A DNA stretch of 64,000 nucleotides from Ignavibacteriota bacterium (GTDB lineage Bacteria > Bacteroidota > Ignavibacteria > UBA10030): assembly GCA_963701295.1 (NCBI GenBank), contig OY969585.1, forward strand, positions 608,001 through 672,000, given 5' to 3'. Position numbers and translations under genes: made by a program. Shown here one piece after another: positions 1 through 64,000 of the stretch. How positions within the stretch are numbered: position 1 is the stretch's first letter; each line of letters opens with the position of its first letter. The notes under the pieces are model-generated. The model ran no database searches. It was given only the letters and a program-made list of their open reading frames with translations, and had not been told where the DNA came from.

Positions 1-2
1 CT

Positions 3-872
3 AATGGAATCGATAATTTTCGCTTCTGGGATTTCCCGATTCAACTGGTAGAAACTCCGGATGCCGATATTAATGTGTACGATATGCGGCTTGTGAGACA
101 CGAAGATGGATGGATCTATGGTTTGTTTTGCACAGAGCGGAAAGATCCGAGTGTTCCGCGAACGGACACATCTTCTGCTATCGCACAATGCGGTATTGTG
201 AGAACGAAAAATTTATTAGACTGGGAACGACTGCCGGATTTGGTCACAAAATCTCCACAACAAAGAAATGTGGTTCTCCATCCGGAATTTGTTCATGGCA
301 AGTACGCATTCTATACGCGGCCGCAGGATGGTTTCATCGAAGCAGGGTCAGGTGGCGGCATCGGGTGGGGTCTATCTGAGAAAATTGAGCATGCAGTGAT
401 TGAAAGTGAAATTATTATCGATGACCGTTCTTATCACACAATAAAAGAAGTCAAAAACGGTTTAGGCCCTGCACCAATCAAAACGACCAGAGGCTGGCTA
501 CAACTTGCACACGGCGTCCGGAACACTGCTGCAGGACTCCGGTACGTTTTATATATGTTCCTTACCGATTTGAAAGATCCTGCAAAAGTCATTGCAAGAC
601 CAGGCGGATATTTTATAGCTCCCCAAGGGGCTGAGCGTGTGGGTGATGTCTCAAATATTGTCTTTAGTAATGGATGGGTGAAACGCGACAGCGGCGAAGT
701 GCTTATCTATTATGGTTCATCTGATACAAGAATGCATGTAGCTGTTTCCACTGTGGATCAATTGCTCGATTATGTACTCCACACTCCAGAAGATGGATTA
801 AAGACAGGTACAAACCTTCAGCAGCGTATACAACTTATTAATAGAAATCTCGAAATGCTTCATCGCAAGTAG
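3..872 (+). CDS. GH130 4-O-beta-D-mannosyl-D-glucose phosphorylase (5'-truncated by the window edge)
   Basis: The frame is open from base 3 ([12 protein letters not shown]...NVYDMRL). Motifs [45 protein letters not shown] and ERVGDVSN are typical of Bacteroides-type MGP. The neighbours are mannan genes. Confidence 0.92.
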
Positions 873-928
873 TTTTTATGCTCTTTATGCAAAATCTGGT
901 GTGGCTGTTGTAAAGGCCAGCAGGTTCT

Positions 929-2284
929 CTATTTTGGAAGTAAGTCAGCGGTTTTGCGCCAATGTTCGATGAGTTTGTTTATTTCTTTGTTGGAATCCCC
1001 TTGGAAGATCACGCTGCAATTCATAAGAGTCCGGCCCGTATGATAGGTGCATTTCCACATATGGCTTTTGGGTCCTGTCCGAAAATGCGGTTCTTTATCG
1101 ATACCGCCTTCGAACCAATCCCCATATTGTGTATCGATGATAAAGGATTGCACATACTCCCATTGACGAAGGAAATATTCATAGTACCGAGTTTCTTGAG
1201 GAAAAATTTTGGCAAACAGGAGTAATGCATTTAATCCCTCAGCCTGTGCCCACCAATTTTTTGTATCTCTAATAATAGTGCAGTGGCTATCCCCCTTAAA
1301 ATAATAACCACCCTCATAAAAACCGCCGACTTTTTCATCCCATCCATATTTCATAGCATGATCGAGCATCTTCTTTGCGATGGTCAGTGTGCATGTGTCG
1401 CCATTCAATCCTAATGCATGCGAAGCTTCCAGCATCAAGAAGGCGGTCTCATAGTCGTGACCGAAGGAAACGTGATCCAATCCAAAATTAGCTTCTCGTT
1501 CCTCAGGGTAACTATCACGGAACGTAACAGGTGTCCAATCATTATGGAAGAATAATTGCAAATATCCTTGTTGTGCCACTTGTGTATCTCGAATCAGCTC
1601 GAGAAGTCCCTGAAGACGCTTCCATACCAGAGGATCCTTCCAGACATGATACAGTTCTGTAAATGCTTCTAATAAATGAATCGAGGAATTTTGATCTTTG
1701 AATCCAAGCTCGTTACCATCGGAAGCAATTGTTTTATACTCCGATGAACCATCAAATGGTTTCCCATTACGCATAATAAATTGAAAATACCCTCGTTCTT
1801 TTGAATCGTAGGCATGTTCTTCGATCCAATGAAACGCCGTTTGTGCAAACTCTAAGACTTCTGGATCATGCGTCTGCTTATAGAGTGCGGCGAGAGCATA
1901 TACAGCGAATGCATTTCCGTATGCACGCTTTTCATCCCTCCATCCGTTCACATCCGATATCCCACCGTCACGACTCCGTATTTGAAAGAACCCTCCAAAC
2001 TCTTTATCCCACATGTAATTTTTCAGAAAAGAAAAACCATGGCGGGCCATTTGCTCATACTCCTGTACACCGTCAAAATATTCGCTCGCCTTTGACAACG
2101 TCCATACATGCCGTGCTTGCGACACAATCATCTTTTCCTGCTGCGGAGCTAATTTCCAATCATGAGTAATATTCGTAAAATATCCCCCATATTCTTTATC
2201 AAGAACCGATGGATACCACCTCTTTAGTATTCCATCCATAAATGCTTCTTGCATTTCTTTATTGATAACGGTTTCTTTTTGCAT
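929..2284 (-). CDS. AGE-family epimerase, probable cellobiose/mannobiose 2-epimerase
   Basis: Motifs QARHVW, YGNAFAVYAL, KDQNSSIHLLEAFTELY, SFGHDYETAFLM, WWAQAEG and WKCTYH. Adjacent to GH130 MGP. Confidence 0.88.
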   Translation of the reverse strand: MQKETVINKEMQEAFMDGILKRWYPSVLDKEYGGYFTNITHDWKLAPQQEKMIVSQARHVWTLSKASEYFDGVQEYEQMARHGFSFLKNYMWDKEFGGFFQIRSRDGGISDVNGWRDEKRAYGNAFAVYALAALYKQTHDPEVLEFAQTAFHWIEEHAYDSKERGYFQFIMRNGKPFDGSSEYKTIASDGNELGFKDQNSSIHLLEAFTELYHVWKDPLVWKRLQGLLELIRDTQVAQQGYLQLFFHNDWTPVTFRDSYPEEREANFGLDHVSFGHDYETAFLMLEASHALGLNGDTCTLTIAKKMLDHAMKYGWDEKVGGFYEGGYYFKGDSHCTIIRDTKNWWAQAEGLNALLLFAKIFPQETRYYEYFLRQWEYVQSFIIDTQYGDWFEGGIDKEPHFRTGPKSHMWKCTYHTGRTLMNCSVIFQGDSNKEINKLIEHWRKTADLLPK

Positions 2285-2630
2285 AGATATCTTTCATCTC
2301 AAATAAAATTTCTGCTGTTCATTCATTATGGACAGTTAGTAGAGAATCTATAACAATTGATATGCCATCACATTCTTAGAACATTTCTTACTGGAAAGGA
2401 AGGGTTCATTGTCATTTCAGTCTATCTATTTGATAAACATTCTTAAAATAGTAATCGGATCATCACAAACTCGACGATAGTTATTTGGCCAGCATAAGCT
2501 TGCTGACCCCCAATTGAACTATCGGCTTAAAATCGGCAGAAATACATTCTACTGGAAAGAGTGCCCGCATACAAAATAGCTTAACGTCGAAACAATCAAA
2601 CTTCGTTGCATATCATGCTTCTTTCTTTCA

Positions 2631-3737
2631 TTACTTTGTCGCCGAAAATATTTTATATTTTTCTATCGTATCAATGATTTGACTAGCTATTTTTTGATGC
2701 GTCTCCACAGTGGGGTGACCATTGGCTACATACCCTCCGGGGAAATCATCGAAGTGGGCATAGAAAATATCTTTTCTTCCACTCTGCTGTTCTTCATCCA
2801 CAATCTGTTTCACATTGTTCTGAATCCATTCCGGATATGCTGCAACCGCTAAAATTGCAGTTCCGGGATACGCTGTTCGAAGAGTCATAAGAAAATCACG
2901 ATACCCTTTTCGGAAAACAGCTGATTTTTCTTCTGTCACAGTGCCATCTTTTTCTTTGAGACCGGAATGATCGTTCAAGCCAAGGCAAATAACAACGAGA
3001 TCGGGCTTCCATTGTTTGAAATTCCACTTTGGCTCGCGTGCTTCCATGAGTGCGCGATCAAATAAATTTGGTATTGCCGCCTCCGTTTTTCCCTGCCAAT
3101 CACATACCATGCCGCTGCCTGAGCGGCATATAGTTTGATATTGTGCATGAAAATAACGGGCGATAATCGGTGCGAATCCTTTATCGATATTCGTCACTGG
3201 AAACCGGGCTTCCCATTCTAATTGCTGTACGGCCGCTTCGTTGCTTTCGGCGGCCGTAAAGGAATCTCCAATGAATTCAATCTTTCGCTTCGGTTTTTCC
3301 GGCAGTAGAAAAAGATCTGCATCTTCATCGAGCAACAAACCTGAGACCGAGAAAACCGCATTAAATACAATATTTCGTTTGCTGAGCAGAAGTGTATGGT
3401 GAGTTTTTTCCAAACTGTCTGCAAGCATATAATCTGCTTCCCCGAACATTGTTCCGTGAAAAACTTTCAAGAGCTTTCCGTCGATATAGACATTGTAATA
3501 ATTGATACGATCGGTCATTCGTACGCCGATGCTTGTTCCACTGAATTCGGCAGAGAGATATACTCCAGGCCACGAATGTCGCGGATGAAGCGAATCGGTC
3601 ATATCCCATCTTCCGTAATACTGAATAAAGGGATTGTTTGCGGGAATAAAATGTTTTGAGTATGACATCGTAGAAGCTCCTAGAACGAGAAGAACAATAC
3701 ACAGAGACCAATAGATATGATTCATACATTTACTCAC
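2631..3737 (-). CDS. SGNH/GDSL carbohydrate esterase, CE2-like (acetyl-mannan/xylan esterase), secreted
   Basis: Signal peptide, then the CE2 N-terminal domain (YYGRW...SWPG). Motifs IEFIGDSFT, SGSG, LGLND and NGHP. Confidence 0.8.
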   Translation of the reverse strand: MSKCMNHIYWSLCIVLLVLGASTMSYSKHFIPANNPFIQYYGRWDMTDSLHPRHSWPGVYLSAEFSGTSIGVRMTDRINYYNVYIDGKLLKVFHGTMFGEADYMLADSLEKTHHTLLLSKRNIVFNAVFSVSGLLLDEDADLFLLPEKPKRKIEFIGDSFTAAESNEAAVQQLEWEARFPVTNIDKGFAPIIARYFHAQYQTICRSGSGMVCDWQGKTEAAIPNLFDRALMEAREPKWNFKQWKPDLVVICLGLNDHSGLKEKDGTVTEEKSAVFRKGYRDFLMTLRTAYPGTAILAVAAYPEWIQNNVKQIVDEEQQSGRKDIFYAHFDDFPGGYVANGHPTVETHQKIASQIIDTIEKYKIFSATK

Positions 3738-3763
3738 TTTTTCATTCTTCCAAAGCTATAGAT

Positions 3764-6343
3764 TTATTCATTATAACTATCTGCCAAGCTGATGATCTTT
3801 AATGATCGTTCAAATTCATCTTGTTGAAGCTGTGTCGTTACTGTTACTATCTTTGGGATTCCGGAAATCAGGTCAAAATAATTATCATCAAAGAATCCAT
3901 TCGTATCGCTGCATGTGAGATAAACATTTTTTGCCAGTGTATTCGCTGTCAATTCTATTGTAAATCCTGAAGTTGTCTTTGTGATGTGTTTCATGAATTT
4001 TGGATGTTTGAGATCAAGATCCTTAGGAGATCTAAAATAGGAAATGTTTTCCGCAACCAGAGTATTTCCCTGTTCCAAACGGCAGAAAAGCACGAGGCGA
4101 GTTTCATCGGAACCAGATATAAGCTGCGATAGTGAGAGAGTTGCAGCAATTTCTGAATGGTTTGGCTTCACACTCACAGGCATTGAATGGTGAGATACGA
4201 TCTTTCCTTCAAAATCCAGAACAGCTATATCAAGCAGGGCATTGATGTTCTCCACTTTATCTGATACAAGATGAATCTTGACATTATCCTCTGACAGCAC
4301 AGGTGAAATGAGAACCGATGCATAAGAATTTTTCACTGTATAATGAAGCGCCTTCCATCGTCCATAATAGTCGATGCTTGACCACGAAGCAACTGGCCAG
4401 CAATCATCGATTTGCCAATATAAACTTCCCATACAGAACGGCATTGCACGGCGATGCGCTTCCATTGCCACCTTTACACCTTCTGCCTGCAGCACTTGAC
4501 TTACATAAATGTATGATTCAAAATCTTTCGGTGCACGATACCATTGATCCATATACCATTGAATCAACCGATTCCCATACTCTTTGTCGCGCCGCTCATC
4601 TGCCATACAACGCTGATGAGAGAGCATGACATCAGAATGAAGCGTTCTGTCTTCCGGTTGTGCATACTGAGCAATCGTCGATAATTCTGGGTACGATTGA
4701 AATCCATACTCACTCACAAAGCGGGCAAGGTTGGAAGGATAGCGTTCAAACGGCTCCTTGCCATGCCACACTCCCCAATAATGAATATCGCCTTCACTTG
4801 CTGCGATATTTTTGAATCCTGCAGCAGGACTAGTGGGATGATAGTATCGAGTTGAATCCGCCTCATGTAGAGCTGAAGGTATTACTTCGTAAAATAGTTT
4901 TTTTGCATCATGCTCAAAGGCGCGTTGTGCCTCTTCATTATATTTTTCTTTCCATCCCCATTGGAACCAAGCAGCTTCATTCTCGTTATTTCCGCAATAG
5001 AGCGCAATGCAGGGATGATTACGAATACGAGTAACATTATCAATGACTTCCTGCCGAACACTTTCTATAAACTTTTCGTCACATGGATACATGGCACAGG
5101 CAAAGATCATTTCTTGCCAAATAAGAATTCCATATCGGTCGCACATTTTATAGAACTGATCGTCCTCGTAAATTCCTCCTCCCCAAACACGCAGCATATT
5201 TATGTTCGCTTCTGCTGCAGAGCGGATAATATGTTCGTATCGTTCTTTTGTTACTCTGTTTTGAAAATTATCTTGTGGAATATAATTTGCACCTTTCATA
5301 AACACAGGAATTCCATTGAGACAAACCGTCATGCTTCTCCCTAGAGAATCTTTTTCACGGACTACTTCAATAGATCGAATGCCAATTTCCGTCGAATAAA
5401 TATCCTGATGTCCAGAATCATCCTTTATGGTTATTTGATACGTGTAAAGTTTTTGTGCACCTAATCCATTCGTCCACCAGAGCTGTGGATTGGCAAGATG
5501 GGCACTGAGTTCTATCTGATTTATTCCCGGTTTAAGATGAAGTGTTTCCGTCAACAAATTGAGACTGTCCATGGCAACAGAGGCAGAAAGCTTTTGTTCT
5601 TTCCGAGAAAGAATATGTACTGCGGAAAGAATATCGGCACCGGATACGGAAACATTCTTTTGCTGAATATGAACGTCCTGTATTTTAAATTCACTCCACG
5701 CTTCTAAATAGATCGGACGCCATATACCGCACGTAATCAAGCGCGGACCCCAGTCCCACCCGTAATGAAACTGCGCTTTACGGGAATACATGGCAATCTT
5801 TACATCTGCTTGATCATTATTGGGAAATGCCTGAAGTTCAAAAGGAGCAGCCTTATACTTCGGCATATTTTCATCAAAGACATTTCTAAATCGAATTTCA
5901 ATATGATTCCCTTTCTCTCGTAAGAGACTGCAGCAATTGAACCTCCACGTACGAAACATGTTGTTTGCTTTTAGGACAAGCGAATCGTTCAGAGTCACCT
6001 CTGCATAGGTATCCAGTCCTTCGAAGACAAGTTCAACGACATCTTTACTTAAAATTTCTGCCGGTACGTTAAAAGTTGTTTCATAGATCCAATTCTTCTC
6101 ACCAATCCATTGCAGCGATTGTTCGTTTGTGCCAATAAATGGATCTGGTATCAAATTATTTCTCATCAGATCAGTATGTACACAGCCCGGCACTTCCGCT
6201 GGATACCATTGCCCAGTATTTTCCTGTTTAAATTTCCAATGTTCTTGAATCCTGATTTTCATCTTATTTTCAGCGTTCGTAGAATATATGCTTTGGAAAA
6301 TAAGCATACCCGCCATACAGGTTAGAATATGAAAGTGTTTCAT
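3764..6343 (-). CDS. GH2 beta-mannosidase, secreted
   Basis: Motifs AEVPGCVHTDL, RKAQFHYGWDWGP, KGANYIP, NMLRVWGGG, GNNE, FVSEYGFQS and YWQIDDCWP. Signal peptide present. Confidence 0.93.
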   Translation of the reverse strand: MKHFHILTCMAGMLIFQSIYSTNAENKMKIRIQEHWKFKQENTGQWYPAEVPGCVHTDLMRNNLIPDPFIGTNEQSLQWIGEKNWIYETTFNVPAEILSKDVVELVFEGLDTYAEVTLNDSLVLKANNMFRTWRFNCCSLLREKGNHIEIRFRNVFDENMPKYKAAPFELQAFPNNDQADVKIAMYSRKAQFHYGWDWGPRLITCGIWRPIYLEAWSEFKIQDVHIQQKNVSVSGADILSAVHILSRKEQKLSASVAMDSLNLLTETLHLKPGINQIELSAHLANPQLWWTNGLGAQKLYTYQITIKDDSGHQDIYSTEIGIRSIEVVREKDSLGRSMTVCLNGIPVFMKGANYIPQDNFQNRVTKERYEHIIRSAAEANINMLRVWGGGIYEDDQFYKMCDRYGILIWQEMIFACAMYPCDEKFIESVRQEVIDNVTRIRNHPCIALYCGNNENEAAWFQWGWKEKYNEEAQRAFEHDAKKLFYEVIPSALHEADSTRYYHPTSPAAGFKNIAASEGDIHYWGVWHGKEPFERYPSNLARFVSEYGFQSYPELSTIAQYAQPEDRTLHSDVMLSHQRCMADERRDKEYGNRLIQWYMDQWYRAPKDFESYIYVSQVLQAEGVKVAMEAHRRAMPFCMGSLYWQIDDCWPVASWSSIDYYGRWKALHYTVKNSYASVLISPVLSEDNVKIHLVSDKVENINALLDIAVLDFEGKIVSHHSMPVSVKPNHSEIAATLSLSQLISGSDETRLVLFCRLEQGNTLVAENISYFRSPKDLDLKHPKFMKHITKTTSGFTIELTANTLAKNVYLTCSDTNGFFDDNYFDLISGIPKIVTVTTQLQQDEFERSLKIISLADSYNE

Positions 6344-6458
6344 AACTCTCCGAGAATGTTAGATCGTTCATGAATTCACAGTACACATTTGAAATGCGAT
6401 CTCATTGGTACACGGTGTTTTATTCTGTAGAGAACAGTTTTGCATTTCTTTTGATTGA

Positions 6459-7802
6459 TTGTTACTATACGCTCGATCAACGACACCATACAACACTGTG
6501 AACAGAATATCACTTTTCAGTCTCTCCATCAGCGTAGCGCTATTGACGTTCGGGTTCTTGTTCGTCCATTTCACTTTTCTCCAGCCAGTCATTACATATA
6601 CTTTTGCTTTCATTGGAACATCAATCTTTTTTTGTTGGATGTGTTGGATAATTTTTCGAGTTGACCCTCCAAAGGATTATATATTCTACTGTCTTGGACT
6701 CGCTCTTTTAATCCGGTTAAGCTTTCTCACCGTCTCTCCTATCGACTCGGATGATGTGTACCGTTACATGTGGGATGGAAAAGTACAGACATCCGGACTT
6801 AATCCGTACTTGTACGCGCCCAATTCCGATTCGTTGAGTCATTTGCATACGGTTCTGCTTCCGGCTTCCGTGAACCACCCTGATATCAAAACCTTGTATT
6901 TTCCGTTCAGTGAATGGATATTCTCTCTTTGCTACCACTTGAGTGGCGAAGCAATCTGGGGATATAAGTTGATATTGTTGTTCGCTGAAATTGCAACCAT
7001 TATTGGATTAATCTTATTCACACGTCGACTTCAAATACCATCCAAGTTTGTTCTTCTTTATGCGCTCTGTCCTTTATCGCTCTTTCAATTTGCAATCGAT
7101 AGCCATCTCGATGGATTAGGTTTTCCATTTCTCATCTTTGGCGTCTTAGCATATCTTCAGAGAAAGACTATATTTGCTTCTTTTTTACTAGGTCTTTCAA
7201 TTTCGATAAAACCTGTTGGATTAGTATTGCTGCCGATATTGATCATTCACGAACAAATATGGGAAAAAAGGATACTGCTCTTGGTTATTCCAGCATTCAC
7301 CATATCATTTCAGTTTACTCCGTATCTATTGAATTCCAATCCATTAGAAGCCTTGTTCACATTTGTAAAACATTGGACATTTAATGGCGTTGTCTTTGAA
7401 TCCCTTAATCTCTATTTTTTCAATAATCAAAAAACCAGATTCATCTGCGCTCTTCTTTTTGGACTCTTTCTTTTACTCCTCTCCGTTAGCAAAAAGCCGC
7501 TCCTTGATAAATTGTATCTTTCTGTTTTGTTGCTCCTTCTTTTCTCACCCGTCGTACATCCTTGGTATGTTGCATGGCTCATGATCTTCCTGCCAATCAT
7601 GCAGCGATGGTCCGGTATTCTCTATGTTGCAACAGCAAGTTTAACCAGTCTTACTATTCTCAATTACAAACTGTTCGGTGTTTGGAAGCAAGACCTCGCG
7701 GTTTTAATAATCGAATACCTGCCGGTCATTGTATTTCTCTTCTTTGAACTCTGGACTTCTCAAAATACAGCGGCTCTGCTTGACAAAAACATGAAGGAAT
7801 AA
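6459..7802 (+). CDS. GT-C fold membrane glycosyltransferase (GT87/DUF2029-like)
   Basis: Polytopic membrane protein with SDDVYRYMWDG, NPYLYAP, YFP, HLD and VHPWY motifs. The start codon is uncertain. Confidence 0.72.
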   Translation: MLLYARSTTPYNTVNRISLFSLSISVALLTFGFLFVHFTFLQPVITYTFAFIGTSIFFCWMCWIIFRVDPPKDYIFYCLGLALLIRLSFLTVSPIDSDDVYRYMWDGKVQTSGLNPYLYAPNSDSLSHLHTVLLPASVNHPDIKTLYFPFSEWIFSLCYHLSGEAIWGYKLILLFAEIATIIGLILFTRRLQIPSKFVLLYALCPLSLFQFAIDSHLDGLGFPFLIFGVLAYLQRKTIFASFLLGLSISIKPVGLVLLPILIIHEQIWEKRILLLVIPAFTISFQFTPYLLNSNPLEALFTFVKHWTFNGVVFESLNLYFFNNQKTRFICALLFGLFLLLLSVSKKPLLDKLYLSVLLLLLFSPVVHPWYVAWLMIFLPIMQRWSGILYVATASLTSLTILNYKLFGVWKQDLAVLIIEYLPVIVFLFFELWTSQNTAALLDKNMKE

Positions 7803-7886
7803 TTTCATAATACTTCTTCATCGCCGATGAAAAGAGAATTTGCTGACAACGGGTTCGCATTTTTTCAAAATGAGCAATCAGTCACA

Positions 7887-8852
7887 CTATATCTTGAGGA
7901 GCTGCTTCCACATGAGTGCAGCTGCCCCAAGAATTGCAGAATTCCCCTTAGGCAAACCCGACGGCAATAGCCGTACTTTGTTCTTAAAAATACCGAGAAG
8001 ATATTCTTCCATATACTTCTTTGTGGGGGAAAATATAAAATCTCCTGCCGCTGCTAATCCGCCAAAAAGAATAATAGCTTCCGGACTTGTATGAGCAACA
8101 GAATCTGCAAGTTTCATGCCTAGATATCGCCCTGTCAATTCAAATGCTTCCAACGCAAGTTTATCTCCGCGCTGCGCTGCTTCGAAAATGCGTTTTGATG
8201 TAATTTGCTCGAGACTGATTTCACGAAGTTCACTTGGAGGTGCAGGCATTTTGAGAAGTTCCTCGACGGTTCTCCGAATCCCGCTTGCCGAGGCGTACGT
8301 TTCCAGACATCCGCGCCGGCCGCAGCCGCACTGACGTCCGTTCGGATCGACAATGGTGTGGCCAATCTCTCCTGCAAAACCATCATGGCCGTAGATTAAT
8401 TCTCCATTTGCTACGATGCCACTGCCAAGACCTGTCCCCAACGTAATGACAATAAAATCTTTCATTCCCTTCGCTGCGCCAAATAACATCTCACCCAGTG
8501 CAGCAGCATTTGCATCATTGGTGAGGGCAATGGGAATGGAATACCAGCGGTGTAATGTTGCAACAACATCGACATATTTCCAGCTCAAATTTGGCGGCTG
8601 TTCGATTGTGCCCTTATAATAGTTGCCATTGGGAGCACCCAAACCGATACCTGCAAGTTTCAGTTGATCTTTTTTTGAATTAAAAAGATCTTCTGCCTGA
8701 GTATGAAGCCGCTCAAAGAATTCTTCAGCCGGCTGATGCGCTTCAGTCAGCATCTCTCCCTCCGCGAGAAGATTTCCGCTCTTATCGACATAGCCAAATT
8801 TCGTGTTGGTGCCGCCGATATCAACGCCAAGTACTACCTCTTTCTGATTCAT
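7887..8852 (-). CDS. glk: ROK-family sugar kinase (glucokinase/mannokinase)
   Basis: Motifs GVDIGGT, NDANAAALGE, TLGTGLGSG, AGEIGH and CGCGRRGCLE. Confidence 0.92.
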   Translation of the reverse strand: MNQKEVVLGVDIGGTNTKFGYVDKSGNLLAEGEMLTEAHQPAEEFFERLHTQAEDLFNSKKDQLKLAGIGLGAPNGNYYKGTIEQPPNLSWKYVDVVATLHRWYSIPIALTNDANAAALGEMLFGAAKGMKDFIVITLGTGLGSGIVANGELIYGHDGFAGEIGHTIVDPNGRQCGCGRRGCLETYASASGIRRTVEELLKMPAPPSELREISLEQITSKRIFEAAQRGDKLALEAFELTGRYLGMKLADSVAHTSPEAIILFGGLAAAGDFIFSPTKKYMEEYLLGIFKNKVRLLPSGLPKGNSAILGAAALMWKQLLKI

Positions 8853-8854
8853 AC

Positions 8855-10306
8855 TTATCCTTTTTTATATGCGGGAATATGTCCCTTAATCCCGTAGAAC
8901 GCCAGGTAGATATAACAAACAATCGGTATAAAAAAAGACGCATGATAACCACCCATCATGTCGGCAAACCAACCCTGTGCTAGGGGGACAAGTGCGCCGC
9001 CGAGGATCATCATAACGAGAAGCGACGAACCCTGCGATGTATGCTGACCAAGGTCTTTAATGGCGAGGGTAAAGATATTAGACCACATGATGGAGTTGAA
9101 CAGGCCAACGGCGATCACCGTCCAGAGCGCAACATATCCTCCGGTAAATGTCGTCACAACCAGCAGGCAGATGATGATGAGTGAAAAAACAAGCAGTGTC
9201 CTGGCGGCGTGCGATTTCCCGATAATGAATCCGATGAATTGAATTGTCATGAACCCAAGGTACGGCAGCGTTGAGACCACCGAGAATTTTTCTCCGCTCT
9301 GAGTACTCTCGAAGAGGACGATGCCGGAGATGAGACCATAGATGACAAGTGCCGACAATGCCATTTTCAAGTACATTGTTCCCGTACTCTTATTATCACC
9401 AAGTGAAATTGAACCCAGGAACCGTCCGATCATAAGCCCACCCCAGTAATATGCCAGGAACGATTTGGCATTGATTTCCGCCAGCCCGGCCACCTCTTTT
9501 GCATAGTTGATAAAAAGACTGCCGATACTCACCTCTGCACCAACGTAAACGAAAATCGCAATCATACCAAGCACGAGATGGGGATACCTGAGGGCTCCGA
9601 TTCCTTTTTCGATTTTTTCAGTGCTGATGAATTGCGGCAGGTGGGTGAATTTAACAACAACAGCCAGTAAGATAAAAATTGCCGCAAATACTAAATATGG
9701 TAATTGAACGCCCATTGCAGTCATTGACAATCCTTGATCGGTTAGAACCTGCTGACCGGCAGTATTAAGTAATGGAGTACCAATTTTTGCAAAGAAGTGA
9801 AATACAAGATACCCGCCGATGATAGGTGCAATTGTTGTACCTAGAGAGTTCCACGCTTGTGCGAGATTGAGACGGCTCGATGCGGTCTCCGGTTTTCCGA
9901 GAAGTGCTACATAAGGATTAGCCGCTATCTGCAGCAAGGTAAATCCGATCCCGAGAATGAAGAGCAGCCCGAGAAACATACCATATACTTTGATATCTGC
10001 CGCAGGATAAAATCCGGCACAAGCAGCGGCAGAGATTAAAAGACCAAGGATAATACCGTTCTTATATCCCATTTTGCTCATGGGGTCTCCCCAGAGTACC
10101 GAAATAATGAAATAAATGACCGATCCGATAAAATATGCGCCGAAAAATGTGAACTGTACAAACATCGATTGGTAACGGTTCAGCTCGAACATTTTTTTAA
10201 GAAAAGGAATAAGAATATCGTTGAGCACCGTAATAAATCCCCACATAAAGAAAAGCGATGTGAGGACAACGAGCGCTGAAGTATATTTCGGAGATTTTTC
10301 TGCCAT
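8855..10306 (-). CDS. MFS glucose/galactose (FucP/GluP-type) transporter
   Basis: Motifs LFFMWGFIT.LNDILIP, LLQIAANPY, RLNLAQ, YVGAEV and GLFNSIMW. Lies 2 bp from the ROK kinase gene. Confidence 0.92.
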   Translation of the reverse strand: MAEKSPKYTSALVVLTSLFFMWGFITVLNDILIPFLKKMFELNRYQSMFVQFTFFGAYFIGSVIYFIISVLWGDPMSKMGYKNGIILGLLISAAACAGFYPAADIKVYGMFLGLLFILGIGFTLLQIAANPYVALLGKPETASSRLNLAQAWNSLGTTIAPIIGGYLVFHFFAKIGTPLLNTAGQQVLTDQGLSMTAMGVQLPYLVFAAIFILLAVVVKFTHLPQFISTEKIEKGIGALRYPHLVLGMIAIFVYVGAEVSIGSLFINYAKEVAGLAEINAKSFLAYYWGGLMIGRFLGSISLGDNKSTGTMYLKMALSALVIYGLISGIVLFESTQSGEKFSVVSTLPYLGFMTIQFIGFIIGKSHAARTLLVFSLIIICLLVVTTFTGGYVALWTVIAVGLFNSIMWSNIFTLAIKDLGQHTSQGSSLLVMMILGGALVPLAQGWFADMMGGYHASFFIPIVCYIYLAFYGIKGHIPAYKKG

Positions 10307-10777
10307 CGTTTACCTTCCAGAAAAATGTTTAAGAACCATCGCGTCTGTCTATATTGTCTTATTCATAAGCATTATTAAAACAATAAATGGATTTCTACTA
10401 AAAAGATAGTCTAAGATATGAAAAATAATTTGACGCATGATATTGGTGGAATTTGAATACGATTCTATGTTGAACTTTTTATAAAACATACTAGTAAAGA
10501 CATGTTTATGAATTTTATTAATGGCATCATTCTTTATGGTACTACGCAATCGCTTAGCTCATAAATACGTACTAACAGCCTACGGAGACCAGCTGTTGTG
10601 CAAGCGCATTTTCTTCGCGACTGCATACAACGTGTGCGAAAACAACGCAACCCTATTTGACGTTTACGAAAAACATATTCTCAAATGGCAAACGGGATTA
10701 AGCGACAACAATCAAGTTTTTATTATAGAAGTAGCATTATTGTTTTGGTTGTTAATCGATGTGTTTACTTTGTTTTG

Positions 10778-11479
10778 TCAACTCAATCGTTTGATTTCCG
10801 TCAGGATTTCCTCGATAACTTCTGTGTTATATATTTTTTTCTTATCTTTTGCTTCCTTAACGGAGAAAATGAAGAATACCTTACCGCCGTACTTTGCTTG
10901 AAACTTCGCATGGTTGATTCTGTGCATTTCAATCCATTGGTAATCGTTGATAGATTTTCTAGCAGAGATCGGCTTCACTTGAAGTCCGATGTAAGAATTA
11001 GAGATCTTGATGAAGAAGTCAACTCCGTAAGTTCTGTCCCAATCGTCAGGAGCAGGTTCAATTTTGTGTTGCACAATCGATTGCAATTGCCCATAGATTG
11101 TCTCAATCTCGGTGCGGTAACCTTCGTAGGTTCTGTTCAGAATAAGGTTGTATGCATAGTCGATGCATTCTTCCTCTGTAATTGATTCGAGTTCGTTCTG
11201 AACAACTTCTGACAATTTGATGTATAGAGTTTGTCCAAGTCCTGTGATGAAATCCCTTGTCACGCGAATGCCATCTCTCTTCTTTTGTTTAGCAGTATTG
11301 AAATAGAAGTTCTCCCAATCCTCGAAAGTGCCTGGTGCACATGCTCTAATAAGCTCCGACGTAGTGCCGACAGACTGGGCCTTGTTTAAACCCCAACGAT
11401 TCATTCCGTAGTTAAGAAGAGTTTCTCTCTTGAACTTCAAATTCTTTCCTTCAGAGCCGAGTATCCATTCTTTATCCAT
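10778..11479 (-). CDS. Type II restriction endonuclease, MjaI family
   Basis: N-terminal VGTTSELIR...WENFY segment. PD-(D/E)xK-type core DRTYGVDFFI...IGLQVKP. Overlaps the MTase gene by 8 bp. Confidence 0.8.
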   Translation of the reverse strand: MDKEWILGSEGKNLKFKRETLLNYGMNRWGLNKAQSVGTTSELIRACAPGTFEDWENFYFNTAKQKKRDGIRVTRDFITGLGQTLYIKLSEVVQNELESITEEECIDYAYNLILNRTYEGYRTEIETIYGQLQSIVQHKIEPAPDDWDRTYGVDFFIKISNSYIGLQVKPISARKSINDYQWIEMHRINHAKFQAKYGGKVFFIFSVKEAKDKKKIYNTEVIEEILTEIKRLS

Positions 11480-12770
11480 TTTGTTCCTGTAATAGTCTTA
11501 GAAATTTATCCTTCCGTATAAAATGTCTGCTTGTATCTACCAACACCCATCCGCTTTTAATGAGGTGAGCATTTATGAATGTTTTATTCTTAAGATAGAC
11601 ATAAGATAGGAGGGTTCCGTTTTCGTCGTGCTTATCCTTGTCAAACTTGAGAGAGATTTTTTGACCCCTCGTCTTCAAATTGAGAAACTCAACAGCCTGT
11701 TCTCGATGTTTTGGGTCCTCGATTACTCCGATCAGTCTAACCGTGATTCCATTGCTGAGTTTGAGAAGTTCGGGGCTCAGAACTTCTTTAACGGTGAATA
11801 GTTCAATTCTTTCACTATTGTCGCCATTCTCAATTTTCGAACCAAACTTCAACGTACGAGGATCGATTTTTTTGTCTAGTTGATGTGGATCTTTAAACTT
11901 ATAAGGTAATGATTCTATGTCTTTTGAAAAATCCTCGTCTTGTCGTTTTTGAGAAACGAATTCGTACGTGGAATCGCCAAAAATATCACGTTCGGAAATT
12001 TTCAATTTATTTTTAATGATTGGAATAAATGTTTGACTTATTTCATAGCCAACAGAATTTCGATTCAGATTTTTCGCCGCAAGGGACGTGGTTCCACTAC
12101 CAAGAAATGGATCAAGAATTGTATCGCCTACAAAGGAAAACATCCGAATCAATCGACGGGGGAGTTCCTCTGGAAACATTGCAAGATGCTTGTCTTGTCT
12201 CTCTCCAGCAAAGTTCCAGTGTCCCGAGAAGTATGTATTCCATTCATCAGTTGTGAGCTTTGAAAGTTCTTTGATCTCTTTGCTGACCTTCGGTGGATTG
12301 CCCAACTTTTTGAATATCAAAATAAATTCATAATCGATTTTTAATATACCATTTCTCGGATGAGGAAAAGAACCCATTATCGAAGCACCGCCAGTGGTAT
12401 TGGTCGTTGTAACCTTTTGCCAGATGATAGCACCCATATAGTCCATCCCAATGGTTTCACAAAACTTTGTAATTTCTGTTCTGATTGGGATAACTTTATA
12501 ACGTCCATAATAAACTGAGCGTGCGAATTGGTCACCAATGTTGACGCAAAGCCGACAACCATTTTGAAGAACTCGATAGCACTCTTTCCAAACAAGGTTA
12601 AGATTATTGATGTAGCTTTCATAAGTATCATGGAAACCTATTTGATTCTCGTTCCCATAGTCCTTGAGCTGCCAGTACGGTGGCGAAGTAATAACGAGAT
12701 GAACGGATTCGTCAGGAAGTTCCGTAATCCTTCTTGAATCACCGATTATAATTTTATGATGAGTAGCCAT
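11472..12770 (-). CDS. Beta-class amino-DNA methyltransferase (probably N4-cytosine) with a C-terminal thermonuclease(SNase)-like domain
   Basis: Motif IV TSPPY precedes motif I ILDPFLGSGTT, and HLAMFP is present. The C-terminal ~110 aa (VRLIGV...LLSYVYL...INAHLIKSG) follow the SNase pattern. Confidence 0.88.
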   Translation of the reverse strand: MATHHKIIIGDSRRITELPDESVHLVITSPPYWQLKDYGNENQIGFHDTYESYINNLNLVWKECYRVLQNGCRLCVNIGDQFARSVYYGRYKVIPIRTEITKFCETIGMDYMGAIIWQKVTTTNTTGGASIMGSFPHPRNGILKIDYEFILIFKKLGNPPKVSKEIKELSKLTTDEWNTYFSGHWNFAGERQDKHLAMFPEELPRRLIRMFSFVGDTILDPFLGSGTTSLAAKNLNRNSVGYEISQTFIPIIKNKLKISERDIFGDSTYEFVSQKRQDEDFSKDIESLPYKFKDPHQLDKKIDPRTLKFGSKIENGDNSERIELFTVKEVLSPELLKLSNGITVRLIGVIEDPKHREQAVEFLNLKTRGQKISLKFDKDKHDENGTLLSYVYLKNKTFINAHLIKSGWVLVDTSRHFIRKDKFLRLLQEQNG

Positions 12771-13156
12771 TTTTTATTAAAATATACATAATTTCAACTT
12801 CAGTTGCTAGTTCAATCTCACATCAAGAAGACACTACCATATTGCTTAACATCGGAAAATATAGAAACGCTCTCTTAAAAGAAAAGATTCTTCATTCGTG
12901 CTTCGTCTTTCTTAGTGCGATATTATAGGTTGGTTCTTATTCACATGGCAATTCTCCATTATTGTTCTGATATTTAATAAGACAAATTGAATGATTTAGA
13001 GAAAATTCACAAATTATTGTCAGAAGGGTCTTTTAGGAGCTGTCGCGTCTACGAGCATTATCGGGGAAAGTAATGGGAAAGCATTTGGAGGTTTGTCTAT
13101 TTACTGATGGTTTTTTATCCATTTAAACAATTGTTCAACGTGTCAGGATGTAACCC

Positions 13157-14686
13157 ATGATTTATTGTTTATCCGATCTTCTCTTCCAGCAACGCGACAA
13201 AAAAACATCGCACATAGCGCTCATCGATGGACAACACCGGCTCACTTACACAGAACTGATTCATCAGACAGAACGATTTGCAGCAATGTTACAAGCCCAG
13301 GGAGTACAACGAGGCGACCATATTGCTATTTACCTGCAGCGTTCCGTTGAATCTGTTGTTGCTCTTTTTGCTGTGTGGTCTCTTGGCGCCGTCGTTGTCA
13401 TTATCAATGATGTGCTGAAAAATCGGCAGGTCAACTACATTATCGATCATTCGGAAGCTTCCTTTCTCATAACCGACAATCGTCTTCGCACTTCGCTGAC
13501 TGAAGTTCCATTGAGCGCTAATCGCATTCTTACAGTGAACACTGAAAAACCAATCGACCAACAATTTACTCCCTCTCGTGTCATTGGTGCCGATCTTGCT
13601 CTCATCATTTACACGTCTGGATCTACCGGCATGCCCAAAGGAATCATGCTATCGCATAATAATCTCATTTCCGGCGCCTACATCATAACAGACTATCTTC
13701 ATCTCACACAAAACGAGATCATCATCAGCCTTCTGCCATTTAGTTTCGATTACGGGCTCAACCAATTGTTAACAGCATTGCTCGTCGGTGGGACATTGGT
13801 GATACAGCGATCTGTGTTGCCTGCCGATATCTGCAATACTCTGAATCGTGAGCAGGTCACAGGCATGGGAGCTGTGCCGATGATATGGCAGCAATTAGTT
13901 GGAAGCCGATCACCATTTATCAAATTGCAATTTCCACATCTCCGTTATATTACGAACACCGGCGGCCGTATGCCGGAGAGCATCACTAAACTTTTTCGGC
14001 AAGCTCATCCACACATCCAAATCTATTTAATGTTTGGTCTCACTGAAGCATTCCGTTCTACATATCTTCCTCCAGATCAAGTCGATGTTCGTCCGAGTTC
14101 TATTGGAAAAGCAATTCCAAATGTAGAACTCTTAGTACTCAATGAGCGGGGTGAACTGTGTAAGCCGGGTGAGGAGGGAGAACTTGTCCATCGCGGTGCA
14201 AACATCGCTATGGGATATTGGCGGGATCCTGAAAATACCGCCAAAAGATTCAGACCGGCTCCATTCCAACAAGGAAAAGGCGGACAACAAGAGATTGCCG
14301 TGTATTCCGGAGATTATGTAAAGACTGATGAAGAGGGATATTTGTATTTTATTGGTCGGAAAGATCAGATGATCAAATCGCACGGTATGAGGGTGAGTCC
14401 GGAAGAAATTGAAGATTGCATCTATGCATCACAGTTGGTAAAACACGCAGTAGCATTTGCAGTCCCCTTCGATGAAGTGAAAAACTCTATCGTTATAGCT
14501 CTTGTACCTTCTCATCCATTATCGTTTTCAGAAAAGGAATTGCATCTTTACTGCAAGATGCAAATGCCAGAATATATGCGGCCGGATATTATATGGACGA
14601 TTGAGCGGTTTCCCGAAACCTCCTCCGGAAAACCTGACCGCGTCCGCTTGCAGGAAATGTTCAAGGAACATAACCAAAAATCCTAA
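13157..14686 (+). CDS. AMP-forming acyl-CoA/acyl-ACP ligase (resembles the exosortase/EPS-associated type)
   Basis: Motifs YTSGSTGMPKG, LPFSFDYGLNQL, MFGLTEAFRS, SGD, GRKD and SGKPDR. Confidence 0.88.
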   Translation: MIYCLSDLLFQQRDKKTSHIALIDGQHRLTYTELIHQTERFAAMLQAQGVQRGDHIAIYLQRSVESVVALFAVWSLGAVVVIINDVLKNRQVNYIIDHSEASFLITDNRLRTSLTEVPLSANRILTVNTEKPIDQQFTPSRVIGADLALIIYTSGSTGMPKGIMLSHNNLISGAYIITDYLHLTQNEIIISLLPFSFDYGLNQLLTALLVGGTLVIQRSVLPADICNTLNREQVTGMGAVPMIWQQLVGSRSPFIKLQFPHLRYITNTGGRMPESITKLFRQAHPHIQIYLMFGLTEAFRSTYLPPDQVDVRPSSIGKAIPNVELLVLNERGELCKPGEEGELVHRGANIAMGYWRDPENTAKRFRPAPFQQGKGGQQEIAVYSGDYVKTDEEGYLYFIGRKDQMIKSHGMRVSPEEIEDCIYASQLVKHAVAFAVPFDEVKNSIVIALVPSHPLSFSEKELHLYCKMQMPEYMRPDIIWTIERFPETSSGKPDRVRLQEMFKEHNQKS

Positions 14687-14743
14687 AAGGGATCACCGGA
14701 ATAAAATTCCAAATACGTTTCTCGATATCTCAAGAAAAAAGAT

Positions 14744-15643
14744 ATGAGATCAGACCCACTCTACAGTATACTTTTGGATCGTCTGACCGCTTCATGGATA
14801 GCACAGCCGGATAAGCCAGAGGAAACCCCAGAATCAACCTTGAAGGCCCTCTGTTTTTTCGCTGCGGGCATTCCCGTTTCGGTCCAGAAAGCGTTACACG
14901 AGAATATACCGGAGTTGAACGATCATTCACGCAGACAACTTCAGAGTCTTGTTGAAAAACGTCTCGCTGGTTTACCACTTGCTCATATCACAGGACGGCA
15001 ACATTTTCTAGGAATGGAATTACTGGCAGGGCCTGAAGCCTTGATACCACGGATTGAGACTGAGATCCTCGGTCGTGCAGCACTTACGATTGCAAAATCC
15101 ATCGCAGATGCTCAGGGCGCTGTAACCGTTCTGGACGTATGCACCGGGTCTGGAAATGTTGCACTCGGAATCGCGTCAAACGAGTCCCGGTCGAGGGTGT
15201 TCGGGTCAGATCTTTCCGAAGAAGCGGTTGTGCTTGCGCGAAAGAATGCACGACATTTGAATTTGGATAACCGAGCCGAATTCAGGCAGAGTGATCTCTT
15301 TACTGCGTTTGAGTCGGACGAGTTTTATCGGAAGATGGATCTCGTGACTTGCAACCCTCCGTACATCCCATCGGCAAAGGTCGGCAGTATGAATCCAGAA
15401 ATCTCACAGCGCGAGCCTCGCATGGCTTTTGATGGAGGCTCACTTGGGATCACGATCCTCACACGAATGATCAGGGAATCTCCGAAATACCTCAAACCAA
15501 ATTCTTATCTTTGCTTCGAGGTTGGACTCGGGCAGGGGAAAGCTATGGAACAGAGACTCAAGAAGGAGAGCAGATACTGCAACATTCAGTCTTATGTCGA
15601 CGTTGCCAACCAGATACGGGCGTTGTCAGCGCAAGTCGCATAG
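14744..15643 (+). CDS. HemK/PrmC-family SAM-dependent amide N-methyltransferase (paralogue with an atypical N-terminus)
   Basis: Motifs ALIPRIETE, LDVCTGSG, CNPPYI, EP..AFDGG and FEVG. The N-terminus PDKPEETPESTLKAL differs from canonical PrmC. Confidence 0.8.
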   Translation: MRSDPLYSILLDRLTASWIAQPDKPEETPESTLKALCFFAAGIPVSVQKALHENIPELNDHSRRQLQSLVEKRLAGLPLAHITGRQHFLGMELLAGPEALIPRIETEILGRAALTIAKSIADAQGAVTVLDVCTGSGNVALGIASNESRSRVFGSDLSEEAVVLARKNARHLNLDNRAEFRQSDLFTAFESDEFYRKMDLVTCNPPYIPSAKVGSMNPEISQREPRMAFDGGSLGITILTRMIRESPKYLKPNSYLCFEVGLGQGKAMEQRLKKESRYCNIQSYVDVANQIRALSAQVA

Positions 15644-15921
15644 TCTAAATTATTGCCTCAATGTCGTAATATCATATCAATTCAGTCCACTAAGTTAATT
15701 GCTTCTTTCTATCAGTCTGCAAAAGTGTCCTATCTCTTGTTTAAATAGATAAACACTCTCAACATCCGATCAAATTCAAAACCATATCCTTGATTCTATG
15801 AGGGCTTTCATTATGATGATTCTGAGATGACAAAACAGAATCCCAGTTGATTGTTTATTGATTTATAGCGAAAGTTTGCTTAGGTTTTTAAAGTGTATCT
15901 CTGGACATATACATAAATCGA

Positions 15922-17001
15922 ATGGTAAGACTAGAAAAAAAGGATTTAGTTATATTTATTTTTTTGTGGCTTGGGATTGCTCTTTTCCTTACTCTTTGGC
16001 CATTCAATTTCTTGTGTAAAAACGTTGTTACTGCCACCCCAGGCGGGGGCTTTCATTTTGAGTCTCCCTCCATTGCATATCTTAGTCATCTCCCTATAAA
16101 AATTAGTGAACTGAAAAAGTTCTCTCTTATAATGGAAGTGAAATCAGATATTACATTAATTGACATCGACGGCATCATCTTTGGCAACTGCATTAACTAT
16201 GACAAACAGAATTTTCTCATGGTACAGGTGCGCGAAAATGTTGAATTTTTCATAAGCGCCAACGGTGTTTCTCGGGAAATCTTTGGAGAAGGGATTTTCG
16301 AGAAAGACAATCCTGTCTGGATTGAAATAACATATGATGGGAACAAGCTTACCTTCCTTAAGAACGGATCAGTAAAAAATGTGGTCACAATAGAAAATCT
16401 TGATTTTTCTCGCTGGAATAGTTCCTATCCATTCGTTTTCGCGAATGGAGGCGATGGTATGAACCCTTGGTCTGGTACGATCTTTTCATTTGACGTCTTC
16501 GATAGTGTTGTCACAATATCTGATCGTCAACATCTGGAAACGATAAGGAGGCAGGTAGCACCTCTTATAAGTTTGTCTGTGCAACAAGAACAAACGGGAC
16601 CATATCAATTACAAGGAAATATTTCTGCACCATCGGTCGTTATACCAGCGAGATTCAATCCTCCAGGAAAAAGTTTATTAATCAGCCTTTTAAATCTCAC
16701 TGAGTGGGGGCATATAGACTATATGGATTTTTTTCTCAATATTGTATTTTTTCTTCCATTCGGATTCCTCCTGCGGCTCCTTCTAGAAAAATATACCAAC
16801 CGTTATTACTTGAGCTTCTTCATCACAATCATGACTGGATTATTGCTTACAATAACGATCGAAACATTACAATCTTTTCTTCCCATTAGATATACCAGTA
16901 TTCTGGATGTTTTAAGTAATACTCTTGGCACTATTATAGGAGCAATGATTATTACATCTTCCTGGGTTCGACAATTATTAAATTTGCAAAGGCAAAAATA
17001 G
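15922..17001 (+). CDS. VanZ-family membrane protein with an extracytoplasmic LamG/ConA-like domain
   Basis: N-terminal TM (LTLWPFNF), a beta-rich middle (ITYDG...WNSSYPFVFAN...PWSG) and a VanZ C-terminus (NIVFFLPFG...IETLQSFLPIR...DVLSNTLG). Confidence 0.75.
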   Translation: MVRLEKKDLVIFIFLWLGIALFLTLWPFNFLCKNVVTATPGGGFHFESPSIAYLSHLPIKISELKKFSLIMEVKSDITLIDIDGIIFGNCINYDKQNFLMVQVRENVEFFISANGVSREIFGEGIFEKDNPVWIEITYDGNKLTFLKNGSVKNVVTIENLDFSRWNSSYPFVFANGGDGMNPWSGTIFSFDVFDSVVTISDRQHLETIRRQVAPLISLSVQQEQTGPYQLQGNISAPSVVIPARFNPPGKSLLISLLNLTEWGHIDYMDFFLNIVFFLPFGFLLRLLLEKYTNRYYLSFFITIMTGLLLTITIETLQSFLPIRYTSILDVLSNTLGTIIGAMIITSSWVRQLLNLQRQK

Positions 17002-17002
17002 T

Positions 17003-18022
17003 ATGAACAAGCCTCAAAATTGGCTAAAGATCGAGACAACTTCCGAAATAGAGAAGATTGTAAAAGTCATTTATCATCAAGTAAGGGCTATTCTTCGGAA
17101 GAAGGGTGCTATTATTGCTGCATCGGGCGGCATCGATAGTTCCGTTTGTGCTGCATTATGTACAAAAGCACTAGGAAAAGAAAATATACTTGTTCTCTCA
17201 TTGCCTGAGCGTGACTCGTCGCCTGATTCGATAAGACTTGGCCAACAACTTGCTGACGCGCTTGGAATCAAATTACAAATCGTAGATATTGCTCCCATTC
17301 TCAAAGGAGCTCAATGTTATGAGCTTCAACTCGAAGCAATACGCCGAGTATTTCCCGAATATGAAGAGGGCTGGAAGCATAAGGTCTCACTTCCATCTAT
17401 TCTTGAAAATGATCGTTTGAACCTCTCTTTCCTTACTGTTCAAAGCCCGACAGGGAATCTGAAATCAATCCGAATGCCTCTCTCAGTCTATCTTCAGCTC
17501 ATTGCTGCAACGAATTTGAAACAGCGAGCGCGGAAAATGACAGAGTATTCCTATGCAGATGGATTAAACTATGCTGTGTGCGGAACACCAAACCGCCTTG
17601 AATATGACCAGGGCTTCTTTGTAAAGCAGGGTGATGGAAGCGCTGATTTCAAGCCGATAGCTCACCTTTACAAAACACAGGTGTACCAGCTTGCGGAAGC
17701 ACTTGATATCCCAGAAGAAATCCGTAGACGCCCGCCAACCACAGATACATTTTCTCTCCCACAAACACAAGAAGAGTTTTATTTTTCTCTTCCCTACGGA
17801 CAAATGGATCTTTGCCTGTACGGATTCAACCACAACATCACGTCGGCTGAAGTAGCTCGTGCAACAAATCTTACCTCAGAACAAGTGGAGAGAGTTTATA
17901 AAGACATAGAGAAAAAACGTCGCGCGACAATAGCACTCCATCTTCCGCCTCTTCTGATCGATGGCGTTGATGAGATTAACGATTTCATTCAATCGACAGT
18001 CCGTCAATCAAAGGAAGTGTAA
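17003..18022 (+). CDS. nadE: NH3-dependent NAD+ synthetase-like protein (cluster-associated paralogue)
   Basis: PP-loop SGGIDSS, plus ATNLKQRAR, GTPNRLE, GFFVKQGDG, KPIAHLYKTQV and PTTDT. Confidence 0.8.
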   Translation: MNKPQNWLKIETTSEIEKIVKVIYHQVRAILRKKGAIIAASGGIDSSVCAALCTKALGKENILVLSLPERDSSPDSIRLGQQLADALGIKLQIVDIAPILKGAQCYELQLEAIRRVFPEYEEGWKHKVSLPSILENDRLNLSFLTVQSPTGNLKSIRMPLSVYLQLIAATNLKQRARKMTEYSYADGLNYAVCGTPNRLEYDQGFFVKQGDGSADFKPIAHLYKTQVYQLAEALDIPEEIRRRPPTTDTFSLPQTQEEFYFSLPYGQMDLCLYGFNHNITSAEVARATNLTSEQVERVYKDIEKKRRATIALHLPPLLIDGVDEINDFIQSTVRQSKEV

Positions 18023-18027
18023 TTTCG

Positions 18028-20064
18028 ATGTGCGGGATAGCCGGAATTGTCAATCTCTCTGACCATCAAAACCCACCAACTGTTGAATTGTTGCAGTCGA
18101 TGATCGGTGCTATTCGTCACCGTGGACCGGATGAGTATGGATTATATAGAGATAGGCATGCCGGTTTGGTCCATGCACGGCTATCAATTATCGACCTCCA
18201 GGCGGGTCAGCAACCCATGTCCAATGAAGATCACACCCTTTGGATTGTCTTCAATGGAGAAATTTTCAACTTCATTGAATTGAGAGCTGAGCTTGAAAAA
18301 TTAGGCCATTGCTTTCGAACCCATTCGGATACGGAAGTCATTCTCCATGCATTTGAATCTTGGGATATCGATTGTTTTTCCCGTTTCAACGGCCAATGGG
18401 CGCTTGCATTGTGGAACACGCAAACACGCAATCTTATATTATCTCGTGATCGAATCGGTGTGCGGCCATTATTTATTCACGAAACTCATGATCGTGTTCT
18501 CTTTGCCAGCGAAATGAAAGCGATATTTGCCGATCCTGCAGTTCCACGAGCTATCAATCCGCAAGGACTTGATCAGACGTTCACGTATTGGGCATCGATA
18601 GCTCCGGTAACGGTGTTTGAGGGAATCGATGAACTGCCTCCAGCTTCTATTCGAGTGTATGCACCCAGTGGTGAGAAGGAAGAAAAGTTGTATTGGAGAC
18701 CATCATACCCTGATGCGCCAAGAAGCTGGGAACACGGTTCTGTTTTCCCAACATTTGCCGCTGCTACGGAAATCCTGCGCGATAAATTAGAGCAGGCAAC
18801 AAAATTACGTATGCTGCGTTCGGATGTGCCGGTGGGAAGTTATTTATCTGGCGGATTAGATAGTTCTGTGGTTGCCCAGTTAGGCCGCAAGGCAAAAGAA
18901 GGTCGATTTGAAACGTTTTCCATTCGATTCGACGACACCGAATTCGATGAGACCGAATACCAAAGAACGATGGCTGCTACATTGAACAGCTCTCACAGAG
19001 AAATCATTGTAACAAGGAAAGATATCGCACAAGTTTTTCCTGACGTCATCTGGCATACAGAACGACCGATACTCAGAACAGCTCCTGCACCTTTATTTCT
19101 TCTTTCCAAATCTGTACGCGAAGCCGGAATAAAGGCGGTCTTGACGGGTGAAGGTGCTGATGAAATGTTAGCTGGATATGATATTTTTAGAGAAGCGAAG
19201 ATTCGTCAATTCTGGTCTCATCAGCCGAATTCGAAAGTCCGGCCTTTACTGTTTGACCGAATCTATCCATACCTTGCACGATCACCGCAGCGTGCAAGGG
19301 GAATGGCTTATGAATTCTGGAAAAAAGGACTCGAACACGCCAGCATACCAGGATTTTCCCACGAGCCGCGATGGTCAACTACATCATCACTGAAGAAATT
19401 CTTGTCTAAAGATTTTTTAGACTCTCTTCAAAACAATCCATCTCCTACTCCCCTGGATACTCTGCCCTCCAATTTTAGCCAATGGGATTCTCTCGCACAA
19501 GCACAATATCTTGAAATAACGACATTGCTTTCTTCATACTTGATTTCCTCACAGGGTGATCGTATGTTAATGGCTCATTCTGTCGAAGGCCGTTTTCCTT
19601 TTCTCGATGCCGACGTTATGCAATTCTGCAATGAACTTCCGGCAGAATACAAGCTCGCTTTTCTTGAAGAGAAACGCATCTTAAAAAAGGCGGCGGATGG
19701 ATTGATTCCAGAATCAATCATTCACCGCAAGAAACAGCCGTACCGTGCGCCGGATGCGGCAAGTTTTCTTAGTCGCGATACACCGGAGTATGTTCAAGAG
19801 ATGTTTTCGGACCGTAAACTCAAAGCAAACAGAGTTTTCAATCCACTAGCCGTTCGAGGTTTATACGAAAAATGCATTTCAAAGCGCGACCATGTTCGTG
19901 AACCCGGTTTATTCAGCAATACAGATAATATGGCGTTTGTGGGAATTTTATCTACTCAGCTTGTTGTTCAACAGTTTATCGAAACATCCGGACCAAGATA
20001 TGGAGCAGAAATTGAATTCAAAACATTTGTCGATTATACTCAACATCCATCACGAGCACACTAA
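18028..20064 (+). CDS. asnB: Asparagine synthase (glutamine-hydrolysing)-family amidotransferase
   Basis: N-terminal MCGIAG, then HRGPD, RLSIID, FNGEI, LSGGLDSS, LTGEGADE and HSVEGRFPFLD. Confidence 0.9.
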   Translation: MCGIAGIVNLSDHQNPPTVELLQSMIGAIRHRGPDEYGLYRDRHAGLVHARLSIIDLQAGQQPMSNEDHTLWIVFNGEIFNFIELRAELEKLGHCFRTHSDTEVILHAFESWDIDCFSRFNGQWALALWNTQTRNLILSRDRIGVRPLFIHETHDRVLFASEMKAIFADPAVPRAINPQGLDQTFTYWASIAPVTVFEGIDELPPASIRVYAPSGEKEEKLYWRPSYPDAPRSWEHGSVFPTFAAATEILRDKLEQATKLRMLRSDVPVGSYLSGGLDSSVVAQLGRKAKEGRFETFSIRFDDTEFDETEYQRTMAATLNSSHREIIVTRKDIAQVFPDVIWHTERPILRTAPAPLFLLSKSVREAGIKAVLTGEGADEMLAGYDIFREAKIRQFWSHQPNSKVRPLLFDRIYPYLARSPQRARGMAYEFWKKGLEHASIPGFSHEPRWSTTSSLKKFLSKDFLDSLQNNPSPTPLDTLPSNFSQWDSLAQAQYLEITTLLSSYLISSQGDRMLMAHSVEGRFPFLDADVMQFCNELPAEYKLAFLEEKRILKKAADGLIPESIIHRKKQPYRAPDAASFLSRDTPEYVQEMFSDRKLKANRVFNPLAVRGLYEKCISKRDHVREPGLFSNTDNMAFVGILSTQLVVQQFIETSGPRYGAEIEFKTFVDYTQHPSRAH

Positions 20065-20075
20065 AGGATAATGTA

Positions 20076-20336
20076 ATGATTGATCAACAAAACATTCAGA
20101 AAACAGTAAGAGATTTTATCCAACAGAATTTTATTTTTGACCCGAATACGACACTCGCGGATGATGAATCACTCTTGGGAGCGGGAGTTATTGATTCAAC
20201 GGGTGTACTCGAACTTATAGGATATTTAGAGGATACATTCCAACTTCAATTTGGAGACGATGAACTCATCGCAGAGAATTTCGACACCATTTTAAAAATA
20301 ACTGCATTTTTACAGAAGAAGCTCGACAAACAATAA
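20076..20336 (+). CDS. Acyl carrier protein
   Basis: 86 aa, acidic, with the phosphopantetheine site GVIDSTGVLEL and ENF-type C-terminus. Confidence 0.9.
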   Translation: MIDQQNIQKTVRDFIQQNFIFDPNTTLADDESLLGAGVIDSTGVLELIGYLEDTFQLQFGDDELIAENFDTILKITAFLQKKLDKQ

Positions 20337-20510
20337 ACAATTTACCGTCAGTCTTATTGAAATTCTATCTCACTATGAATTGGTTGGTTCCATACGTTTT
20401 GTGCTCCTCTTCGTTACATTTTTTGTACTGAAATTCATTGTTTCTGAACAAAGCACAGATTCTTTTCCTCTCCTTTTTCATCGAACTCATCGTTTCCTTT
20501 TTCCGTACAT

Positions 20511-20540
20511 AAAAAAACCTCACATTCATTTCTTGTGAGG
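20511..20540 (-). terminator. Intrinsic terminator of the polysaccharide operon
   Basis: Minus strand reads CCTCACA-agaaatgaa-TGTGAGG-TTTTTTT (7-bp stem plus U7). Confidence 0.75.
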
Positions 20541-20544
20541 CTTA

Positions 20545-20661
20545 GAGAACTTGTCCATCAGTGTCCTTCGTATGAGGGACACCACCGATTCGGGCTTACA
20601 ACGTATGTTAACGTATATCGGTCAATTCCTTCCCGATACTCATCCTGTCAGTTGGCGCTGG
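20545..20661 (-). ncRNA. Candidate structured RNA (pseudoknot plus hairpin) at the 3' end of the polysaccharide operon; possible relative of the Bacteroides-1 RNA motif
   Basis: Minus-strand order TCGGG(A)...ACCGAT(B)...CCCGA(A')ATCGGT(B'), then a GTGTCC-N10-GGACAC hairpin. It starts right after the stop codon and ends before the terminator. The family link is from recollection only. Confidence 0.55.
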
Positions 20662-22662
20662 TTATGCAGCCACCTCGGCCGAATTGCGAATTCTTTCCCG
20701 AGCCTTGAGATCCTCAAGGTTCACGCGAAAGGATTCAGTCTCACGGTACTGAGGAACGATTTTATTCAGATACTGGTGAACAAGATCGGTCTTGCCAGCT
20801 CGGGCTACATTAACCAGCAAGTTAATATCGCGAATGAGCAACGACGATTCTTCACTGATAGTATTTCTGGAGTTTCTATAATCTTGAGCTTCCGTTGGGA
20901 GACTGTCGTCATTGCTGCAGACAAATATCTTTTCATGACTCGACCGCGTATGATTCTCCGTTGCATAGAACAGTTCTTCGTGCATCTTCTCGCCTTTCTG
21001 TAGACCGGTGAAGACGATGTCGACATCAGTTCCTTCACGTAACCCGCTGAGCCGAATAAGATCACGCGCAAGATCAACAATTTTTATTGGCTGTCCCATG
21101 TCAAGGACAAACGTCTCCCCACACTTTCCTAATGCTCCTGCTTGCAGCACAAGCTGCACAGCTTCAGGAATCGTCATAAAGAACCTTGTCACATCTGGAT
21201 GTGTTATTGTCACCGGCCCACCAGCGCGAATCTGCTTCTCTAAGATAGGCACAATACTCCCTCTGCTCCCAAGGACATTGCCAAACCGTACCACAACAAA
21301 TGCCTTGCGATGGTTTACCGCAGCATTATGGACAACCAACTCGGCAATACGCTTCGTTACTCCCATGACGCTTGTCGGATTGACTGCCTTGTCCGATGAA
21401 ATCATGACAAACTTTTCTACTCCATAGCGAGTTGCGAGTTCAACAAGGGTCTGCGTGCCTAAAACGTTATTGGTCACAGCATCGAGACAATTCTTTTCCA
21501 TCAACCCTACATGTTTATGGGCAGCTGCGTGAAAAATGATTTGCGGCTGAGATTCCTCCATGACATGAGCCATTCGATCACGATCTCTGATATCTGCAAT
21601 CACTGTTTTAAATGAAATCGTCTGACCAACCACACCATGTTTGGTCTTAATCTCATTCGCGATCTGGAAAATCGAATTCTCTCCGTGACCCAGCATAATG
21701 AGCTCTTTCGGATGGAAATTGATAATCTGACGGCAGAGTTCGCTTCCGATGGATCCACCAGCTCCCGTAACCATCACCCGCATCCCTTGGATGAGATTCC
21801 ATAAATTTATTTCGTTGATTTCGATGGTTCCACGCCGGAGCAGGTCATTGATTTGAACCTCGCGTAATTGTGCAACAGCGGATCCAGAAATAATTTCAAA
21901 AACACCAGGGATTGTTTTACTTGTCACCTTCAGCGTTTGGCACATCTGAACAACGCTATTGATCGTTTTTCCGGAAGCCGTCGGCATTGCAATAATGATT
22001 TCATCAATCCTATTTTCTTTCACAATGTCGGGAATATGTTCAAGCGTTCCCACCACTTGAACACCGTGTATGTTTACATTCTGTTTGACTGGATCATCAT
22101 CAACAAACGCGATAGGCTTCAAGCCTAGTTGCGGATTTGTCCTAAGTTCTTTGACGATCATCGATCCAGCAATACCGGCACCGACAATGAGAACATTTTT
22201 GTTTTTAAGTCCTGTGCCAATCCGTTCGTTGAAGACATAGACAAGTCTGAACATAACCCGTACGCCGCCAATCATCAGTATCGTCAGCAAACCATCGATA
22301 AAAGGTATCGACAGAGGAAAACCCGGCGCAAGGAAACCGAATGGTTTTAAGATTCCAAAGAATACGATAATGCACAAGAGCCATGATGCCATGGTTGCAA
22401 TAAACAATATAGCGACTTCATCCACACTGGCATACACCCAGTAACGGTTATAAAATTTGCAAAGTTGAAACACGCTTAACTTGAGAACGAGCGATACCAG
22501 TGTGTAGATGATCAATGACTTGCCAACAAATACCACAGCATGGACCGTCTCGTATCTCAAAATTAAAGACAGCATAGGGATGATGGAAAGAATGATAATA
22601 TCGAGCACAAAAAGATGCCGATTCTGTGCCTTTAGGATGATAGTAAAGAAACGCTTACTCAT
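20662..22662 (-). CDS. pglF: CapD/PglF-type membrane UDP-GlcNAc 4,6-dehydratase
   Basis: Four N-terminal TMs, a CoA-binding-like domain, and motifs VTGAGGSIGSELCRQ, HAAAHKHV, ISSDKAVNPTSVMG and VRFGNVLGSRGS. Confidence 0.9.
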   Translation of the reverse strand: MSKRFFTIILKAQNRHLFVLDIIILSIIPMLSLILRYETVHAVVFVGKSLIIYTLVSLVLKLSVFQLCKFYNRYWVYASVDEVAILFIATMASWLLCIIVFFGILKPFGFLAPGFPLSIPFIDGLLTILMIGGVRVMFRLVYVFNERIGTGLKNKNVLIVGAGIAGSMIVKELRTNPQLGLKPIAFVDDDPVKQNVNIHGVQVVGTLEHIPDIVKENRIDEIIIAMPTASGKTINSVVQMCQTLKVTSKTIPGVFEIISGSAVAQLREVQINDLLRRGTIEINEINLWNLIQGMRVMVTGAGGSIGSELCRQIINFHPKELIMLGHGENSIFQIANEIKTKHGVVGQTISFKTVIADIRDRDRMAHVMEESQPQIIFHAAAHKHVGLMEKNCLDAVTNNVLGTQTLVELATRYGVEKFVMISSDKAVNPTSVMGVTKRIAELVVHNAAVNHRKAFVVVRFGNVLGSRGSIVPILEKQIRAGGPVTITHPDVTRFFMTIPEAVQLVLQAGALGKCGETFVLDMGQPIKIVDLARDLIRLSGLREGTDVDIVFTGLQKGEKMHEELFYATENHTRSSHEKIFVCSNDDSLPTEAQDYRNSRNTISEESSLLIRDINLLVNVARAGKTDLVHQYLNKIVPQYRETESFRVNLEDLKARERIRNSAEVAA

Positions 22663-23376
22663 TGGATTTAGAATCCCCTCTTGTACATATAGAAAGTTGT
22701 AAGTTTCTTCAGCATAGTTTCTTGTAACGCAACTAATTAGTGGTCAGATTACCTTTTTTGCCTTGAATAAGTATATTAAGTTTCGAAGAAGGTTGCTAAT
22801 TAGAATTCTCTAATGCTTATTAGAACTCATTAATAAAAAAACTATAAAAACCTGTAACTACTCACCATGCTTTTCATGGATATGATGGTAAACAATGAGT
22901 TCAGTCATTCCCAGTCCGTCCGCCATGCCGCTGTACAACATGCCGGAAAATAGCAGGAACGCACATGGGAACAACAGAGAGAAATAAATACAGATTCTTA
23001 AAATTATTTCTGATTACCATTGGCTTGAAAAAACAATAATGTATTCAATGGACGCAGAACAGTGCTGTTACAAACTGTCCTCATCGTCTTTTTTTTATTT
23101 GCACAACTTTAGAAGGTAACTCTTTATTCGATACTTGGTAAAATGGTATTAAATAAAAATTTAAAAAAATGTGACCTATATCATACCGTAGAAATGCCAA
23201 TAAATATGTTATCAATAGAACAATTGACCGAATTGTTGATACAAAGAATAAGTTTGCATGATATAGTGTTCTATTCATGAATCATACCATTCTTTAACAG
23301 AACACCGGTTCTCAAATCATGGTTCCAGGATTCTGACTCAATATAAGACCGATGAAAAATATCAACAGGGAATGTT

Positions 23377-24519
23377 CTATACTCCGACACAGACTTTTCG
23401 AACAACATCAGCAACACGGTGCAGGTCGCTTGTTGTCATTGCTGATCCACTCGGGAGACAGAGCCCTTCTGCAAAGAGCTTTTCTGTAACAGCACCTCCT
23501 CGTATGCGGCAAGAATGAAATACAGGCTGAAGGTGCATCGGCTTCCAGAGCGGGCGCGATTCAATATTTTCTTTTTCGAGTGCAAGCCGGATATCCTCTC
23601 TTGAAGCTCTTGAGTGTGAAGGATCGACAGTGATGCATGTAAGCCAATAATTAGGCTCACCATACGATGCAATAGGCATGAATTTCATTCCAGCAACATC
23701 CGCGAAGGCTTCTCGGTAGAAACGATTAATTTCTTTCCGGCGGGCAATTTTCTTATCAAGGTTTTCCAATTGGCCTCGGCCAATTGCAGCAAGAATATTG
23801 CTCAGACGATAATTATAACCAATAGAAGAGTGTTGGTAATGCGGGGCCGGATCACGCGCTTGTGTCGCTAAAAACCGCGCATGGTCCACATATACTTTGT
23901 TGGCAGACACGAGCATTCCACCGCCGCTTGTCGTAATGATTTTATTCCCGTTAAATGAGAAAACACCCATGACGCCAAATGAACCGGCAGATTTTCCCTT
24001 GTATGTTGTACCAAGCGCTTCCGCCGCATCCTCAATGATTGGCACTCCATACTCTGCACAAATCTTGAGAATAGGGTCATAATCCGCCGACTGGCCGTAG
24101 AGGTCGACAACGATTAACGCGCGTGGAAGTTTTCCTTTTTTGCTGCATACGCGGAGTTCTTCTTCGAGTAAAAGTGGATCCAGGTTCCATGTGGTTGTAT
24201 TGCTGTCGATGAATACCGGAGAGGCGCCACAGTAGGCTATAGGATTTGCCGACGCGGAAAATGTAAACGTCGAGCAGAGCACTTCGTCACCTTGTTGGAC
24301 ACCAAGATTGATAAGTGCCAAGTGAAGAGCCGATGTTCCGCTTGCTAAAGCGGCAGCATGAGGAACACCAACCCGTGCACAAATATCGTGCTCAAATGCA
24401 TCCACTTGCGGTCCGAGTGTCGTTATCCAGTTCGATTCAAATGCTTGGAGGAGAAGCTCACGTTCCCTTCCATCGAGGTGAGGCGGAGAAAGATAAATAC
24501 GGTTCGTTTTCAAATCCAT
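23377..24519 (-). CDS. pglE: DegT-family aminotransferase, PglE/EpsN-like (bacillosamine pathway)
   Basis: Motifs IYLSPPH, SGTSALHLAL, EDAAEALG, SFNGNKIITTSGGG and GYNYRLSN. Confidence 0.85.
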   Translation of the reverse strand: MDLKTNRIYLSPPHLDGRERELLLQAFESNWITTLGPQVDAFEHDICARVGVPHAAALASGTSALHLALINLGVQQGDEVLCSTFTFSASANPIAYCGASPVFIDSNTTTWNLDPLLLEEELRVCSKKGKLPRALIVVDLYGQSADYDPILKICAEYGVPIIEDAAEALGTTYKGKSAGSFGVMGVFSFNGNKIITTSGGGMLVSANKVYVDHARFLATQARDPAPHYQHSSIGYNYRLSNILAAIGRGQLENLDKKIARRKEINRFYREAFADVAGMKFMPIASYGEPNYWLTCITVDPSHSRASREDIRLALEKENIESRPLWKPMHLQPVFHSCRIRGGAVTEKLFAEGLCLPSGSAMTTSDLHRVADVVRKVCVGV

Positions 24520-24750
24520 GATTCCTTCAATGATGATATACAGTGTTTATAAATCGTCCTCTTGATAATCCAGAATTTACGCTGGACGTTCAGCGTTCAC
24601 GACTATTGACGCGCCCCAATTCCCTTAATATTCTTGCATTAGGAAGTTGATATGCGGAATATAATTTATGAAGACGAACCAATTCCTTCGCATCGGGAAT
24701 CCTTGTTAGTCTCAGATTTATATTTGCATCTGATTGCTCTGGGCCGCATC

Positions 24751-25638
24751 CTAAGTAGTATGAATCCCAGTTATGCCCGTGGTTTGGTTCTTTGTAAGTC
24801 CAGCCAGCATTTCGCTCAACAGCCATAACTTCTCGGCGATCGCTACATCGTACGACTCGCTGGAAGAGCGAATTGCTTTGCAATCGTAAAAATATTTGCC
24901 TATCATACCTTCCACATCCGGAGATGCGGCAAGATAAACGATTGTTTTCGCACCATCTTCTGGACTGATCAACTCCCGTTTCACTAGATTACGTAATTTT
25001 GTTTTCAGCCAACTATTGTTGCTGCCAAAGTTTGTTGCGACGATTCCCGGGTGAAGCGCATTGGCAGTGACATGTGTGCCTTCCAAACGCCGGGCAAGAG
25101 CATAGGTAAAAAGAAGATTCGCAAGTTTCGATTGCGCGTACGCCTGAATGCGGTTATAGCTCCGCTCCGACTGCAGGTCTTCGAAGTTGATACTCCCTTG
25201 CTCATGCGCGGCAGAAGAAACCATTACAATTCTTGCTGAGGTGCTCGCCTTCAACTTATCGAGAAGCAGGTGGGTAAGCAAAAAGCAGCTCATATGATTG
25301 AGGGCAAACGTCATTTCGAGGCTGTCCACACTGACAGTTCGCTTCGCAAAAATAGCGCCTGCATTGTTGATGAGTACATCAAGGTGGGAATAGCGGTTCA
25401 CAAACTCCCCGGCAAGCTGTCGAACCTGCTTTTGAGACGAAAGATCTGCTTGGAGAAAGTCTACTCGCGCATCTGGAACAGAGCGCCGGATCTTTTCAAC
25501 CTGACGCACACATTTTCCGGCGTTGCGTCCCACAATAATTACGGCAGCTCCGAGGTGTGACAACTGCCGTGCAGCCGCCGCACCTATGCCTGAGGTACCA
25601 CCGGTAATCAAGCAAATCTTATCGGTTGTATTTTTCAT
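24751..25638 (-). CDS. SDR oxidoreductase (retinol-dehydrogenase-like)
   Basis: Motifs TGGTSGIG, LINNAG, YAQSK and LHPG. Confidence 0.88.
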   Translation of the reverse strand: MKNTTDKICLITGGTSGIGAAAARQLSHLGAAVIIVGRNAGKCVRQVEKIRRSVPDARVDFLQADLSSQKQVRQLAGEFVNRYSHLDVLINNAGAIFAKRTVSVDSLEMTFALNHMSCFLLTHLLLDKLKASTSARIVMVSSAAHEQGSINFEDLQSERSYNRIQAYAQSKLANLLFTYALARRLEGTHVTANALHPGIVATNFGSNNSWLKTKLRNLVKRELISPEDGAKTIVYLAASPDVEGMIGKYFYDCKAIRSSSESYDVAIAEKLWLLSEMLAGLTKNQTTGITGIHTT

Positions 25639-25720
25639 CTATCCTTAATACGATACCGATATTGCCATGCCGGAAGAGTTCTTTTTCCCGGTTACGCGTT
25701 ATTCGATAAGAGAGATCGTA

Positions 25721-27193
25721 TCACTTCATCAATTGCATTCTCTTGATATCGGTTTGCGTGGGTGTCGTCAACTTATAGAAATATATTCCGCTTGCACATC
25801 CCGATGCATCAAAGTTCATTTCGTAATTCTTCTGGGCTTCAGCAACTCCATCGAATAATGTTTTCACTTGCTGTCCTAACAAATTATAGACGACCAACTT
25901 TGCCTGTTCTGTCTTGGAGAGAGAAAACGAAATTTTCGTGCTCGGATTAAATGGATTTGGAAAATTTTGAACGAGTCCAAGAGCCGCTGGTGCCGACTTC
26001 ACTTCCAATTCTACATTCGCTGAGTACTTATACGCACCATCGTTATCAATTTGTTTCAGGCGATATACATAACTGCCGGAACTCAGTTTCGAATCGATAA
26101 ACGAGTATGCTTTCGGCGCATTGCTTGTGCCTGAGCCCTTCACAAATCCAATTTTCACCCAACTGTTCACCGCCATTCTCTCCACTTCAAACCCATAGTT
26201 ATTCACTTCCGTTGCCGTTTGCCAGTTAAGCGTAATATTATTTCCAATTGCTTGTGCTGTAAAAGATGTTAATTCTACCGGAAGCGGTGTACCGCTTGGA
26301 TTTTGCCATGCTAAATAAGGATATCCGTCATTAAATCCTGCATCCATATACCAAGTACTTGGAGACCATCCTGCACCAAGGAAAATGGAATTGGTTTTCA
26401 TATCAGCCGTCAATTCGCCCGTACCACCATGAGTGTCTGACCGCCCTGAAGTCGTTTCATCATAGAAACAATTAGTAATGAAAACGGCATTACCTGCATT
26501 TCCCGAAAAACCGCCAACGGAGGCATCAACTAATACAACAACAGCCCCCGTGCTGTAGCAATTTGAAATAACAGGAGCACTATAAGTTCCATCGATATAT
26601 CCCACAAAGCCGCCAACATTCCCATTACCAGTAACAGCGGCCCTACTATAGCAATTTGAAATGATGTCGGTAGACGTATAACTTCCTATAACGCCTCCGA
26701 CATGACTTCCGCCTGTAACACTGCCTGTGGTGTAGCAGTTAGAAATGGTACAACCACCTAATGCTGAATATCCTACCAAACCACCAACATCATAACTACC
26801 TGCAATATTGACTCCTTCCACACCAAGATTTTTGATTTCAGCTCCGATAATACTGCCGAATAATCCTTGATAGTCTGCAGTGTTGTTAATCATTAAATTT
26901 ATAATTTTCTTGCCGTTACCGTTAAATTTTCCAGTGAAACTGTAGCTGCTGGAGCCATCACCAGAAATCGCCGGCCAGCCAGTACCAGAATTATACGGGG
27001 ATACATTCAAATCAATGTCATTGTTAAGGATAAAATAAGAGGAATAATAATTATGCACTTGAGCTAATTGTGCGGCAGTCGCGATTTGATATGGGGTGCT
27101 TGATGTTCCATCTCCTCCGGCAAATTGCGCTACGAGATTTTGCGTAGACAATAAAAACATCATAACAATGAGTGGTTTTAAAATATTTTTCAT
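25721..27193 (-). CDS. Secreted GLUG-repeat protein with T9SS-type C-terminal sorting domain
   Basis: Signal peptide, FAGGDGT..PYQI, repeated VGGLVG/VGGVIG/VGGFVG..ISNCYS units, PLPVELTSF, and QNFPNPFNPST...SGIYFYKL. Confidence 0.85.
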   Translation of the reverse strand: MKNILKPLIVMMFLLSTQNLVAQFAGGDGTSSTPYQIATAAQLAQVHNYYSSYFILNNDIDLNVSPYNSGTGWPAISGDGSSSYSFTGKFNGNGKKIINLMINNTADYQGLFGSIIGAEIKNLGVEGVNIAGSYDVGGLVGYSALGGCTISNCYTTGSVTGGSHVGGVIGSYTSTDIISNCYSRAAVTGNGNVGGFVGYIDGTYSAPVISNCYSTGAVVVLVDASVGGFSGNAGNAVFITNCFYDETTSGRSDTHGGTGELTADMKTNSIFLGAGWSPSTWYMDAGFNDGYPYLAWQNPSGTPLPVELTSFTAQAIGNNITLNWQTATEVNNYGFEVERMAVNSWVKIGFVKGSGTSNAPKAYSFIDSKLSSGSYVYRLKQIDNDGAYKYSANVELEVKSAPAALGLVQNFPNPFNPSTKISFSLSKTEQAKLVVYNLLGQQVKTLFDGVAEAQKNYEMNFDASGCASGIYFYKLTTPTQTDIKRMQLMK

Positions 27194-27401
27194 GATGATA
27201 CCTCCATTGAATATTTTTTATTTCCACAAACAGTGGTTTAGTTATTTTCTTTTATTTGTCTTGAGCAAGATAATACATAGTTCAAATTCATTCTTCAACA
27301 CAGCAAAAAGAGCGCTGCTGAGAGAGAGTAACCCTTTGTTGTTTCCTGAAGGATATGCATCCCCACGGCGTTATTTTAATATAAGCATAAATACACACAT
27401 G

Positions 27402-28070
27402 TTACATGTCTCGAGTATCCGGGCTGCGCCGAGTAGTTTGTTCGGGCACAGGAATTGCAGGAACACCCACAACCGTCTTAAACGGAAGGACATCACGAAT
27501 GACCGCTGCCCCGGCACCGATAATAGCCCAATTGCCTATCATTCTATTGTGAATAACGGCACTCCCAATTCCAACGAACGCTCCTTTTCCCACTTTCACT
27601 CCTCCTCCGAGATGCACTCCGGGACAGATGTGAGCATGGGATTCGATCACAGAGTCATGATCGACCGTCGCACCTGTGTTTATAATGACATTGGAACCGA
27701 TTTGCGCGCCGCTGTTCACGACCACACCGGCGAACAAGACACTCCCATCTCCGACCACAACACTTGCTGCAACAGTAGCGCGGGGGTGGATCACGGATAT
27801 CACATTTTCGCCTTGTTTCTTCAAATCCATGTAGATATTCTGTCTGGTTAAATTATCTCCTATCCCTACGACCACTCCGTCATGCTCAAACTTCTCTATA
27901 TCGGAAATTCTTCCCAGGATTCGTATGCCGAGCTGTTTCTGATCCAGAAGTTTTCTATCATCGTCAAGAAACCCGACGACTTCATTCTTTTCGCCAAGCT
28001 GGTTACGGCTAATGAATGCATCAGCCACAACTCTCGCATGGCCTCCTGCACCTATGATCAGCACTTTCAT
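27402..28070 (-). CDS. PglD/NeuD-family sugar N/O-acetyltransferase
   Basis: Motifs IIGAGGHA, GFLDD, hexapeptide repeats, VDHD and VVGVPA. Confidence 0.88.
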   Translation of the reverse strand: MKVLIIGAGGHARVVADAFISRNQLGEKNEVVGFLDDDRKLLDQKQLGIRILGRISDIEKFEHDGVVVGIGDNLTRQNIYMDLKKQGENVISVIHPRATVAASVVVGDGSVLFAGVVVNSGAQIGSNVIINTGATVDHDSVIESHAHICPGVHLGGGVKVGKGAFVGIGSAVIHNRMIGNWAIIGAGAAVIRDVLPFKTVVGVPAIPVPEQTTRRSPDTRDM

Positions 28071-28094
28071 CGTTTCATCCTTTCTTCTTCGCTG

Positions 28095-29225
28095 TTATGA
28101 CAACGAATTATGTTTTTCTTTTGATTCTCCGTGTTGAATTAAGATACCGGCAACTTGCCTCATGTCATTGCCATCATATCTTGCATCGCAGGCAATCGAA
28201 AGCATTCTTTTGCTCAACGAAATATCTTCGGCAGGTACTCCCTGAATTCTGGGAGAATCCAAGGGCCAGAGGACAGCAGGATAAATCCTCGACTGTATAA
28301 GCTTATGTCTCATGTACCGAGTTATTTCTTGAGAATGAAATATCAAAATCACAGAGTATGGAGAAACGCCGTTTTGAAATTTATGCTGAATGAATTTGAT
28401 CCAAGGAATCCCAGCTACAGATTCAGCCAGAATCTTGTAATTCTTGCTTCTGATGCTACGCCATCTATCAACCGGCGCTATTTTCAGAAAGCTTTCCACC
28501 CAAGGTGAGGCACCGGAAACTTGGCCCAAGGAAATATTCTGCTCTGCATGCATAGATAACTTTCGAAAAAGCATTTTACTATCAAAACCGCCTTCAAGGA
28601 AGCAGCTCTTCATGGCTAAAGCCGTGTGCTTTTGTATCGCAGCAAGATAATGTTCGTCAGTCAGCGGAGGAGACTTTGGAAGTCTTTTTCTGCGCGGCGA
28701 CCAGAGCACACCGCCATCCGGTACCGGAATCGTTTTACGCAATGACGCTACACACCAATCCGCCCGGCTGTGAAGAGCCCAATCAGAAAGCACATCATGC
28801 GAATGGTCTTCTATCACTTCCACAGTACCTGCAGCTTCGACATGATTTTGAGCACTTGGTTTAAACCCAAAAAAGTTGACAATAAAAGCAACGTCCCCCT
28901 TTTTGAAACGATCAAGCGGCAGAATCCCGGCGTTCCAGGGGTTCGATTGATACGTCAACACTTGAATGCCTGTGGTTACAATACTCCCAACAACTTCCTG
29001 GCAAAAATAGCTTGGTATCCAGAGGCGTTTCCATCCTTTTGATTGCATGCCTTGGAAGAGAAGGCAACGAAGAGCATCCCTCCCTGACCCAAAATATTGT
29101 GCATTGCTCCCCCATGGGCTCTCGAACCCTATTCCCGGGACAAGTTTCTTGGTCCAGCATAAATCTGAACCGACTTCCCATCGGTCTCTTATGTTCTTCT
29201 CTATTCCTCGGATACGAATCCCCAT
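28095..29225 (-). CDS. Divergent DegT-like PLP-dependent protein
   Basis: Motifs SGRDAL, WIPSYFC, VNFFG, IEDHSH and SLRKTIPVPDGG (Lys at the PLP position). Confidence 0.6.
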   Translation of the reverse strand: MGIRIRGIEKNIRDRWEVGSDLCWTKKLVPGIGFESPWGSNAQYFGSGRDALRCLLFQGMQSKGWKRLWIPSYFCQEVVGSIVTTGIQVLTYQSNPWNAGILPLDRFKKGDVAFIVNFFGFKPSAQNHVEAAGTVEVIEDHSHDVLSDWALHSRADWCVASLRKTIPVPDGGVLWSPRRKRLPKSPPLTDEHYLAAIQKHTALAMKSCFLEGGFDSKMLFRKLSMHAEQNISLGQVSGASPWVESFLKIAPVDRWRSIRSKNYKILAESVAGIPWIKFIQHKFQNGVSPYSVILIFHSQEITRYMRHKLIQSRIYPAVLWPLDSPRIQGVPAEDISLSKRMLSIACDARYDGNDMRQVAGILIQHGESKEKHNSLS

Positions 29226-29249
29226 CGAATATTTATTCCAAATATGAAT

Positions 29250-30350
29250 TTAAGACTGAAGTGGCTTTTCAGAGTTATCTGTTACAGCTGACCTGTATAA
29301 TGGAAAATACATATGATTATCCTTACTCATTAGCGGCGCTGTTTCCCCAAATCTTTCACGAACGAGTGAGTCATACACAAGAGGCTGAACAATTAACTGC
29401 CATGTCATAAATTGATTGCGCGCTTTTGAAAAACCAGATTTGAAATGAAAGAGGGAATCCTGCGCACCTCCGACACCGCCCCCGAGGTGTAAAACTCGAG
29501 CACCCATAGAGACACCCCACTGACGAATCGAATTAAAAAGGAGCTTAACCGGAGCCATAGGAAGAAATTCATTGGGAGTTGCAGCGAGATGAATTTCAAT
29601 TATCCCGTTACATATCGTTATGAGTCCACCGGAGACCAATCTGCCTTGATACTCGCAGAAGCAAAGGAAAAGAAGATCGCCGAGTGAGCGTTTCAACCCA
29701 TGAAAATACGATTTGTCAAACTTGTAAAATGTATCAGCTCCAACACGCTGCATTGTTTCGAGGTACATATCGATGAACGCATCGTAGTGCTCCCACTGTG
29801 TATCCATGAAGGAGGTCATTCCTATCGCCTGTAGATGTTGAATATCCGATCTGTGATTCCTTCTGTAGGCAGACCATTGGTCCTTCTCGGGCAACGTAAG
29901 ATCGATTGAAACAGTCTCTCCTATTTGCCGACAGACGCCAAAATCCGATACCAATGACGCATTAGCAAGGAACGGATGAAGACGTGAAAAGACACTTACA
30001 AGACGTAAATTCATGAAAGCATCCATGAGTGTAGCATGAAAGTTCTTTAGTACTTCATCTGGTACCGGGAGACTTGAGCTCACCGGGCCGATATAACCAT
30101 AGGCAGATGTAGCATCAAACCAATCAAGTCCATCGTTATTCTCTTGGGATGATCGATTGATTTTCCGGATCAGCAATGGGAGGGCGATTGTATAGTCATC
30201 TTCAGAATAGACAAAGAGCATCGCTTTCCCTTCACATCTATCTTCAGCAAGCTTATGATATGAGTGAAGATGGAAAACGTCGAAGGCCTCTATAGATTCA
30301 AGAACCTGAAACCATTCTTTTTTATCGCTCGTTGTAAGGATGCGTAGCAT
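29250..30350 (-). CDS. FemAB/GNAT-fold acyl/aminoacyl transferase
   Basis: Motifs DATSAYGYIGP, FSRLHPF, IDLT...YRRNHR and LHLGGG...SLFHFKSGF. Confidence 0.75.
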   Translation of the reverse strand: MLRILTTSDKKEWFQVLESIEAFDVFHLHSYHKLAEDRCEGKAMLFVYSEDDYTIALPLLIRKINRSSQENNDGLDWFDATSAYGYIGPVSSSLPVPDEVLKNFHATLMDAFMNLRLVSVFSRLHPFLANASLVSDFGVCRQIGETVSIDLTLPEKDQWSAYRRNHRSDIQHLQAIGMTSFMDTQWEHYDAFIDMYLETMQRVGADTFYKFDKSYFHGLKRSLGDLLFLCFCEYQGRLVSGGLITICNGIIEIHLAATPNEFLPMAPVKLLFNSIRQWGVSMGARVLHLGGGVGGAQDSLFHFKSGFSKARNQFMTWQLIVQPLVYDSLVRERFGETAPLMSKDNHMYFPLYRSAVTDNSEKPLQS

Positions 30351-30378
30351 TGTGTCTCATCTTAGAAATAGTATTACG

Positions 30379-31047
30379 TTACGGGGACGTTAGATTTTTG
30401 TCGGTTCCGCTCTTTGGATCCTCTGCTTTTAATGAAGAACCCATAAATTCCGGAGCAGAAACGTATCCTTCACTGCTAATCCCTTCCCGGCGAAGAACCT
30501 TCAAGAATGTCTTCGCGATAATATACATATCCAGTTTGAACGATTGGTGGTCTACGTACCAAACATCAAGCTTAAATTTTTCTTCCCAGGCAAGATCGTT
30601 GCGTCCATTAATTTGTACCCACCCTGTAATCCCGGGCATAACTTCATGGCGGCGTGCCTGTTCAGGAGTATACCGCTCCAGATACGGCATGATCAGCGGC
30701 CTCGGGCCGACGACGCTCATATCTCCTTTGAGCACGTTCCATATCTCGGGGAGCTCGTCGAGACTGAGACTGCGCAAAATTCTGCCAACGGGAGTAATGC
30801 GTTGCTCATCCGGCAGGAGACTGCCGTTTGCATCCCGCTGTTCGGTCATCGTTCGGAATTTGCAAATGATAAAGGGCTTTCCCATGAATCCTGGGCGTCT
30901 CTGCCGTAACATCACCGGCGAGCCGATCATAATTCTCAAGACTACATAAATCAGCAGAAGGAATGGCCAGATAAGAAGTAAAGCCAATAATGCCGCTGAG
31001 AGATCAAACATCCTTTTACTATACTGTCTGTAAACTTTGCTGCTCAT
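30379..31047 (-). CDS. pglC: Priming undecaprenyl-phosphate phosphoglycosyltransferase, PglC-like
   Basis: Motifs KRMFDL, KFRTM, SLDELPE, GDMSVVGPRP, RHEVMPGITGW and KFKLDVWYVDH. Confidence 0.9.
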   Translation of the reverse strand: MSSKVYRQYSKRMFDLSAALLALLLIWPFLLLIYVVLRIMIGSPVMLRQRRPGFMGKPFIICKFRTMTEQRDANGSLLPDEQRITPVGRILRSLSLDELPEIWNVLKGDMSVVGPRPLIMPYLERYTPEQARRHEVMPGITGWVQINGRNDLAWEEKFKLDVWYVDHQSFKLDMYIIAKTFLKVLRREGISSEGYVSAPEFMGSSLKAEDPKSGTDKNLTSP

Positions 31048-31117
31048 TGAATATACTATGATAGTTGTGATAGTGTTAAATCGGTTTCATACATTTTTTG
31101 TCTGACTGCTCTGAGTA

Positions 31118-31771
31118 TCATTGCGGGATGGGTCTAGCAGGATTTCCAAAAACGTGTGATTTGGCAGGCAAAGATCGAATGACACACGACCCTGCTCCAA
31201 TCACGGTATCATCTCCGATGATGATCGGTTTTGTTGCTGTACTATTGACGATGACAGTACCTGCTCCAATGAAAACTCGCTTACCGATAATGACGGATCC
31301 GGCAATGCAAACATCCGGCCCAACAATAGAGTAGTCACCGATGACATCATTGTGTCCTATGGTCGCATGAAAGAGGATCGCTACATGCTGTCCGAGAACA
31401 ACGTCGGTGGTTAAAACACATCCGGCACAGATGATGCTGCCGATTCCCAAATCAACCGAAGAAGATAGTATAACACTTGGATGTACAAAGGTCTCAAAAG
31501 TCAAGCCTGCTTCCAGCACTTTTTTCGCTAATTGTTCTCTTACGTTTGGACCGCCAACAGCAATAATCACCCGTGCATCTGGAAATGTTCGAGCAACATG
31601 TGTCAGAGTGAATACCGGACTCCCATTGACTTGCCGGACTTGGCCCGGGTCGTCATCGATAAAACCTAGATACTGGTACTGCTTCTCCGACCAATGAGAC
31701 TCTCTGACCAACCACGCCACCTCGCGGCCCATCCCCCCAGCGCCATAAATCGCAACCTTGATTTTTTCCAT
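31118..31771 (-). CDS. NeuD/PglD-family acetyltransferase (second copy)
   Basis: Motifs IYGAGGMGRE, GFIDD, hexapeptide repeats, IGHN and FGNPA. Confidence 0.88.
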   Translation of the reverse strand: MEKIKVAIYGAGGMGREVAWLVRESHWSEKQYQYLGFIDDDPGQVRQVNGSPVFTLTHVARTFPDARVIIAVGGPNVREQLAKKVLEAGLTFETFVHPSVILSSSVDLGIGSIICAGCVLTTDVVLGQHVAILFHATIGHNDVIGDYSIVGPDVCIAGSVIIGKRVFIGAGTVIVNSTATKPIIIGDDTVIGAGSCVIRSLPAKSHVFGNPARPIPQ

Positions 31772-31865
31772 GATAAGAAGTAATCCTCTCTTATAATCTG
31801 AACTTCTAAAGTAAATTCTTCTCTCAATCTAAATCATCGGGATCAGAATGACATTTTTCCCTTTT

Positions 31866-31896
31866 GTCATTCCCGCGGATTGTATGCGGAAATCTA
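31866..31896 (+). repeat. REP-like palindromic element
   Basis: GTCATTCCCGCG-gattgtat-GCGGAAATCTA resembles the GTCATTCCCGCG...GCGGGAATC class of extragenic palindromes. Only one copy was seen in this window. Confidence 0.4.
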
Positions 31897-31910
31897 AAGA
31901 CTCCCTGACT

Positions 31911-32309
31911 TCACGTGACACCGGTATTTCTCTTCCAAATCCTGACAAACAAGAATATGACTGCGATGTTCGCCGACCACATCACGATCTCAAGCCACAT
32001 CCATTCATTCCACATATCAAATCCTTTATTCTGTCCATGCATGACTAAATCGATAGAGAGATGCAAGGCAGACATAGGAATATACCACAGTATTTTGCTG
32101 ATCGACCCTGTATGCGCACTATAATAAAGTTTCCAAGAATCGTGTTCAGCCCGAAATCCATACCATCCTATCAGGTCAGGCGCTCCTCCAAGTAACGCTC
32201 CAAGCAGTACAAGCAGCCAAAGGGGAGAGGCTTTACTGCAAAGACGCGAAATAAAAGGCGCTAACATCATCAATGCGCCCTGGGTCGTATGACATATCGG
32301 ATCTGCCAT
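31911..32309 (-). CDS. Small membrane protein, possibly a YdjM-like metal-dependent hydrolase
   Basis: Several hydrophobic helices with H..QG, APDL, H and HLSID residues spaced as in YdjM-type proteins. Confidence 0.5.
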   Translation of the reverse strand: MADPICHTTQGALMMLAPFISRLCSKASPLWLLVLLGALLGGAPDLIGWYGFRAEHDSWKLYYSAHTGSISKILWYIPMSALHLSIDLVMHGQNKGFDMWNEWMWLEIVMWSANIAVIFLFVRIWKRNTGVT

Positions 32310-32436
32310 TTCTACTTCATTCTTAAATGATATTATCTATTTCCCAACGTCATTCCATTTATTTTGAGGAACGATATATACTATTTAATAATTTGCAGTT
32401 ATGCCATAGGCTATTATAAAATCTATTCATACGTAT

Positions 32437-33594
32437 CTATTGAAAACGATTATAAAATGCAATTTGATCGGAAACAATACATCTTTGATCAAATTCCGCC
32501 TGAATCCTTTCTTGCGCGCTTTGCCCCATTTGTATTCTTAGAGACTCAGAGCGTAAAAGCACCTCGAGTTTACCCGCGAGCTCTTTCACATCGCAAATTG
32601 GCACGATATACCCTGTCTTTCCATCAACCACAGCAATCTCACACCCAGACGTTGCTGTGATAATCGAGGGTTTCCCCATTGCACCTGCTTCAATAGGGAT
32701 ACGAGGAAATCCTTCATGATGTGAAGGATGAACAACAATGTCGACCGCCGCCATAGCAAGAGGAATATCATGCTGGAAACCAGTGAAAACAACTTGAGCG
32801 CCAAAAGGTGACTGCTTAACGAGATCTTTAAGGAGATGAATTGTCTTTTGATCGTTGTCTGTTGAAAGGACATCTCCGACATATACTAACTGAACTTGAA
32901 TATCGTGCTCTCGTAATTCAGAAAAAGCATAGAAGAGATCGATGATGCCTTTTGCTCCTATCATTCTTCCATAGAATCCTATAGTGAGGATCTCGGATTT
33001 TAGTTGAAACCTTTTGCGAAACTCTTCTATCGCTAGAGCGCTTATTCTGTCAGGGCTAAACACCTCCAAATCAACACCAAATTCATGACGCAGACAGACT
33101 ATCTTTCTCTTTGGCACAAGTACAAACTTTCTAAGTACCTGAAAATCCGAATCGTTAATGGTTATAAAAAGATCCACCATCCAGGAAGTGAGCCATTCTG
33201 TTAAGAAATAAAATGCAGAAAAATTCCATGGTACTCCATTGCCAATAATTGCACCAACAACCGAGTGAACAACTGCAACTTTTCGAATGCCTACCCCAGC
33301 GAACCGCGACAGCAATCCGGCTTTTGGTGTATAGCTATGAATAATATTGATTTTTTCTTCCAAAATTATTCTGCGAAGCGCTCCAATCGCCTTTGGAAGT
33401 GTAAAGGTAACATTGCGAAGATCGATTGGCAGAAGATGATGAACAAAGCCTGACTCCTGCATCTTTTGCAGACCCTCTCCAGGTCCAGAAGCAAACTGAA
33501 CTTGCCATCCCATAGACTTGAGTGCTTGTGCCAAAGGAAATATAAAACGCACTGCGGTTATCGGAACACGTGTCACAAAAAGGATTTTGCTCAT
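32437..33594 (-). CDS. GT4 glycosyltransferase (PglA-like)
   Basis: Motifs HSYTPKAGL, GRMIGAKG, PSHHEGFPRIPIEA and VVDGKTG. Confidence 0.88.
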   Translation of the reverse strand: MSKILFVTRVPITAVRFIFPLAQALKSMGWQVQFASGPGEGLQKMQESGFVHHLLPIDLRNVTFTLPKAIGALRRIILEEKINIIHSYTPKAGLLSRFAGVGIRKVAVVHSVVGAIIGNGVPWNFSAFYFLTEWLTSWMVDLFITINDSDFQVLRKFVLVPKRKIVCLRHEFGVDLEVFSPDRISALAIEEFRKRFQLKSEILTIGFYGRMIGAKGIIDLFYAFSELREHDIQVQLVYVGDVLSTDNDQKTIHLLKDLVKQSPFGAQVVFTGFQHDIPLAMAAVDIVVHPSHHEGFPRIPIEAGAMGKPSIITATSGCEIAVVDGKTGYIVPICDVKELAGKLEVLLRSESLRIQMGQSAQERIQAEFDQRCIVSDQIAFYNRFQ

Positions 33595-33604
33595 GCTATT
33601 TTTA

Positions 33605-34504
33605 TTAGGTATCGAGACCAGGTAATTTTATATGAGATATGTACTGAATTTCACGGTTGAAGTGATTGAGTAGATTCTTATCGTCGATTAAACTATTTCT
33701 TCGTGTGAGAAGTATATCCATCTTACCGAGAGCCGAAAGAATACGGACGATCACTGATTTGCAATACGATTTGCACGTCATAAGCGCGATTTCCCAATGG
33801 TCAAACCACAAAGAACCGTATTTTTTATACGATTGACGTTGAAGCACATAGTCACCGAGAAGTTTCCCTGTGGTAAAATTATTCCCTTCCCGGTAATAGT
33901 AAAGAGGCTCGCTCATAACATAAATGTTCAAGTCATTTTTTGAAAAGGCCTGTACCCACAGTTCAAAATCCTGCCCTCTCTGAGATAGAACGTAGGGGTT
34001 GCGTAAAAACCATGATTTTCTCCCAAGTATTGCGCCATGGCAAATTGCGTGACGACCGAGCAGAAGCTGACGTCCTGTTATGGAATCATCCGGCGAACCA
34101 GATCGAATGCCGATGGGACGACTGTCGTTCGTGATTGAGCATACTCCCGTCGTCACCAAATTTATTTCCGGATGGTTATTGAGAATTGCCGCCTGTTTTT
34201 CGAATCGTGTTGGAGAAATCAAGTCATCGGCATCCATCCGTCCGACCAGGTCGAATTTTGCTTCCGCTACGATCTGGTTGAGACGGGATGGGAGGCGCTT
34301 GTTTTGTCCATCAGAAATAACTCGGACACGTGAATCTTTGACAGAATGGGCAATCTCAAGTGACCGATCAGTGGATCCGTCATCGACAAGTAGAAGTTCC
34401 CAGTCTTGATAGGTCTGAGCGAAAACAGAACGTATAGCGTCGGCTAAATACGCCTCTGCATTAAAAAATGGAATTCCGATAGTAATTGGCACAGATGCCC
34501 TCAT
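33605..34504 (-). CDS. GT2 glycosyltransferase
   Basis: Motifs IGIPFFNAE, VDDGSTD, RMDADD, QDFELW and YYYR. Confidence 0.9.
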   Translation of the reverse strand: MRASVPITIGIPFFNAEAYLADAIRSVFAQTYQDWELLLVDDGSTDRSLEIAHSVKDSRVRVISDGQNKRLPSRLNQIVAEAKFDLVGRMDADDLISPTRFEKQAAILNNHPEINLVTTGVCSITNDSRPIGIRSGSPDDSITGRQLLLGRHAICHGAILGRKSWFLRNPYVLSQRGQDFELWVQAFSKNDLNIYVMSEPLYYYREGNNFTTGKLLGDYVLQRQSYKKYGSLWFDHWEIALMTCKSYCKSVIVRILSALGKMDILLTRRNSLIDDKNLLNHFNREIQYISHIKLPGLDT

Positions 34505-34520
34505 GAGATGAAAATATTAT

Positions 34521-35591
34521 CTAAAACAAAAGAGATGGATTGAATTTATAGGGAATAAGATTACTCCAGGCTGTAGTGGTCATCATATAAAAGACGAGAT
34601 AGCCTATGACAAAGATATAACCAACGACGAACCTCGACAATCGATCGGGAATATTTTTGAAAACGATCGGCCACAAAAACACAGCGGCTACGTTGAAATA
34701 GAGACTATAACGAAGGAGACCGGATGGATTCGTACTTAATACCATCGAAACCACGCTTATCATCATGCCGAATAAATACATATTGAGGAACCTATCATAT
34801 TGGGCCCGATCGATATGGATAGATTTCTTAAAGAGGAAGAAAAAGATGCCTAACACAGAGGTGAAACCGATCATAAAGTATCCCCCACCTCTACCGACAG
34901 CTCCATAAGCTTCGTATCGTGTATCAATCGAAGAAGCAAACGCTAAGATATTTTCATAAAACACTGCCGAGGTGAGCCCTACTAATACAATGATCAGATT
35001 GATCCTGAATGTATTTGCCTTATTAAAAATAAAATACACCGGCAACATCATGATGGCTGTCTTGTGAAAAAGATAGGCGAGAAAAACATAGATGCAGTAT
35101 TTTATGAATTTCCTTTCCAATAACGGACTGAGCGCTAACGCGTAAATAGCACAGGCGATCCCCTGTCGAGCCCCATTGAGACAGAATGAATAAATTCCCA
35201 TAGCAATATAGACGAAGAATGAAATTTCAATTGCATCGGAATGTGCAACGATAGACCGTTGATAACAAATGACTACAATGATTGCAATAGTGAAAAAGAA
35301 AGTTATATATTCATTTGAAATGAAGTGTATCAGCCAAATCATGACCCAGAAACCATATTCTCCCATCTTTTTTCCAACAGTGTCGACATCTTCAAGGGTT
35401 TTCACTTTATTGAAATAGCTTACATAATCTCCCGTATCTGTTCCCACACTTCGATCTCGCAAACCTGCCACAAGAACCATCGAAGTGAAAGCAACACCGA
35501 GCAATAATCGCGACAGGATGACGGATTTTGATTTTCTTGCCAGAAATGCAGCCAGAACAACAATAAAGAGGTTTATAAAATAGACCAGCAT
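34521..35591 (-). CDS. wzy: EpsG-family polysaccharide polymerase (Wzy)
   Basis: Polytopic membrane protein with GLRD.SVGTDT..Y, E.GF, NGARQGIA and FHKTA. Confidence 0.8.
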   Translation of the reverse strand: MLVYFINLFIVVLAAFLARKSKSVILSRLLLGVAFTSMVLVAGLRDRSVGTDTGDYVSYFNKVKTLEDVDTVGKKMGEYGFWVMIWLIHFISNEYITFFFTIAIIVVICYQRSIVAHSDAIEISFFVYIAMGIYSFCLNGARQGIACAIYALALSPLLERKFIKYCIYVFLAYLFHKTAIMMLPVYFIFNKANTFRINLIIVLVGLTSAVFYENILAFASSIDTRYEAYGAVGRGGGYFMIGFTSVLGIFFFLFKKSIHIDRAQYDRFLNMYLFGMMISVVSMVLSTNPSGLLRYSLYFNVAAVFLWPIVFKNIPDRLSRFVVGYIFVIGYLVFYMMTTTAWSNLIPYKFNPSLLF

Positions 35592-35759
35592 TTCGACTCT
35601 TCAAAATAATTAATGGATTGAGAGTAAACACCGTATTCAGCCCTATCAGACAGATCGTATTGTATCGTCATTTTTCCATCCATCGATGTTTGGTTTCAAA
35701 AGAAATTCTCTAGTGAAGAACCTTCGATTTCATGTCTGTTGCAATGAAAACGAATCACA

Positions 35760-36782
35760 TTATTCAATGACAAAAGAATTGAAAACAGACTTGCCCTTGC
35801 GGTAGCAATCCCGTGCAAAGAACCAAAAAACACGACGGACTTTGGCGAAGGAGGAGCCGCGAATCGCCCGATAGAAATCTCTCGTTTTCCAGGAAAGCGC
35901 ATTGTGCGAATTAAGATATGTCCAATGCTCATCCGTAAGGCGATTCCGGATCAACTCCATCACTCTCCCTCTGTGAGATTCGTCGATAGTATCATGAAGC
36001 CCACGAAAGACATTCAACTGGGATTGAAGCACTACACTTCGATATTCCTCGTAGAGATTTTTTGAAATTAAGAAATCTCGAATCATGTCAAAAATGAAAA
36101 TCCTGTCTGTTATTTTCCAATCCGTCCGATACGTCGTTGCGGATGGTTGAATGCGATAGTAATAAAGTTTTTCCGGAAGAATCATCGGTTTCTGAGCAAG
36201 AAGTACCAGCTGCCAGTGGACAAAAATATCTTCGTAGATACGTCCTTCAGGAAACTTGATGTTATTTGAGCGGACAAAATCTGTGCGAACACATTTTGTC
36301 CAGACCACTCCCATTTGCTGTAAGAGCATTTTTCTGTCCGAAGATCTCAATTCAGACAACGTGGCAGACGCTAAAGTGCTCGAGGAAATTTCGCGAATAT
36401 CTTTGAATTTCATAAAATCATAAATCACCATATCGGAATTATGACTCTTGGCAAGTTCATAGGCTTTGCGACATAAGTCTCTGTCTATGATATCATCCGA
36501 GTCGACAAAAACGATATACTCTCCGGTAACCTGTGATAATGCTCGATTGCGGGCAATGGCCTGTCCTTCATTGGCTTTGTCGATAACCTTGATACGTGAA
36601 TCTTTTTCGGCATACTCTCGAAGAATCGCTAACGAACCATCCTTCGATCCGTCGTTCACGCAGATGATTTCTATTTCGCGGAGTGTCTGATTCACAACAG
36701 AATCCAAACACTCGCGAATGTACCGTTCCACGTTGTACACGGGCATAATAATTGAGACACATATGGAGGGTCTATCGTTCAT
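35760..36782 (-). CDS. GT2 glycosyltransferase
   Basis: Motifs SIIMPVYNVE, VNDGSKD, ARN, FVDSDD, YED and YYYR. Confidence 0.9.
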   Translation of the reverse strand: MNDRPSICVSIIMPVYNVERYIRECLDSVVNQTLREIEIICVNDGSKDGSLAILREYAEKDSRIKVIDKANEGQAIARNRALSQVTGEYIVFVDSDDIIDRDLCRKAYELAKSHNSDMVIYDFMKFKDIREISSSTLASATLSELRSSDRKMLLQQMGVVWTKCVRTDFVRSNNIKFPEGRIYEDIFVHWQLVLLAQKPMILPEKLYYYRIQPSATTYRTDWKITDRIFIFDMIRDFLISKNLYEEYRSVVLQSQLNVFRGLHDTIDESHRGRVMELIRNRLTDEHWTYLNSHNALSWKTRDFYRAIRGSSFAKVRRVFWFFARDCYRKGKSVFNSFVIE

Positions 36783-36808
36783 TCTCGAGAAATCTCATTC
36801 ATACAGAA

Positions 36809-38074
36809 CTATGCATTTCCACTATGACCGGTCGCTTGTTTCAAAGCTTCTTCAAGATACCGCAGCGATTTTGCACGCTCTCCCTCTAACATGGTTTCCG
36901 CTTTCGAAAAATCCATTTTCAACGGATCTTCAAGAATCGGCATTTCAGACTTCATCAGTCGTGATGTAAGCCCCAGGAGACTCAGAATACTATAGATGCG
37001 GGTGGCCATCGATGCCGTGCTAAAAGAACCGGGGCGTTCGAAAACATAGAACGGCCTCTTGAAGTTTATAGAAAATATAGTGCCATGAAACGAATCCGTG
37101 CAGACAAGACTTGCATTCTTTACAAGCCCCAGAAATTCTGCTGGGCCGGCATCACTGCAATTTATTGTGTTCGGTCCTTCCATATCACGGTGATCGCGAG
37201 AGACTACAACGAGGCGAAATCCTGTTTGATTACCCAATTTTATTGCGAGGTCCCTGTACACCTGTCCTTCACCTAAGAAATAACATAAGATATACGGTCC
37301 CTGTATATCCGGTTCTATGGCAATGTGATTCCATTGATCATAGTTTAACAACAATGTCGGGTCAAGAACAACTTCGGCATTTCTTCCAGTGAGTTCCTTT
37401 ATCAGATCAGCACCTTGTTTTTCCCGTGAAGATAAGTATGGGATACCATGAATGAATTCTGCCATCTCCGTGCGGAACTTATCAGGAATTTTCGGAATCG
37501 CGATACTGGGGGCATAGGAAATCCTTTTAGCCTTGGGAGCAAAATCCAGGAAATAGGCAGGTTCGTTTCGAGCCTGATCGGGATTCTTGCACATGAACGG
37601 ATTCCATATTTGATCGCTGCCACAAACATACGCATCGTACTGCGGGGAGGATTTTTTCAGTGCTTCGCTCAATGTATAATGATGTTCGGACAGTTTTATA
37701 TACTTACGACGAAAGGAATCAAATCTCGTCTTCCGCAATCCAATAGAGCCATGCGAATGCATAGGAGGCAAAACATCTCCACGATTCTTAATGAAAAGAC
37801 TAAAGTAGTACCGGAAATCCCGTATGTAGAGAGGCATCCGCATAATTCTTCGTCCTATTGACTTTACCAGATATCTTGTTTTCGAAGGAATAGGAGTTGG
37901 ATCAAAATCAATAATTTGACATTCGTAACCAAAACGATCGATTGTCTCTTGAAGTGCATAAGCCAAGAGCACTCCACCGATATTATCGACATAGTGGATC
38001 GTTATCATACCTATTTTTTTCTTTATACTAATTTCATATTCCTTTCGCTTTTTTGTCTTTTCATCCCGGCTCAT
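36809..38074 (-). CDS. Polysaccharide pyruvyl transferase family protein
   Basis: Motifs NIGGVLLAYAL, CGSDQIWNP, SYAPS, SSRE, VLDPTLLL and TDSFHGTIFSI. Confidence 0.88.
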   Translation of the reverse strand: MSRDEKTKKRKEYEISIKKKIGMITIHYVDNIGGVLLAYALQETIDRFGYECQIIDFDPTPIPSKTRYLVKSIGRRIMRMPLYIRDFRYYFSLFIKNRGDVLPPMHSHGSIGLRKTRFDSFRRKYIKLSEHHYTLSEALKKSSPQYDAYVCGSDQIWNPFMCKNPDQARNEPAYFLDFAPKAKRISYAPSIAIPKIPDKFRTEMAEFIHGIPYLSSREKQGADLIKELTGRNAEVVLDPTLLLNYDQWNHIAIEPDIQGPYILCYFLGEGQVYRDLAIKLGNQTGFRLVVVSRDHRDMEGPNTINCSDAGPAEFLGLVKNASLVCTDSFHGTIFSINFKRPFYVFERPGSFSTASMATRIYSILSLLGLTSRLMKSEMPILEDPLKMDFSKAETMLEGERAKSLRYLEEALKQATGHSGNA

Positions 38075-38145
38075 TTTTGTTCATGCTTCGATGGTATTAT
38101 ATCCTTTTGTAGAATGGAAATTCAAAAGAAATCATGCCGACGTTT

Positions 38146-39384
38146 TTATTTATCTGCTTGAAGTCGATTTTGATAAATTTGAAGCAGATTGTTCAGAGAG
38201 GATTGAATCGAAAATGGACTCTTTTGAACAAGGGCAATTCCTTCTTGTACAGGTATTTTCTTCGAGACAGCTTTCTCGATTTCGTCTGCCCATTCTGTGA
38301 GACTTGCATGCAGGGATACAGTATTTACGCGTTCAGAAAAGCGCCCAGTGAAATCTTTTGTGATTGTGTCGGAACATACCGTGTATAATCCGCTTGCCAC
38401 AGCCTCTAATCCTACGACAGGCAGCCCTTCATACAGCGACGGAAGTACATGCATATCGAACCCGTGAACCATCAAAGAAGGTACATCGTTGAACAGACCG
38501 GGCAAAAATACTCGATGCTGAAGATTTTGTTTTTTTACCATCCGATCGAGAATCGGTCGGAGAGGACCATCGCCAGCCATGAAAAGATGGTACCGCTCGT
38601 TTCTCTTCGCGAGTTCAGCAAAAACTTTCAGGAGGAAGAAATGGTTCTTGACGCGATTGTGCCACATGCTGCCGGCGTGTCCGACAATGATTGCATCGTT
38701 AGGAATTCCATGTGATCTTCGAAAATCATTTCGGGTCCACTTCTTTCTGGCTTCATCAAAACGCTCAAGCGAAACGCCGCAATAGAGCACTTTGCATCGC
38801 TTGTCTCTATCCCAGTGATCTGATACCAGAAACCGTCCAGATTCGTTACTTGCAGCGAGGATATCACTCGCGTACTCAAGAATTCGTTGTCGATCGAGCG
38901 TTCGAAATCGTACTCCTCGCACCCACAATTCTGGATTCCTGCGAAATCTTCCTATCCCTGTCGTATGACAATGCGCAATACGCACTCGTACACCGCAATT
39001 CGCTGCCTTCTTGACGGCATCACCAAGAAATTCTGTGCCATGGGCATGAAAAACGTGATAGTTGCCTCCAGCGAGCACCTCTTCAAGGGTAGAGTCGCTT
39101 TTGCCGAGACCGATAATATTCAGCCGTTTCTGGAGACGGTTTGTCGGCCGAGTTGTAAAAATTTTGCATCCGTAGCTCTTCGCTTCATCCTCGTATGTAC
39201 CGCCGGGTGTTGAGACAATAAAATCAAAATGCATGGCGTCGGAGCGCTGACGCAATACGTTCATCAGCCAGGTTTCAATCCCACCTCTATTCAAACTCCC
39301 GACGAAGTGTAGTACACGAAGTTGTCCGTTATTCAATACAAAACCCTCGAAAGATTTACTTTCATCGGTACATGCATTCATCAT
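38146..39384 (-). CDS. GT4 glycosyltransferase (EpsF-like)
   Basis: Motifs LNRGGIETWL, RIAHCH, KNH.FL, GDGPL and PSLYEGLPVVGLEA. Confidence 0.88.
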   Translation of the reverse strand: MMNACTDESKSFEGFVLNNGQLRVLHFVGSLNRGGIETWLMNVLRQRSDAMHFDFIVSTPGGTYEDEAKSYGCKIFTTRPTNRLQKRLNIIGLGKSDSTLEEVLAGGNYHVFHAHGTEFLGDAVKKAANCGVRVRIAHCHTTGIGRFRRNPELWVRGVRFRTLDRQRILEYASDILAASNESGRFLVSDHWDRDKRCKVLYCGVSLERFDEARKKWTRNDFRRSHGIPNDAIIVGHAGSMWHNRVKNHFFLLKVFAELAKRNERYHLFMAGDGPLRPILDRMVKKQNLQHRVFLPGLFNDVPSLMVHGFDMHVLPSLYEGLPVVGLEAVASGLYTVCSDTITKDFTGRFSERVNTVSLHASLTEWADEIEKAVSKKIPVQEGIALVQKSPFSIQSSLNNLLQIYQNRLQADK

Positions 39385-39428
39385 TCAGCATGATACTAAA
39401 TCCATTGTGTTACTATGCCACATCATTC

Positions 39429-40421
39429 TCATCCACGTTTGACAGTGTTATCTGAGAGTTCTGTCAAGTGCAGTTTATCTCCATACTCAATTTCATATTG
39501 TGGGGGGGAAAATGGACCTGATCCACCGTGCGGATAAAATGTCATTTCACCGGCATAAACCTTACCACAAATATCATAAAGGTCAACTCGAACAAAGTCG
39601 AATGGACGTGACATTTTCCGAACGACTTCTATCATTTCCTCAAGGCATTTAGGCCGTGCCACTTTCTCATCAGAATTCTTTTTCACCAATTTCACAGGGA
39701 GCAAATTCCACTGTAGATCGTAGAAATTACGACGATGATCACCGAAACGATCAACATCAACATGAATCAGGAGCGGTTCCCCATTGAAGCACAAAAATTT
39801 GTAGTCCTTTGGTATTTGATTGTTGTCATCGAAGAGAACTTTTTCACATATAATACGTGGAGGAATATCCCTGTACGCCCACTCACAATCGAAGTAGTAA
39901 GCATTCACTTTTAAATGATGCTTCAAGATCCGCACTGCCTTTTTCTTGTCGAACGAGCTCTTGTCTAAACAGAAAACATTACCCCCGCTTGCATGGTTAA
40001 CCTTGAGCACGTAGGGAGCGGGAAGTTCATCAAACGGTATTTCGCTTGGTTGTTTATACACACCCAACAAGGGAATCAAATATTTTTCTCCAATTGTCTC
40101 CTTCACATATTCTCTTACAGCGTACTTATCGGCACACTTTACCATCAGAGGGTCGTGTTTGTGTAGTTTGATCCAAGCAATTTTCTCATTAAAAGTACGC
40201 GGGCTATCCAGATTTGGCGAAAAGCCGTAATTCTGAATGAAATGATCACTAACCACATCCCTTTCTCCTTCTCGTGCAATGCGCCTCTTCATCTTCCAAA
40301 TGTGGTACCGGTGATAGGGAAATTTTATATACGGATAAATAGTCCGACGAATTATGGAATCCAGCCCCTGCTGAATAATGGAAAAGACGCTTGAATTCTT
40401 CTTGATCACACGGGTTTCCAT
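39429..40421 (-). CDS. TupA-like ATP-grasp amidoligase
   Basis: Motifs PRTFNEKI.W.K, ADKYAVREYV, LKVNHASG, DYKFLCFNG, RVDLY and GEMTFYP.GG. Confidence 0.88.
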   Translation of the reverse strand: METRVIKKNSSVFSIIQQGLDSIIRRTIYPYIKFPYHRYHIWKMKRRIAREGERDVVSDHFIQNYGFSPNLDSPRTFNEKIAWIKLHKHDPLMVKCADKYAVREYVKETIGEKYLIPLLGVYKQPSEIPFDELPAPYVLKVNHASGGNVFCLDKSSFDKKKAVRILKHHLKVNAYYFDCEWAYRDIPPRIICEKVLFDDNNQIPKDYKFLCFNGEPLLIHVDVDRFGDHRRNFYDLQWNLLPVKLVKKNSDEKVARPKCLEEMIEVVRKMSRPFDFVRVDLYDICGKVYAGEMTFYPHGGSGPFSPPQYEIEYGDKLHLTELSDNTVKRG

Positions 40422-40648
40422 AAAAACATACCTTTCTTCATCCTTTGCATAGTCACATGAGAGTTTCGATACGAAAATAGCTGAACCTTAAAACAGCTAA
40501 TTTTTCTTGATGATTGCTCTCAACTTCAGGTTGGTGAATGATTAACATACGAACATCCCAATAATTTCCTCTTCAGTAATACGCTGCCTTTCATTGAAAT
40601 TCTCACGATGTGTAGAATCGATAGAATCTGAATTTCTACAGCGCAGAA

Positions 40649-41821
40649 TTAGCTCTTCTTTTTCATTGTCCGTTTTATCCAGTTTATGAACCGGTGTTGA
40701 TACCATGCGAGATAATAACAAATCCGCGGTACGAGACGAAAATCTTTTCTTCCAACCATAGCCTCGTACAGCGCTCGGTAAGAACCCGTTGGCTTTTTGT
40801 AAGCCAATACATACCCAACAAACCATTTTCTATTCTTTCTATAGAGATGGAGATCGAAAACGTTCTGATAAAGTTGAAGCTTGCCTAAGATATCCAGCGT
40901 CAACATAGTCCTCAGGCATTTTTCGCACATCGAGCAATTAGCATCCCCATTCACACAGACATTCAAATAACGATATGAAAGTGGAAATGCGACAACAAGC
41001 TTCGTTTTCTCTACTCGCGTATAACAAGTTCCCGTAGAAAAAAAGGTCAGCATTTCCGTCGATACCATAGGCAAGGAGAAAATATCATAGTCGCAAGATA
41101 ATTCGCGAACAAATTGAAAATCCCTAATACTACTGCCTGACGAACAATAGTAAGTCTTAAACAATTTCTGCAAAGCAAGGGCTGCTGAGACATTTGCAAA
41201 TGTGCTTGTAGCGGCAAAGGGTCTTTCCAATATTTCTTCCATATTAGAGTCTACGACTATAAGGGGCAATCCAAGTTCTTGCGCACATTGACGGACACGA
41301 TTGGTCCTTTCTTGAAACAGCTTCTGTGTCTTTTCAGGGTCGGTCCACAATGGGCTATGCCCACCAACGTTGAAAAACGCGCAATGAGTTAATCTATACC
41401 CCTTGGGTTGCCGCTCCGAAAGAAGATCTATAATTGTACTAAAGGAATCGATTCCACACGAAAGACCAGTTCCGACTCCTCCTGCATTCGAAAGAGGTGT
41501 TGAACTCACGGGACAATCGAAAGGAACCACGTGCCACTCTTTAAAAACATACACCATAGCTTTCTGAAGATAATTGGTTATGGTATAATACAAACGCTCC
41601 GATATCGGTACTTCCATCTTCACAGGTAGATTTCGCTTCATCGCATAGAAGAGCAAGGGAAGAATGAAAGCATCACCACGTTCATGACAGAAGTACTGTG
41701 CAAACTCAGGTGTTGTGGAGTACCACATTTCCTTTTTGACATTGTTCACCTCAAACACTGTCTTTAGTTTGACATTGCCATCGATGAGATTCTCAATTTC
41801 AGGCCGGCGTACAACTACCAT
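40649..41821 (-). CDS. Uncharacterised polysaccharide-locus protein with PP-loop-like motif and Cys cluster
   Basis: Motifs DAF, GLSCGIDS, FNVG.H, TRVEK and VC...NCSMCEKCLRT. Confidence 0.7.
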   Translation of the reverse strand: MVVVRRPEIENLIDGNVKLKTVFEVNNVKKEMWYSTTPEFAQYFCHERGDAFILPLLFYAMKRNLPVKMEVPISERLYYTITNYLQKAMVYVFKEWHVVPFDCPVSSTPLSNAGGVGTGLSCGIDSFSTIIDLLSERQPKGYRLTHCAFFNVGGHSPLWTDPEKTQKLFQERTNRVRQCAQELGLPLIVVDSNMEEILERPFAATSTFANVSAALALQKLFKTYYCSSGSSIRDFQFVRELSCDYDIFSLPMVSTEMLTFFSTGTCYTRVEKTKLVVAFPLSYRYLNVCVNGDANCSMCEKCLRTMLTLDILGKLQLYQNVFDLHLYRKNRKWFVGYVLAYKKPTGSYRALYEAMVGRKDFRLVPRICYYLAWYQHRFINWIKRTMKKKS

Positions 41822-41851
41822 CGTAATCCTAGATATTTCCTATTTGGGGAT

Positions 41852-42985
41852 TTATTTAATCTCGTAAGGATATATTTGCTTCCGTTTCTGGAACGACAAT
41901 ATGTGTTCATTTCGGATGATCCCATCATGTATATCAATTGCCCTATGAATTGTGTCATCCCTTTCCCATGATTTCGGACCTCGGGAAATAATATCAAGAA
42001 ACGGTAAAAGAGCTTTCGAAATCTCCCGGGATGCAGCATCCCATAAATATGTCGGAATATGGTCGACCGAGTAATACGAAATTCCGTTCATCAGTGTGAT
42101 AATCGGATCCGCGAATGTCGTCGGTTGTGCGAATGAAAAACCCATACCCTTATCGCAGCTTACATCGATGATAATGGTCCGTGGTTTCAGCGCTTTGATA
42201 GTTGAATCGTCAACGAAAATGAGAGGGCTATCGACATCCTGCAGAACACCATTGCAGATAATGTCTGCTTGCGCGAGTTCATCAATAAGAGGAATTATTT
42301 TACCATCGGGAAGCCGTGCCATAAGAAGCCCTCCCTCATCTATAAAAAAGTTGTTATAGTATACATCCGGATTCTGATCTGCGACCACATGAGACGGCCG
42401 CCGAGTATAGACCTGAATGTTGTTGAACCCTCGTCCTTGGAGAGCATAAATCGCACCTCTGCTGACAGATCCATATCCAAGAATTGCCATCGTTCTTCGC
42501 GGCCCATAATGGCCGTCGATCCCAAGAAGCTGAAGTGTATGAAGTACCGCCGCATATCCGGCTATCTCATTATTTTTATAGAAAATATGCATGAGCTTTT
42601 CACCACCGCTACTCCATTGATGCATCGATTCCCATGAAATCAACGTTAATTTCTGATCAATTGCGGCTTGTGCAATATTCCGTTGCTGTACACAGTGTGT
42701 CCAACCCCAGAGTATTTGATTATTTCTCATCTTTTTCAAATCCTCAATAACCGGCTTCGGCAACACTATGATATCACAGCGTTTAAATAATTCTTCTCTT
42801 TTGAGCATTCCACAACATTTTCCCAAAAAATATTCATTTGGATAACCGAACTCTTCTCCATACTTTTCTTCGAAGATTATGTTATTCCGAATTTCTTCCG
42901 GTATCCAAAGCAAGTGCTCCGGATAAATCGGTACACGTTTCTCATTTTCTTTGAATGAAGTTCTGATAACACCAATTGTTAACAT
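41852..42985 (-). CDS. ceo: N5-(carboxyethyl)ornithine synthase family (AlaDh/PNT superfamily opine synthase)
   Basis: Motifs KENEKRVPIYP, E.KYG..FG, LWGWTHCVQ, FYKNNEIAGY, GYGSVSRGA, IIDVSCD and YYSVDH.PT..W. Confidence 0.82.
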   Translation of the reverse strand: MLTIGVIRTSFKENEKRVPIYPEHLLWIPEEIRNNIIFEEKYGEEFGYPNEYFLGKCCGMLKREELFKRCDIIVLPKPVIEDLKKMRNNQILWGWTHCVQQRNIAQAAIDQKLTLISWESMHQWSSGGEKLMHIFYKNNEIAGYAAVLHTLQLLGIDGHYGPRRTMAILGYGSVSRGAIYALQGRGFNNIQVYTRRPSHVVADQNPDVYYNNFFIDEGGLLMARLPDGKIIPLIDELAQADIICNGVLQDVDSPLIFVDDSTIKALKPRTIIIDVSCDKGMGFSFAQPTTFADPIITLMNGISYYSVDHIPTYLWDAASREISKALLPFLDIISRGPKSWERDDTIHRAIDIHDGIIRNEHILSFQKRKQIYPYEIK

Positions 42986-43051
42986 AAAGACACGGGGAGA
43001 ATGAGTTGAAGAAAGGGCTATGGATAAAGGAAAAAATATAAAAGATTTTTT

Positions 43052-44575
43052 TTACTTCGACATTGTTGTATTCACTCGACGATTTCCGCCGGGGATTTTC
43101 ACAATTTTTCGATATGCTTTTTTGATAATCCCGTTCAAGAACACTCTATCAAATTCCACAAGGAGCTGTCGTCGCTCGTTCCTTCGCAAGCATCTATACA
43201 ACGCATCCAACATCTCTTGATCACCCGATCGCACAGCAAGATCAATACTTTCCCTGAAAAATGATTTTTCGATTTCGTCGGGAATATGACTTTTTCGAAT
43301 TATCCCGGCTGTAGGAAGAGGCGGAAATGGAGCATCGGAAACACCCAGCAATTTCAGAGGAATCATTGTGCGGAGACATTTTTCACACTTACCACAGTTG
43401 ATATTCATGTCTTGGAAACACACCCGTAAATTCGCCAGCGCCGATTCGCTCTCACATATCTTCTCAATTTTCTCTGTCCGTCTCGCCTCACAGCCGTCGT
43501 GAATGATCTCAGGACAATCATTTGACCATAGAGGATCTATCAGGGGATGCGAACCCAGCGGGATCAGCTGAGTATAAGAGAAAGCCGAGGGAACGTAGAC
43601 ACGATGGAATCCAAGAAGAAGCCCAACGCTGGCTAGGACACTTCCTTGTGTGAGAAGTCTACTCAGGTTATAGCGATATCCGAATGGATAATGATTATGT
43701 TCAACCGGGATAAGGGCCTTACCAAAACTCTGAATGAAATGGGTGTTACGCTCGATCGCCATTTTGAATGTCCCAGTGGACTTACTCGATATTTCTTGTG
43801 GACACGCATCCTCCAGCAAGAATCGGTTCAAAACCTTAACGTCTTCTCCTTGAGGATTCTTTTCAAGTAACTGTTTCGTTTGGGGCCGCAGGTTAACCCC
43901 GTTAAAGCGCTGCGATTCGTAGATTACTGGCCCAGCGATCAAAGAATTGAGATCTCTGATTAATGCCGTTTCAACCATACCAGGATCTGAACCGGAGATT
44001 CGATAATTTGATAACGAGTGCAAAGTTGTTTTCGAAAGCATTCCTTGCAGGAACGCGTAGAGTGCGTTCCAGGGCATCATCAGTCTGTAGGCAAATTGCC
44101 CGAGATCACGAATGTCACCAACCGAAAATGCCGGGCCGTCCCCATTGTTTGCATAGAAATCGAATCCATGCATAAAAACCACATGGCTTATTTCTTCCTT
44201 GCGCTTGAGAAAAGTATATTCACTGTCCACACCTCCAGAAAAAAAAGACATACCACCGGCATGAAGCGGCTCAACAGGGGATGTCGTCGCATCGATGGGG
44301 ATTATCTTCAACTCTTCAGGATTCCATGAGTGGAAGATTTCCTGGAGACGGAAAGCATTCTCAAGTAACTTCAGAGAAACCGGCATACTTGCATCAATCT
44401 CAAGCTTCTCGCCCTGTCTCATCGCCGGAAGAAGTGCGGAGGCTAAGAAAGCATCGCCAGATTTCGAAACTGCGTACGATTTGGGTACTCGATACCACAA
44501 TCGATACCCATCCACTTCTGCGGATACTTCTATCGTAGCTGCTTGTTCTTTGATTTCCCTGTTTGCAACGCGCAT
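43052..44575 (-). CDS. Uncharacterised PP-loop/Cys-cluster protein (same family as 40649-41821) with a ~127-aa inserted domain
   Basis: Motifs GDAFL, FFSGGVDS, HGFD, GSHPLIDPLWS, HDG..RTEK and VC...NCGKCEKCLRT. Confidence 0.7.
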   Translation of the reverse strand: MRVANREIKEQAATIEVSAEVDGYRLWYRVPKSYAVSKSGDAFLASALLPAMRQGEKLEIDASMPVSLKLLENAFRLQEIFHSWNPEELKIIPIDATTSPVEPLHAGGMSFFSGGVDSEYTFLKRKEEISHVVFMHGFDFYANNGDGPAFSVGDIRDLGQFAYRLMMPWNALYAFLQGMLSKTTLHSLSNYRISGSDPGMVETALIRDLNSLIAGPVIYESQRFNGVNLRPQTKQLLEKNPQGEDVKVLNRFLLEDACPQEISSKSTGTFKMAIERNTHFIQSFGKALIPVEHNHYPFGYRYNLSRLLTQGSVLASVGLLLGFHRVYVPSAFSYTQLIPLGSHPLIDPLWSNDCPEIIHDGCEARRTEKIEKICESESALANLRVCFQDMNINCGKCEKCLRTMIPLKLLGVSDAPFPPLPTAGIIRKSHIPDEIEKSFFRESIDLAVRSGDQEMLDALYRCLRRNERRQLLVEFDRVFLNGIIKKAYRKIVKIPGGNRRVNTTMSK

Positions 44576-44858
44576 GTTCTCTTTTCGTTCATATGGAAAG
44601 TTGTATATCTGTCAATCGTGCAGTTTTAGATCTACTTCAACATTCGTTTGATTTTGTTTATTGTTCGATGTTGGTACCAGGCATGAGAGTAAGAGAGTCT
44701 TGATTCCATTTTCAAACCATTGTTTCAAAGATTTCTCTATATAATACCATTAACACAGCTGATACGTAAGAGCAAGAGTACCAGCATTCCTATAGAGTCA
44801 GAATGTACCAATGGAATCAATCACCTGAAACAATGAGCACATATAGTATCCTTCTGAA

Positions 44859-45899
44859 TCATGAAATTTCATCTTGTTGACCAAAAAACCTTATATAAAA
44901 TATAAAAGAGGTTAGTACGTACATCCTTTTCTTCATGAGATATACAACACATCGACTAAATATTCGAAGCTTTCCAACAGCTTTATAATCTAAAAATGAT
45001 TCGGATATTATTTTACTATTCCTGATGAGAACCAACTGACGTGTAAAATTATCCACTGGTGAGTTCCAAGCATTGATAAGTAAACTAATAAGAAAATTTT
45101 CAATAACTTTTGCATGCATGGATTGCATTATTTGTGCATCGTATGATTTAATATATTTATAAAATTCACGCCATGACTCAAATGTCGTCGTAAGATGCGC
45201 CAAGTAATCATCTTTATATTTCGCGCGAATTTGACCGTTTCTATTTTCTACATAATGATAAAAATATTCATCTGTGGAATAGATGGATTTTGCATAATAA
45301 AATGAATATAGATTGAAAGTGGTGTCTTCTCCATATTTGATACTCTCATTAAAAAATATTTTATTATCTGTGAACAATTTTCTTCTATAGATATTACGTA
45401 CAACAAAATGGAAATTCTTAGAATCATACGCGGAAGAATGAATGATTGGCACTAAATCATGACGGTACAGGACCTTATTCTTTTCAAAATCTGTGCAGAA
45501 TTTTTCTACTTTACCATTTGGTTTTTCATAATAATGGCCGCAATTAACTATATCAACATTTTTATCTACAGCGATTATATACATCGCTGACAACATATCG
45601 CTTTCTATATAATCATCACTATCAACAAATGCTACATATTCACCTTGAGCGAGTTGCATTCCAAAATTTCTAGCAGAACTGGCTCCGCCATTTATTTTAT
45701 GAAAACTTTTAATACGTGAGTCCAATTTCGCGTATTCATCGCAGATGATCCCGCTTCTATCCGGTGACCCATCATTCACCAAAACAATCTCTATCTCTTT
45801 CAAGGTCTGAATGATTATGCTGTCGATGCACCTATGAAGTGTGTCCTCCGCTTTGTATACCGGCACTATGACGCTCACTTTTATATTCAAGCGTTCCAT
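44859..45899 (-). CDS. GT2 glycosyltransferase (AT-rich)
   Basis: Motifs SVIVPVY, VNDGSPD, NGGASSARN, FVDSDD and GED. Confidence 0.9.
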   Translation of the reverse strand: MERLNIKVSVIVPVYKAEDTLHRCIDSIIIQTLKEIEIVLVNDGSPDRSGIICDEYAKLDSRIKSFHKINGGASSARNFGMQLAQGEYVAFVDSDDYIESDMLSAMYIIAVDKNVDIVNCGHYYEKPNGKVEKFCTDFEKNKVLYRHDLVPIIHSSAYDSKNFHFVVRNIYRRKLFTDNKIFFNESIKYGEDTTFNLYSFYYAKSIYSTDEYFYHYVENRNGQIRAKYKDDYLAHLTTTFESWREFYKYIKSYDAQIMQSMHAKVIENFLISLLINAWNSPVDNFTRQLVLIRNSKIISESFLDYKAVGKLRIFSRCVVYLMKKRMYVLTSFIFYIRFFGQQDEIS

Positions 45900-46103
45900 T
45901 GATAAGCTCCGAGTACGGCCGTCAAAAACACTACGAACAACTGTCTGTCAAAGCGTTAAAAGTGAAACCGAGTTTAAGTTACCTTGTCACGAATGCAAGC
46001 ACGTCAATACAACACTCGTGGTCTAGTGGAATCGCTACCGCAGGGAAGAAATCACCATTTCTATCTACGCTGAAATACTTTACTGCCTAAGGCTCGACAA
46101 ATA

Positions 46104-47603
46104 TTATTTTGCCCGAAATTTCGTTAACAGCGTACTTACACTAAACCCCGATTTTTGTGACAACTGCCTGAGGCAGAGATACGTGACAGGACCCAGAACA
46201 ACAAGATTTATCGCCCAGGTAATAATCGGAATGACATTGAAACTGCAGTTGAGCATCAGGATTACCATAACGGCGGTCGAAAGAAGTACCAACATGAAAA
46301 CGTAGCGATTCCAGGTGGCACCAATCAATCCGTGCATAATGAAGTACATCATCACGGTGTAAGAAAAAAGGACAATCGTAAAAGCGATGCCGGTGCCAGT
46401 AAGCCCCCAGAGCCATGAACAAAAGAAAACAGCAATAACTTGGCCAGCAGCAAGCAACAGTTCAGTAAAAAAATACAACTGGCCTTTACCTTTTGCCAAT
46501 ATCACAAAACCGAGCGGCCAAGAGAAGACCTGACCAAGGACGCCGAAGAGGTTCCAACGGAGGATCGGAATAGCAGCAGTGAACGATTTAGTATAGAAGA
46601 TGCGAATAACCAGAGGTGCGAAGACCATCATTGCAGCCAATGCTGGTAATGCGAGTAGTATTGATATCTCTGCTTGCTCATTAATCATTTGGCGAACTTT
46701 TGTATTGTCACCGGATACGGCAGTCACGCGTGGGTAGTAATCGGTTCCCATAGCGTTAAGCACGAAGCCGACCAGGACTCCGGAGAGGCCGAAGGCAGCA
46801 TGGTAGAGGCCGACACCTTCGAGACTGAACTGACGTACCAGCAAAATCCGAATCAAATATTGCCCTACGGTGGCTACCAGACCCGCGCCCATAAAATTGA
46901 TTCCTAGCGTCAGCAAACGCTGTGCCTCATCGCGGCTGTTGCGCCACGTTAATGCAACTGGCACAATTGGTACACGGCGCGCGAACCACCACGAAGATAC
47001 AAGCGAAGCGATTGCAGAAAGAATAAGACTAGGCACAATCCCTTTCTGTCCCCACAAATAATAACACGGGATACTGATGAGTACGCCATTGACTGTGCCG
47101 ATGACATTGATTTTTGCGATATCGCTAATACGGCGTGTTCCTTGCAAGACACAGCCTTGACCAGATGTGATAGAACTGAGAAGGATAGTAATTCCAAGAA
47201 ATGCAATTGGGAGTGCGTACGTGTCACTGTTAAAAGTGATCCATGATATTGGGATACAAAAGAGAATCATTGCCAGCATCCCGAAGCTGCCGGTCAGCCA
47301 GACTATTCTTCGTAGAGTAATTACCGTACGAGCAATCCGTTCCTCATCGCTTGTACCCACTGACTCAGCGATCTGACGAACGCCGCTACTCCCGAGCCCC
47401 ATCCCTGAAATTCCGCACACCAGTGAGGTGATTTGAGAATATGTTCCTAGTAGACCGACTCCGGCAGGACCGATAAGCATGGCAACAAATTTGGTGCGCA
47501 CCATCGCGATCAGAATTTTGATGAACGATGCCCCACCAATTAACGAAGTCGATTTCAGTATGTTACGGTAGCTACTGCTGTCGTGTTTACTCTCAAGAGA
47601 CAC
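46104..47603 (-). CDS. wzx: Wzx flippase (O-antigen translocase), copy 1
   Basis: Polytopic membrane protein with RTKFVA..IGP.GVG, GLGSSGVRQIA, MGTDYYPR and SWPLGF.ILAKG. GTG start follows AGGAG. Confidence 0.9.
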   Translation of the reverse strand: MSLESKHDSSSYRNILKSTSLIGGASFIKILIAMVRTKFVAMLIGPAGVGLLGTYSQITSLVCGISGMGLGSSGVRQIAESVGTSDEERIARTVITLRRIVWLTGSFGMLAMILFCIPISWITFNSDTYALPIAFLGITILLSSITSGQGCVLQGTRRISDIAKINVIGTVNGVLISIPCYYLWGQKGIVPSLILSAIASLVSSWWFARRVPIVPVALTWRNSRDEAQRLLTLGINFMGAGLVATVGQYLIRILLVRQFSLEGVGLYHAAFGLSGVLVGFVLNAMGTDYYPRVTAVSGDNTKVRQMINEQAEISILLALPALAAMMVFAPLVIRIFYTKSFTAAIPILRWNLFGVLGQVFSWPLGFVILAKGKGQLYFFTELLLAAGQVIAVFFCSWLWGLTGTGIAFTIVLFSYTVMMYFIMHGLIGATWNRYVFMLVLLSTAVMVILMLNCSFNVIPIITWAINLVVLGPVTYLCLRQLSQKSGFSVSTLLTKFRAK

Positions 47604-47672
47604 TAAAATTCTTTACTCCTGTTGTTTTGATGAGCGATTATTGCGCACCTTTCTTTGCGATCCGTTTTTTCT

Positions 47673-48015
47673 TCATTCTTGCTTCGTATGAGCCGTTGAT
47701 AACCTATTACTTTCTATATAATCATCACTATCAACAAATGCTGTATGTTCACCTTGAGCATGTCTCATCCCGATGTTCCTGGCAGAACTGGCTCCACCAT
47801 TATTTTTTGTGATGACTTTTAATCCGTGAATCCAATTTTTCATATTCATCACAAATATCACCACTACGATCAGACGAACCATCATCCACCAAGATAATTT
47901 CAGTATCATTCAACGTCTGACCGACAAGACTATCAATACACTTACGAATCCCAGCCTCCACGTTATGAACAGAAACAACAATACTAACTTTTGGCGACAT
48001 ATTTCCGTGATCCAT
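47673..48015 (-). pseudogene. Frameshifted, truncated GT2 glycosyltransferase
   Basis: KVSIVVSVHNVE...LVDDGSSDRSG in one frame continues as NGGASSARN...FVDSDDYIES in another frame, then stops after ~110 codons in total. Confidence 0.85.
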
Positions 48016-48051
48016 AATTGATTCTTAATTTGTAGACTGAAGTAAAACCGC

Positions 48052-48978
48052 TCATCGTAGGTTGTCGATCGTGATTTTGAGGTATAGAACCTTCTCTCGA
48101 AAAGAAAAAAGTTTCGACGGAAGAATATTACACATGTAATAAACAGTTTTGTGACGACCTGAATAAAAACGGAATATTATTATTGTTCTGGTAAGTGTGT
48201 TTCTTAATATTCTTTCTACGCGGTTTTTTATCGTAACAAGACCATCATCCCTGGCAAGAGCAATCATAAAATCTCTTGAATTTTGTCTATACATACTATA
48301 AAACATGGCCAATTTTGGTATTGTCGAGAGGGAGGTTTCGTTTTTCCTGTAGTACACTCCTACCGAATGATGGCGATATACTGATCCGATAAGCAAAGAA
48401 CGGAAAACCAGAGGAGCATCCTCTGCTTGGCACCAAGACGGAAGTGGTCCAAAGTATTCGAATATTTTTTTTCTATAGGCCATTGCGGAACCATGGATGG
48501 GCTGCTTATTCCTGTTGCCATAATCCTCTAATTTATATTTGCCTTCGATCTTCTTGTCATTTTTTTTGGGCAAGATATTGCCTTTAATATCTATACTTAT
48601 GTGCTGCATGCTTACTGCCAATATATTCTGGTTCTTCGAAAATATCTCCCACGTTTCTTTAGTGCGATCCGATAGAGAGATATCATCTCCCGCTGCAACA
48701 ACAACGATCTCAGCAGTAGCTATTTTAAATACCTTGTTTATATGAGCACACAATCCGAGATTTGGCTCATTACGGTTGAGAATGATTGTATGTGGCCCTT
48801 CATACTCATCCGCCATTCGAGACATGATCTCGTAAGTTCGATCAGAAGAACCGTCGTCAGAGAGGATGATCTCGAGCGGTGAATAAGTCTGTGACAGGGC
48901 ACCCCGTACGGCCTCTTCGATGAATTGTTCCTGATTGTAGGCAAAGAGGGCAAATGTGATGAGTGGTCGTTCTTTCAT
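48052..48978 (-). CDS. GT2 glycosyltransferase
   Basis: Motifs FAYNQE, SDDGSSD, NLGL..H.N, AAGDDIS, AED and YYR. Confidence 0.9.
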   Translation of the reverse strand: MKERPLITFALFAYNQEQFIEEAVRGALSQTYSPLEIILSDDGSSDRTYEIMSRMADEYEGPHTIILNRNEPNLGLCAHINKVFKIATAEIVVVAAGDDISLSDRTKETWEIFSKNQNILAVSMQHISIDIKGNILPKKNDKKIEGKYKLEDYGNRNKQPIHGSAMAYRKKIFEYFGPLPSWCQAEDAPLVFRSLLIGSVYRHHSVGVYYRKNETSLSTIPKLAMFYSMYRQNSRDFMIALARDDGLVTIKNRVERILRNTLTRTIIIFRFYSGRHKTVYYMCNILPSKLFSFREKVLYLKITIDNLR

Positions 48979-49057
48979 AATGTATCAATTCCTTGACCCG
49001 GCGATACGCCTGTCGATTAGTAATTCAAACATCGTTGCTTGAGGCTCAATTGACACA

Positions 49058-50557
49058 TTACTTTGTCCTAAACCTATCGAACAAGGCGTGCAAACCGATC
49101 TCAGATTTTTGTGACAATTGCCTGAGGCAGAGGTACGTTACAGGGACTAAGACGACAATATTGATCGCCCATTCAACAATAGGGCTGACGTTGAGACTGC
49201 AGTTGAGCATCAGGCTCACCATAACGGCGCTCGCAAGAAGTACTAGTTTAAGAGTGCGATAGGTCCAGTTGGTGCCAGCCACCCTGCGTACCACAATGAG
49301 CATCAGCGCAGTGTAGAAAACATAGAGAGTCAGGAAAGCGATCCCAGTACCAATGAGTCCCCAAATCAACGCGAAATAGTAAGTCGCTCCAACAAGCAAA
49401 ACGCAAGCAAAAAGTTCGGTGAGGAAGTACAATTGTCCTTTCCCTTTTGCCAGTATTATGAAGCCCAGCGGCCATGAAAAGACACGACCGAGAACGCCGA
49501 GAATGCTCCAACGCAGTATAGGAACAGCAGCCATAAAGGATTCGGTATAGAAGACACGGATGACTAGTGGTGCGAAGACCATCATCGCCGCTAAGCCCGG
49601 TAGCGAGAGTAGTATAGATATCTCCGCTTGCTCGTTAAACATTCGGTGAACTTTAACATTGTCGCTGGATGCGGCTGTAAGACGTGGGTAGTAATCGGTC
49701 CCCATAGCGCCGAGCACAAAACCTACAAGGATACCAGAGAGGCCGAATGCTGACTGATAGATGCCGACATCATTGAGACCGAATTGACGGATTAAAAAAA
49801 TCCGGATCAGGTAATTCGACAACTGTGCAATGAGACCTGCACCTACAAAGCTAAGCCCTAACGCTAACAGTTGGCGCGCCTCATCACTTGCAGCATGCCA
49901 CTTCAATGCAATAGGCATAATCGGTACGCGGCGTGCAAACCACCACGATGTTATCAACGAAGCTATCGCATAGAGGATCAGGCTGACAACAATTCCCTTT
50001 AGTCCCCAAAAATAGTAACATGGGATACTAATAAGTGTACCGTAAACTGTACCGAGGACACTAATTTTGGCAATGTCGCCGATCCGTCGAGTCCCTTGCA
50101 GTACACAACCCTGGCCAGAAGCAATTGCACTGAGAAGGATAGTGATTCCAAGAAACGCGATGGGCAGCGCATACGAGTCGCTATTAAATGTGATCGTTGA
50201 GATCGGGATACAGAAGAGGATCATGACCAGCATCCCGACGCTACCGGTTACCCAGACTGTCCTTCGCAGAGTGAACACCGTTCGGGAAATTCGTACCTCA
50301 TCGCCTGTACCGACTGCTTCGGCAATTTGACGAACCCCGCTGCTCCCGAGCCCCATCCCTGACATCGTACCCACCACTGATGTGATCTGACTATAAGTCC
50401 CTATGAGACCGACGCCGGTCGGACCGATCAGCAAGGCAACGAACTTCGTGCGCACCATCGAGATCAGGATATTGATAATCGATGCACCACCGATCAACGA
50501 AGTTGATTTCAGTATACTTCGGTAGCTGCCACTATTGGATTCATTTTGCGAATCTAC
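49058..50557 (-). CDS. wzx: Wzx flippase, copy 2 (start codon uncertain)
   Basis: Colinear and highly similar to copy 1. Homology extends 20 codons upstream of the TTG at 50497, to a GTA codon at 50557. Confidence 0.85.
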   Translation of the reverse strand, partial: VDSQNESNSGSYRSILKSTSLIGGASIINILISMVRTKFVALLIGPTGVGLIGTYSQITSVVGTMSGMGLGSSGVRQIAEAVGTGDEVRISRTVFTLRRTVWVTGSVGMLVMILFCIPISTITFNSDSYALPIAFLGITILLSAIASGQGCVLQGTRRIGDIAKISVLGTVYGTLISIPCYYFWGLKGIVVSLILYAIASLITSWWFARRVPIMPIALKWHAASDEARQLLALGLSFVGAGLIAQLSNYLIRIFLIRQFGLNDVGIYQSAFGLSGILVGFVLGAMGTDYYPRLTAASSDNVKVHRMFNEQAEISILLSLPGLAAMMVFAPLVIRVFYTESFMAAVPILRWSILGVLGRVFSWPLGFIILAKGKGQLYFLTELFACVLLVGATYYFALIWGLIGTGIAFLTLYVFYTALMLIVVRRVAGTNWTYRTLKLVLLASAVMVSLMLNCSLNVSPIVEWAINIVVLVPVTYLCLRQLSQKSEIGLHALFDRFRTK

Positions 50558-50620
50558 TAAAATCTTTATTCCTATAGTTATGATTCGTGATGGAATTATT
50601 CACGTTTGTTTTGATCACAT

Positions 50621-51724
50621 TTAAAATTGGCACGATGCCCGAATGGCAGAAATCACCGATTCTGCTTGTCCAAGATTCATATTTGGTCCCATAGGCAGGC
50701 TCAACACCTCGGCATGAATTTTCTCTGTAATCGGAAAAGCACCTCGCCCATAGCCAAGTCCGTTGTAAGCTGGCTGCATGTGCGGCGGGATAGGATAATG
50801 AATCATCGTCCCTATGCCACGTTCAGTCAAACGGCGTGCTAATTCATCTCGATTCGGGTGCCGAACAATATATACATGCCATACAGATTCACAGCCCTCA
50901 ACCACAGTAGGTAACACGAGATCTTTTATCCCTCCAAGCCCATCGGAATACGCCTTTGCAATTTTGTTCCTCAGGGAATTGTCGCCATCAAGCAGAAGTA
51001 ACTTGGCGCGTAAAAAAGCAGACTGTAACTCGTCAAGACGTGAGTTGAACCCTTTCGCTTCATTATGGTACTTGATACGCGATCCGTAGTTGCGTAATAC
51101 ACGGATCTTATCGGCCAACTGAGAATCGTTGGTAGTTACTGCTCCACTATCTCCAAGCGCTCCCAGATTCTTGCCCGGATAAAAGCTGAAACCTGCTGCA
51201 TCGCCAAGCGAACCTGTCCGCTTTCCGGCATATGCTGCACCATGAGCCTGAGCAGCGTCTTCCAATATTTTTATTCCGTACCGTTTTCCAATTTCGGTTA
51301 TCTTTGACATCTCAGCTGCCTGCCCATAGAGGTGAACTGGAATAATAGCTTTGGTTCGTGGTGTAATAGCAACTTCAATCAGCTCCGGATCGATATTGAA
51401 AGAACTCTCACGGGGTTCCACCGGGATTGGCGTTGCTCCTGAATATGTTACAGCCAGCCAAGTTGCAATATAAGTATTGCAGGGCACAATCACTTCATCA
51501 CCCGGCCCGATATTCCATGCTCGCAATACGAGATGTAATGCCTCAAGACCATTTCCGACGCCGATGCAATGCTGAACACCACAGAAAGCTGCAAATTCGT
51601 TCTCAAAAGCCTCGCATTCCTTGCCAAGAATGAACCAACCACTTTCTAACACCCTGTCAAGTGCTTGATGAAATGCTTCACGTTGTCGGAGATTAATTGT
51701 TTTAAGGTCAAGAAAGGGAATCAT
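50621..51724 (-). CDS. fdtB: dTDP-3-amino-3,6-dideoxyhexose transaminase (FdtB/QdtB-like)
   Basis: MIPFLDLK start after AAGGA. Motifs [29 protein letters not shown] and NSRLDELQ. Overlaps the wxcM-like gene. Confidence 0.85.
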
Positions 51725-52664
51725 TTTTTCCTTTTTGTTGTTTGGCATATTCTAAAAAATGATTGTAATCACGGATATAGTCATTTGCATCGTAGGGATG
51801 TGACATCAGAACGACCAACACTGCATCTTTTGAATATTTGTATTGAGTCGTCCAAACACAGGGTTGGACATGTATACCAAGAGAGGGAGTGTCCAACTTC
51901 ACCTCTGCTCTGTTGAGACCATCATCTAACTGCACAACAATTTGGCCTGCAACGCAGAATAATAATTCATGACATTCTTTGTGCGCATGCTCTCCTCGAA
52001 CTTCTTTTGACGGAACATCAAATACCCAGAAACATCGTTTGACGGTAAACGGTAAATCTTTCTCGAATTCAACAACTGATAAACTCCCTCGGAGATCTAC
52101 AAATTTAGGTAATTTATAAATACAGCATCCACCGACACCCGTATCGATTCGCTTGTCTTTATCCACATCGGAGATGTTTACTGTAGAGAACTTCGTCTGT
52201 GTTGTAGAATCATATCCATTAATTACACCCGGATTTCCAACTACAATTGCATTGGGAGGTACATTACGCAAAACGACCGATCCAGCGCCGATCATAGCAT
52301 TCATGCCTATTGTCACACCGGGCAGTATGGTGGCGTTCGCGCCAATAGACGCACCTTGATGGATCGTCGTTAATAAGAGCTTGAAGTGTTTTTTACTTCG
52401 TGGATATAAATCGTTCGTGAATGTAACGTTCGGCCCGATAAAAACATCATCTTCAATACGCAATCCATCCCAAATCTGCACGCCCGATTTGATCGTCACA
52501 CGATCGCCAATTACAACATCGTTTTCAATCAAGCAATGAGAACAAATATTTACATCGTTCCCGATACGTGCACCGGGCAGGATAACTACATATTGCCAAA
52601 TGCGGGTACTGGATCCAATGGCCTTGGTCTGGACATCAGCGAGTGGATGAATAAAATTATTCAT
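51708..52664 (-). CDS. wxcM: Bifunctional N-acetyltransferase / 3,4-ketoisomerase (WxcM-like; FdtC+FdtA)
   Basis: N-terminal hexapeptide domain ([15 protein letters not shown]) fused to a cupin (DLRGSL, RGEHAH). Confidence 0.88.
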
Positions 52665-52860
52665 ATTTTTTTCTTTCGATGCTGAGTCGTTGAGTTCATT
52701 AATCGTAATACAATCATTGGCATTGGGGATCTAATGCCCCCACCAATATTAAAAAGTCGATTTCGAGATGATGGTGGGAGTAACCAGAAGATTGGTTGGC
52801 AGCGCTACTGCCTGCGCCCCAAACTTGACAAAAGCACTCCAGAGGATTTTCCAAAAATAA

Positions 52861-53778
52861 TTAGTCGGCTTTTCTTTTCTGCATCTTGCTTCGTATGAGC
52901 CAATTGTCGTAGTCGGAATACAATTTGATTAACGAGCTGTTAAAATATATCCCACACAACTCAAAATATTCGTTTATTGGAACAGAAAAAAATACTTCAA
53001 TATATGCAGGGAGATTTGTATTGATAAACTTCGAATTATAGGCGTTCAAACCTTGAGAATAATGCACATAATCTCTCACCACATTTTGCGACTTCCATAA
53101 TCTATTTAATCTATTCTTTGATTCCATCACATTCGATATATCGATTGCAATATTAGGAATTAAATCCGACCAAACTTGATATGCCCATATTTCACATTTC
53201 ATACTTGTCAAGTGAGGCTTTGCATTCCAGAAGAGATGATTCGCACGCCGATGTTCGGGATGATTGTCCAATAGAAATGGAATAAATATAATATCAGGAT
53301 TCTTTTGTTTGATGAGATCTGCAAAGAATGCTGCATTTGTCATATCAATAGGAGTGCCCCCATCAGGATATCTAAGAAAAATCGGGTCACCCCCGATCAT
53401 TTTCCATACCTCTCTTGCCTCTTTCTCACGACATAAAAGCATTTCACGTTCGGGAATTTTGCTGGATGCGAGAGAACCATCTGTAATATAAACACAAGTT
53501 ATTTTCGCTCCTGCGGCGGCAGATTGAATCAGCGTTCCACCTGCGCCAATCGTCTCATCATCTTGATGAGGAGCAATAACAAGAATCCGTTTTCCTTGTC
53601 CTGGTGCTTCCCGTACCAGCGTGTTTAGATTGATTTTAAATCGATCGGTTGTAAGGACTTTTACACACGTATCGATGTCACGGATTGAAATCAAATCTCT
53701 GACGACCCATTTGTATGACCTTCTTCCCGCAAACCAACGAATTCGCCTCAATAGATACTTTTTGATTCCTTCAATCAT
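52861..53778 (-). CDS. PIG-L/LmbE-family deacetylase
   Basis: Motifs APHQDDETIGAGG, TDGS, R..EA, PDG and HPEH. Confidence 0.85.
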   Translation of the reverse strand: MIEGIKKYLLRRIRWFAGRRSYKWVVRDLISIRDIDTCVKVLTTDRFKINLNTLVREAPGQGKRILVIAPHQDDETIGAGGTLIQSAAAGAKITCVYITDGSLASSKIPEREMLLCREKEAREVWKMIGGDPIFLRYPDGGTPIDMTNAAFFADLIKQKNPDIIFIPFLLDNHPEHRRANHLFWNAKPHLTSMKCEIWAYQVWSDLIPNIAIDISNVMESKNRLNRLWKSQNVVRDYVHYSQGLNAYNSKFINTNLPAYIEVFFSVPINEYFELCGIYFNSSLIKLYSDYDNWLIRSKMQKRKAD

Positions 53779-53929
53779 TTTCCTAATAACCCCACTGTGA
53801 TTTGGTTAACGTTTGAGTATTAGTGTAGGATGTCAACAGTTATTGAATCGTAAAGGAGCAGATGAATAAAAAAGAATTGTCAGTCGGGAATCAACGTGTG
53901 ATAGTGCATCGCCTTTGGTATTTATGCTC

Positions 53930-55984
53930 TCAGCGTATTACCGTCATTGAACGTGTTTTGGAAAATGATCCAGACGTGAATTTATAATAGTAAACACCGC
54001 TTGATACTCCTCCAGCGTTCCACTGGAACTGGTGAATTCCAGACGAATACACACCTTGCGCAAGTGTTTGTATTTCACGACCAAGGACATCAAAGACTTT
54101 CAGGGATGCATACCCGTCAATCGGCATTACGAACTCGATGATCGTGCTCCCATTGAAAGGATTTGGAAAGTTTGGTATAAGAGAATACTTCAGCTGCGTA
54201 GCACTGGTCGGTTGGGTTCCCACTGTCACACGCACACTGTATTGAGCAGTTCCGAGAGACGAAGTAAGTGTAAGCACGAATGTCGTGGTAGTATCCACCT
54301 GTATTGTGTCTCTGCCTATCGTTGCCACGGAACCGATATTGGGACTGATTGAGGCAGAATTTGCATCATTGGAAAACCAGTTGAGTATAACGGTACCCCC
54401 ATTTTTAGGAAGAGTATCCGGTGTAACAGCAAATGTTCCCGTCACACCTGTGGAGCCCGATTCAAATCCTGTGGCTTTCTGGAAGTCTGCAAGAGTATAG
54501 TAAAATATTTCATTAGGGAATGGAGTCGCACAAAATCTTCCCGGACTGTGGAAATGGTTGTTAATGGACGTGACGTTATGCACAACATCAAATTTGTCTA
54601 AGTTAGTATTTGATTGCGTCCCTGTAACATTATTTCCTTCGAGTAATGCTGTACCAGTTCCCAACATAGTAGCAACACCAAGTCCTGTCGCTACTGCGGT
54701 TATCGTATTATTGTAGACATGAGTTTGTCCAGACCCTCCCAAATTTTCCACCGTTCCAGCTTTACAAAGAATGACACTTATTGCCGGCCCAATGCCGCCA
54801 TTGGTTGTGATAAGGTTATCATGAGCCACCCATTGCTCACCATGCAAATAGATTGCGCCTTGAAGGTTTGTAAATGTGCAATATTGAACAGTGTCTCCAT
54901 AATTCAAATACGTATCTACGCCTGAGTCAATGATATTCTCCACGAGACAATGATCCGCAACGCAGGAAGTGTCGGATTCAAAACCTAACCCGCACTGCTC
55001 ACCGCCCTGTGAGATCCCTAATACCCCGTCCATTTCGTTGTTTACTGTATCGTAGGCAAATTTATTGCGAACCCCAAAATAATCATACACTGCGGTTCTG
55101 CTTGTCGAGTCCACATAACACGAATCAATAAGACAATCATGGGTGCCGGTGGAAAGGAACATGGCTTCATTCATACAATTCAACGTCTTGATATGCCGCC
55201 AAATCAAATGGTCGCCCGTGAGAGCTTTCAGTGCCGTCCGGTAATTTCTAAACTCTAAGTTCTGTACGGTGACGTAACTTCCATCTGCAAAACTACCCTC
55301 TCGGAAGATGTGTAGTTGTCCTGGTGCATTGCTGTCATTTGTCCTTACCCATATTGTGTCTGAACCGCCAGCACCTGGGCCATAGCTTGAAGCCACAAAG
55401 CTATCCAGAAATTTCCTTAGGCTATCGGCATTGGACAAATAAAACTGAATCTCTCCCTCTTGATGTGTCATTTGCTGCCACGCGCCTGAATAATACTCAT
55501 ATCCATACGTCTCCACCGTGCGTCCGCACCACGTTTTGTAATAACCAACTCGCCCGGGAACGGCTGTCCATGTATGAAATGACATATCTCCATAGATTAT
55601 CGGTTTCCCACCTGTGCCATACGCATCTATCACTATACGATTAGATGATGTTCCTGTGAATGTTTGAGATATCTCTCCTTCAAAAACGTCTCCCCGTTTA
55701 AGCAAAATATGATCCCCCGCATTGAAACTTGACCGCGATATTTTGGTCAATGTTTGCCACGGAGTCGTTGTGGATGTCCCATTGTTCCCATCATTCCCAC
55801 TCGATGAACTAACGTAATACGTCGTCTGAGCAGACATTGGAACACGATTTAACATCAAAAGAACCATTATGAGGATTCGTTTCACTGTAACCATGCTCTT
55901 TGATCTCCCAGGCCACAGCTTCGGCTGCCGTCTTTCCTGGTAAAATTCCTGGATACTCGAAAGGAACATACTGTGATGATTCAT
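53930..55984 (-). CDS. Secreted right-handed beta-helix (pectin-lyase-like) protein with T9SS-type C-terminal domain
   Basis: TYYVSSSSGND..NGTS...PW.T, GD.ILLKRG, AYGTG.KP, Asn/Thr-rich stacked repeats and PNFPNPFN...SGVYYYK. The ATG at 55984 follows AGGAG; an alternative start at 55894 precedes the hydrophobic signal. Confidence 0.75.
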   Translation of the reverse strand: MNHHSMFLSSIQEFYQERRQPKLWPGRSKSMVTVKRILIMVLLMLNRVPMSAQTTYYVSSSSGNDGNNGTSTTTPWQTLTKISRSSFNAGDHILLKRGDVFEGEISQTFTGTSSNRIVIDAYGTGGKPIIYGDMSFHTWTAVPGRVGYYKTWCGRTVETYGYEYYSGAWQQMTHQEGEIQFYLSNADSLRKFLDSFVASSYGPGAGGSDTIWVRTNDSNAPGQLHIFREGSFADGSYVTVQNLEFRNYRTALKALTGDHLIWRHIKTLNCMNEAMFLSTGTHDCLIDSCYVDSTSRTAVYDYFGVRNKFAYDTVNNEMDGVLGISQGGEQCGLGFESDTSCVADHCLVENIIDSGVDTYLNYGDTVQYCTFTNLQGAIYLHGEQWVAHDNLITTNGGIGPAISVILCKAGTVENLGGSGQTHVYNNTITAVATGLGVATMLGTGTALLEGNNVTGTQSNTNLDKFDVVHNVTSINNHFHSPGRFCATPFPNEIFYYTLADFQKATGFESGSTGVTGTFAVTPDTLPKNGGTVILNWFSNDANSASISPNIGSVATIGRDTIQVDTTTTFVLTLTSSLGTAQYSVRVTVGTQPTSATQLKYSLIPNFPNPFNGSTIIEFVMPIDGYASLKVFDVLGREIQTLAQGVYSSGIHQFQWNAGGVSSGVYYYKFTSGSFSKTRSMTVIR

Positions 55985-56176
55985 GGAATCTCCTTTCACT
56001 AAAGCTTTATGAATTACTAAAAAAATTCCATTTCCAACTGAACTAAAACAATCACGCACTCCTTACGTATTCACATTTGCAATCGATGATAGATCAACAA
56101 CCCTACGAAATTCACTCAAAGTGCATTACAATTGACAGGAAAAGAATAATCGCGATACTAAATAGTACATTTAATC

Positions 56177-57211
56177 TTATTTGATATTCAACGAACAAAA
56201 CCACTCAACAGTTTCCTTCATTCCGCTCTTTACCACGTGGGAAGGAAGGTATCCCAACAATTCTTTTGCTTTTGTGATATCAGCTTGAGAATGTCGAACA
56301 TCACCTGGCCGAAAGGAACCAATGTTTGGCTCTATAGATTTGATCTTCTGGTCATACTCTCCCAACAAGTCCCTTATCATAAAAAATAATTCTTTTAGTG
56401 TTGTCCTGCCGCCGACTGCAACATTATAGACCTGATTCACCGCACTTTTATTCTCTATCGTAGCAGCCAGAATATTTGCCTGTATCACATTATCGATGTA
56501 ACAGAAGTCTCTGCTTGTTTCTCCATCACCATAAATTGTCGAGGCTTTTCCATCCAGCAGTTCACCGATCCATTTGGGAATCACGGCTGCATAAGCTCCG
56601 TCGGGATCCTGTCGCCGACCAAAAACATTGAAGTAACGTAAACCGATGGTCTCAAATCCGTAACAACGGGCAAATACATCGGCATAGAGTTCGTTGACAT
56701 ATTTTGTAACCGCATATGGAGAAAGAGGCTTCCCTATCTTATCCTCTATTTTTGGAAGACCAGGATGGTCTCCATAGGTTGAGCTGCTGGCGGCATACAC
56801 AAACCGTTTCACCTTATTGTCGCGAGCAACAACCAGCATATTCAGCATACCAGTAATATTATTTTCGTTCGTAAAAATTGGGTTCGCAATCGATCGCGGC
56901 ACCGAACCAATAGCAGCCTCGTGCAAGACAAAGTCGACATCTGTGCAGGATTGCTGACAGGTCTCGAGATTCCGGATATCTCCTTCGATGAAATTGAACT
57001 GGGACCACTGCTTTTCACTGACTAGCGATTTTACATCGTATAGATTTTTTTTATGCCCAGTTGAAAAATTATCCAATCCGATAACGACCTGATCGAGCTT
57101 CAGGAGTTGCTCGAGAAGATTGGAGCCGATAAAACCTGCCACACCGGTCACGAGCCATCGCTTTGGCTCCTTTTTTAATTGTCGTATCATTTCTTCGTAC
57201 TTCGTCGCCAT
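56177..57211 (-). CDS. wbpP: UDP-GlcNAc/GlcNAcA C4-epimerase (WbpP/TviC-like)
   Basis: Motifs [36 protein letters not shown] and [22 protein letters not shown]. Confidence 0.9.
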
Positions 57212-57338
57212 ATAACCTTCTCAATGGTTTATTGATCAATGTGCCATCTTTATCTGTCTGTTTTATTGTTTATAAATATGTTTCAACAAGCCAATATATT
57301 GGCGCTACTCGCGATACGATAAAGTGCAAGCCTTTTGC

Positions 57339-58646
57339 CTATGCTTGATGTACGAACGATATACGATGGTCAGCAATATTCCGTGTATTGAGGATGGGGA
57401 TATTGAAAGATGTGAAATCAATTTTTTTATATTCACTGTGGGCTGTTGCTATAAGGATAAGATCATACTTGTTATTGACATCAACGGATTTTTTTCCCGC
57501 ATAACAAGACCACTCTCGTGAAGGTCGAATCATCGGTACATAGGGATCATTATAGCTGACGATAGCCCCATGTTTTTCTAACTTCTCCATCAAATGATAG
57601 GATGGTGATTCACGATCGTCATCGACATTTGCCTTATATGCCAAACCAAGGATCAAGATTTTCGAACCTTTGAGCGGTTTTTTGTACTCATTCAGTACTT
57701 CCATCGCTCGCTGTACAACAAAGTCCGGCATCGCGCTGTTAATTTCTCCGGCAAGTTCGATGAACCGCGTTGTCATTCCGTACTCGTGCGCTTTCCATGT
57801 GAGATAGAACGGATCTATCGGAATACAATGTCCACCGAGCCCCGGTCCCGGATAGAATGGCATAAAACCGAATGGCTTTGTTTTCGCGGCATCGATGACT
57901 TCCCAAATGTCAATCCCCATTTTCATCAACGTTACCTTTAATTCATTTACTAACGCGATATTAACCGCACGAAAAATATTTTCCAGCAGCTTTGTCGCCT
58001 CCGCTGCCCTCGTATTCGAAACCGGGATGGTCCGAACGACAACTTGCTGATACAATTTCTCTGCGACAACCAATCCTTCGTGTGAAGTTGCACCGACTAC
58101 TTTAGGAATCGTTTCCGTGCGGTAATCTATATTGGCAGGGTCTTCACGTTCCGGCGAAAATGCAGCAAAGAAATCCCTGTCCACTTTCAATCCCTTCTCC
58201 TCAAGAATGGGAATCATCACTTCATCGGTCGTACCGGGATAAGTTGACGACTCTAGAACGATCAATTGTCCTTTTCGTATATAGGGGGCAATTGCTTTAC
58301 ATGATGCAACAATATACTGGACATCCGGTTCACGATTTTTATTCAGAGGGGTTGGCACTGCTATAAGGATGACATCGCATTCACGCGCACGAGCGAACCC
58401 TGCCGTCGCAGAAAACAATCCACTCTTCACGGCTCTTTGGATACGCTCCGACGGAATATGTTTGATATATGATTCACCACGCATCAGGGCATCGATTTTC
58501 TTCATATCAATGTCGAGCCCGATTGAAGTGAAACCCTTTTCGGCGAAACAGAGAATTAATGGAAGACCAACATAGCCGAGACCGATGACCCCAATCACCG
58601 CTTTTTTCTGTTCAATTTTTTGAAAAAGTTCTTCGTGGATTGTCAT
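57339..58646 (-). CDS. UDP-N-acetylhexosamine 6-dehydrogenase (WbpA/TviB/WecC family)
   Basis: Motifs GLGYVGLP, VPTP, ESSTYPGTT, SPEREDP, KLLENIFR, GGHCIPIDP and DDRESP. Confidence 0.9.
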   Translation of the reverse strand: MTIHEELFQKIEQKKAVIGVIGLGYVGLPLILCFAEKGFTSIGLDIDMKKIDALMRGESYIKHIPSERIQRAVKSGLFSATAGFARARECDVILIAVPTPLNKNREPDVQYIVASCKAIAPYIRKGQLIVLESSTYPGTTDEVMIPILEEKGLKVDRDFFAAFSPEREDPANIDYRTETIPKVVGATSHEGLVVAEKLYQQVVVRTIPVSNTRAAEATKLLENIFRAVNIALVNELKVTLMKMGIDIWEVIDAAKTKPFGFMPFYPGPGLGGHCIPIDPFYLTWKAHEYGMTTRFIELAGEINSAMPDFVVQRAMEVLNEYKKPLKGSKILILGLAYKANVDDDRESPSYHLMEKLEKHGAIVSYNDPYVPMIRPSREWSCYAGKKSVDVNNKYDLILIATAHSEYKKIDFTSFNIPILNTRNIADHRISFVHQA

Positions 58647-58655
58647 AAAAAGTAT

Positions 58656-59171
58656 TTATCCTCTGCTGGTTTGTATTGCTTTCAAAAGTTCTGCCGGTAC
58701 CTGGACCGAAACAGATTGCTCTATCGCAACAATTGATACAACTACGCGTGCAACTCCTTGCATCCGAGTAACGATCCCCTCTAATCCGATCAACGGTCCC
58801 GCGGTTACTCTTACCCGCTCGCCGACATTGAGATACTGCTCGCGTTGCATTTCTATAGGCCCGCTGACGATCCGTCGAAGCCACTCAATTTGCGATTCTG
58901 GAATCGATGACGGTTTGTGATTGATCCCAACAAACCGAACGACACCGTCAGTTATCAGAATTTCTTCTTTGTCTCGCAGGTCGGTCTTCACGAATACATA
59001 TCCACGAAAGAGCGGTTCCTGAATCTTTTTCTTACGGTCACTCCAGATGTGCACTTCTTCGATGAGAGGGAGAAAGGTTTCTACTTCTTTTTTCCCTAGA
59101 TCCTCGTACACTTTTTTTTCATACCTGCTGCGGAGATAAAGGGCATACCATTGTCTACTGACACCGATCAT
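58656..59171 (-). CDS. upxY: UpxY/RfaH-type NusG-paralogue antiterminator
   Basis: Motifs WYALY.RSRYEKKV, WSDRKK...PLF.GYVFV and a KOW motif GERVRVTAGPL.G.EG. Located near the head of a polysaccharide operon. Confidence 0.9.
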   Translation of the reverse strand: MIGVSRQWYALYLRSRYEKKVYEDLGKKEVETFLPLIEEVHIWSDRKKKIQEPLFRGYVFVKTDLRDKEEILITDGVVRFVGINHKPSSIPESQIEWLRRIVSGPIEMQREQYLNVGERVRVTAGPLIGLEGIVTRMQGVARVVVSIVAIEQSVSVQVPAELLKAIQTSRG

Positions 59172-59743
59172 TTTTTTGAAACGTTAATGATCTGTGTGAT
59201 TGTTGATGTGATAATCGCTGCTGACACAACCACACCAAAGACGTCTCTAACCGTTGACCAAGCCGTGCGATCTACAAAGACAATATCCCCCGGTATCAGT
59301 TGCAAATCTTCCGGCCGAACAGTTGAAAGATTTTCTAGGTCAAGATAAATTTCCCGGCGAGTGATTTTTGCTTCTTCTTTGAGAAAAGCGGAAAGAGTTC
59401 TCTGATCAGGCTGAATATCCTGGCGTACCATCTTTTCTCCGTCTTTAATTATCCGGATGACCTTCACTTTATTCAGTGAACCATCTGTTGTCGGCCCGCC
59501 TGCTAGCGAAATTAGATTCATGAGATCGATCGAACTTGATATTTCATACCTGCCAGGTCGTTGAACATTTCCCATCACACTTACGATCATTGTAATGTCG
59601 TTCGGACGCGCAAAGTAGAAGTTGGTACTTGTCGTCCCACCAGATGTCGTTGAAATCTGATTGTTCTGATCTGTCTGTGCATTCACGGATGCCAAGCATA
59701 ACAAGAGTAAACCTGCAAGTGTACTACTGCAAAAAAATTTCAT
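59168..59743 (-). CDS. SLBB-domain polysaccharide export protein (short Wza-like)
   Basis: Signal peptide, VSVMGNVQRPG.Y, LISLAGGP, L.PGDIVFV and a C-terminal amphipathic helix. Confidence 0.75.
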   Translation of the reverse strand: MKFFCSSTLAGLLLLCLASVNAQTDQNNQISTTSGGTTSTNFYFARPNDITMIVSVMGNVQRPGRYEISSSIDLMNLISLAGGPTTDGSLNKVKVIRIIKDGEKMVRQDIQPDQRTLSAFLKEEAKITRREIYLDLENLSTVRPEDLQLIPGDIVFVDRTAWSTVRDVFGVVVSAAIITSTITQIINVSKK

Positions 59744-59786
59744 AAGCTTCTTCTACCCCTTTTTGTGATTATAAACATTGAACGCA

Positions 59787-62117
59787 TCATCTTTTCACCT
59801 CTTTATCGTTGAGATAATATCCGGATTCATAAGCATAGTATCCATAATGATAGCCAGAAGAATATCTGCCATAGGATCCCCGAATATCATAATTGTTCAA
59901 GACTACGCCAAATATTTTTACACCAATGCTCAGAAGAAACTCAACAACCGGCTTGAGAGCATTTGCTTTTGTTATACCTGCTGAAGCAACGATCACCACA
60001 CCATCCGTTTCTCTTGCAAGAGCGGCTGCATCTGTCACCGCTAGCAAGGGTGGTGTGTCAAAGAAAATCATATCATATTTTTCCTTCATAACTTTAATAA
60101 ATTCTTTCATCTTTTTTGATCCTAGAATTTCAGATGGATTATGAGGTGCGGGTCCGGAATTGATGATATCGAGATTTGGAAGAACCTGTCGTTGGATTAC
60201 TTCTTCCAGATCAGCACTGTCTGCCAGAAGATTTGTGAGTCCTATTTCATTCTTCAAACCAAAAAGAGATTGAACCATTGGACATCTCAAATCTGCATTT
60301 ACAAGAAGAACTTTTTTCTCAGCTTGTGCCATTGAGACCGCAAGGTTACACACGGTCGTTGTTTTGCCTTCCTTGGGATTTGCACTTGTGATAACAATGG
60401 ATCGTACATGTGTTTTTGCTTGCAGAAATTGTATATTTGTACGCAAATGGCGGTATGATTCGGAAATAGGTGCCATTGGCCTATAGAAAGTGACAAGGTG
60501 CGGATCGAAGAGACATAGGGCCTTTTGAGTTTTAATGTCTTGTTTAATTCTCTTTATTTCACCATCCATCTGGCTAATCGAAGAGAGGGGGACAAACCCA
60601 AGACGTTTCAAATCCCCCGGTGTTCTTATCCGAAAATCAGCAAATGCCCATACAAATGCTATTCCAACTCCAAGTCCTATGCCAACGAGAAATCCAAGGA
60701 TCAAGTTTCGAAAAATACGAGGACTTACTGGTGTGGTCGGTACAACTGCCCGATCAACAACCTCAACATATCCAAATTGCGATTTTTCTTTGATTGCTGT
60801 TTCATTGAATTTTTCTTCGACGAGCAGATAGAGCTTTTCACTGCTCAAACGAGATCGTTGTAGTTTTGCCAACTCAATGCTTTTTTTCGGGATTTGATTG
60901 AATTTTTTTTCATATTCTCCAATGACCCCATCGAGAGCCATTTTCCTTGCCTCAAGACCCTGCAACTCAATCTGTTGTTCAATGATCTTCTGTTTTGCCT
61001 CTGCTAGGAAGGAACCAGTTCCTTCCCCCTGACCACGTGAACCGGGCATCATTGAACCGAGAAATTGTTCGGTACGAGTCTGTAGGTTTTTTTTTAACAT
61101 TCCGATTTGTTGATTGACCTCTTTCAATTTGTCAGAGTAAATCTGTTGATCAGCTAGTTCGGGATTCTGTGCAATGACGATGTCGCGCTGAACTTCGAGC
61201 TTGGCAATCTGATCCTGAAGAAGACGAATGTAACTGTCGTTCGCTTCGCCCATCTCCTTTGCTGAACCCGGTTCCAGCCTCACAAGTTCTTCCTTATAGG
61301 ATGATAAAGTTTTCTGTTTCGAGCTTTTTTCTACTTCGATACCATCACGCTGAGCCTCAAGTTGTGATAGTTGTTCCACAACCTTGCTTCCCTCAGCATC
61401 AAGGGAAACAACACCGGAGGAACGCATGTAGTTTTGCAGATCCTTTTCATTTGCCTCGAGGCCAGCTTTTTTTGATTGAAGCTGGGTTTGCAGAAATTCA
61501 CGAACAGCTTTTGAGTGGAGACGGCTCGCGTTGAGATTTCTGGTAGAATAAACTTCTGTGTACACATTGGCAATCAGAGCGGCTTCTCTAGGATTTCTGC
61601 TTCTTGTTGTGATTTTGATTATGTCTGTCTCTCGAATCGGTGCAAATTCGACCATACTCAATAATCTATCCCTGACCTCATCAGCGGTCGTTATTGTATC
61701 TTTCCGCACCTCCCGTTTCTCGAAAGTTAAAATTGGAATGACTTCTGTCTTTTTATCGTCGAGAAACATCATGGAATGGAGTGCTGCTGCAACATCTTGG
61801 GCAGTCGATTGGGATTTTAGAATTTCAAGCTCGTTTGCAATTTTGTTGGTAGCTACCGTGCCTGTGGGATCGAACATAGGAAGTGATCCGTCCTTCGATT
61901 GCATGTTGATCAGAACGAGTGAACTCGCTTCATAAATAGGTTTTTCTGTAAAATTGTAGAGAGCAGTAAGACCAATAATCGTGATAAGTGTAAAGAAAAT
62001 TATCCACTTTCCACGAAGGAGAATTGCAAGATATTCCAATAAAGGTGACTCATTCGGTGTATCGTTAGTTTGTCCCTTGTCCCTGTTAAAGTTTCTGGCA
62101 TTTTGAGAAGAATTCAT
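59787..62117 (-). CDS. wzc: Wzc polysaccharide co-polymerase / BY-kinase
   Basis: Two TMs flanking a coiled-coil periplasmic region, ESYR.LRTN, Walker A PKEGKTT, Walker B FFDTPP and a Tyr-rich tail (YGRYSSGYHYGYYAY). Confidence 0.93.
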   Translation of the reverse strand: MNSSQNARNFNRDKGQTNDTPNESPLLEYLAILLRGKWIIFFTLITIIGLTALYNFTEKPIYEASSLVLINMQSKDGSLPMFDPTGTVATNKIANELEILKSQSTAQDVAAALHSMMFLDDKKTEVIPILTFEKREVRKDTITTADEVRDRLLSMVEFAPIRETDIIKITTRSRNPREAALIANVYTEVYSTRNLNASRLHSKAVREFLQTQLQSKKAGLEANEKDLQNYMRSSGVVSLDAEGSKVVEQLSQLEAQRDGIEVEKSSKQKTLSSYKEELVRLEPGSAKEMGEANDSYIRLLQDQIAKLEVQRDIVIAQNPELADQQIYSDKLKEVNQQIGMLKKNLQTRTEQFLGSMMPGSRGQGEGTGSFLAEAKQKIIEQQIELQGLEARKMALDGVIGEYEKKFNQIPKKSIELAKLQRSRLSSEKLYLLVEEKFNETAIKEKSQFGYVEVVDRAVVPTTPVSPRIFRNLILGFLVGIGLGVGIAFVWAFADFRIRTPGDLKRLGFVPLSSISQMDGEIKRIKQDIKTQKALCLFDPHLVTFYRPMAPISESYRHLRTNIQFLQAKTHVRSIVITSANPKEGKTTTVCNLAVSMAQAEKKVLLVNADLRCPMVQSLFGLKNEIGLTNLLADSADLEEVIQRQVLPNLDIINSGPAPHNPSEILGSKKMKEFIKVMKEKYDMIFFDTPPLLAVTDAAALARETDGVVIVASAGITKANALKPVVEFLLSIGVKIFGVVLNNYDIRGSYGRYSSGYHYGYYAYESGYYLNDKEVKR

Positions 62118-62592
62118 ATAAAATTCCGTTTTATAAAAACATTCCTTAAATCGTGTAATCCTGAATTCTGATAATATGATACCTACACGCTGATTGTTGA
62201 ATATGTCTAAGGATACTAGATCTGAATTATTACAGCTCCGCTTTTTCAGTCACAGCACTATGCGACATGAATGGAAAATAATCAAAAAATGAACCTCCAG
62301 TAGAACCCCAAAAATAAAAAAAGGACCAGATACGAATATCATCCATAGTTTTAGTAATTCATGGCATCTACTGTAGCAGGTCAATTTTGCAATTCTTTTT
62401 GCTCAAAATCAATGTTTATATCAAATTGCAGATAATTTTAGATGTTTGAAACTCAAGACTGATAAAAATAATAAAAATGAATTACTATTTGGATGATAGA
62501 AATCACTTCTTAAGGATAACACGACAACCGATTCGTCGCCGAACTTAAAGACATACATTGGGATGATAGAAATAATTTATTATATTTTTCTG

Positions 62593-63063
62593 ATGAAAAT
62601 CTTATTTGTTTGTACAGCAAATATTTGCCGCAGTGTCATGGCAGAGGGAATCTTCAAGAAACTACTCATGCATTCCACTGGTAGTCCTACGATCGTTGTG
62701 GCCTCTGCCGGTATTGATGCCCTGGAGAATTATACGCCGGATCGAACCACTAACGAGATTTGCATTAAACGTGGTGTTCATATCAGTTCACACAAAGCAC
62801 GACAATTGACAAAGGCAATGTTGAAAGAAACAGAAATTGTCCTCTGTATGGAGAAAGTTCACAAACAACGTATTCTCGGTGCATTTCCGAAGTTCATCAA
62901 GCATGTTTTTCTTCTAAAAGAATACTTGCATGCAACTCCCCTCAATGATGCAGAGATAAAAGATCCTACTGGTAAATCAAAAAAAGACTATGAAAAATGT
63001 TTCAAAGAGATAGAAAAAGAAGTACAAAGGATCTTGCCAATAATTCTTAAGGGTACATCTTAA
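62593..63063 (+). CDS. wzb: Low-molecular-weight protein tyrosine phosphatase (Wzb-like)
   Basis: MKILFVCTANICRS, SAG, H.ARQL and IKDP. Divergent from wzc. Confidence 0.85.
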   Translation: MKILFVCTANICRSVMAEGIFKKLLMHSTGSPTIVVASAGIDALENYTPDRTTNEICIKRGVHISSHKARQLTKAMLKETEIVLCMEKVHKQRILGAFPKFIKHVFLLKEYLHATPLNDAEIKDPTGKSKKDYEKCFKEIEKEVQRILPIILKGTS

Positions 63064-63169
63064 ATCTCAACACGCCGGAATCAGTCTTTGTATTTGTTTT
63101 TTCATCATTTTGTATCTTCGTTGTCGCCATACTGTTCGAATGATTTATTCTCGATCATTCGAAGAAGTT

Positions 63170-63937
63170 TTACCCGGGTTCACCGATCGTCTTTTTTTGC
63201 GCGACTTCCAACGCATTCATCTCTTCCCGCAAGAGGTTTTCTAGGTTGAACGTGTCTTCTGACGTTTCGATCTGCTTACACATTGCTTCAGAGAGATTCA
63301 ACATGGCACGGACACTAACCGAGATGACATTCATATCCTGTGCAATCACATTGAAGGCTTGCATAAATTCCGCACGCGCCTTTTCTTTCACATTGGGTAA
63401 TAGCGATTGCATGTCTTCTTGAATATTGAGTACCAGCAACGACAAGCTGTTATTCACAATATAGGATAGCGACGATAGTGTTGCGTGAAATAGTTCAGCT
63501 GCTTTCAAATTTTTTTCGCGTGTCTGTTCATTCAATTGACTCCGCATTTTTTCTTTTTTGAAAAGAAAACGCTCATACACGCTGTTGATCGCTATCGGGA
63601 GGTGAAAGATATCTATCGTGTCTTTCGCAAAGTAATCATACGCTCCCAGTTTCATCGCCTCCACCGCAAGGCTCTCAGATCCTGCCGCAGTGAGCATGAT
63701 AACCGGAGTTTCCATTTTTTGTTCATGCATCCATTGCAGTACATTCAGACCGGAAATACCCGGCATTCGATAATCTAATATAACAACATCAAAATGAGAC
63801 ACTCGAAGAAGATTTATTGCGGCTTCTCCACAATCACATGATTCAACAGCATATCCCGAATCAGCCATTGCTGACTCGAGAGCCAATCTAAAGGCATCTT
63901 CATCATCTACAATTAATAACCTTAATGGTGTCGACAT
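63170..63937 (-). CDS. Response regulator: receiver domain plus helical DHp-like tail
   Basis: Motifs LIVDDE, ILDYRMPG.SG, VIMLTA and AMKLGAYDY..K. The C-terminal part is helical with no DNA-binding or HATPase domain. Confidence 0.8.
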   Translation of the reverse strand: MSTPLRLLIVDDEDAFRLALESAMADSGYAVESCDCGEAAINLLRVSHFDVVILDYRMPGISGLNVLQWMHEQKMETPVIMLTAAGSESLAVEAMKLGAYDYFAKDTIDIFHLPIAINSVYERFLFKKEKMRSQLNEQTREKNLKAAELFHATLSSLSYIVNNSLSLLVLNIQEDMQSLLPNVKEKARAEFMQAFNVIAQDMNVISVSVRAMLNLSEAMCKQIETSEDTFNLENLLREEMNALEVAQKKTIGEPG

Positions 63938-64000
63938 AGATTTATGTTTCTTCCAATGGTGGATATTATTGTGGTTTCTAAAATTGAACTAAACTATCAG

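Follow-up and report, generated by a model that had tools for sequence, protein, structure and literature searches.

A Ceo-like dehydrogenase and a TupA-like ATP-grasp ligase as candidate genes for opine-amide decoration of a bacterial polysaccharide

What is the product of a short row of genes that lies in a polysaccharide locus of an Ignavibacteriota bacterium and encodes a dehydrogenase resembling the opine synthase Ceo, a TupA-like ATP-grasp protein and two PP-loop/Cys4 proteins (A and B)? We addressed this question in the window, that is, the whole 64,000-nt stretch of contig OY969585.1 that was analyzed (assembly GCA_963701295.1, positions 608,001 to 672,000). The earlier note had described four consecutive co-directional genes between glycosyltransferases, and this arrangement was confirmed at exactly the coordinates in Table 1. 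All four reading frames are intact and, from protein A to the TupA gene, are separated by gaps of 66, 30 and 227 bp, with a GT2 gene (44859-45899) and a GT4 gene (38146-39384) on either side. The GC and GC3 values of the four genes are at the genome level (0.42) and thus give no sign of recent foreign origin; among 40 relatives searched, the four genes had distant matches only (21-33% identity). A promoter/terminator scan gave a chance-level result (30 versus 29.0). The two Wzx flippases of the host pathway are 70.3% identical to each other, and the polysaccharide pyruvyl transferase gene lies outside the interval covered by the earlier note.

Table 1. Features of the locus and of the surrounding polysaccharide pathway in the window.
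Feature	Coordinates	Strand	Length (aa)	Basis
EpsG-family Wzy polymerase, host pathway	34521..35591	-		PF14897
Polysaccharide pyruvyl transferase family protein, probable PP-loop partner	36809..38074	-		PF04230, 126 bits
TupA-like ATP-grasp, predicted amide ligase, core gene	39429..40421	-	330	PF14305
Protein B, QueC-like PP-loop/Cys4 protein, probably accessory	40649..41821	-	390	SCGIDS and C289/C296/C299/C302; model
Ceo-like NAD(P)H dehydrogenase, AlaDH/PNT superfamily, predicted opine synthase, core gene	41852..42985	-	377	PF05222+PF01262, residues, motifs, model, trees
Protein A, QueC-like PP-loop/Cys4 protein, probably accessory	43052..44575	-	507	SGGVDS and C386/C394/C397/C400
Two Wzx flippases around a GT2, host pathway	46104..50497	-		PF13440/PF01943
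Aminotransferase, FdtA/acetyltransferase fusion and PIG-L deacetylase, amino-sugar route	50621..53778	-		PF01041, PF05523+PF00132, PF02585
TviC/WbpP-like 4-epimerase, predicted UDP-GalNAcA maker	56177..57211	-		NF011728, 499 bits, under the cut-off of 760
Nucleotide-sugar 6-dehydrogenase, UDP-HexNAc type, predicted uronate source	57339..58646	-		PF03721/PF00984/PF03720; TIGR03026 over cut-off

Ceo (CEOS, EC 1.5.1.24) uses pyruvate, ornithine or lysine, and NADPH. The dehydrogenase of the window shares the two-domain AlaDH/PNT fold with it (AlaDh_PNT_N and AlaDh_PNT_C in Pfam), and its best PDB match, by structure and by sequence score, is alanine dehydrogenase (Z 32.3, rmsd 3.0, 345 residues aligned). 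The model also matched saccharopine dehydrogenase (Z 24.5, rmsd 3.5, 313 aligned) and LKR (Z 24.4, rmsd 3.3, 303 aligned), both of which gave sequence matches of E 0.23-0.25; the trees were built without them. Arguing against a plain alanine dehydrogenase are a TIGR00518 score of 61.6 bits (cut-off 391.85), an identity to Ald of 22%, as against 30.4% to Ceo-annotated Lactococcus proteins, and replacement of the Ald signatures (VDHIP, a VDHxP motif, for VANMP, and TRR for LD). The Ceo-type motifs, unlike Ald, are GWxH, YKNxxxAGYA, GxGxVxxGA and a basic post-Rossmann motif (dehydrogenase/Ceo-annotated: GWTH/GWTH, YKNNEIAGYA/YKNSFYAGYA, GYGSVSRGA/GSGNVAQGA, YTRR/YYRK), and the basic TRR loop after the Rossmann strand suggests NADP-type cofactor use. 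R17, K77, H97 and D274 are invariant across 28 family sequences, and K77 and the lysine of Ald are offset by no more than one residue in the alignment; we take the invariant arginine to be the keto-acid arginine and the lysine and histidine to be catalytic. The view of this enzyme as Ceo-like, and not simply an alanine dehydrogenase, was supported.

Resemblance to Ceo does not amount to orthology. The window family and the Ceo-annotated proteins group together against Ald (SH-aLRT 100, IQ-TREE), with the latter sister to the whole family on a long separate branch rather than nested within it, and the window enzyme, at 377 aa, is ∼65 residues longer than the Ceo-annotated proteins (∼310 aa). 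As judged from sequence, and using database-annotated copies of Ceo instead of the assayed protein of strain K1, the dehydrogenase belongs to a sister family to Lactococcus Ceo and is not its orthologue. This family comprises 4,182 hits, labeled alanine dehydrogenase or Ceo in the databases. Providencia rettgeri, Edwardsiella tarda, Shewanella, Aeromonas and Vibrio have homologues of ∼42% identity; those of Providencia, Shewanella and Edwardsiella are known here by sequence match.

The supposition that ceo homologues lie with an amide ligase in polysaccharide loci was supported for two subgroups and not for the family at large. Among 169 non-redundant dehydrogenase-family loci, 21 fell into two groups, namely the window's own (n = 17) and a gamma group (n = 4) that includes the Providencia, Shewanella and Edwardsiella proteins. 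With ligase HMMs seeded from the same loci, and neighbor Pfam scans that took in part of the other loci, an amide-ligase-type gene was found within 6 kb of the dehydrogenase in 19 of these 21 loci, some of which are kin (L009-L011, L146/L156, L098/L119), versus 0 of the 148 other family loci. The 19 comprised 15 of 17 in the window's group and all 4 of the gamma group; the two remaining loci are contigs of 1.9 and 2.4 kb, and among loci represented by 6 kb or more, the counts were 16 of 16 versus 0 of 82. All 16 also contained wzx/GT-type genes. For eight loci of the window's group, the source was a metagenome scan that used the alignment of the other group, and these loci did not seed the HMMs; TupA was present in six of these and was Pfam-confirmed for L102 (the same protein as in L101), L119, L146 and L148. 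The window's group formed one branch at 0.999 in FastTree (only SH-aLRT 53 in IQ-TREE, where two of its parts each reached 95), the SH-aLRT of the gamma branch was 71, and sampling of 401 + 401 + 1 genomes yielded two gamma-group loci only.

The partner ligase in the 19 loci was TupA (10), RimK-like (6) or AsnB-like (3, with a weak GATase_7 match only, such genes being common in glycan loci). The use of three different types of partner gene suggests that a function, rather than one cassette, has been kept. TupA adjoins the dehydrogenase in 10 of the 17 loci of the window's group, against a background frequency of 1 in 150 other genomes of the class. Since 148 of 169 family loci lack a ligase, the family as a whole has another main role, and the three Ceo-annotated Lactococcus plasmid copies that were examined lie outside polysaccharide loci, so the physiological role that the earlier note had offered for Lactococcus Ceo was not upheld.

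The assignment of the ligase as a TupA ATP-grasp was borne out by a PF14305 score of 181 bits (E 3e-53, cut-off 25). The gene is single-copy in the source genome, D280, E292 and neighboring residues are invariant among six TupA proteins of the surveyed loci, and a PDB sequence search with the protein found no relative. In the available part of PMC11800379, the TupA-like domain Cj1438C of Campylobacter jejuni HS:2 is described as amidating the C6-carboxylate of GlcA with a small amino alcohol. By analogy, the window ligase would likely form an amide on a uronate in an ATP-dependent reaction. Both proteins are TupA-like ATP-grasp enzymes of polysaccharide loci, likened here by description and not by sequence; in Cj1438, however, the TupA-like part is C-terminal and fused to a GT2, whereas the window protein is free-standing and its amine would be a dehydrogenase-made opine.

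A uronate could be supplied from within the window. The nucleotide-sugar 6-dehydrogenase matched UDP-HexNAc dehydrogenase models at E 1e-78 to 5e-64, versus E 3e-45 or weaker for UDP-Glc models, and is adjoined by the TviC-like 4-epimerase. It had been placed in the same operon as the four genes; it lies ∼13 kb upstream of them on the same strand, and a shared operon is suggested by this co-orientation. The fetched flanks contained a uronate dehydrogenase in only a few loci (the window, L005, L001 and L182). In L005, a homologue 59% identical to the window's enzyme follows two genes after the Ceo-like and TupA genes, and two of the four gamma loci (L001, L182) carry ugd and gla within the fetched DNA.

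On balance, we favor the explanation, drawn from gene anatomy, folds, residues and locus linkage, that the dehydrogenase and TupA-like ligase together make an N-(1-carboxyethyl) amino acid and couple it through an amide to a uronate of the polysaccharide repeat. The dehydrogenase would likely use NADPH to condense pyruvate with a basic amino acid at its side-chain amine. The adjoining ligase would then likely use ATP to couple this product to a uronic acid through the carboxyl at C6; the uronic acid may be the HexNAcA made by the 6-dehydrogenase and 4-epimerase. The amine may come from lysine, ornithine or another donor, lysine being favored only because carboxyethyl-lysine uronamides are known products. 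A lysine acylated at N-alpha and carboxyethylated at N-epsilon has two carboxylates and a single ammonium, and the unit therefore stays net anionic; the term zwitterionic in the earlier note calls for caution. The product type has precedent in O-antigens containing N-epsilon-(1-carboxyethyl)-N-alpha-(galacturonoyl)-L-lysine, in Providencia rustigianii O14 (PMC10609480, in part) and, from the title of the paper, Shewanella fidelis KMM 3582. Dehydrogenase homologues occur in both genera. In the window, the uronate is predicted to be of the HexNAc type.

Genes for such substituents were not found in the literature covered. The available part of a Proteus O-antigen paper (PMC5560731) assigns no named gene to opine or amino-acid substituents, that of PMC7685785 lists amide-linked amino acids with no opine synthase-ligase route among them, and those of PMC6033044 and PMC4575208 do not treat Ceo. 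A search of the open full-text literature, which leaves most carbohydrate journals outside its coverage, found no gene assignment for opine-amidated O-antigens.

One alternative is that all four genes form one pathway, in which the PP-loop enzymes further amidate or epimerize the carboxyethyl group of the opine. Proteins A and B are distant paralogues that both keep SxGxDS and C-x6/7-NCxxCxKC, as had been claimed; these motifs are invariant in the family. The PP family, which has no name, numbers 8,218 representatives at E≤1e-10 (∼8,000 clusters at 50% identity), and the PP-loop and four-cysteine motifs were found in 130 and 135 of 145 representatives, respectively. In protein B, SCGIDS and the four cysteines are invariant or nearly so. 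Neither protein matched Pfam, NCBIfam or PADLOC, including the QueC profiles PF06508 and TIGR00364, the latter reaching E 0.11 in 2 of 17 PP relatives; one PP alignment (A1) had no PDB sequence relative and another (A4) weak PP-loop matches only. The AlphaFold model of protein B (pLDDT 95.2) best matched QatC (Foldseek E 1.2e-5), Cap9 (Z 12.2) and QueC (Z 12.1), which share the PP-loop core and four cysteines. The PP-loop proteins differ from them in having 12-16% identity, an extra ∼110-aa N-terminal domain and glycan genes, not a queuosine-pathway context, as neighbors. According to the available part of PMC13279940, members of the QueC family attach a nucleobase to the N-termini of proteins. 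In the ESM Atlas, protein B fell with clusters without names (nearest named, DUF6395 0.90 and QueC 0.88), and the ∼125-aa insert of protein A (residues ∼140-268) had no usable match. MurL was absent from the structural matches of protein B and from the PP profile matches, in libraries that may not include it.

Gene context bears on this alternative in both directions. In all four loci with both genes (the window, L007, L107 and L148), the dehydrogenase gene is immediately preceded by one of the protein A type, and that of L007 (7890-9413) is 46% identical to protein A over its full length, insert included. PF04230 was not matched in the L007 genome, a MAG, and both R and S forms of carboxyethyl-lysine are described in nature in a partly available source. 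However, PP genes are absent from 17 of the 21 loci of the two groups, and 14 PP loci found independently had a Ceo-like gene in none and PF04230 within two genes in six. The PP family elsewhere adjoins or is fused to PF04230, and the window has a PF04230 gene of its own. (A PP search in the phylum of genome G1155 found 1 of 301 genomes, too few for statistics.) The presence of PP genes in only 4 of 21 loci and their occurrence beside pyruvyl transferases elsewhere imply a core of two genes, not four, and the four-gene module of the earlier note was not sustained; A and B are probably a separable add-on. We consider the four-gene pathway rather unlikely; it is compatible with the core of the favored explanation, and its probability is not additive with that of the latter.

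A possible role of the PP enzymes is the adenylation of a carboxyl derived from pyruvate, which may belong to the group added by the PF04230 protein or to the opine. More speculatively, and in our view unlikely, the QueC-like family would adenylate pyruvate-derived glycan carboxyls in general, O-linked or as N-linked opines, and amidate them or invert the R/S carboxyethyl center, alongside a Ceo-like enzyme and TupA that install the N-carboxyethyl amino acid amide, so that two undescribed pyruvate-based chemistries would meet in one locus. Such chemistry would explain both the position of the family beside pyruvyl transferases or Ceo-like genes and the occurrence of R as well as S carboxyethyl-lysine.

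Another reading, quite unlikely, is that the opine's own carboxyl is linked to an amino sugar, or that the carboxyethyl group is placed on another amine, with activation by a PP-loop enzyme or TupA. The window does encode an aminotransferase, an FdtA-type isomerase/acetyltransferase and a PIG-L deacetylase, a DegT-type cassette adjoins the TupA genes in L007, L008 and L102, and both alanopine on Qui4N (P. alcalifaciens O35; PMC10609480, in part) and N-(1-carboxyethyl)ethanolamine phosphate (Proteus, from a partly available source) are known. In contrast, the tested Cj1438C activates a uronate carboxyl, and the annotated cluster of L001 has ugd and gla with no sugar aminotransferase.

We also regard as improbable a role of the pair in making a teichuronopeptide-like polymer (peptide or polyamide) or in protein modification, as opposed to the addition of a single side group to the repeat unit. 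L007, L008, L119, L146 and L156 have two TupA genes around or after the dehydrogenase, PGA_cap genes lie near it in L004, L006 and L092, the TupA-like protein CfmP acts on fimbriae and not on polysaccharide (PMC12632600, in part), and phage relatives adjoin an ATP-grasp gene in a setting where glycan genes were not detected; against this stand the wzx/GT-type genes of the 16 longer loci and the one TupA gene of the window. Equally improbable is a plain alanine or saccharopine-type dehydrogenase that would provide TupA with an ordinary amino acid, for which the PDB matches, many database names and the known alanine uronamides (PMC10609480, in part) speak, but which the profile score, identity and motifs above oppose, as does a separate distant paralogue in the source genome (G000:C1:1341070-1341852), a dedicated alanine supply not being needed.

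The logic of making an amine and ligating it to a uronate by an ATP-grasp enzyme is already established, and the opine as amine is a variant of it. Opine-amidated O-antigens have been known chemically for about twenty years, from structure papers of 2003-2004, and this locus offers candidate genes for them. If the favored explanation is correct, a two-gene signature would predict opine-amide decoration from genomes across several phyla, and part of a several-thousand-protein family labeled alanine dehydrogenase or Ceo would gain its first function.

The four minus-strand ORFs of the earlier note, encoding two QueC-like PP-loop/Cys4 proteins (PP proteins A and B), a dehydrogenase resembling N5-(carboxyethyl)ornithine synthase (Ceo) and a TupA ATP-grasp ligase, are intact and flanked by GT2 and GT4 genes. 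They lie in a co-directional polysaccharide cluster of ∼41 kb in a host genome that is a single 3.64 Mb contig, and Por-secretion C-terminal domains point to a host of the Bacteroidota type. The 6-dehydrogenase, previously placed in the same operon, is of the UDP-HexNAc type by relative profile scores and adjoins a TviC-like epimerase, but because it is ∼13 kb upstream we only infer that it shares one operon with the four ORFs.

Genes and regions discussed, in window coordinates or in those of sampled loci (L-numbers)
Location	Position	Strand	Feature
Window	43052-44575	-	PP protein A, 507 aa
Window	41852-42985	-	Dehydrogenase, 377 aa
Window	40649-41821	-	PP protein B, 390 aa
Window	39429-40421	-	TupA, 330 aa
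Window	62117 to 20662		Cluster: wzc, wza-like, NusG-type, two wzx, EpsG-type wzy, several GTs, PF04230 pyruvyl transferase, amino-sugar genes, initiating transferase
Window	46104-47603 and 49058-50497		wzx pair, 70% identical, suggesting local duplication or the merging of two clusters
Window	28095-30350		FemAB-like GNAT gene and 376-aa gene without Pfam match, with two PglD-type acetyltransferases on one side and the initiating transferase on the other; possible additional amino-acid transfer step
Window	10778-12770		Restriction endonuclease-like ORF, then DNA methyltransferase-like ORF with SPPY motif (by eye)
Window	13157-20064	+	AMP-binding enzyme, PrmC-like methyltransferase, NAD-synthetase-like PP-loop and AsnB-like genes, converging on the cluster's end (by eye)
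L004	6244-7398		PGA_cap (CapA-family) gene near dehydrogenase, window's group
L006	8770-9957		As for L004
L092	1485-2426		As for L004
L007	7890-9413		Shares PP protein A insert (37%)
L227	9039-10565		508-aa protein, apparently with the same insert
L090 (NZ_CP148570.1)	17983-24731		E. coli tRNA-Phe island: intact ATP-grasp and dehydrogenase pair in IS-riddled glycan-cluster remnant

Dehydrogenase neighbourhoods were surveyed in loci from 76 genome contigs, the best 80 of at least 553 confirmed metagenome matches, named plasmid and E. coli records, and other genomes; 169 family loci were kept after duplicates, identical proteins and ORFs shorter than 300 aa were dropped. Within 6 kb, 10 of the 17 loci in the window's group had TupA, two had a RimK-like ATP-grasp, three had an AsnB-like gene and two, both short contigs, had none of these; all four loci of the gammaproteobacterial group had a RimK-like ATP-grasp together with wzx. 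None of the remaining 148 family loci had such a ligase within 6 kb, and a glycan gene lay that close in just one of them. The enrichment of Ceo-like homologues in polysaccharide loci, for which the earlier note proposed a survey, is true of two groups: where 6 kb or more of DNA was available, a ligase type was present in 16 of 16 loci versus 0 of 82 others, counts that are inflated by kin loci. As a background rate, 150 other genomes from the host's class included one with TupA. Because the ligase profiles were seeded from the surveyed loci themselves, Pfam was also run on neighbour proteins (147 proteins, a further 57 out of the 104 left, and 38 out of 44 from metagenome loci), and among these no ATP-grasp amide ligase or AsnB-type gene was found outside the two groups and L074, a locus left out of the 169 for its partial gene, which has a RimK-like neighbour and wzx. 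Pfam also placed argininosuccinate synthase in two kin loci. The window's group formed one clade with support of 0.999 in FastTree but only 53 in IQ-TREE (gammaproteobacterial group, 71). In five loci (L007, L008, L119, L146 and L156) each dehydrogenase is accompanied by two TupA genes, perhaps for two distinct amide bonds.

The PP-loop genes do not bear out the four-gene module that had been proposed. They stood beside the dehydrogenase in only 4 of 21 loci, the protein-A-type gene always upstream, and a Ceo-like or TupA gene was present in 0 of 14 independently found PP loci (eight plasmid records hand-picked from listings of 11 and 26, plus six genome regions). A PF04230 (polysaccharide pyruvyl transferase) gene was at most two genes away in 6 of these 14; in the window it lies two genes beyond TupA, and the genome of L007 had no PF04230 match. 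Among 23 longer members of the PP family (8,218 representatives at E≤1e-10), four were fused to PF04230 and two to GT2, and many longer members arose by tandem duplication, the first copy being degenerate. Thirty-four loci on viral contigs gave two pyruvyl transferase matches (one weak), one TupA and no Ceo-like gene. Given the 4 of 21 co-occurrence and the PF04230-linked PP loci elsewhere, we conclude that the PP genes are separable from the dehydrogenase and ligase.

Both PP proteins retain SxGxDS and four cysteines, and neither matched curated profiles; the protein B model matched QatC (E 1.2e-5), Cap9 (Z 12.2, rmsd 2.9, 169 aligned) and QueC (Z 12.1, 3.2, 177). The protein A insert (∼125 aa, residues ∼140-268) had no Pfam or Atlas match and occurs once in the host genome. 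A degenerate N-terminal copy without PP-loop is fused to an intact copy in P0368, P0369, P0372, P0379, P0383, P0385, P0406, P0407, P0467 and P0472, and tandem gene pairs are also frequent, hinting that PP-family proteins form a dimer. Family matches also occur on giant-virus MAG contigs (L268-L270, L274-L278, L287).

The dehydrogenase shares several motifs with Ceo-annotated Lactococcus and Vagococcus proteins, in contrast to alanine dehydrogenase (Ald), which has an aspartate where these proteins have a basic loop; this loop suggests NADPH as the probable cofactor. Identity was 30% to the L. lactis Ceo-annotated copy versus 22% to three Ald proteins, and R17, K77, H97 and D274 are invariant across 28 close relatives. 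In both trees, however, the Ceo-annotated proteins are sister to the entire dehydrogenase family (SH-aLRT 100). Thus, of the Ceo-type synthase claimed earlier, the Ceo-like build stands and the orthology does not. Matches in 40 host relatives were distant only. The 148 family loci that fall in neither group (for example L023, L025, L027, L028, L042, L046 and L071) are mostly solitary, in varied contexts and many phyla, and seven share a downstream methyltransferase. Phage relatives (viral contigs L237-L255) are mostly preceded by a conserved ∼363-aa gene with a 'KLFEEF'-like N-terminal leader and weak ATP-grasp matches in 3 of 3 scanned; the profiles used detected no glycan genes beside them.

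Providencia rettgeri, Edwardsiella tarda, Shewanella, Aeromonas, Vibrio and Serratia all contribute named proteins to the gammaproteobacterial group. On one E. coli plasmid, genes for wecA, ATP-grasp, dehydrogenase, wzx, GTs, wzy, a gla-like NAD-dependent epimerase and a nucleotide-sugar dehydrogenase share a single capsule cluster; the pair occurs in 5 of 5,426 E. coli genomes, and the one chromosomal copy viewed is an IS-broken remnant with TupA and wzx fragments. Carboxyethyl-lysine galacturonamides have been described in Providencia rustigianii O14 (PMC10609480) and also in Shewanella fidelis, and C6 of GlcA is amidated by a Campylobacter jejuni TupA-like domain, Cj1438C (PMC11800379).

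From family and motifs, the dehydrogenase would reductively condense pyruvate with an amino-acid amine to give an opine; by analogy with Cj1438C and known structures, TupA would then activate the uronate C6 carboxyl as an acyl-phosphate for attack by the opine's free alpha-amine. We consider these two steps, with uronate as acceptor, fairly probable. Export and polymerisation by Wzx/Wzy, whose genes are present, would presumably follow, and the PP enzymes might, very tentatively, adenylate a pyruvate-derived carboxyl as an optional step. The product would bear both charges, as the proposed zwitterionic capsule implies, but would remain net anionic. An amino-sugar or other acceptor is unlikely, and a polyamide or protein target is improbable, as is ordinary alanine or saccharopine chemistry. 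The dehydrogenase model (pLDDT 91.6) matches AlaDH best (Z 32.3); transhydrogenase comes next, followed by saccharopine dehydrogenase (24.5) and LKR (24.4). The protein has both AlaDh_PNT domains but scores far below the alanine dehydrogenase equivalog cut-off.

Among the open-access papers searched, we found none that assigns these genes. The core of the system is two genes, dehydrogenase and ligase; the logic of an amine plus an ATP-grasp making a uronamide is already known, and what is new is a variant of that logic with a two-gene core, which is real and testable.
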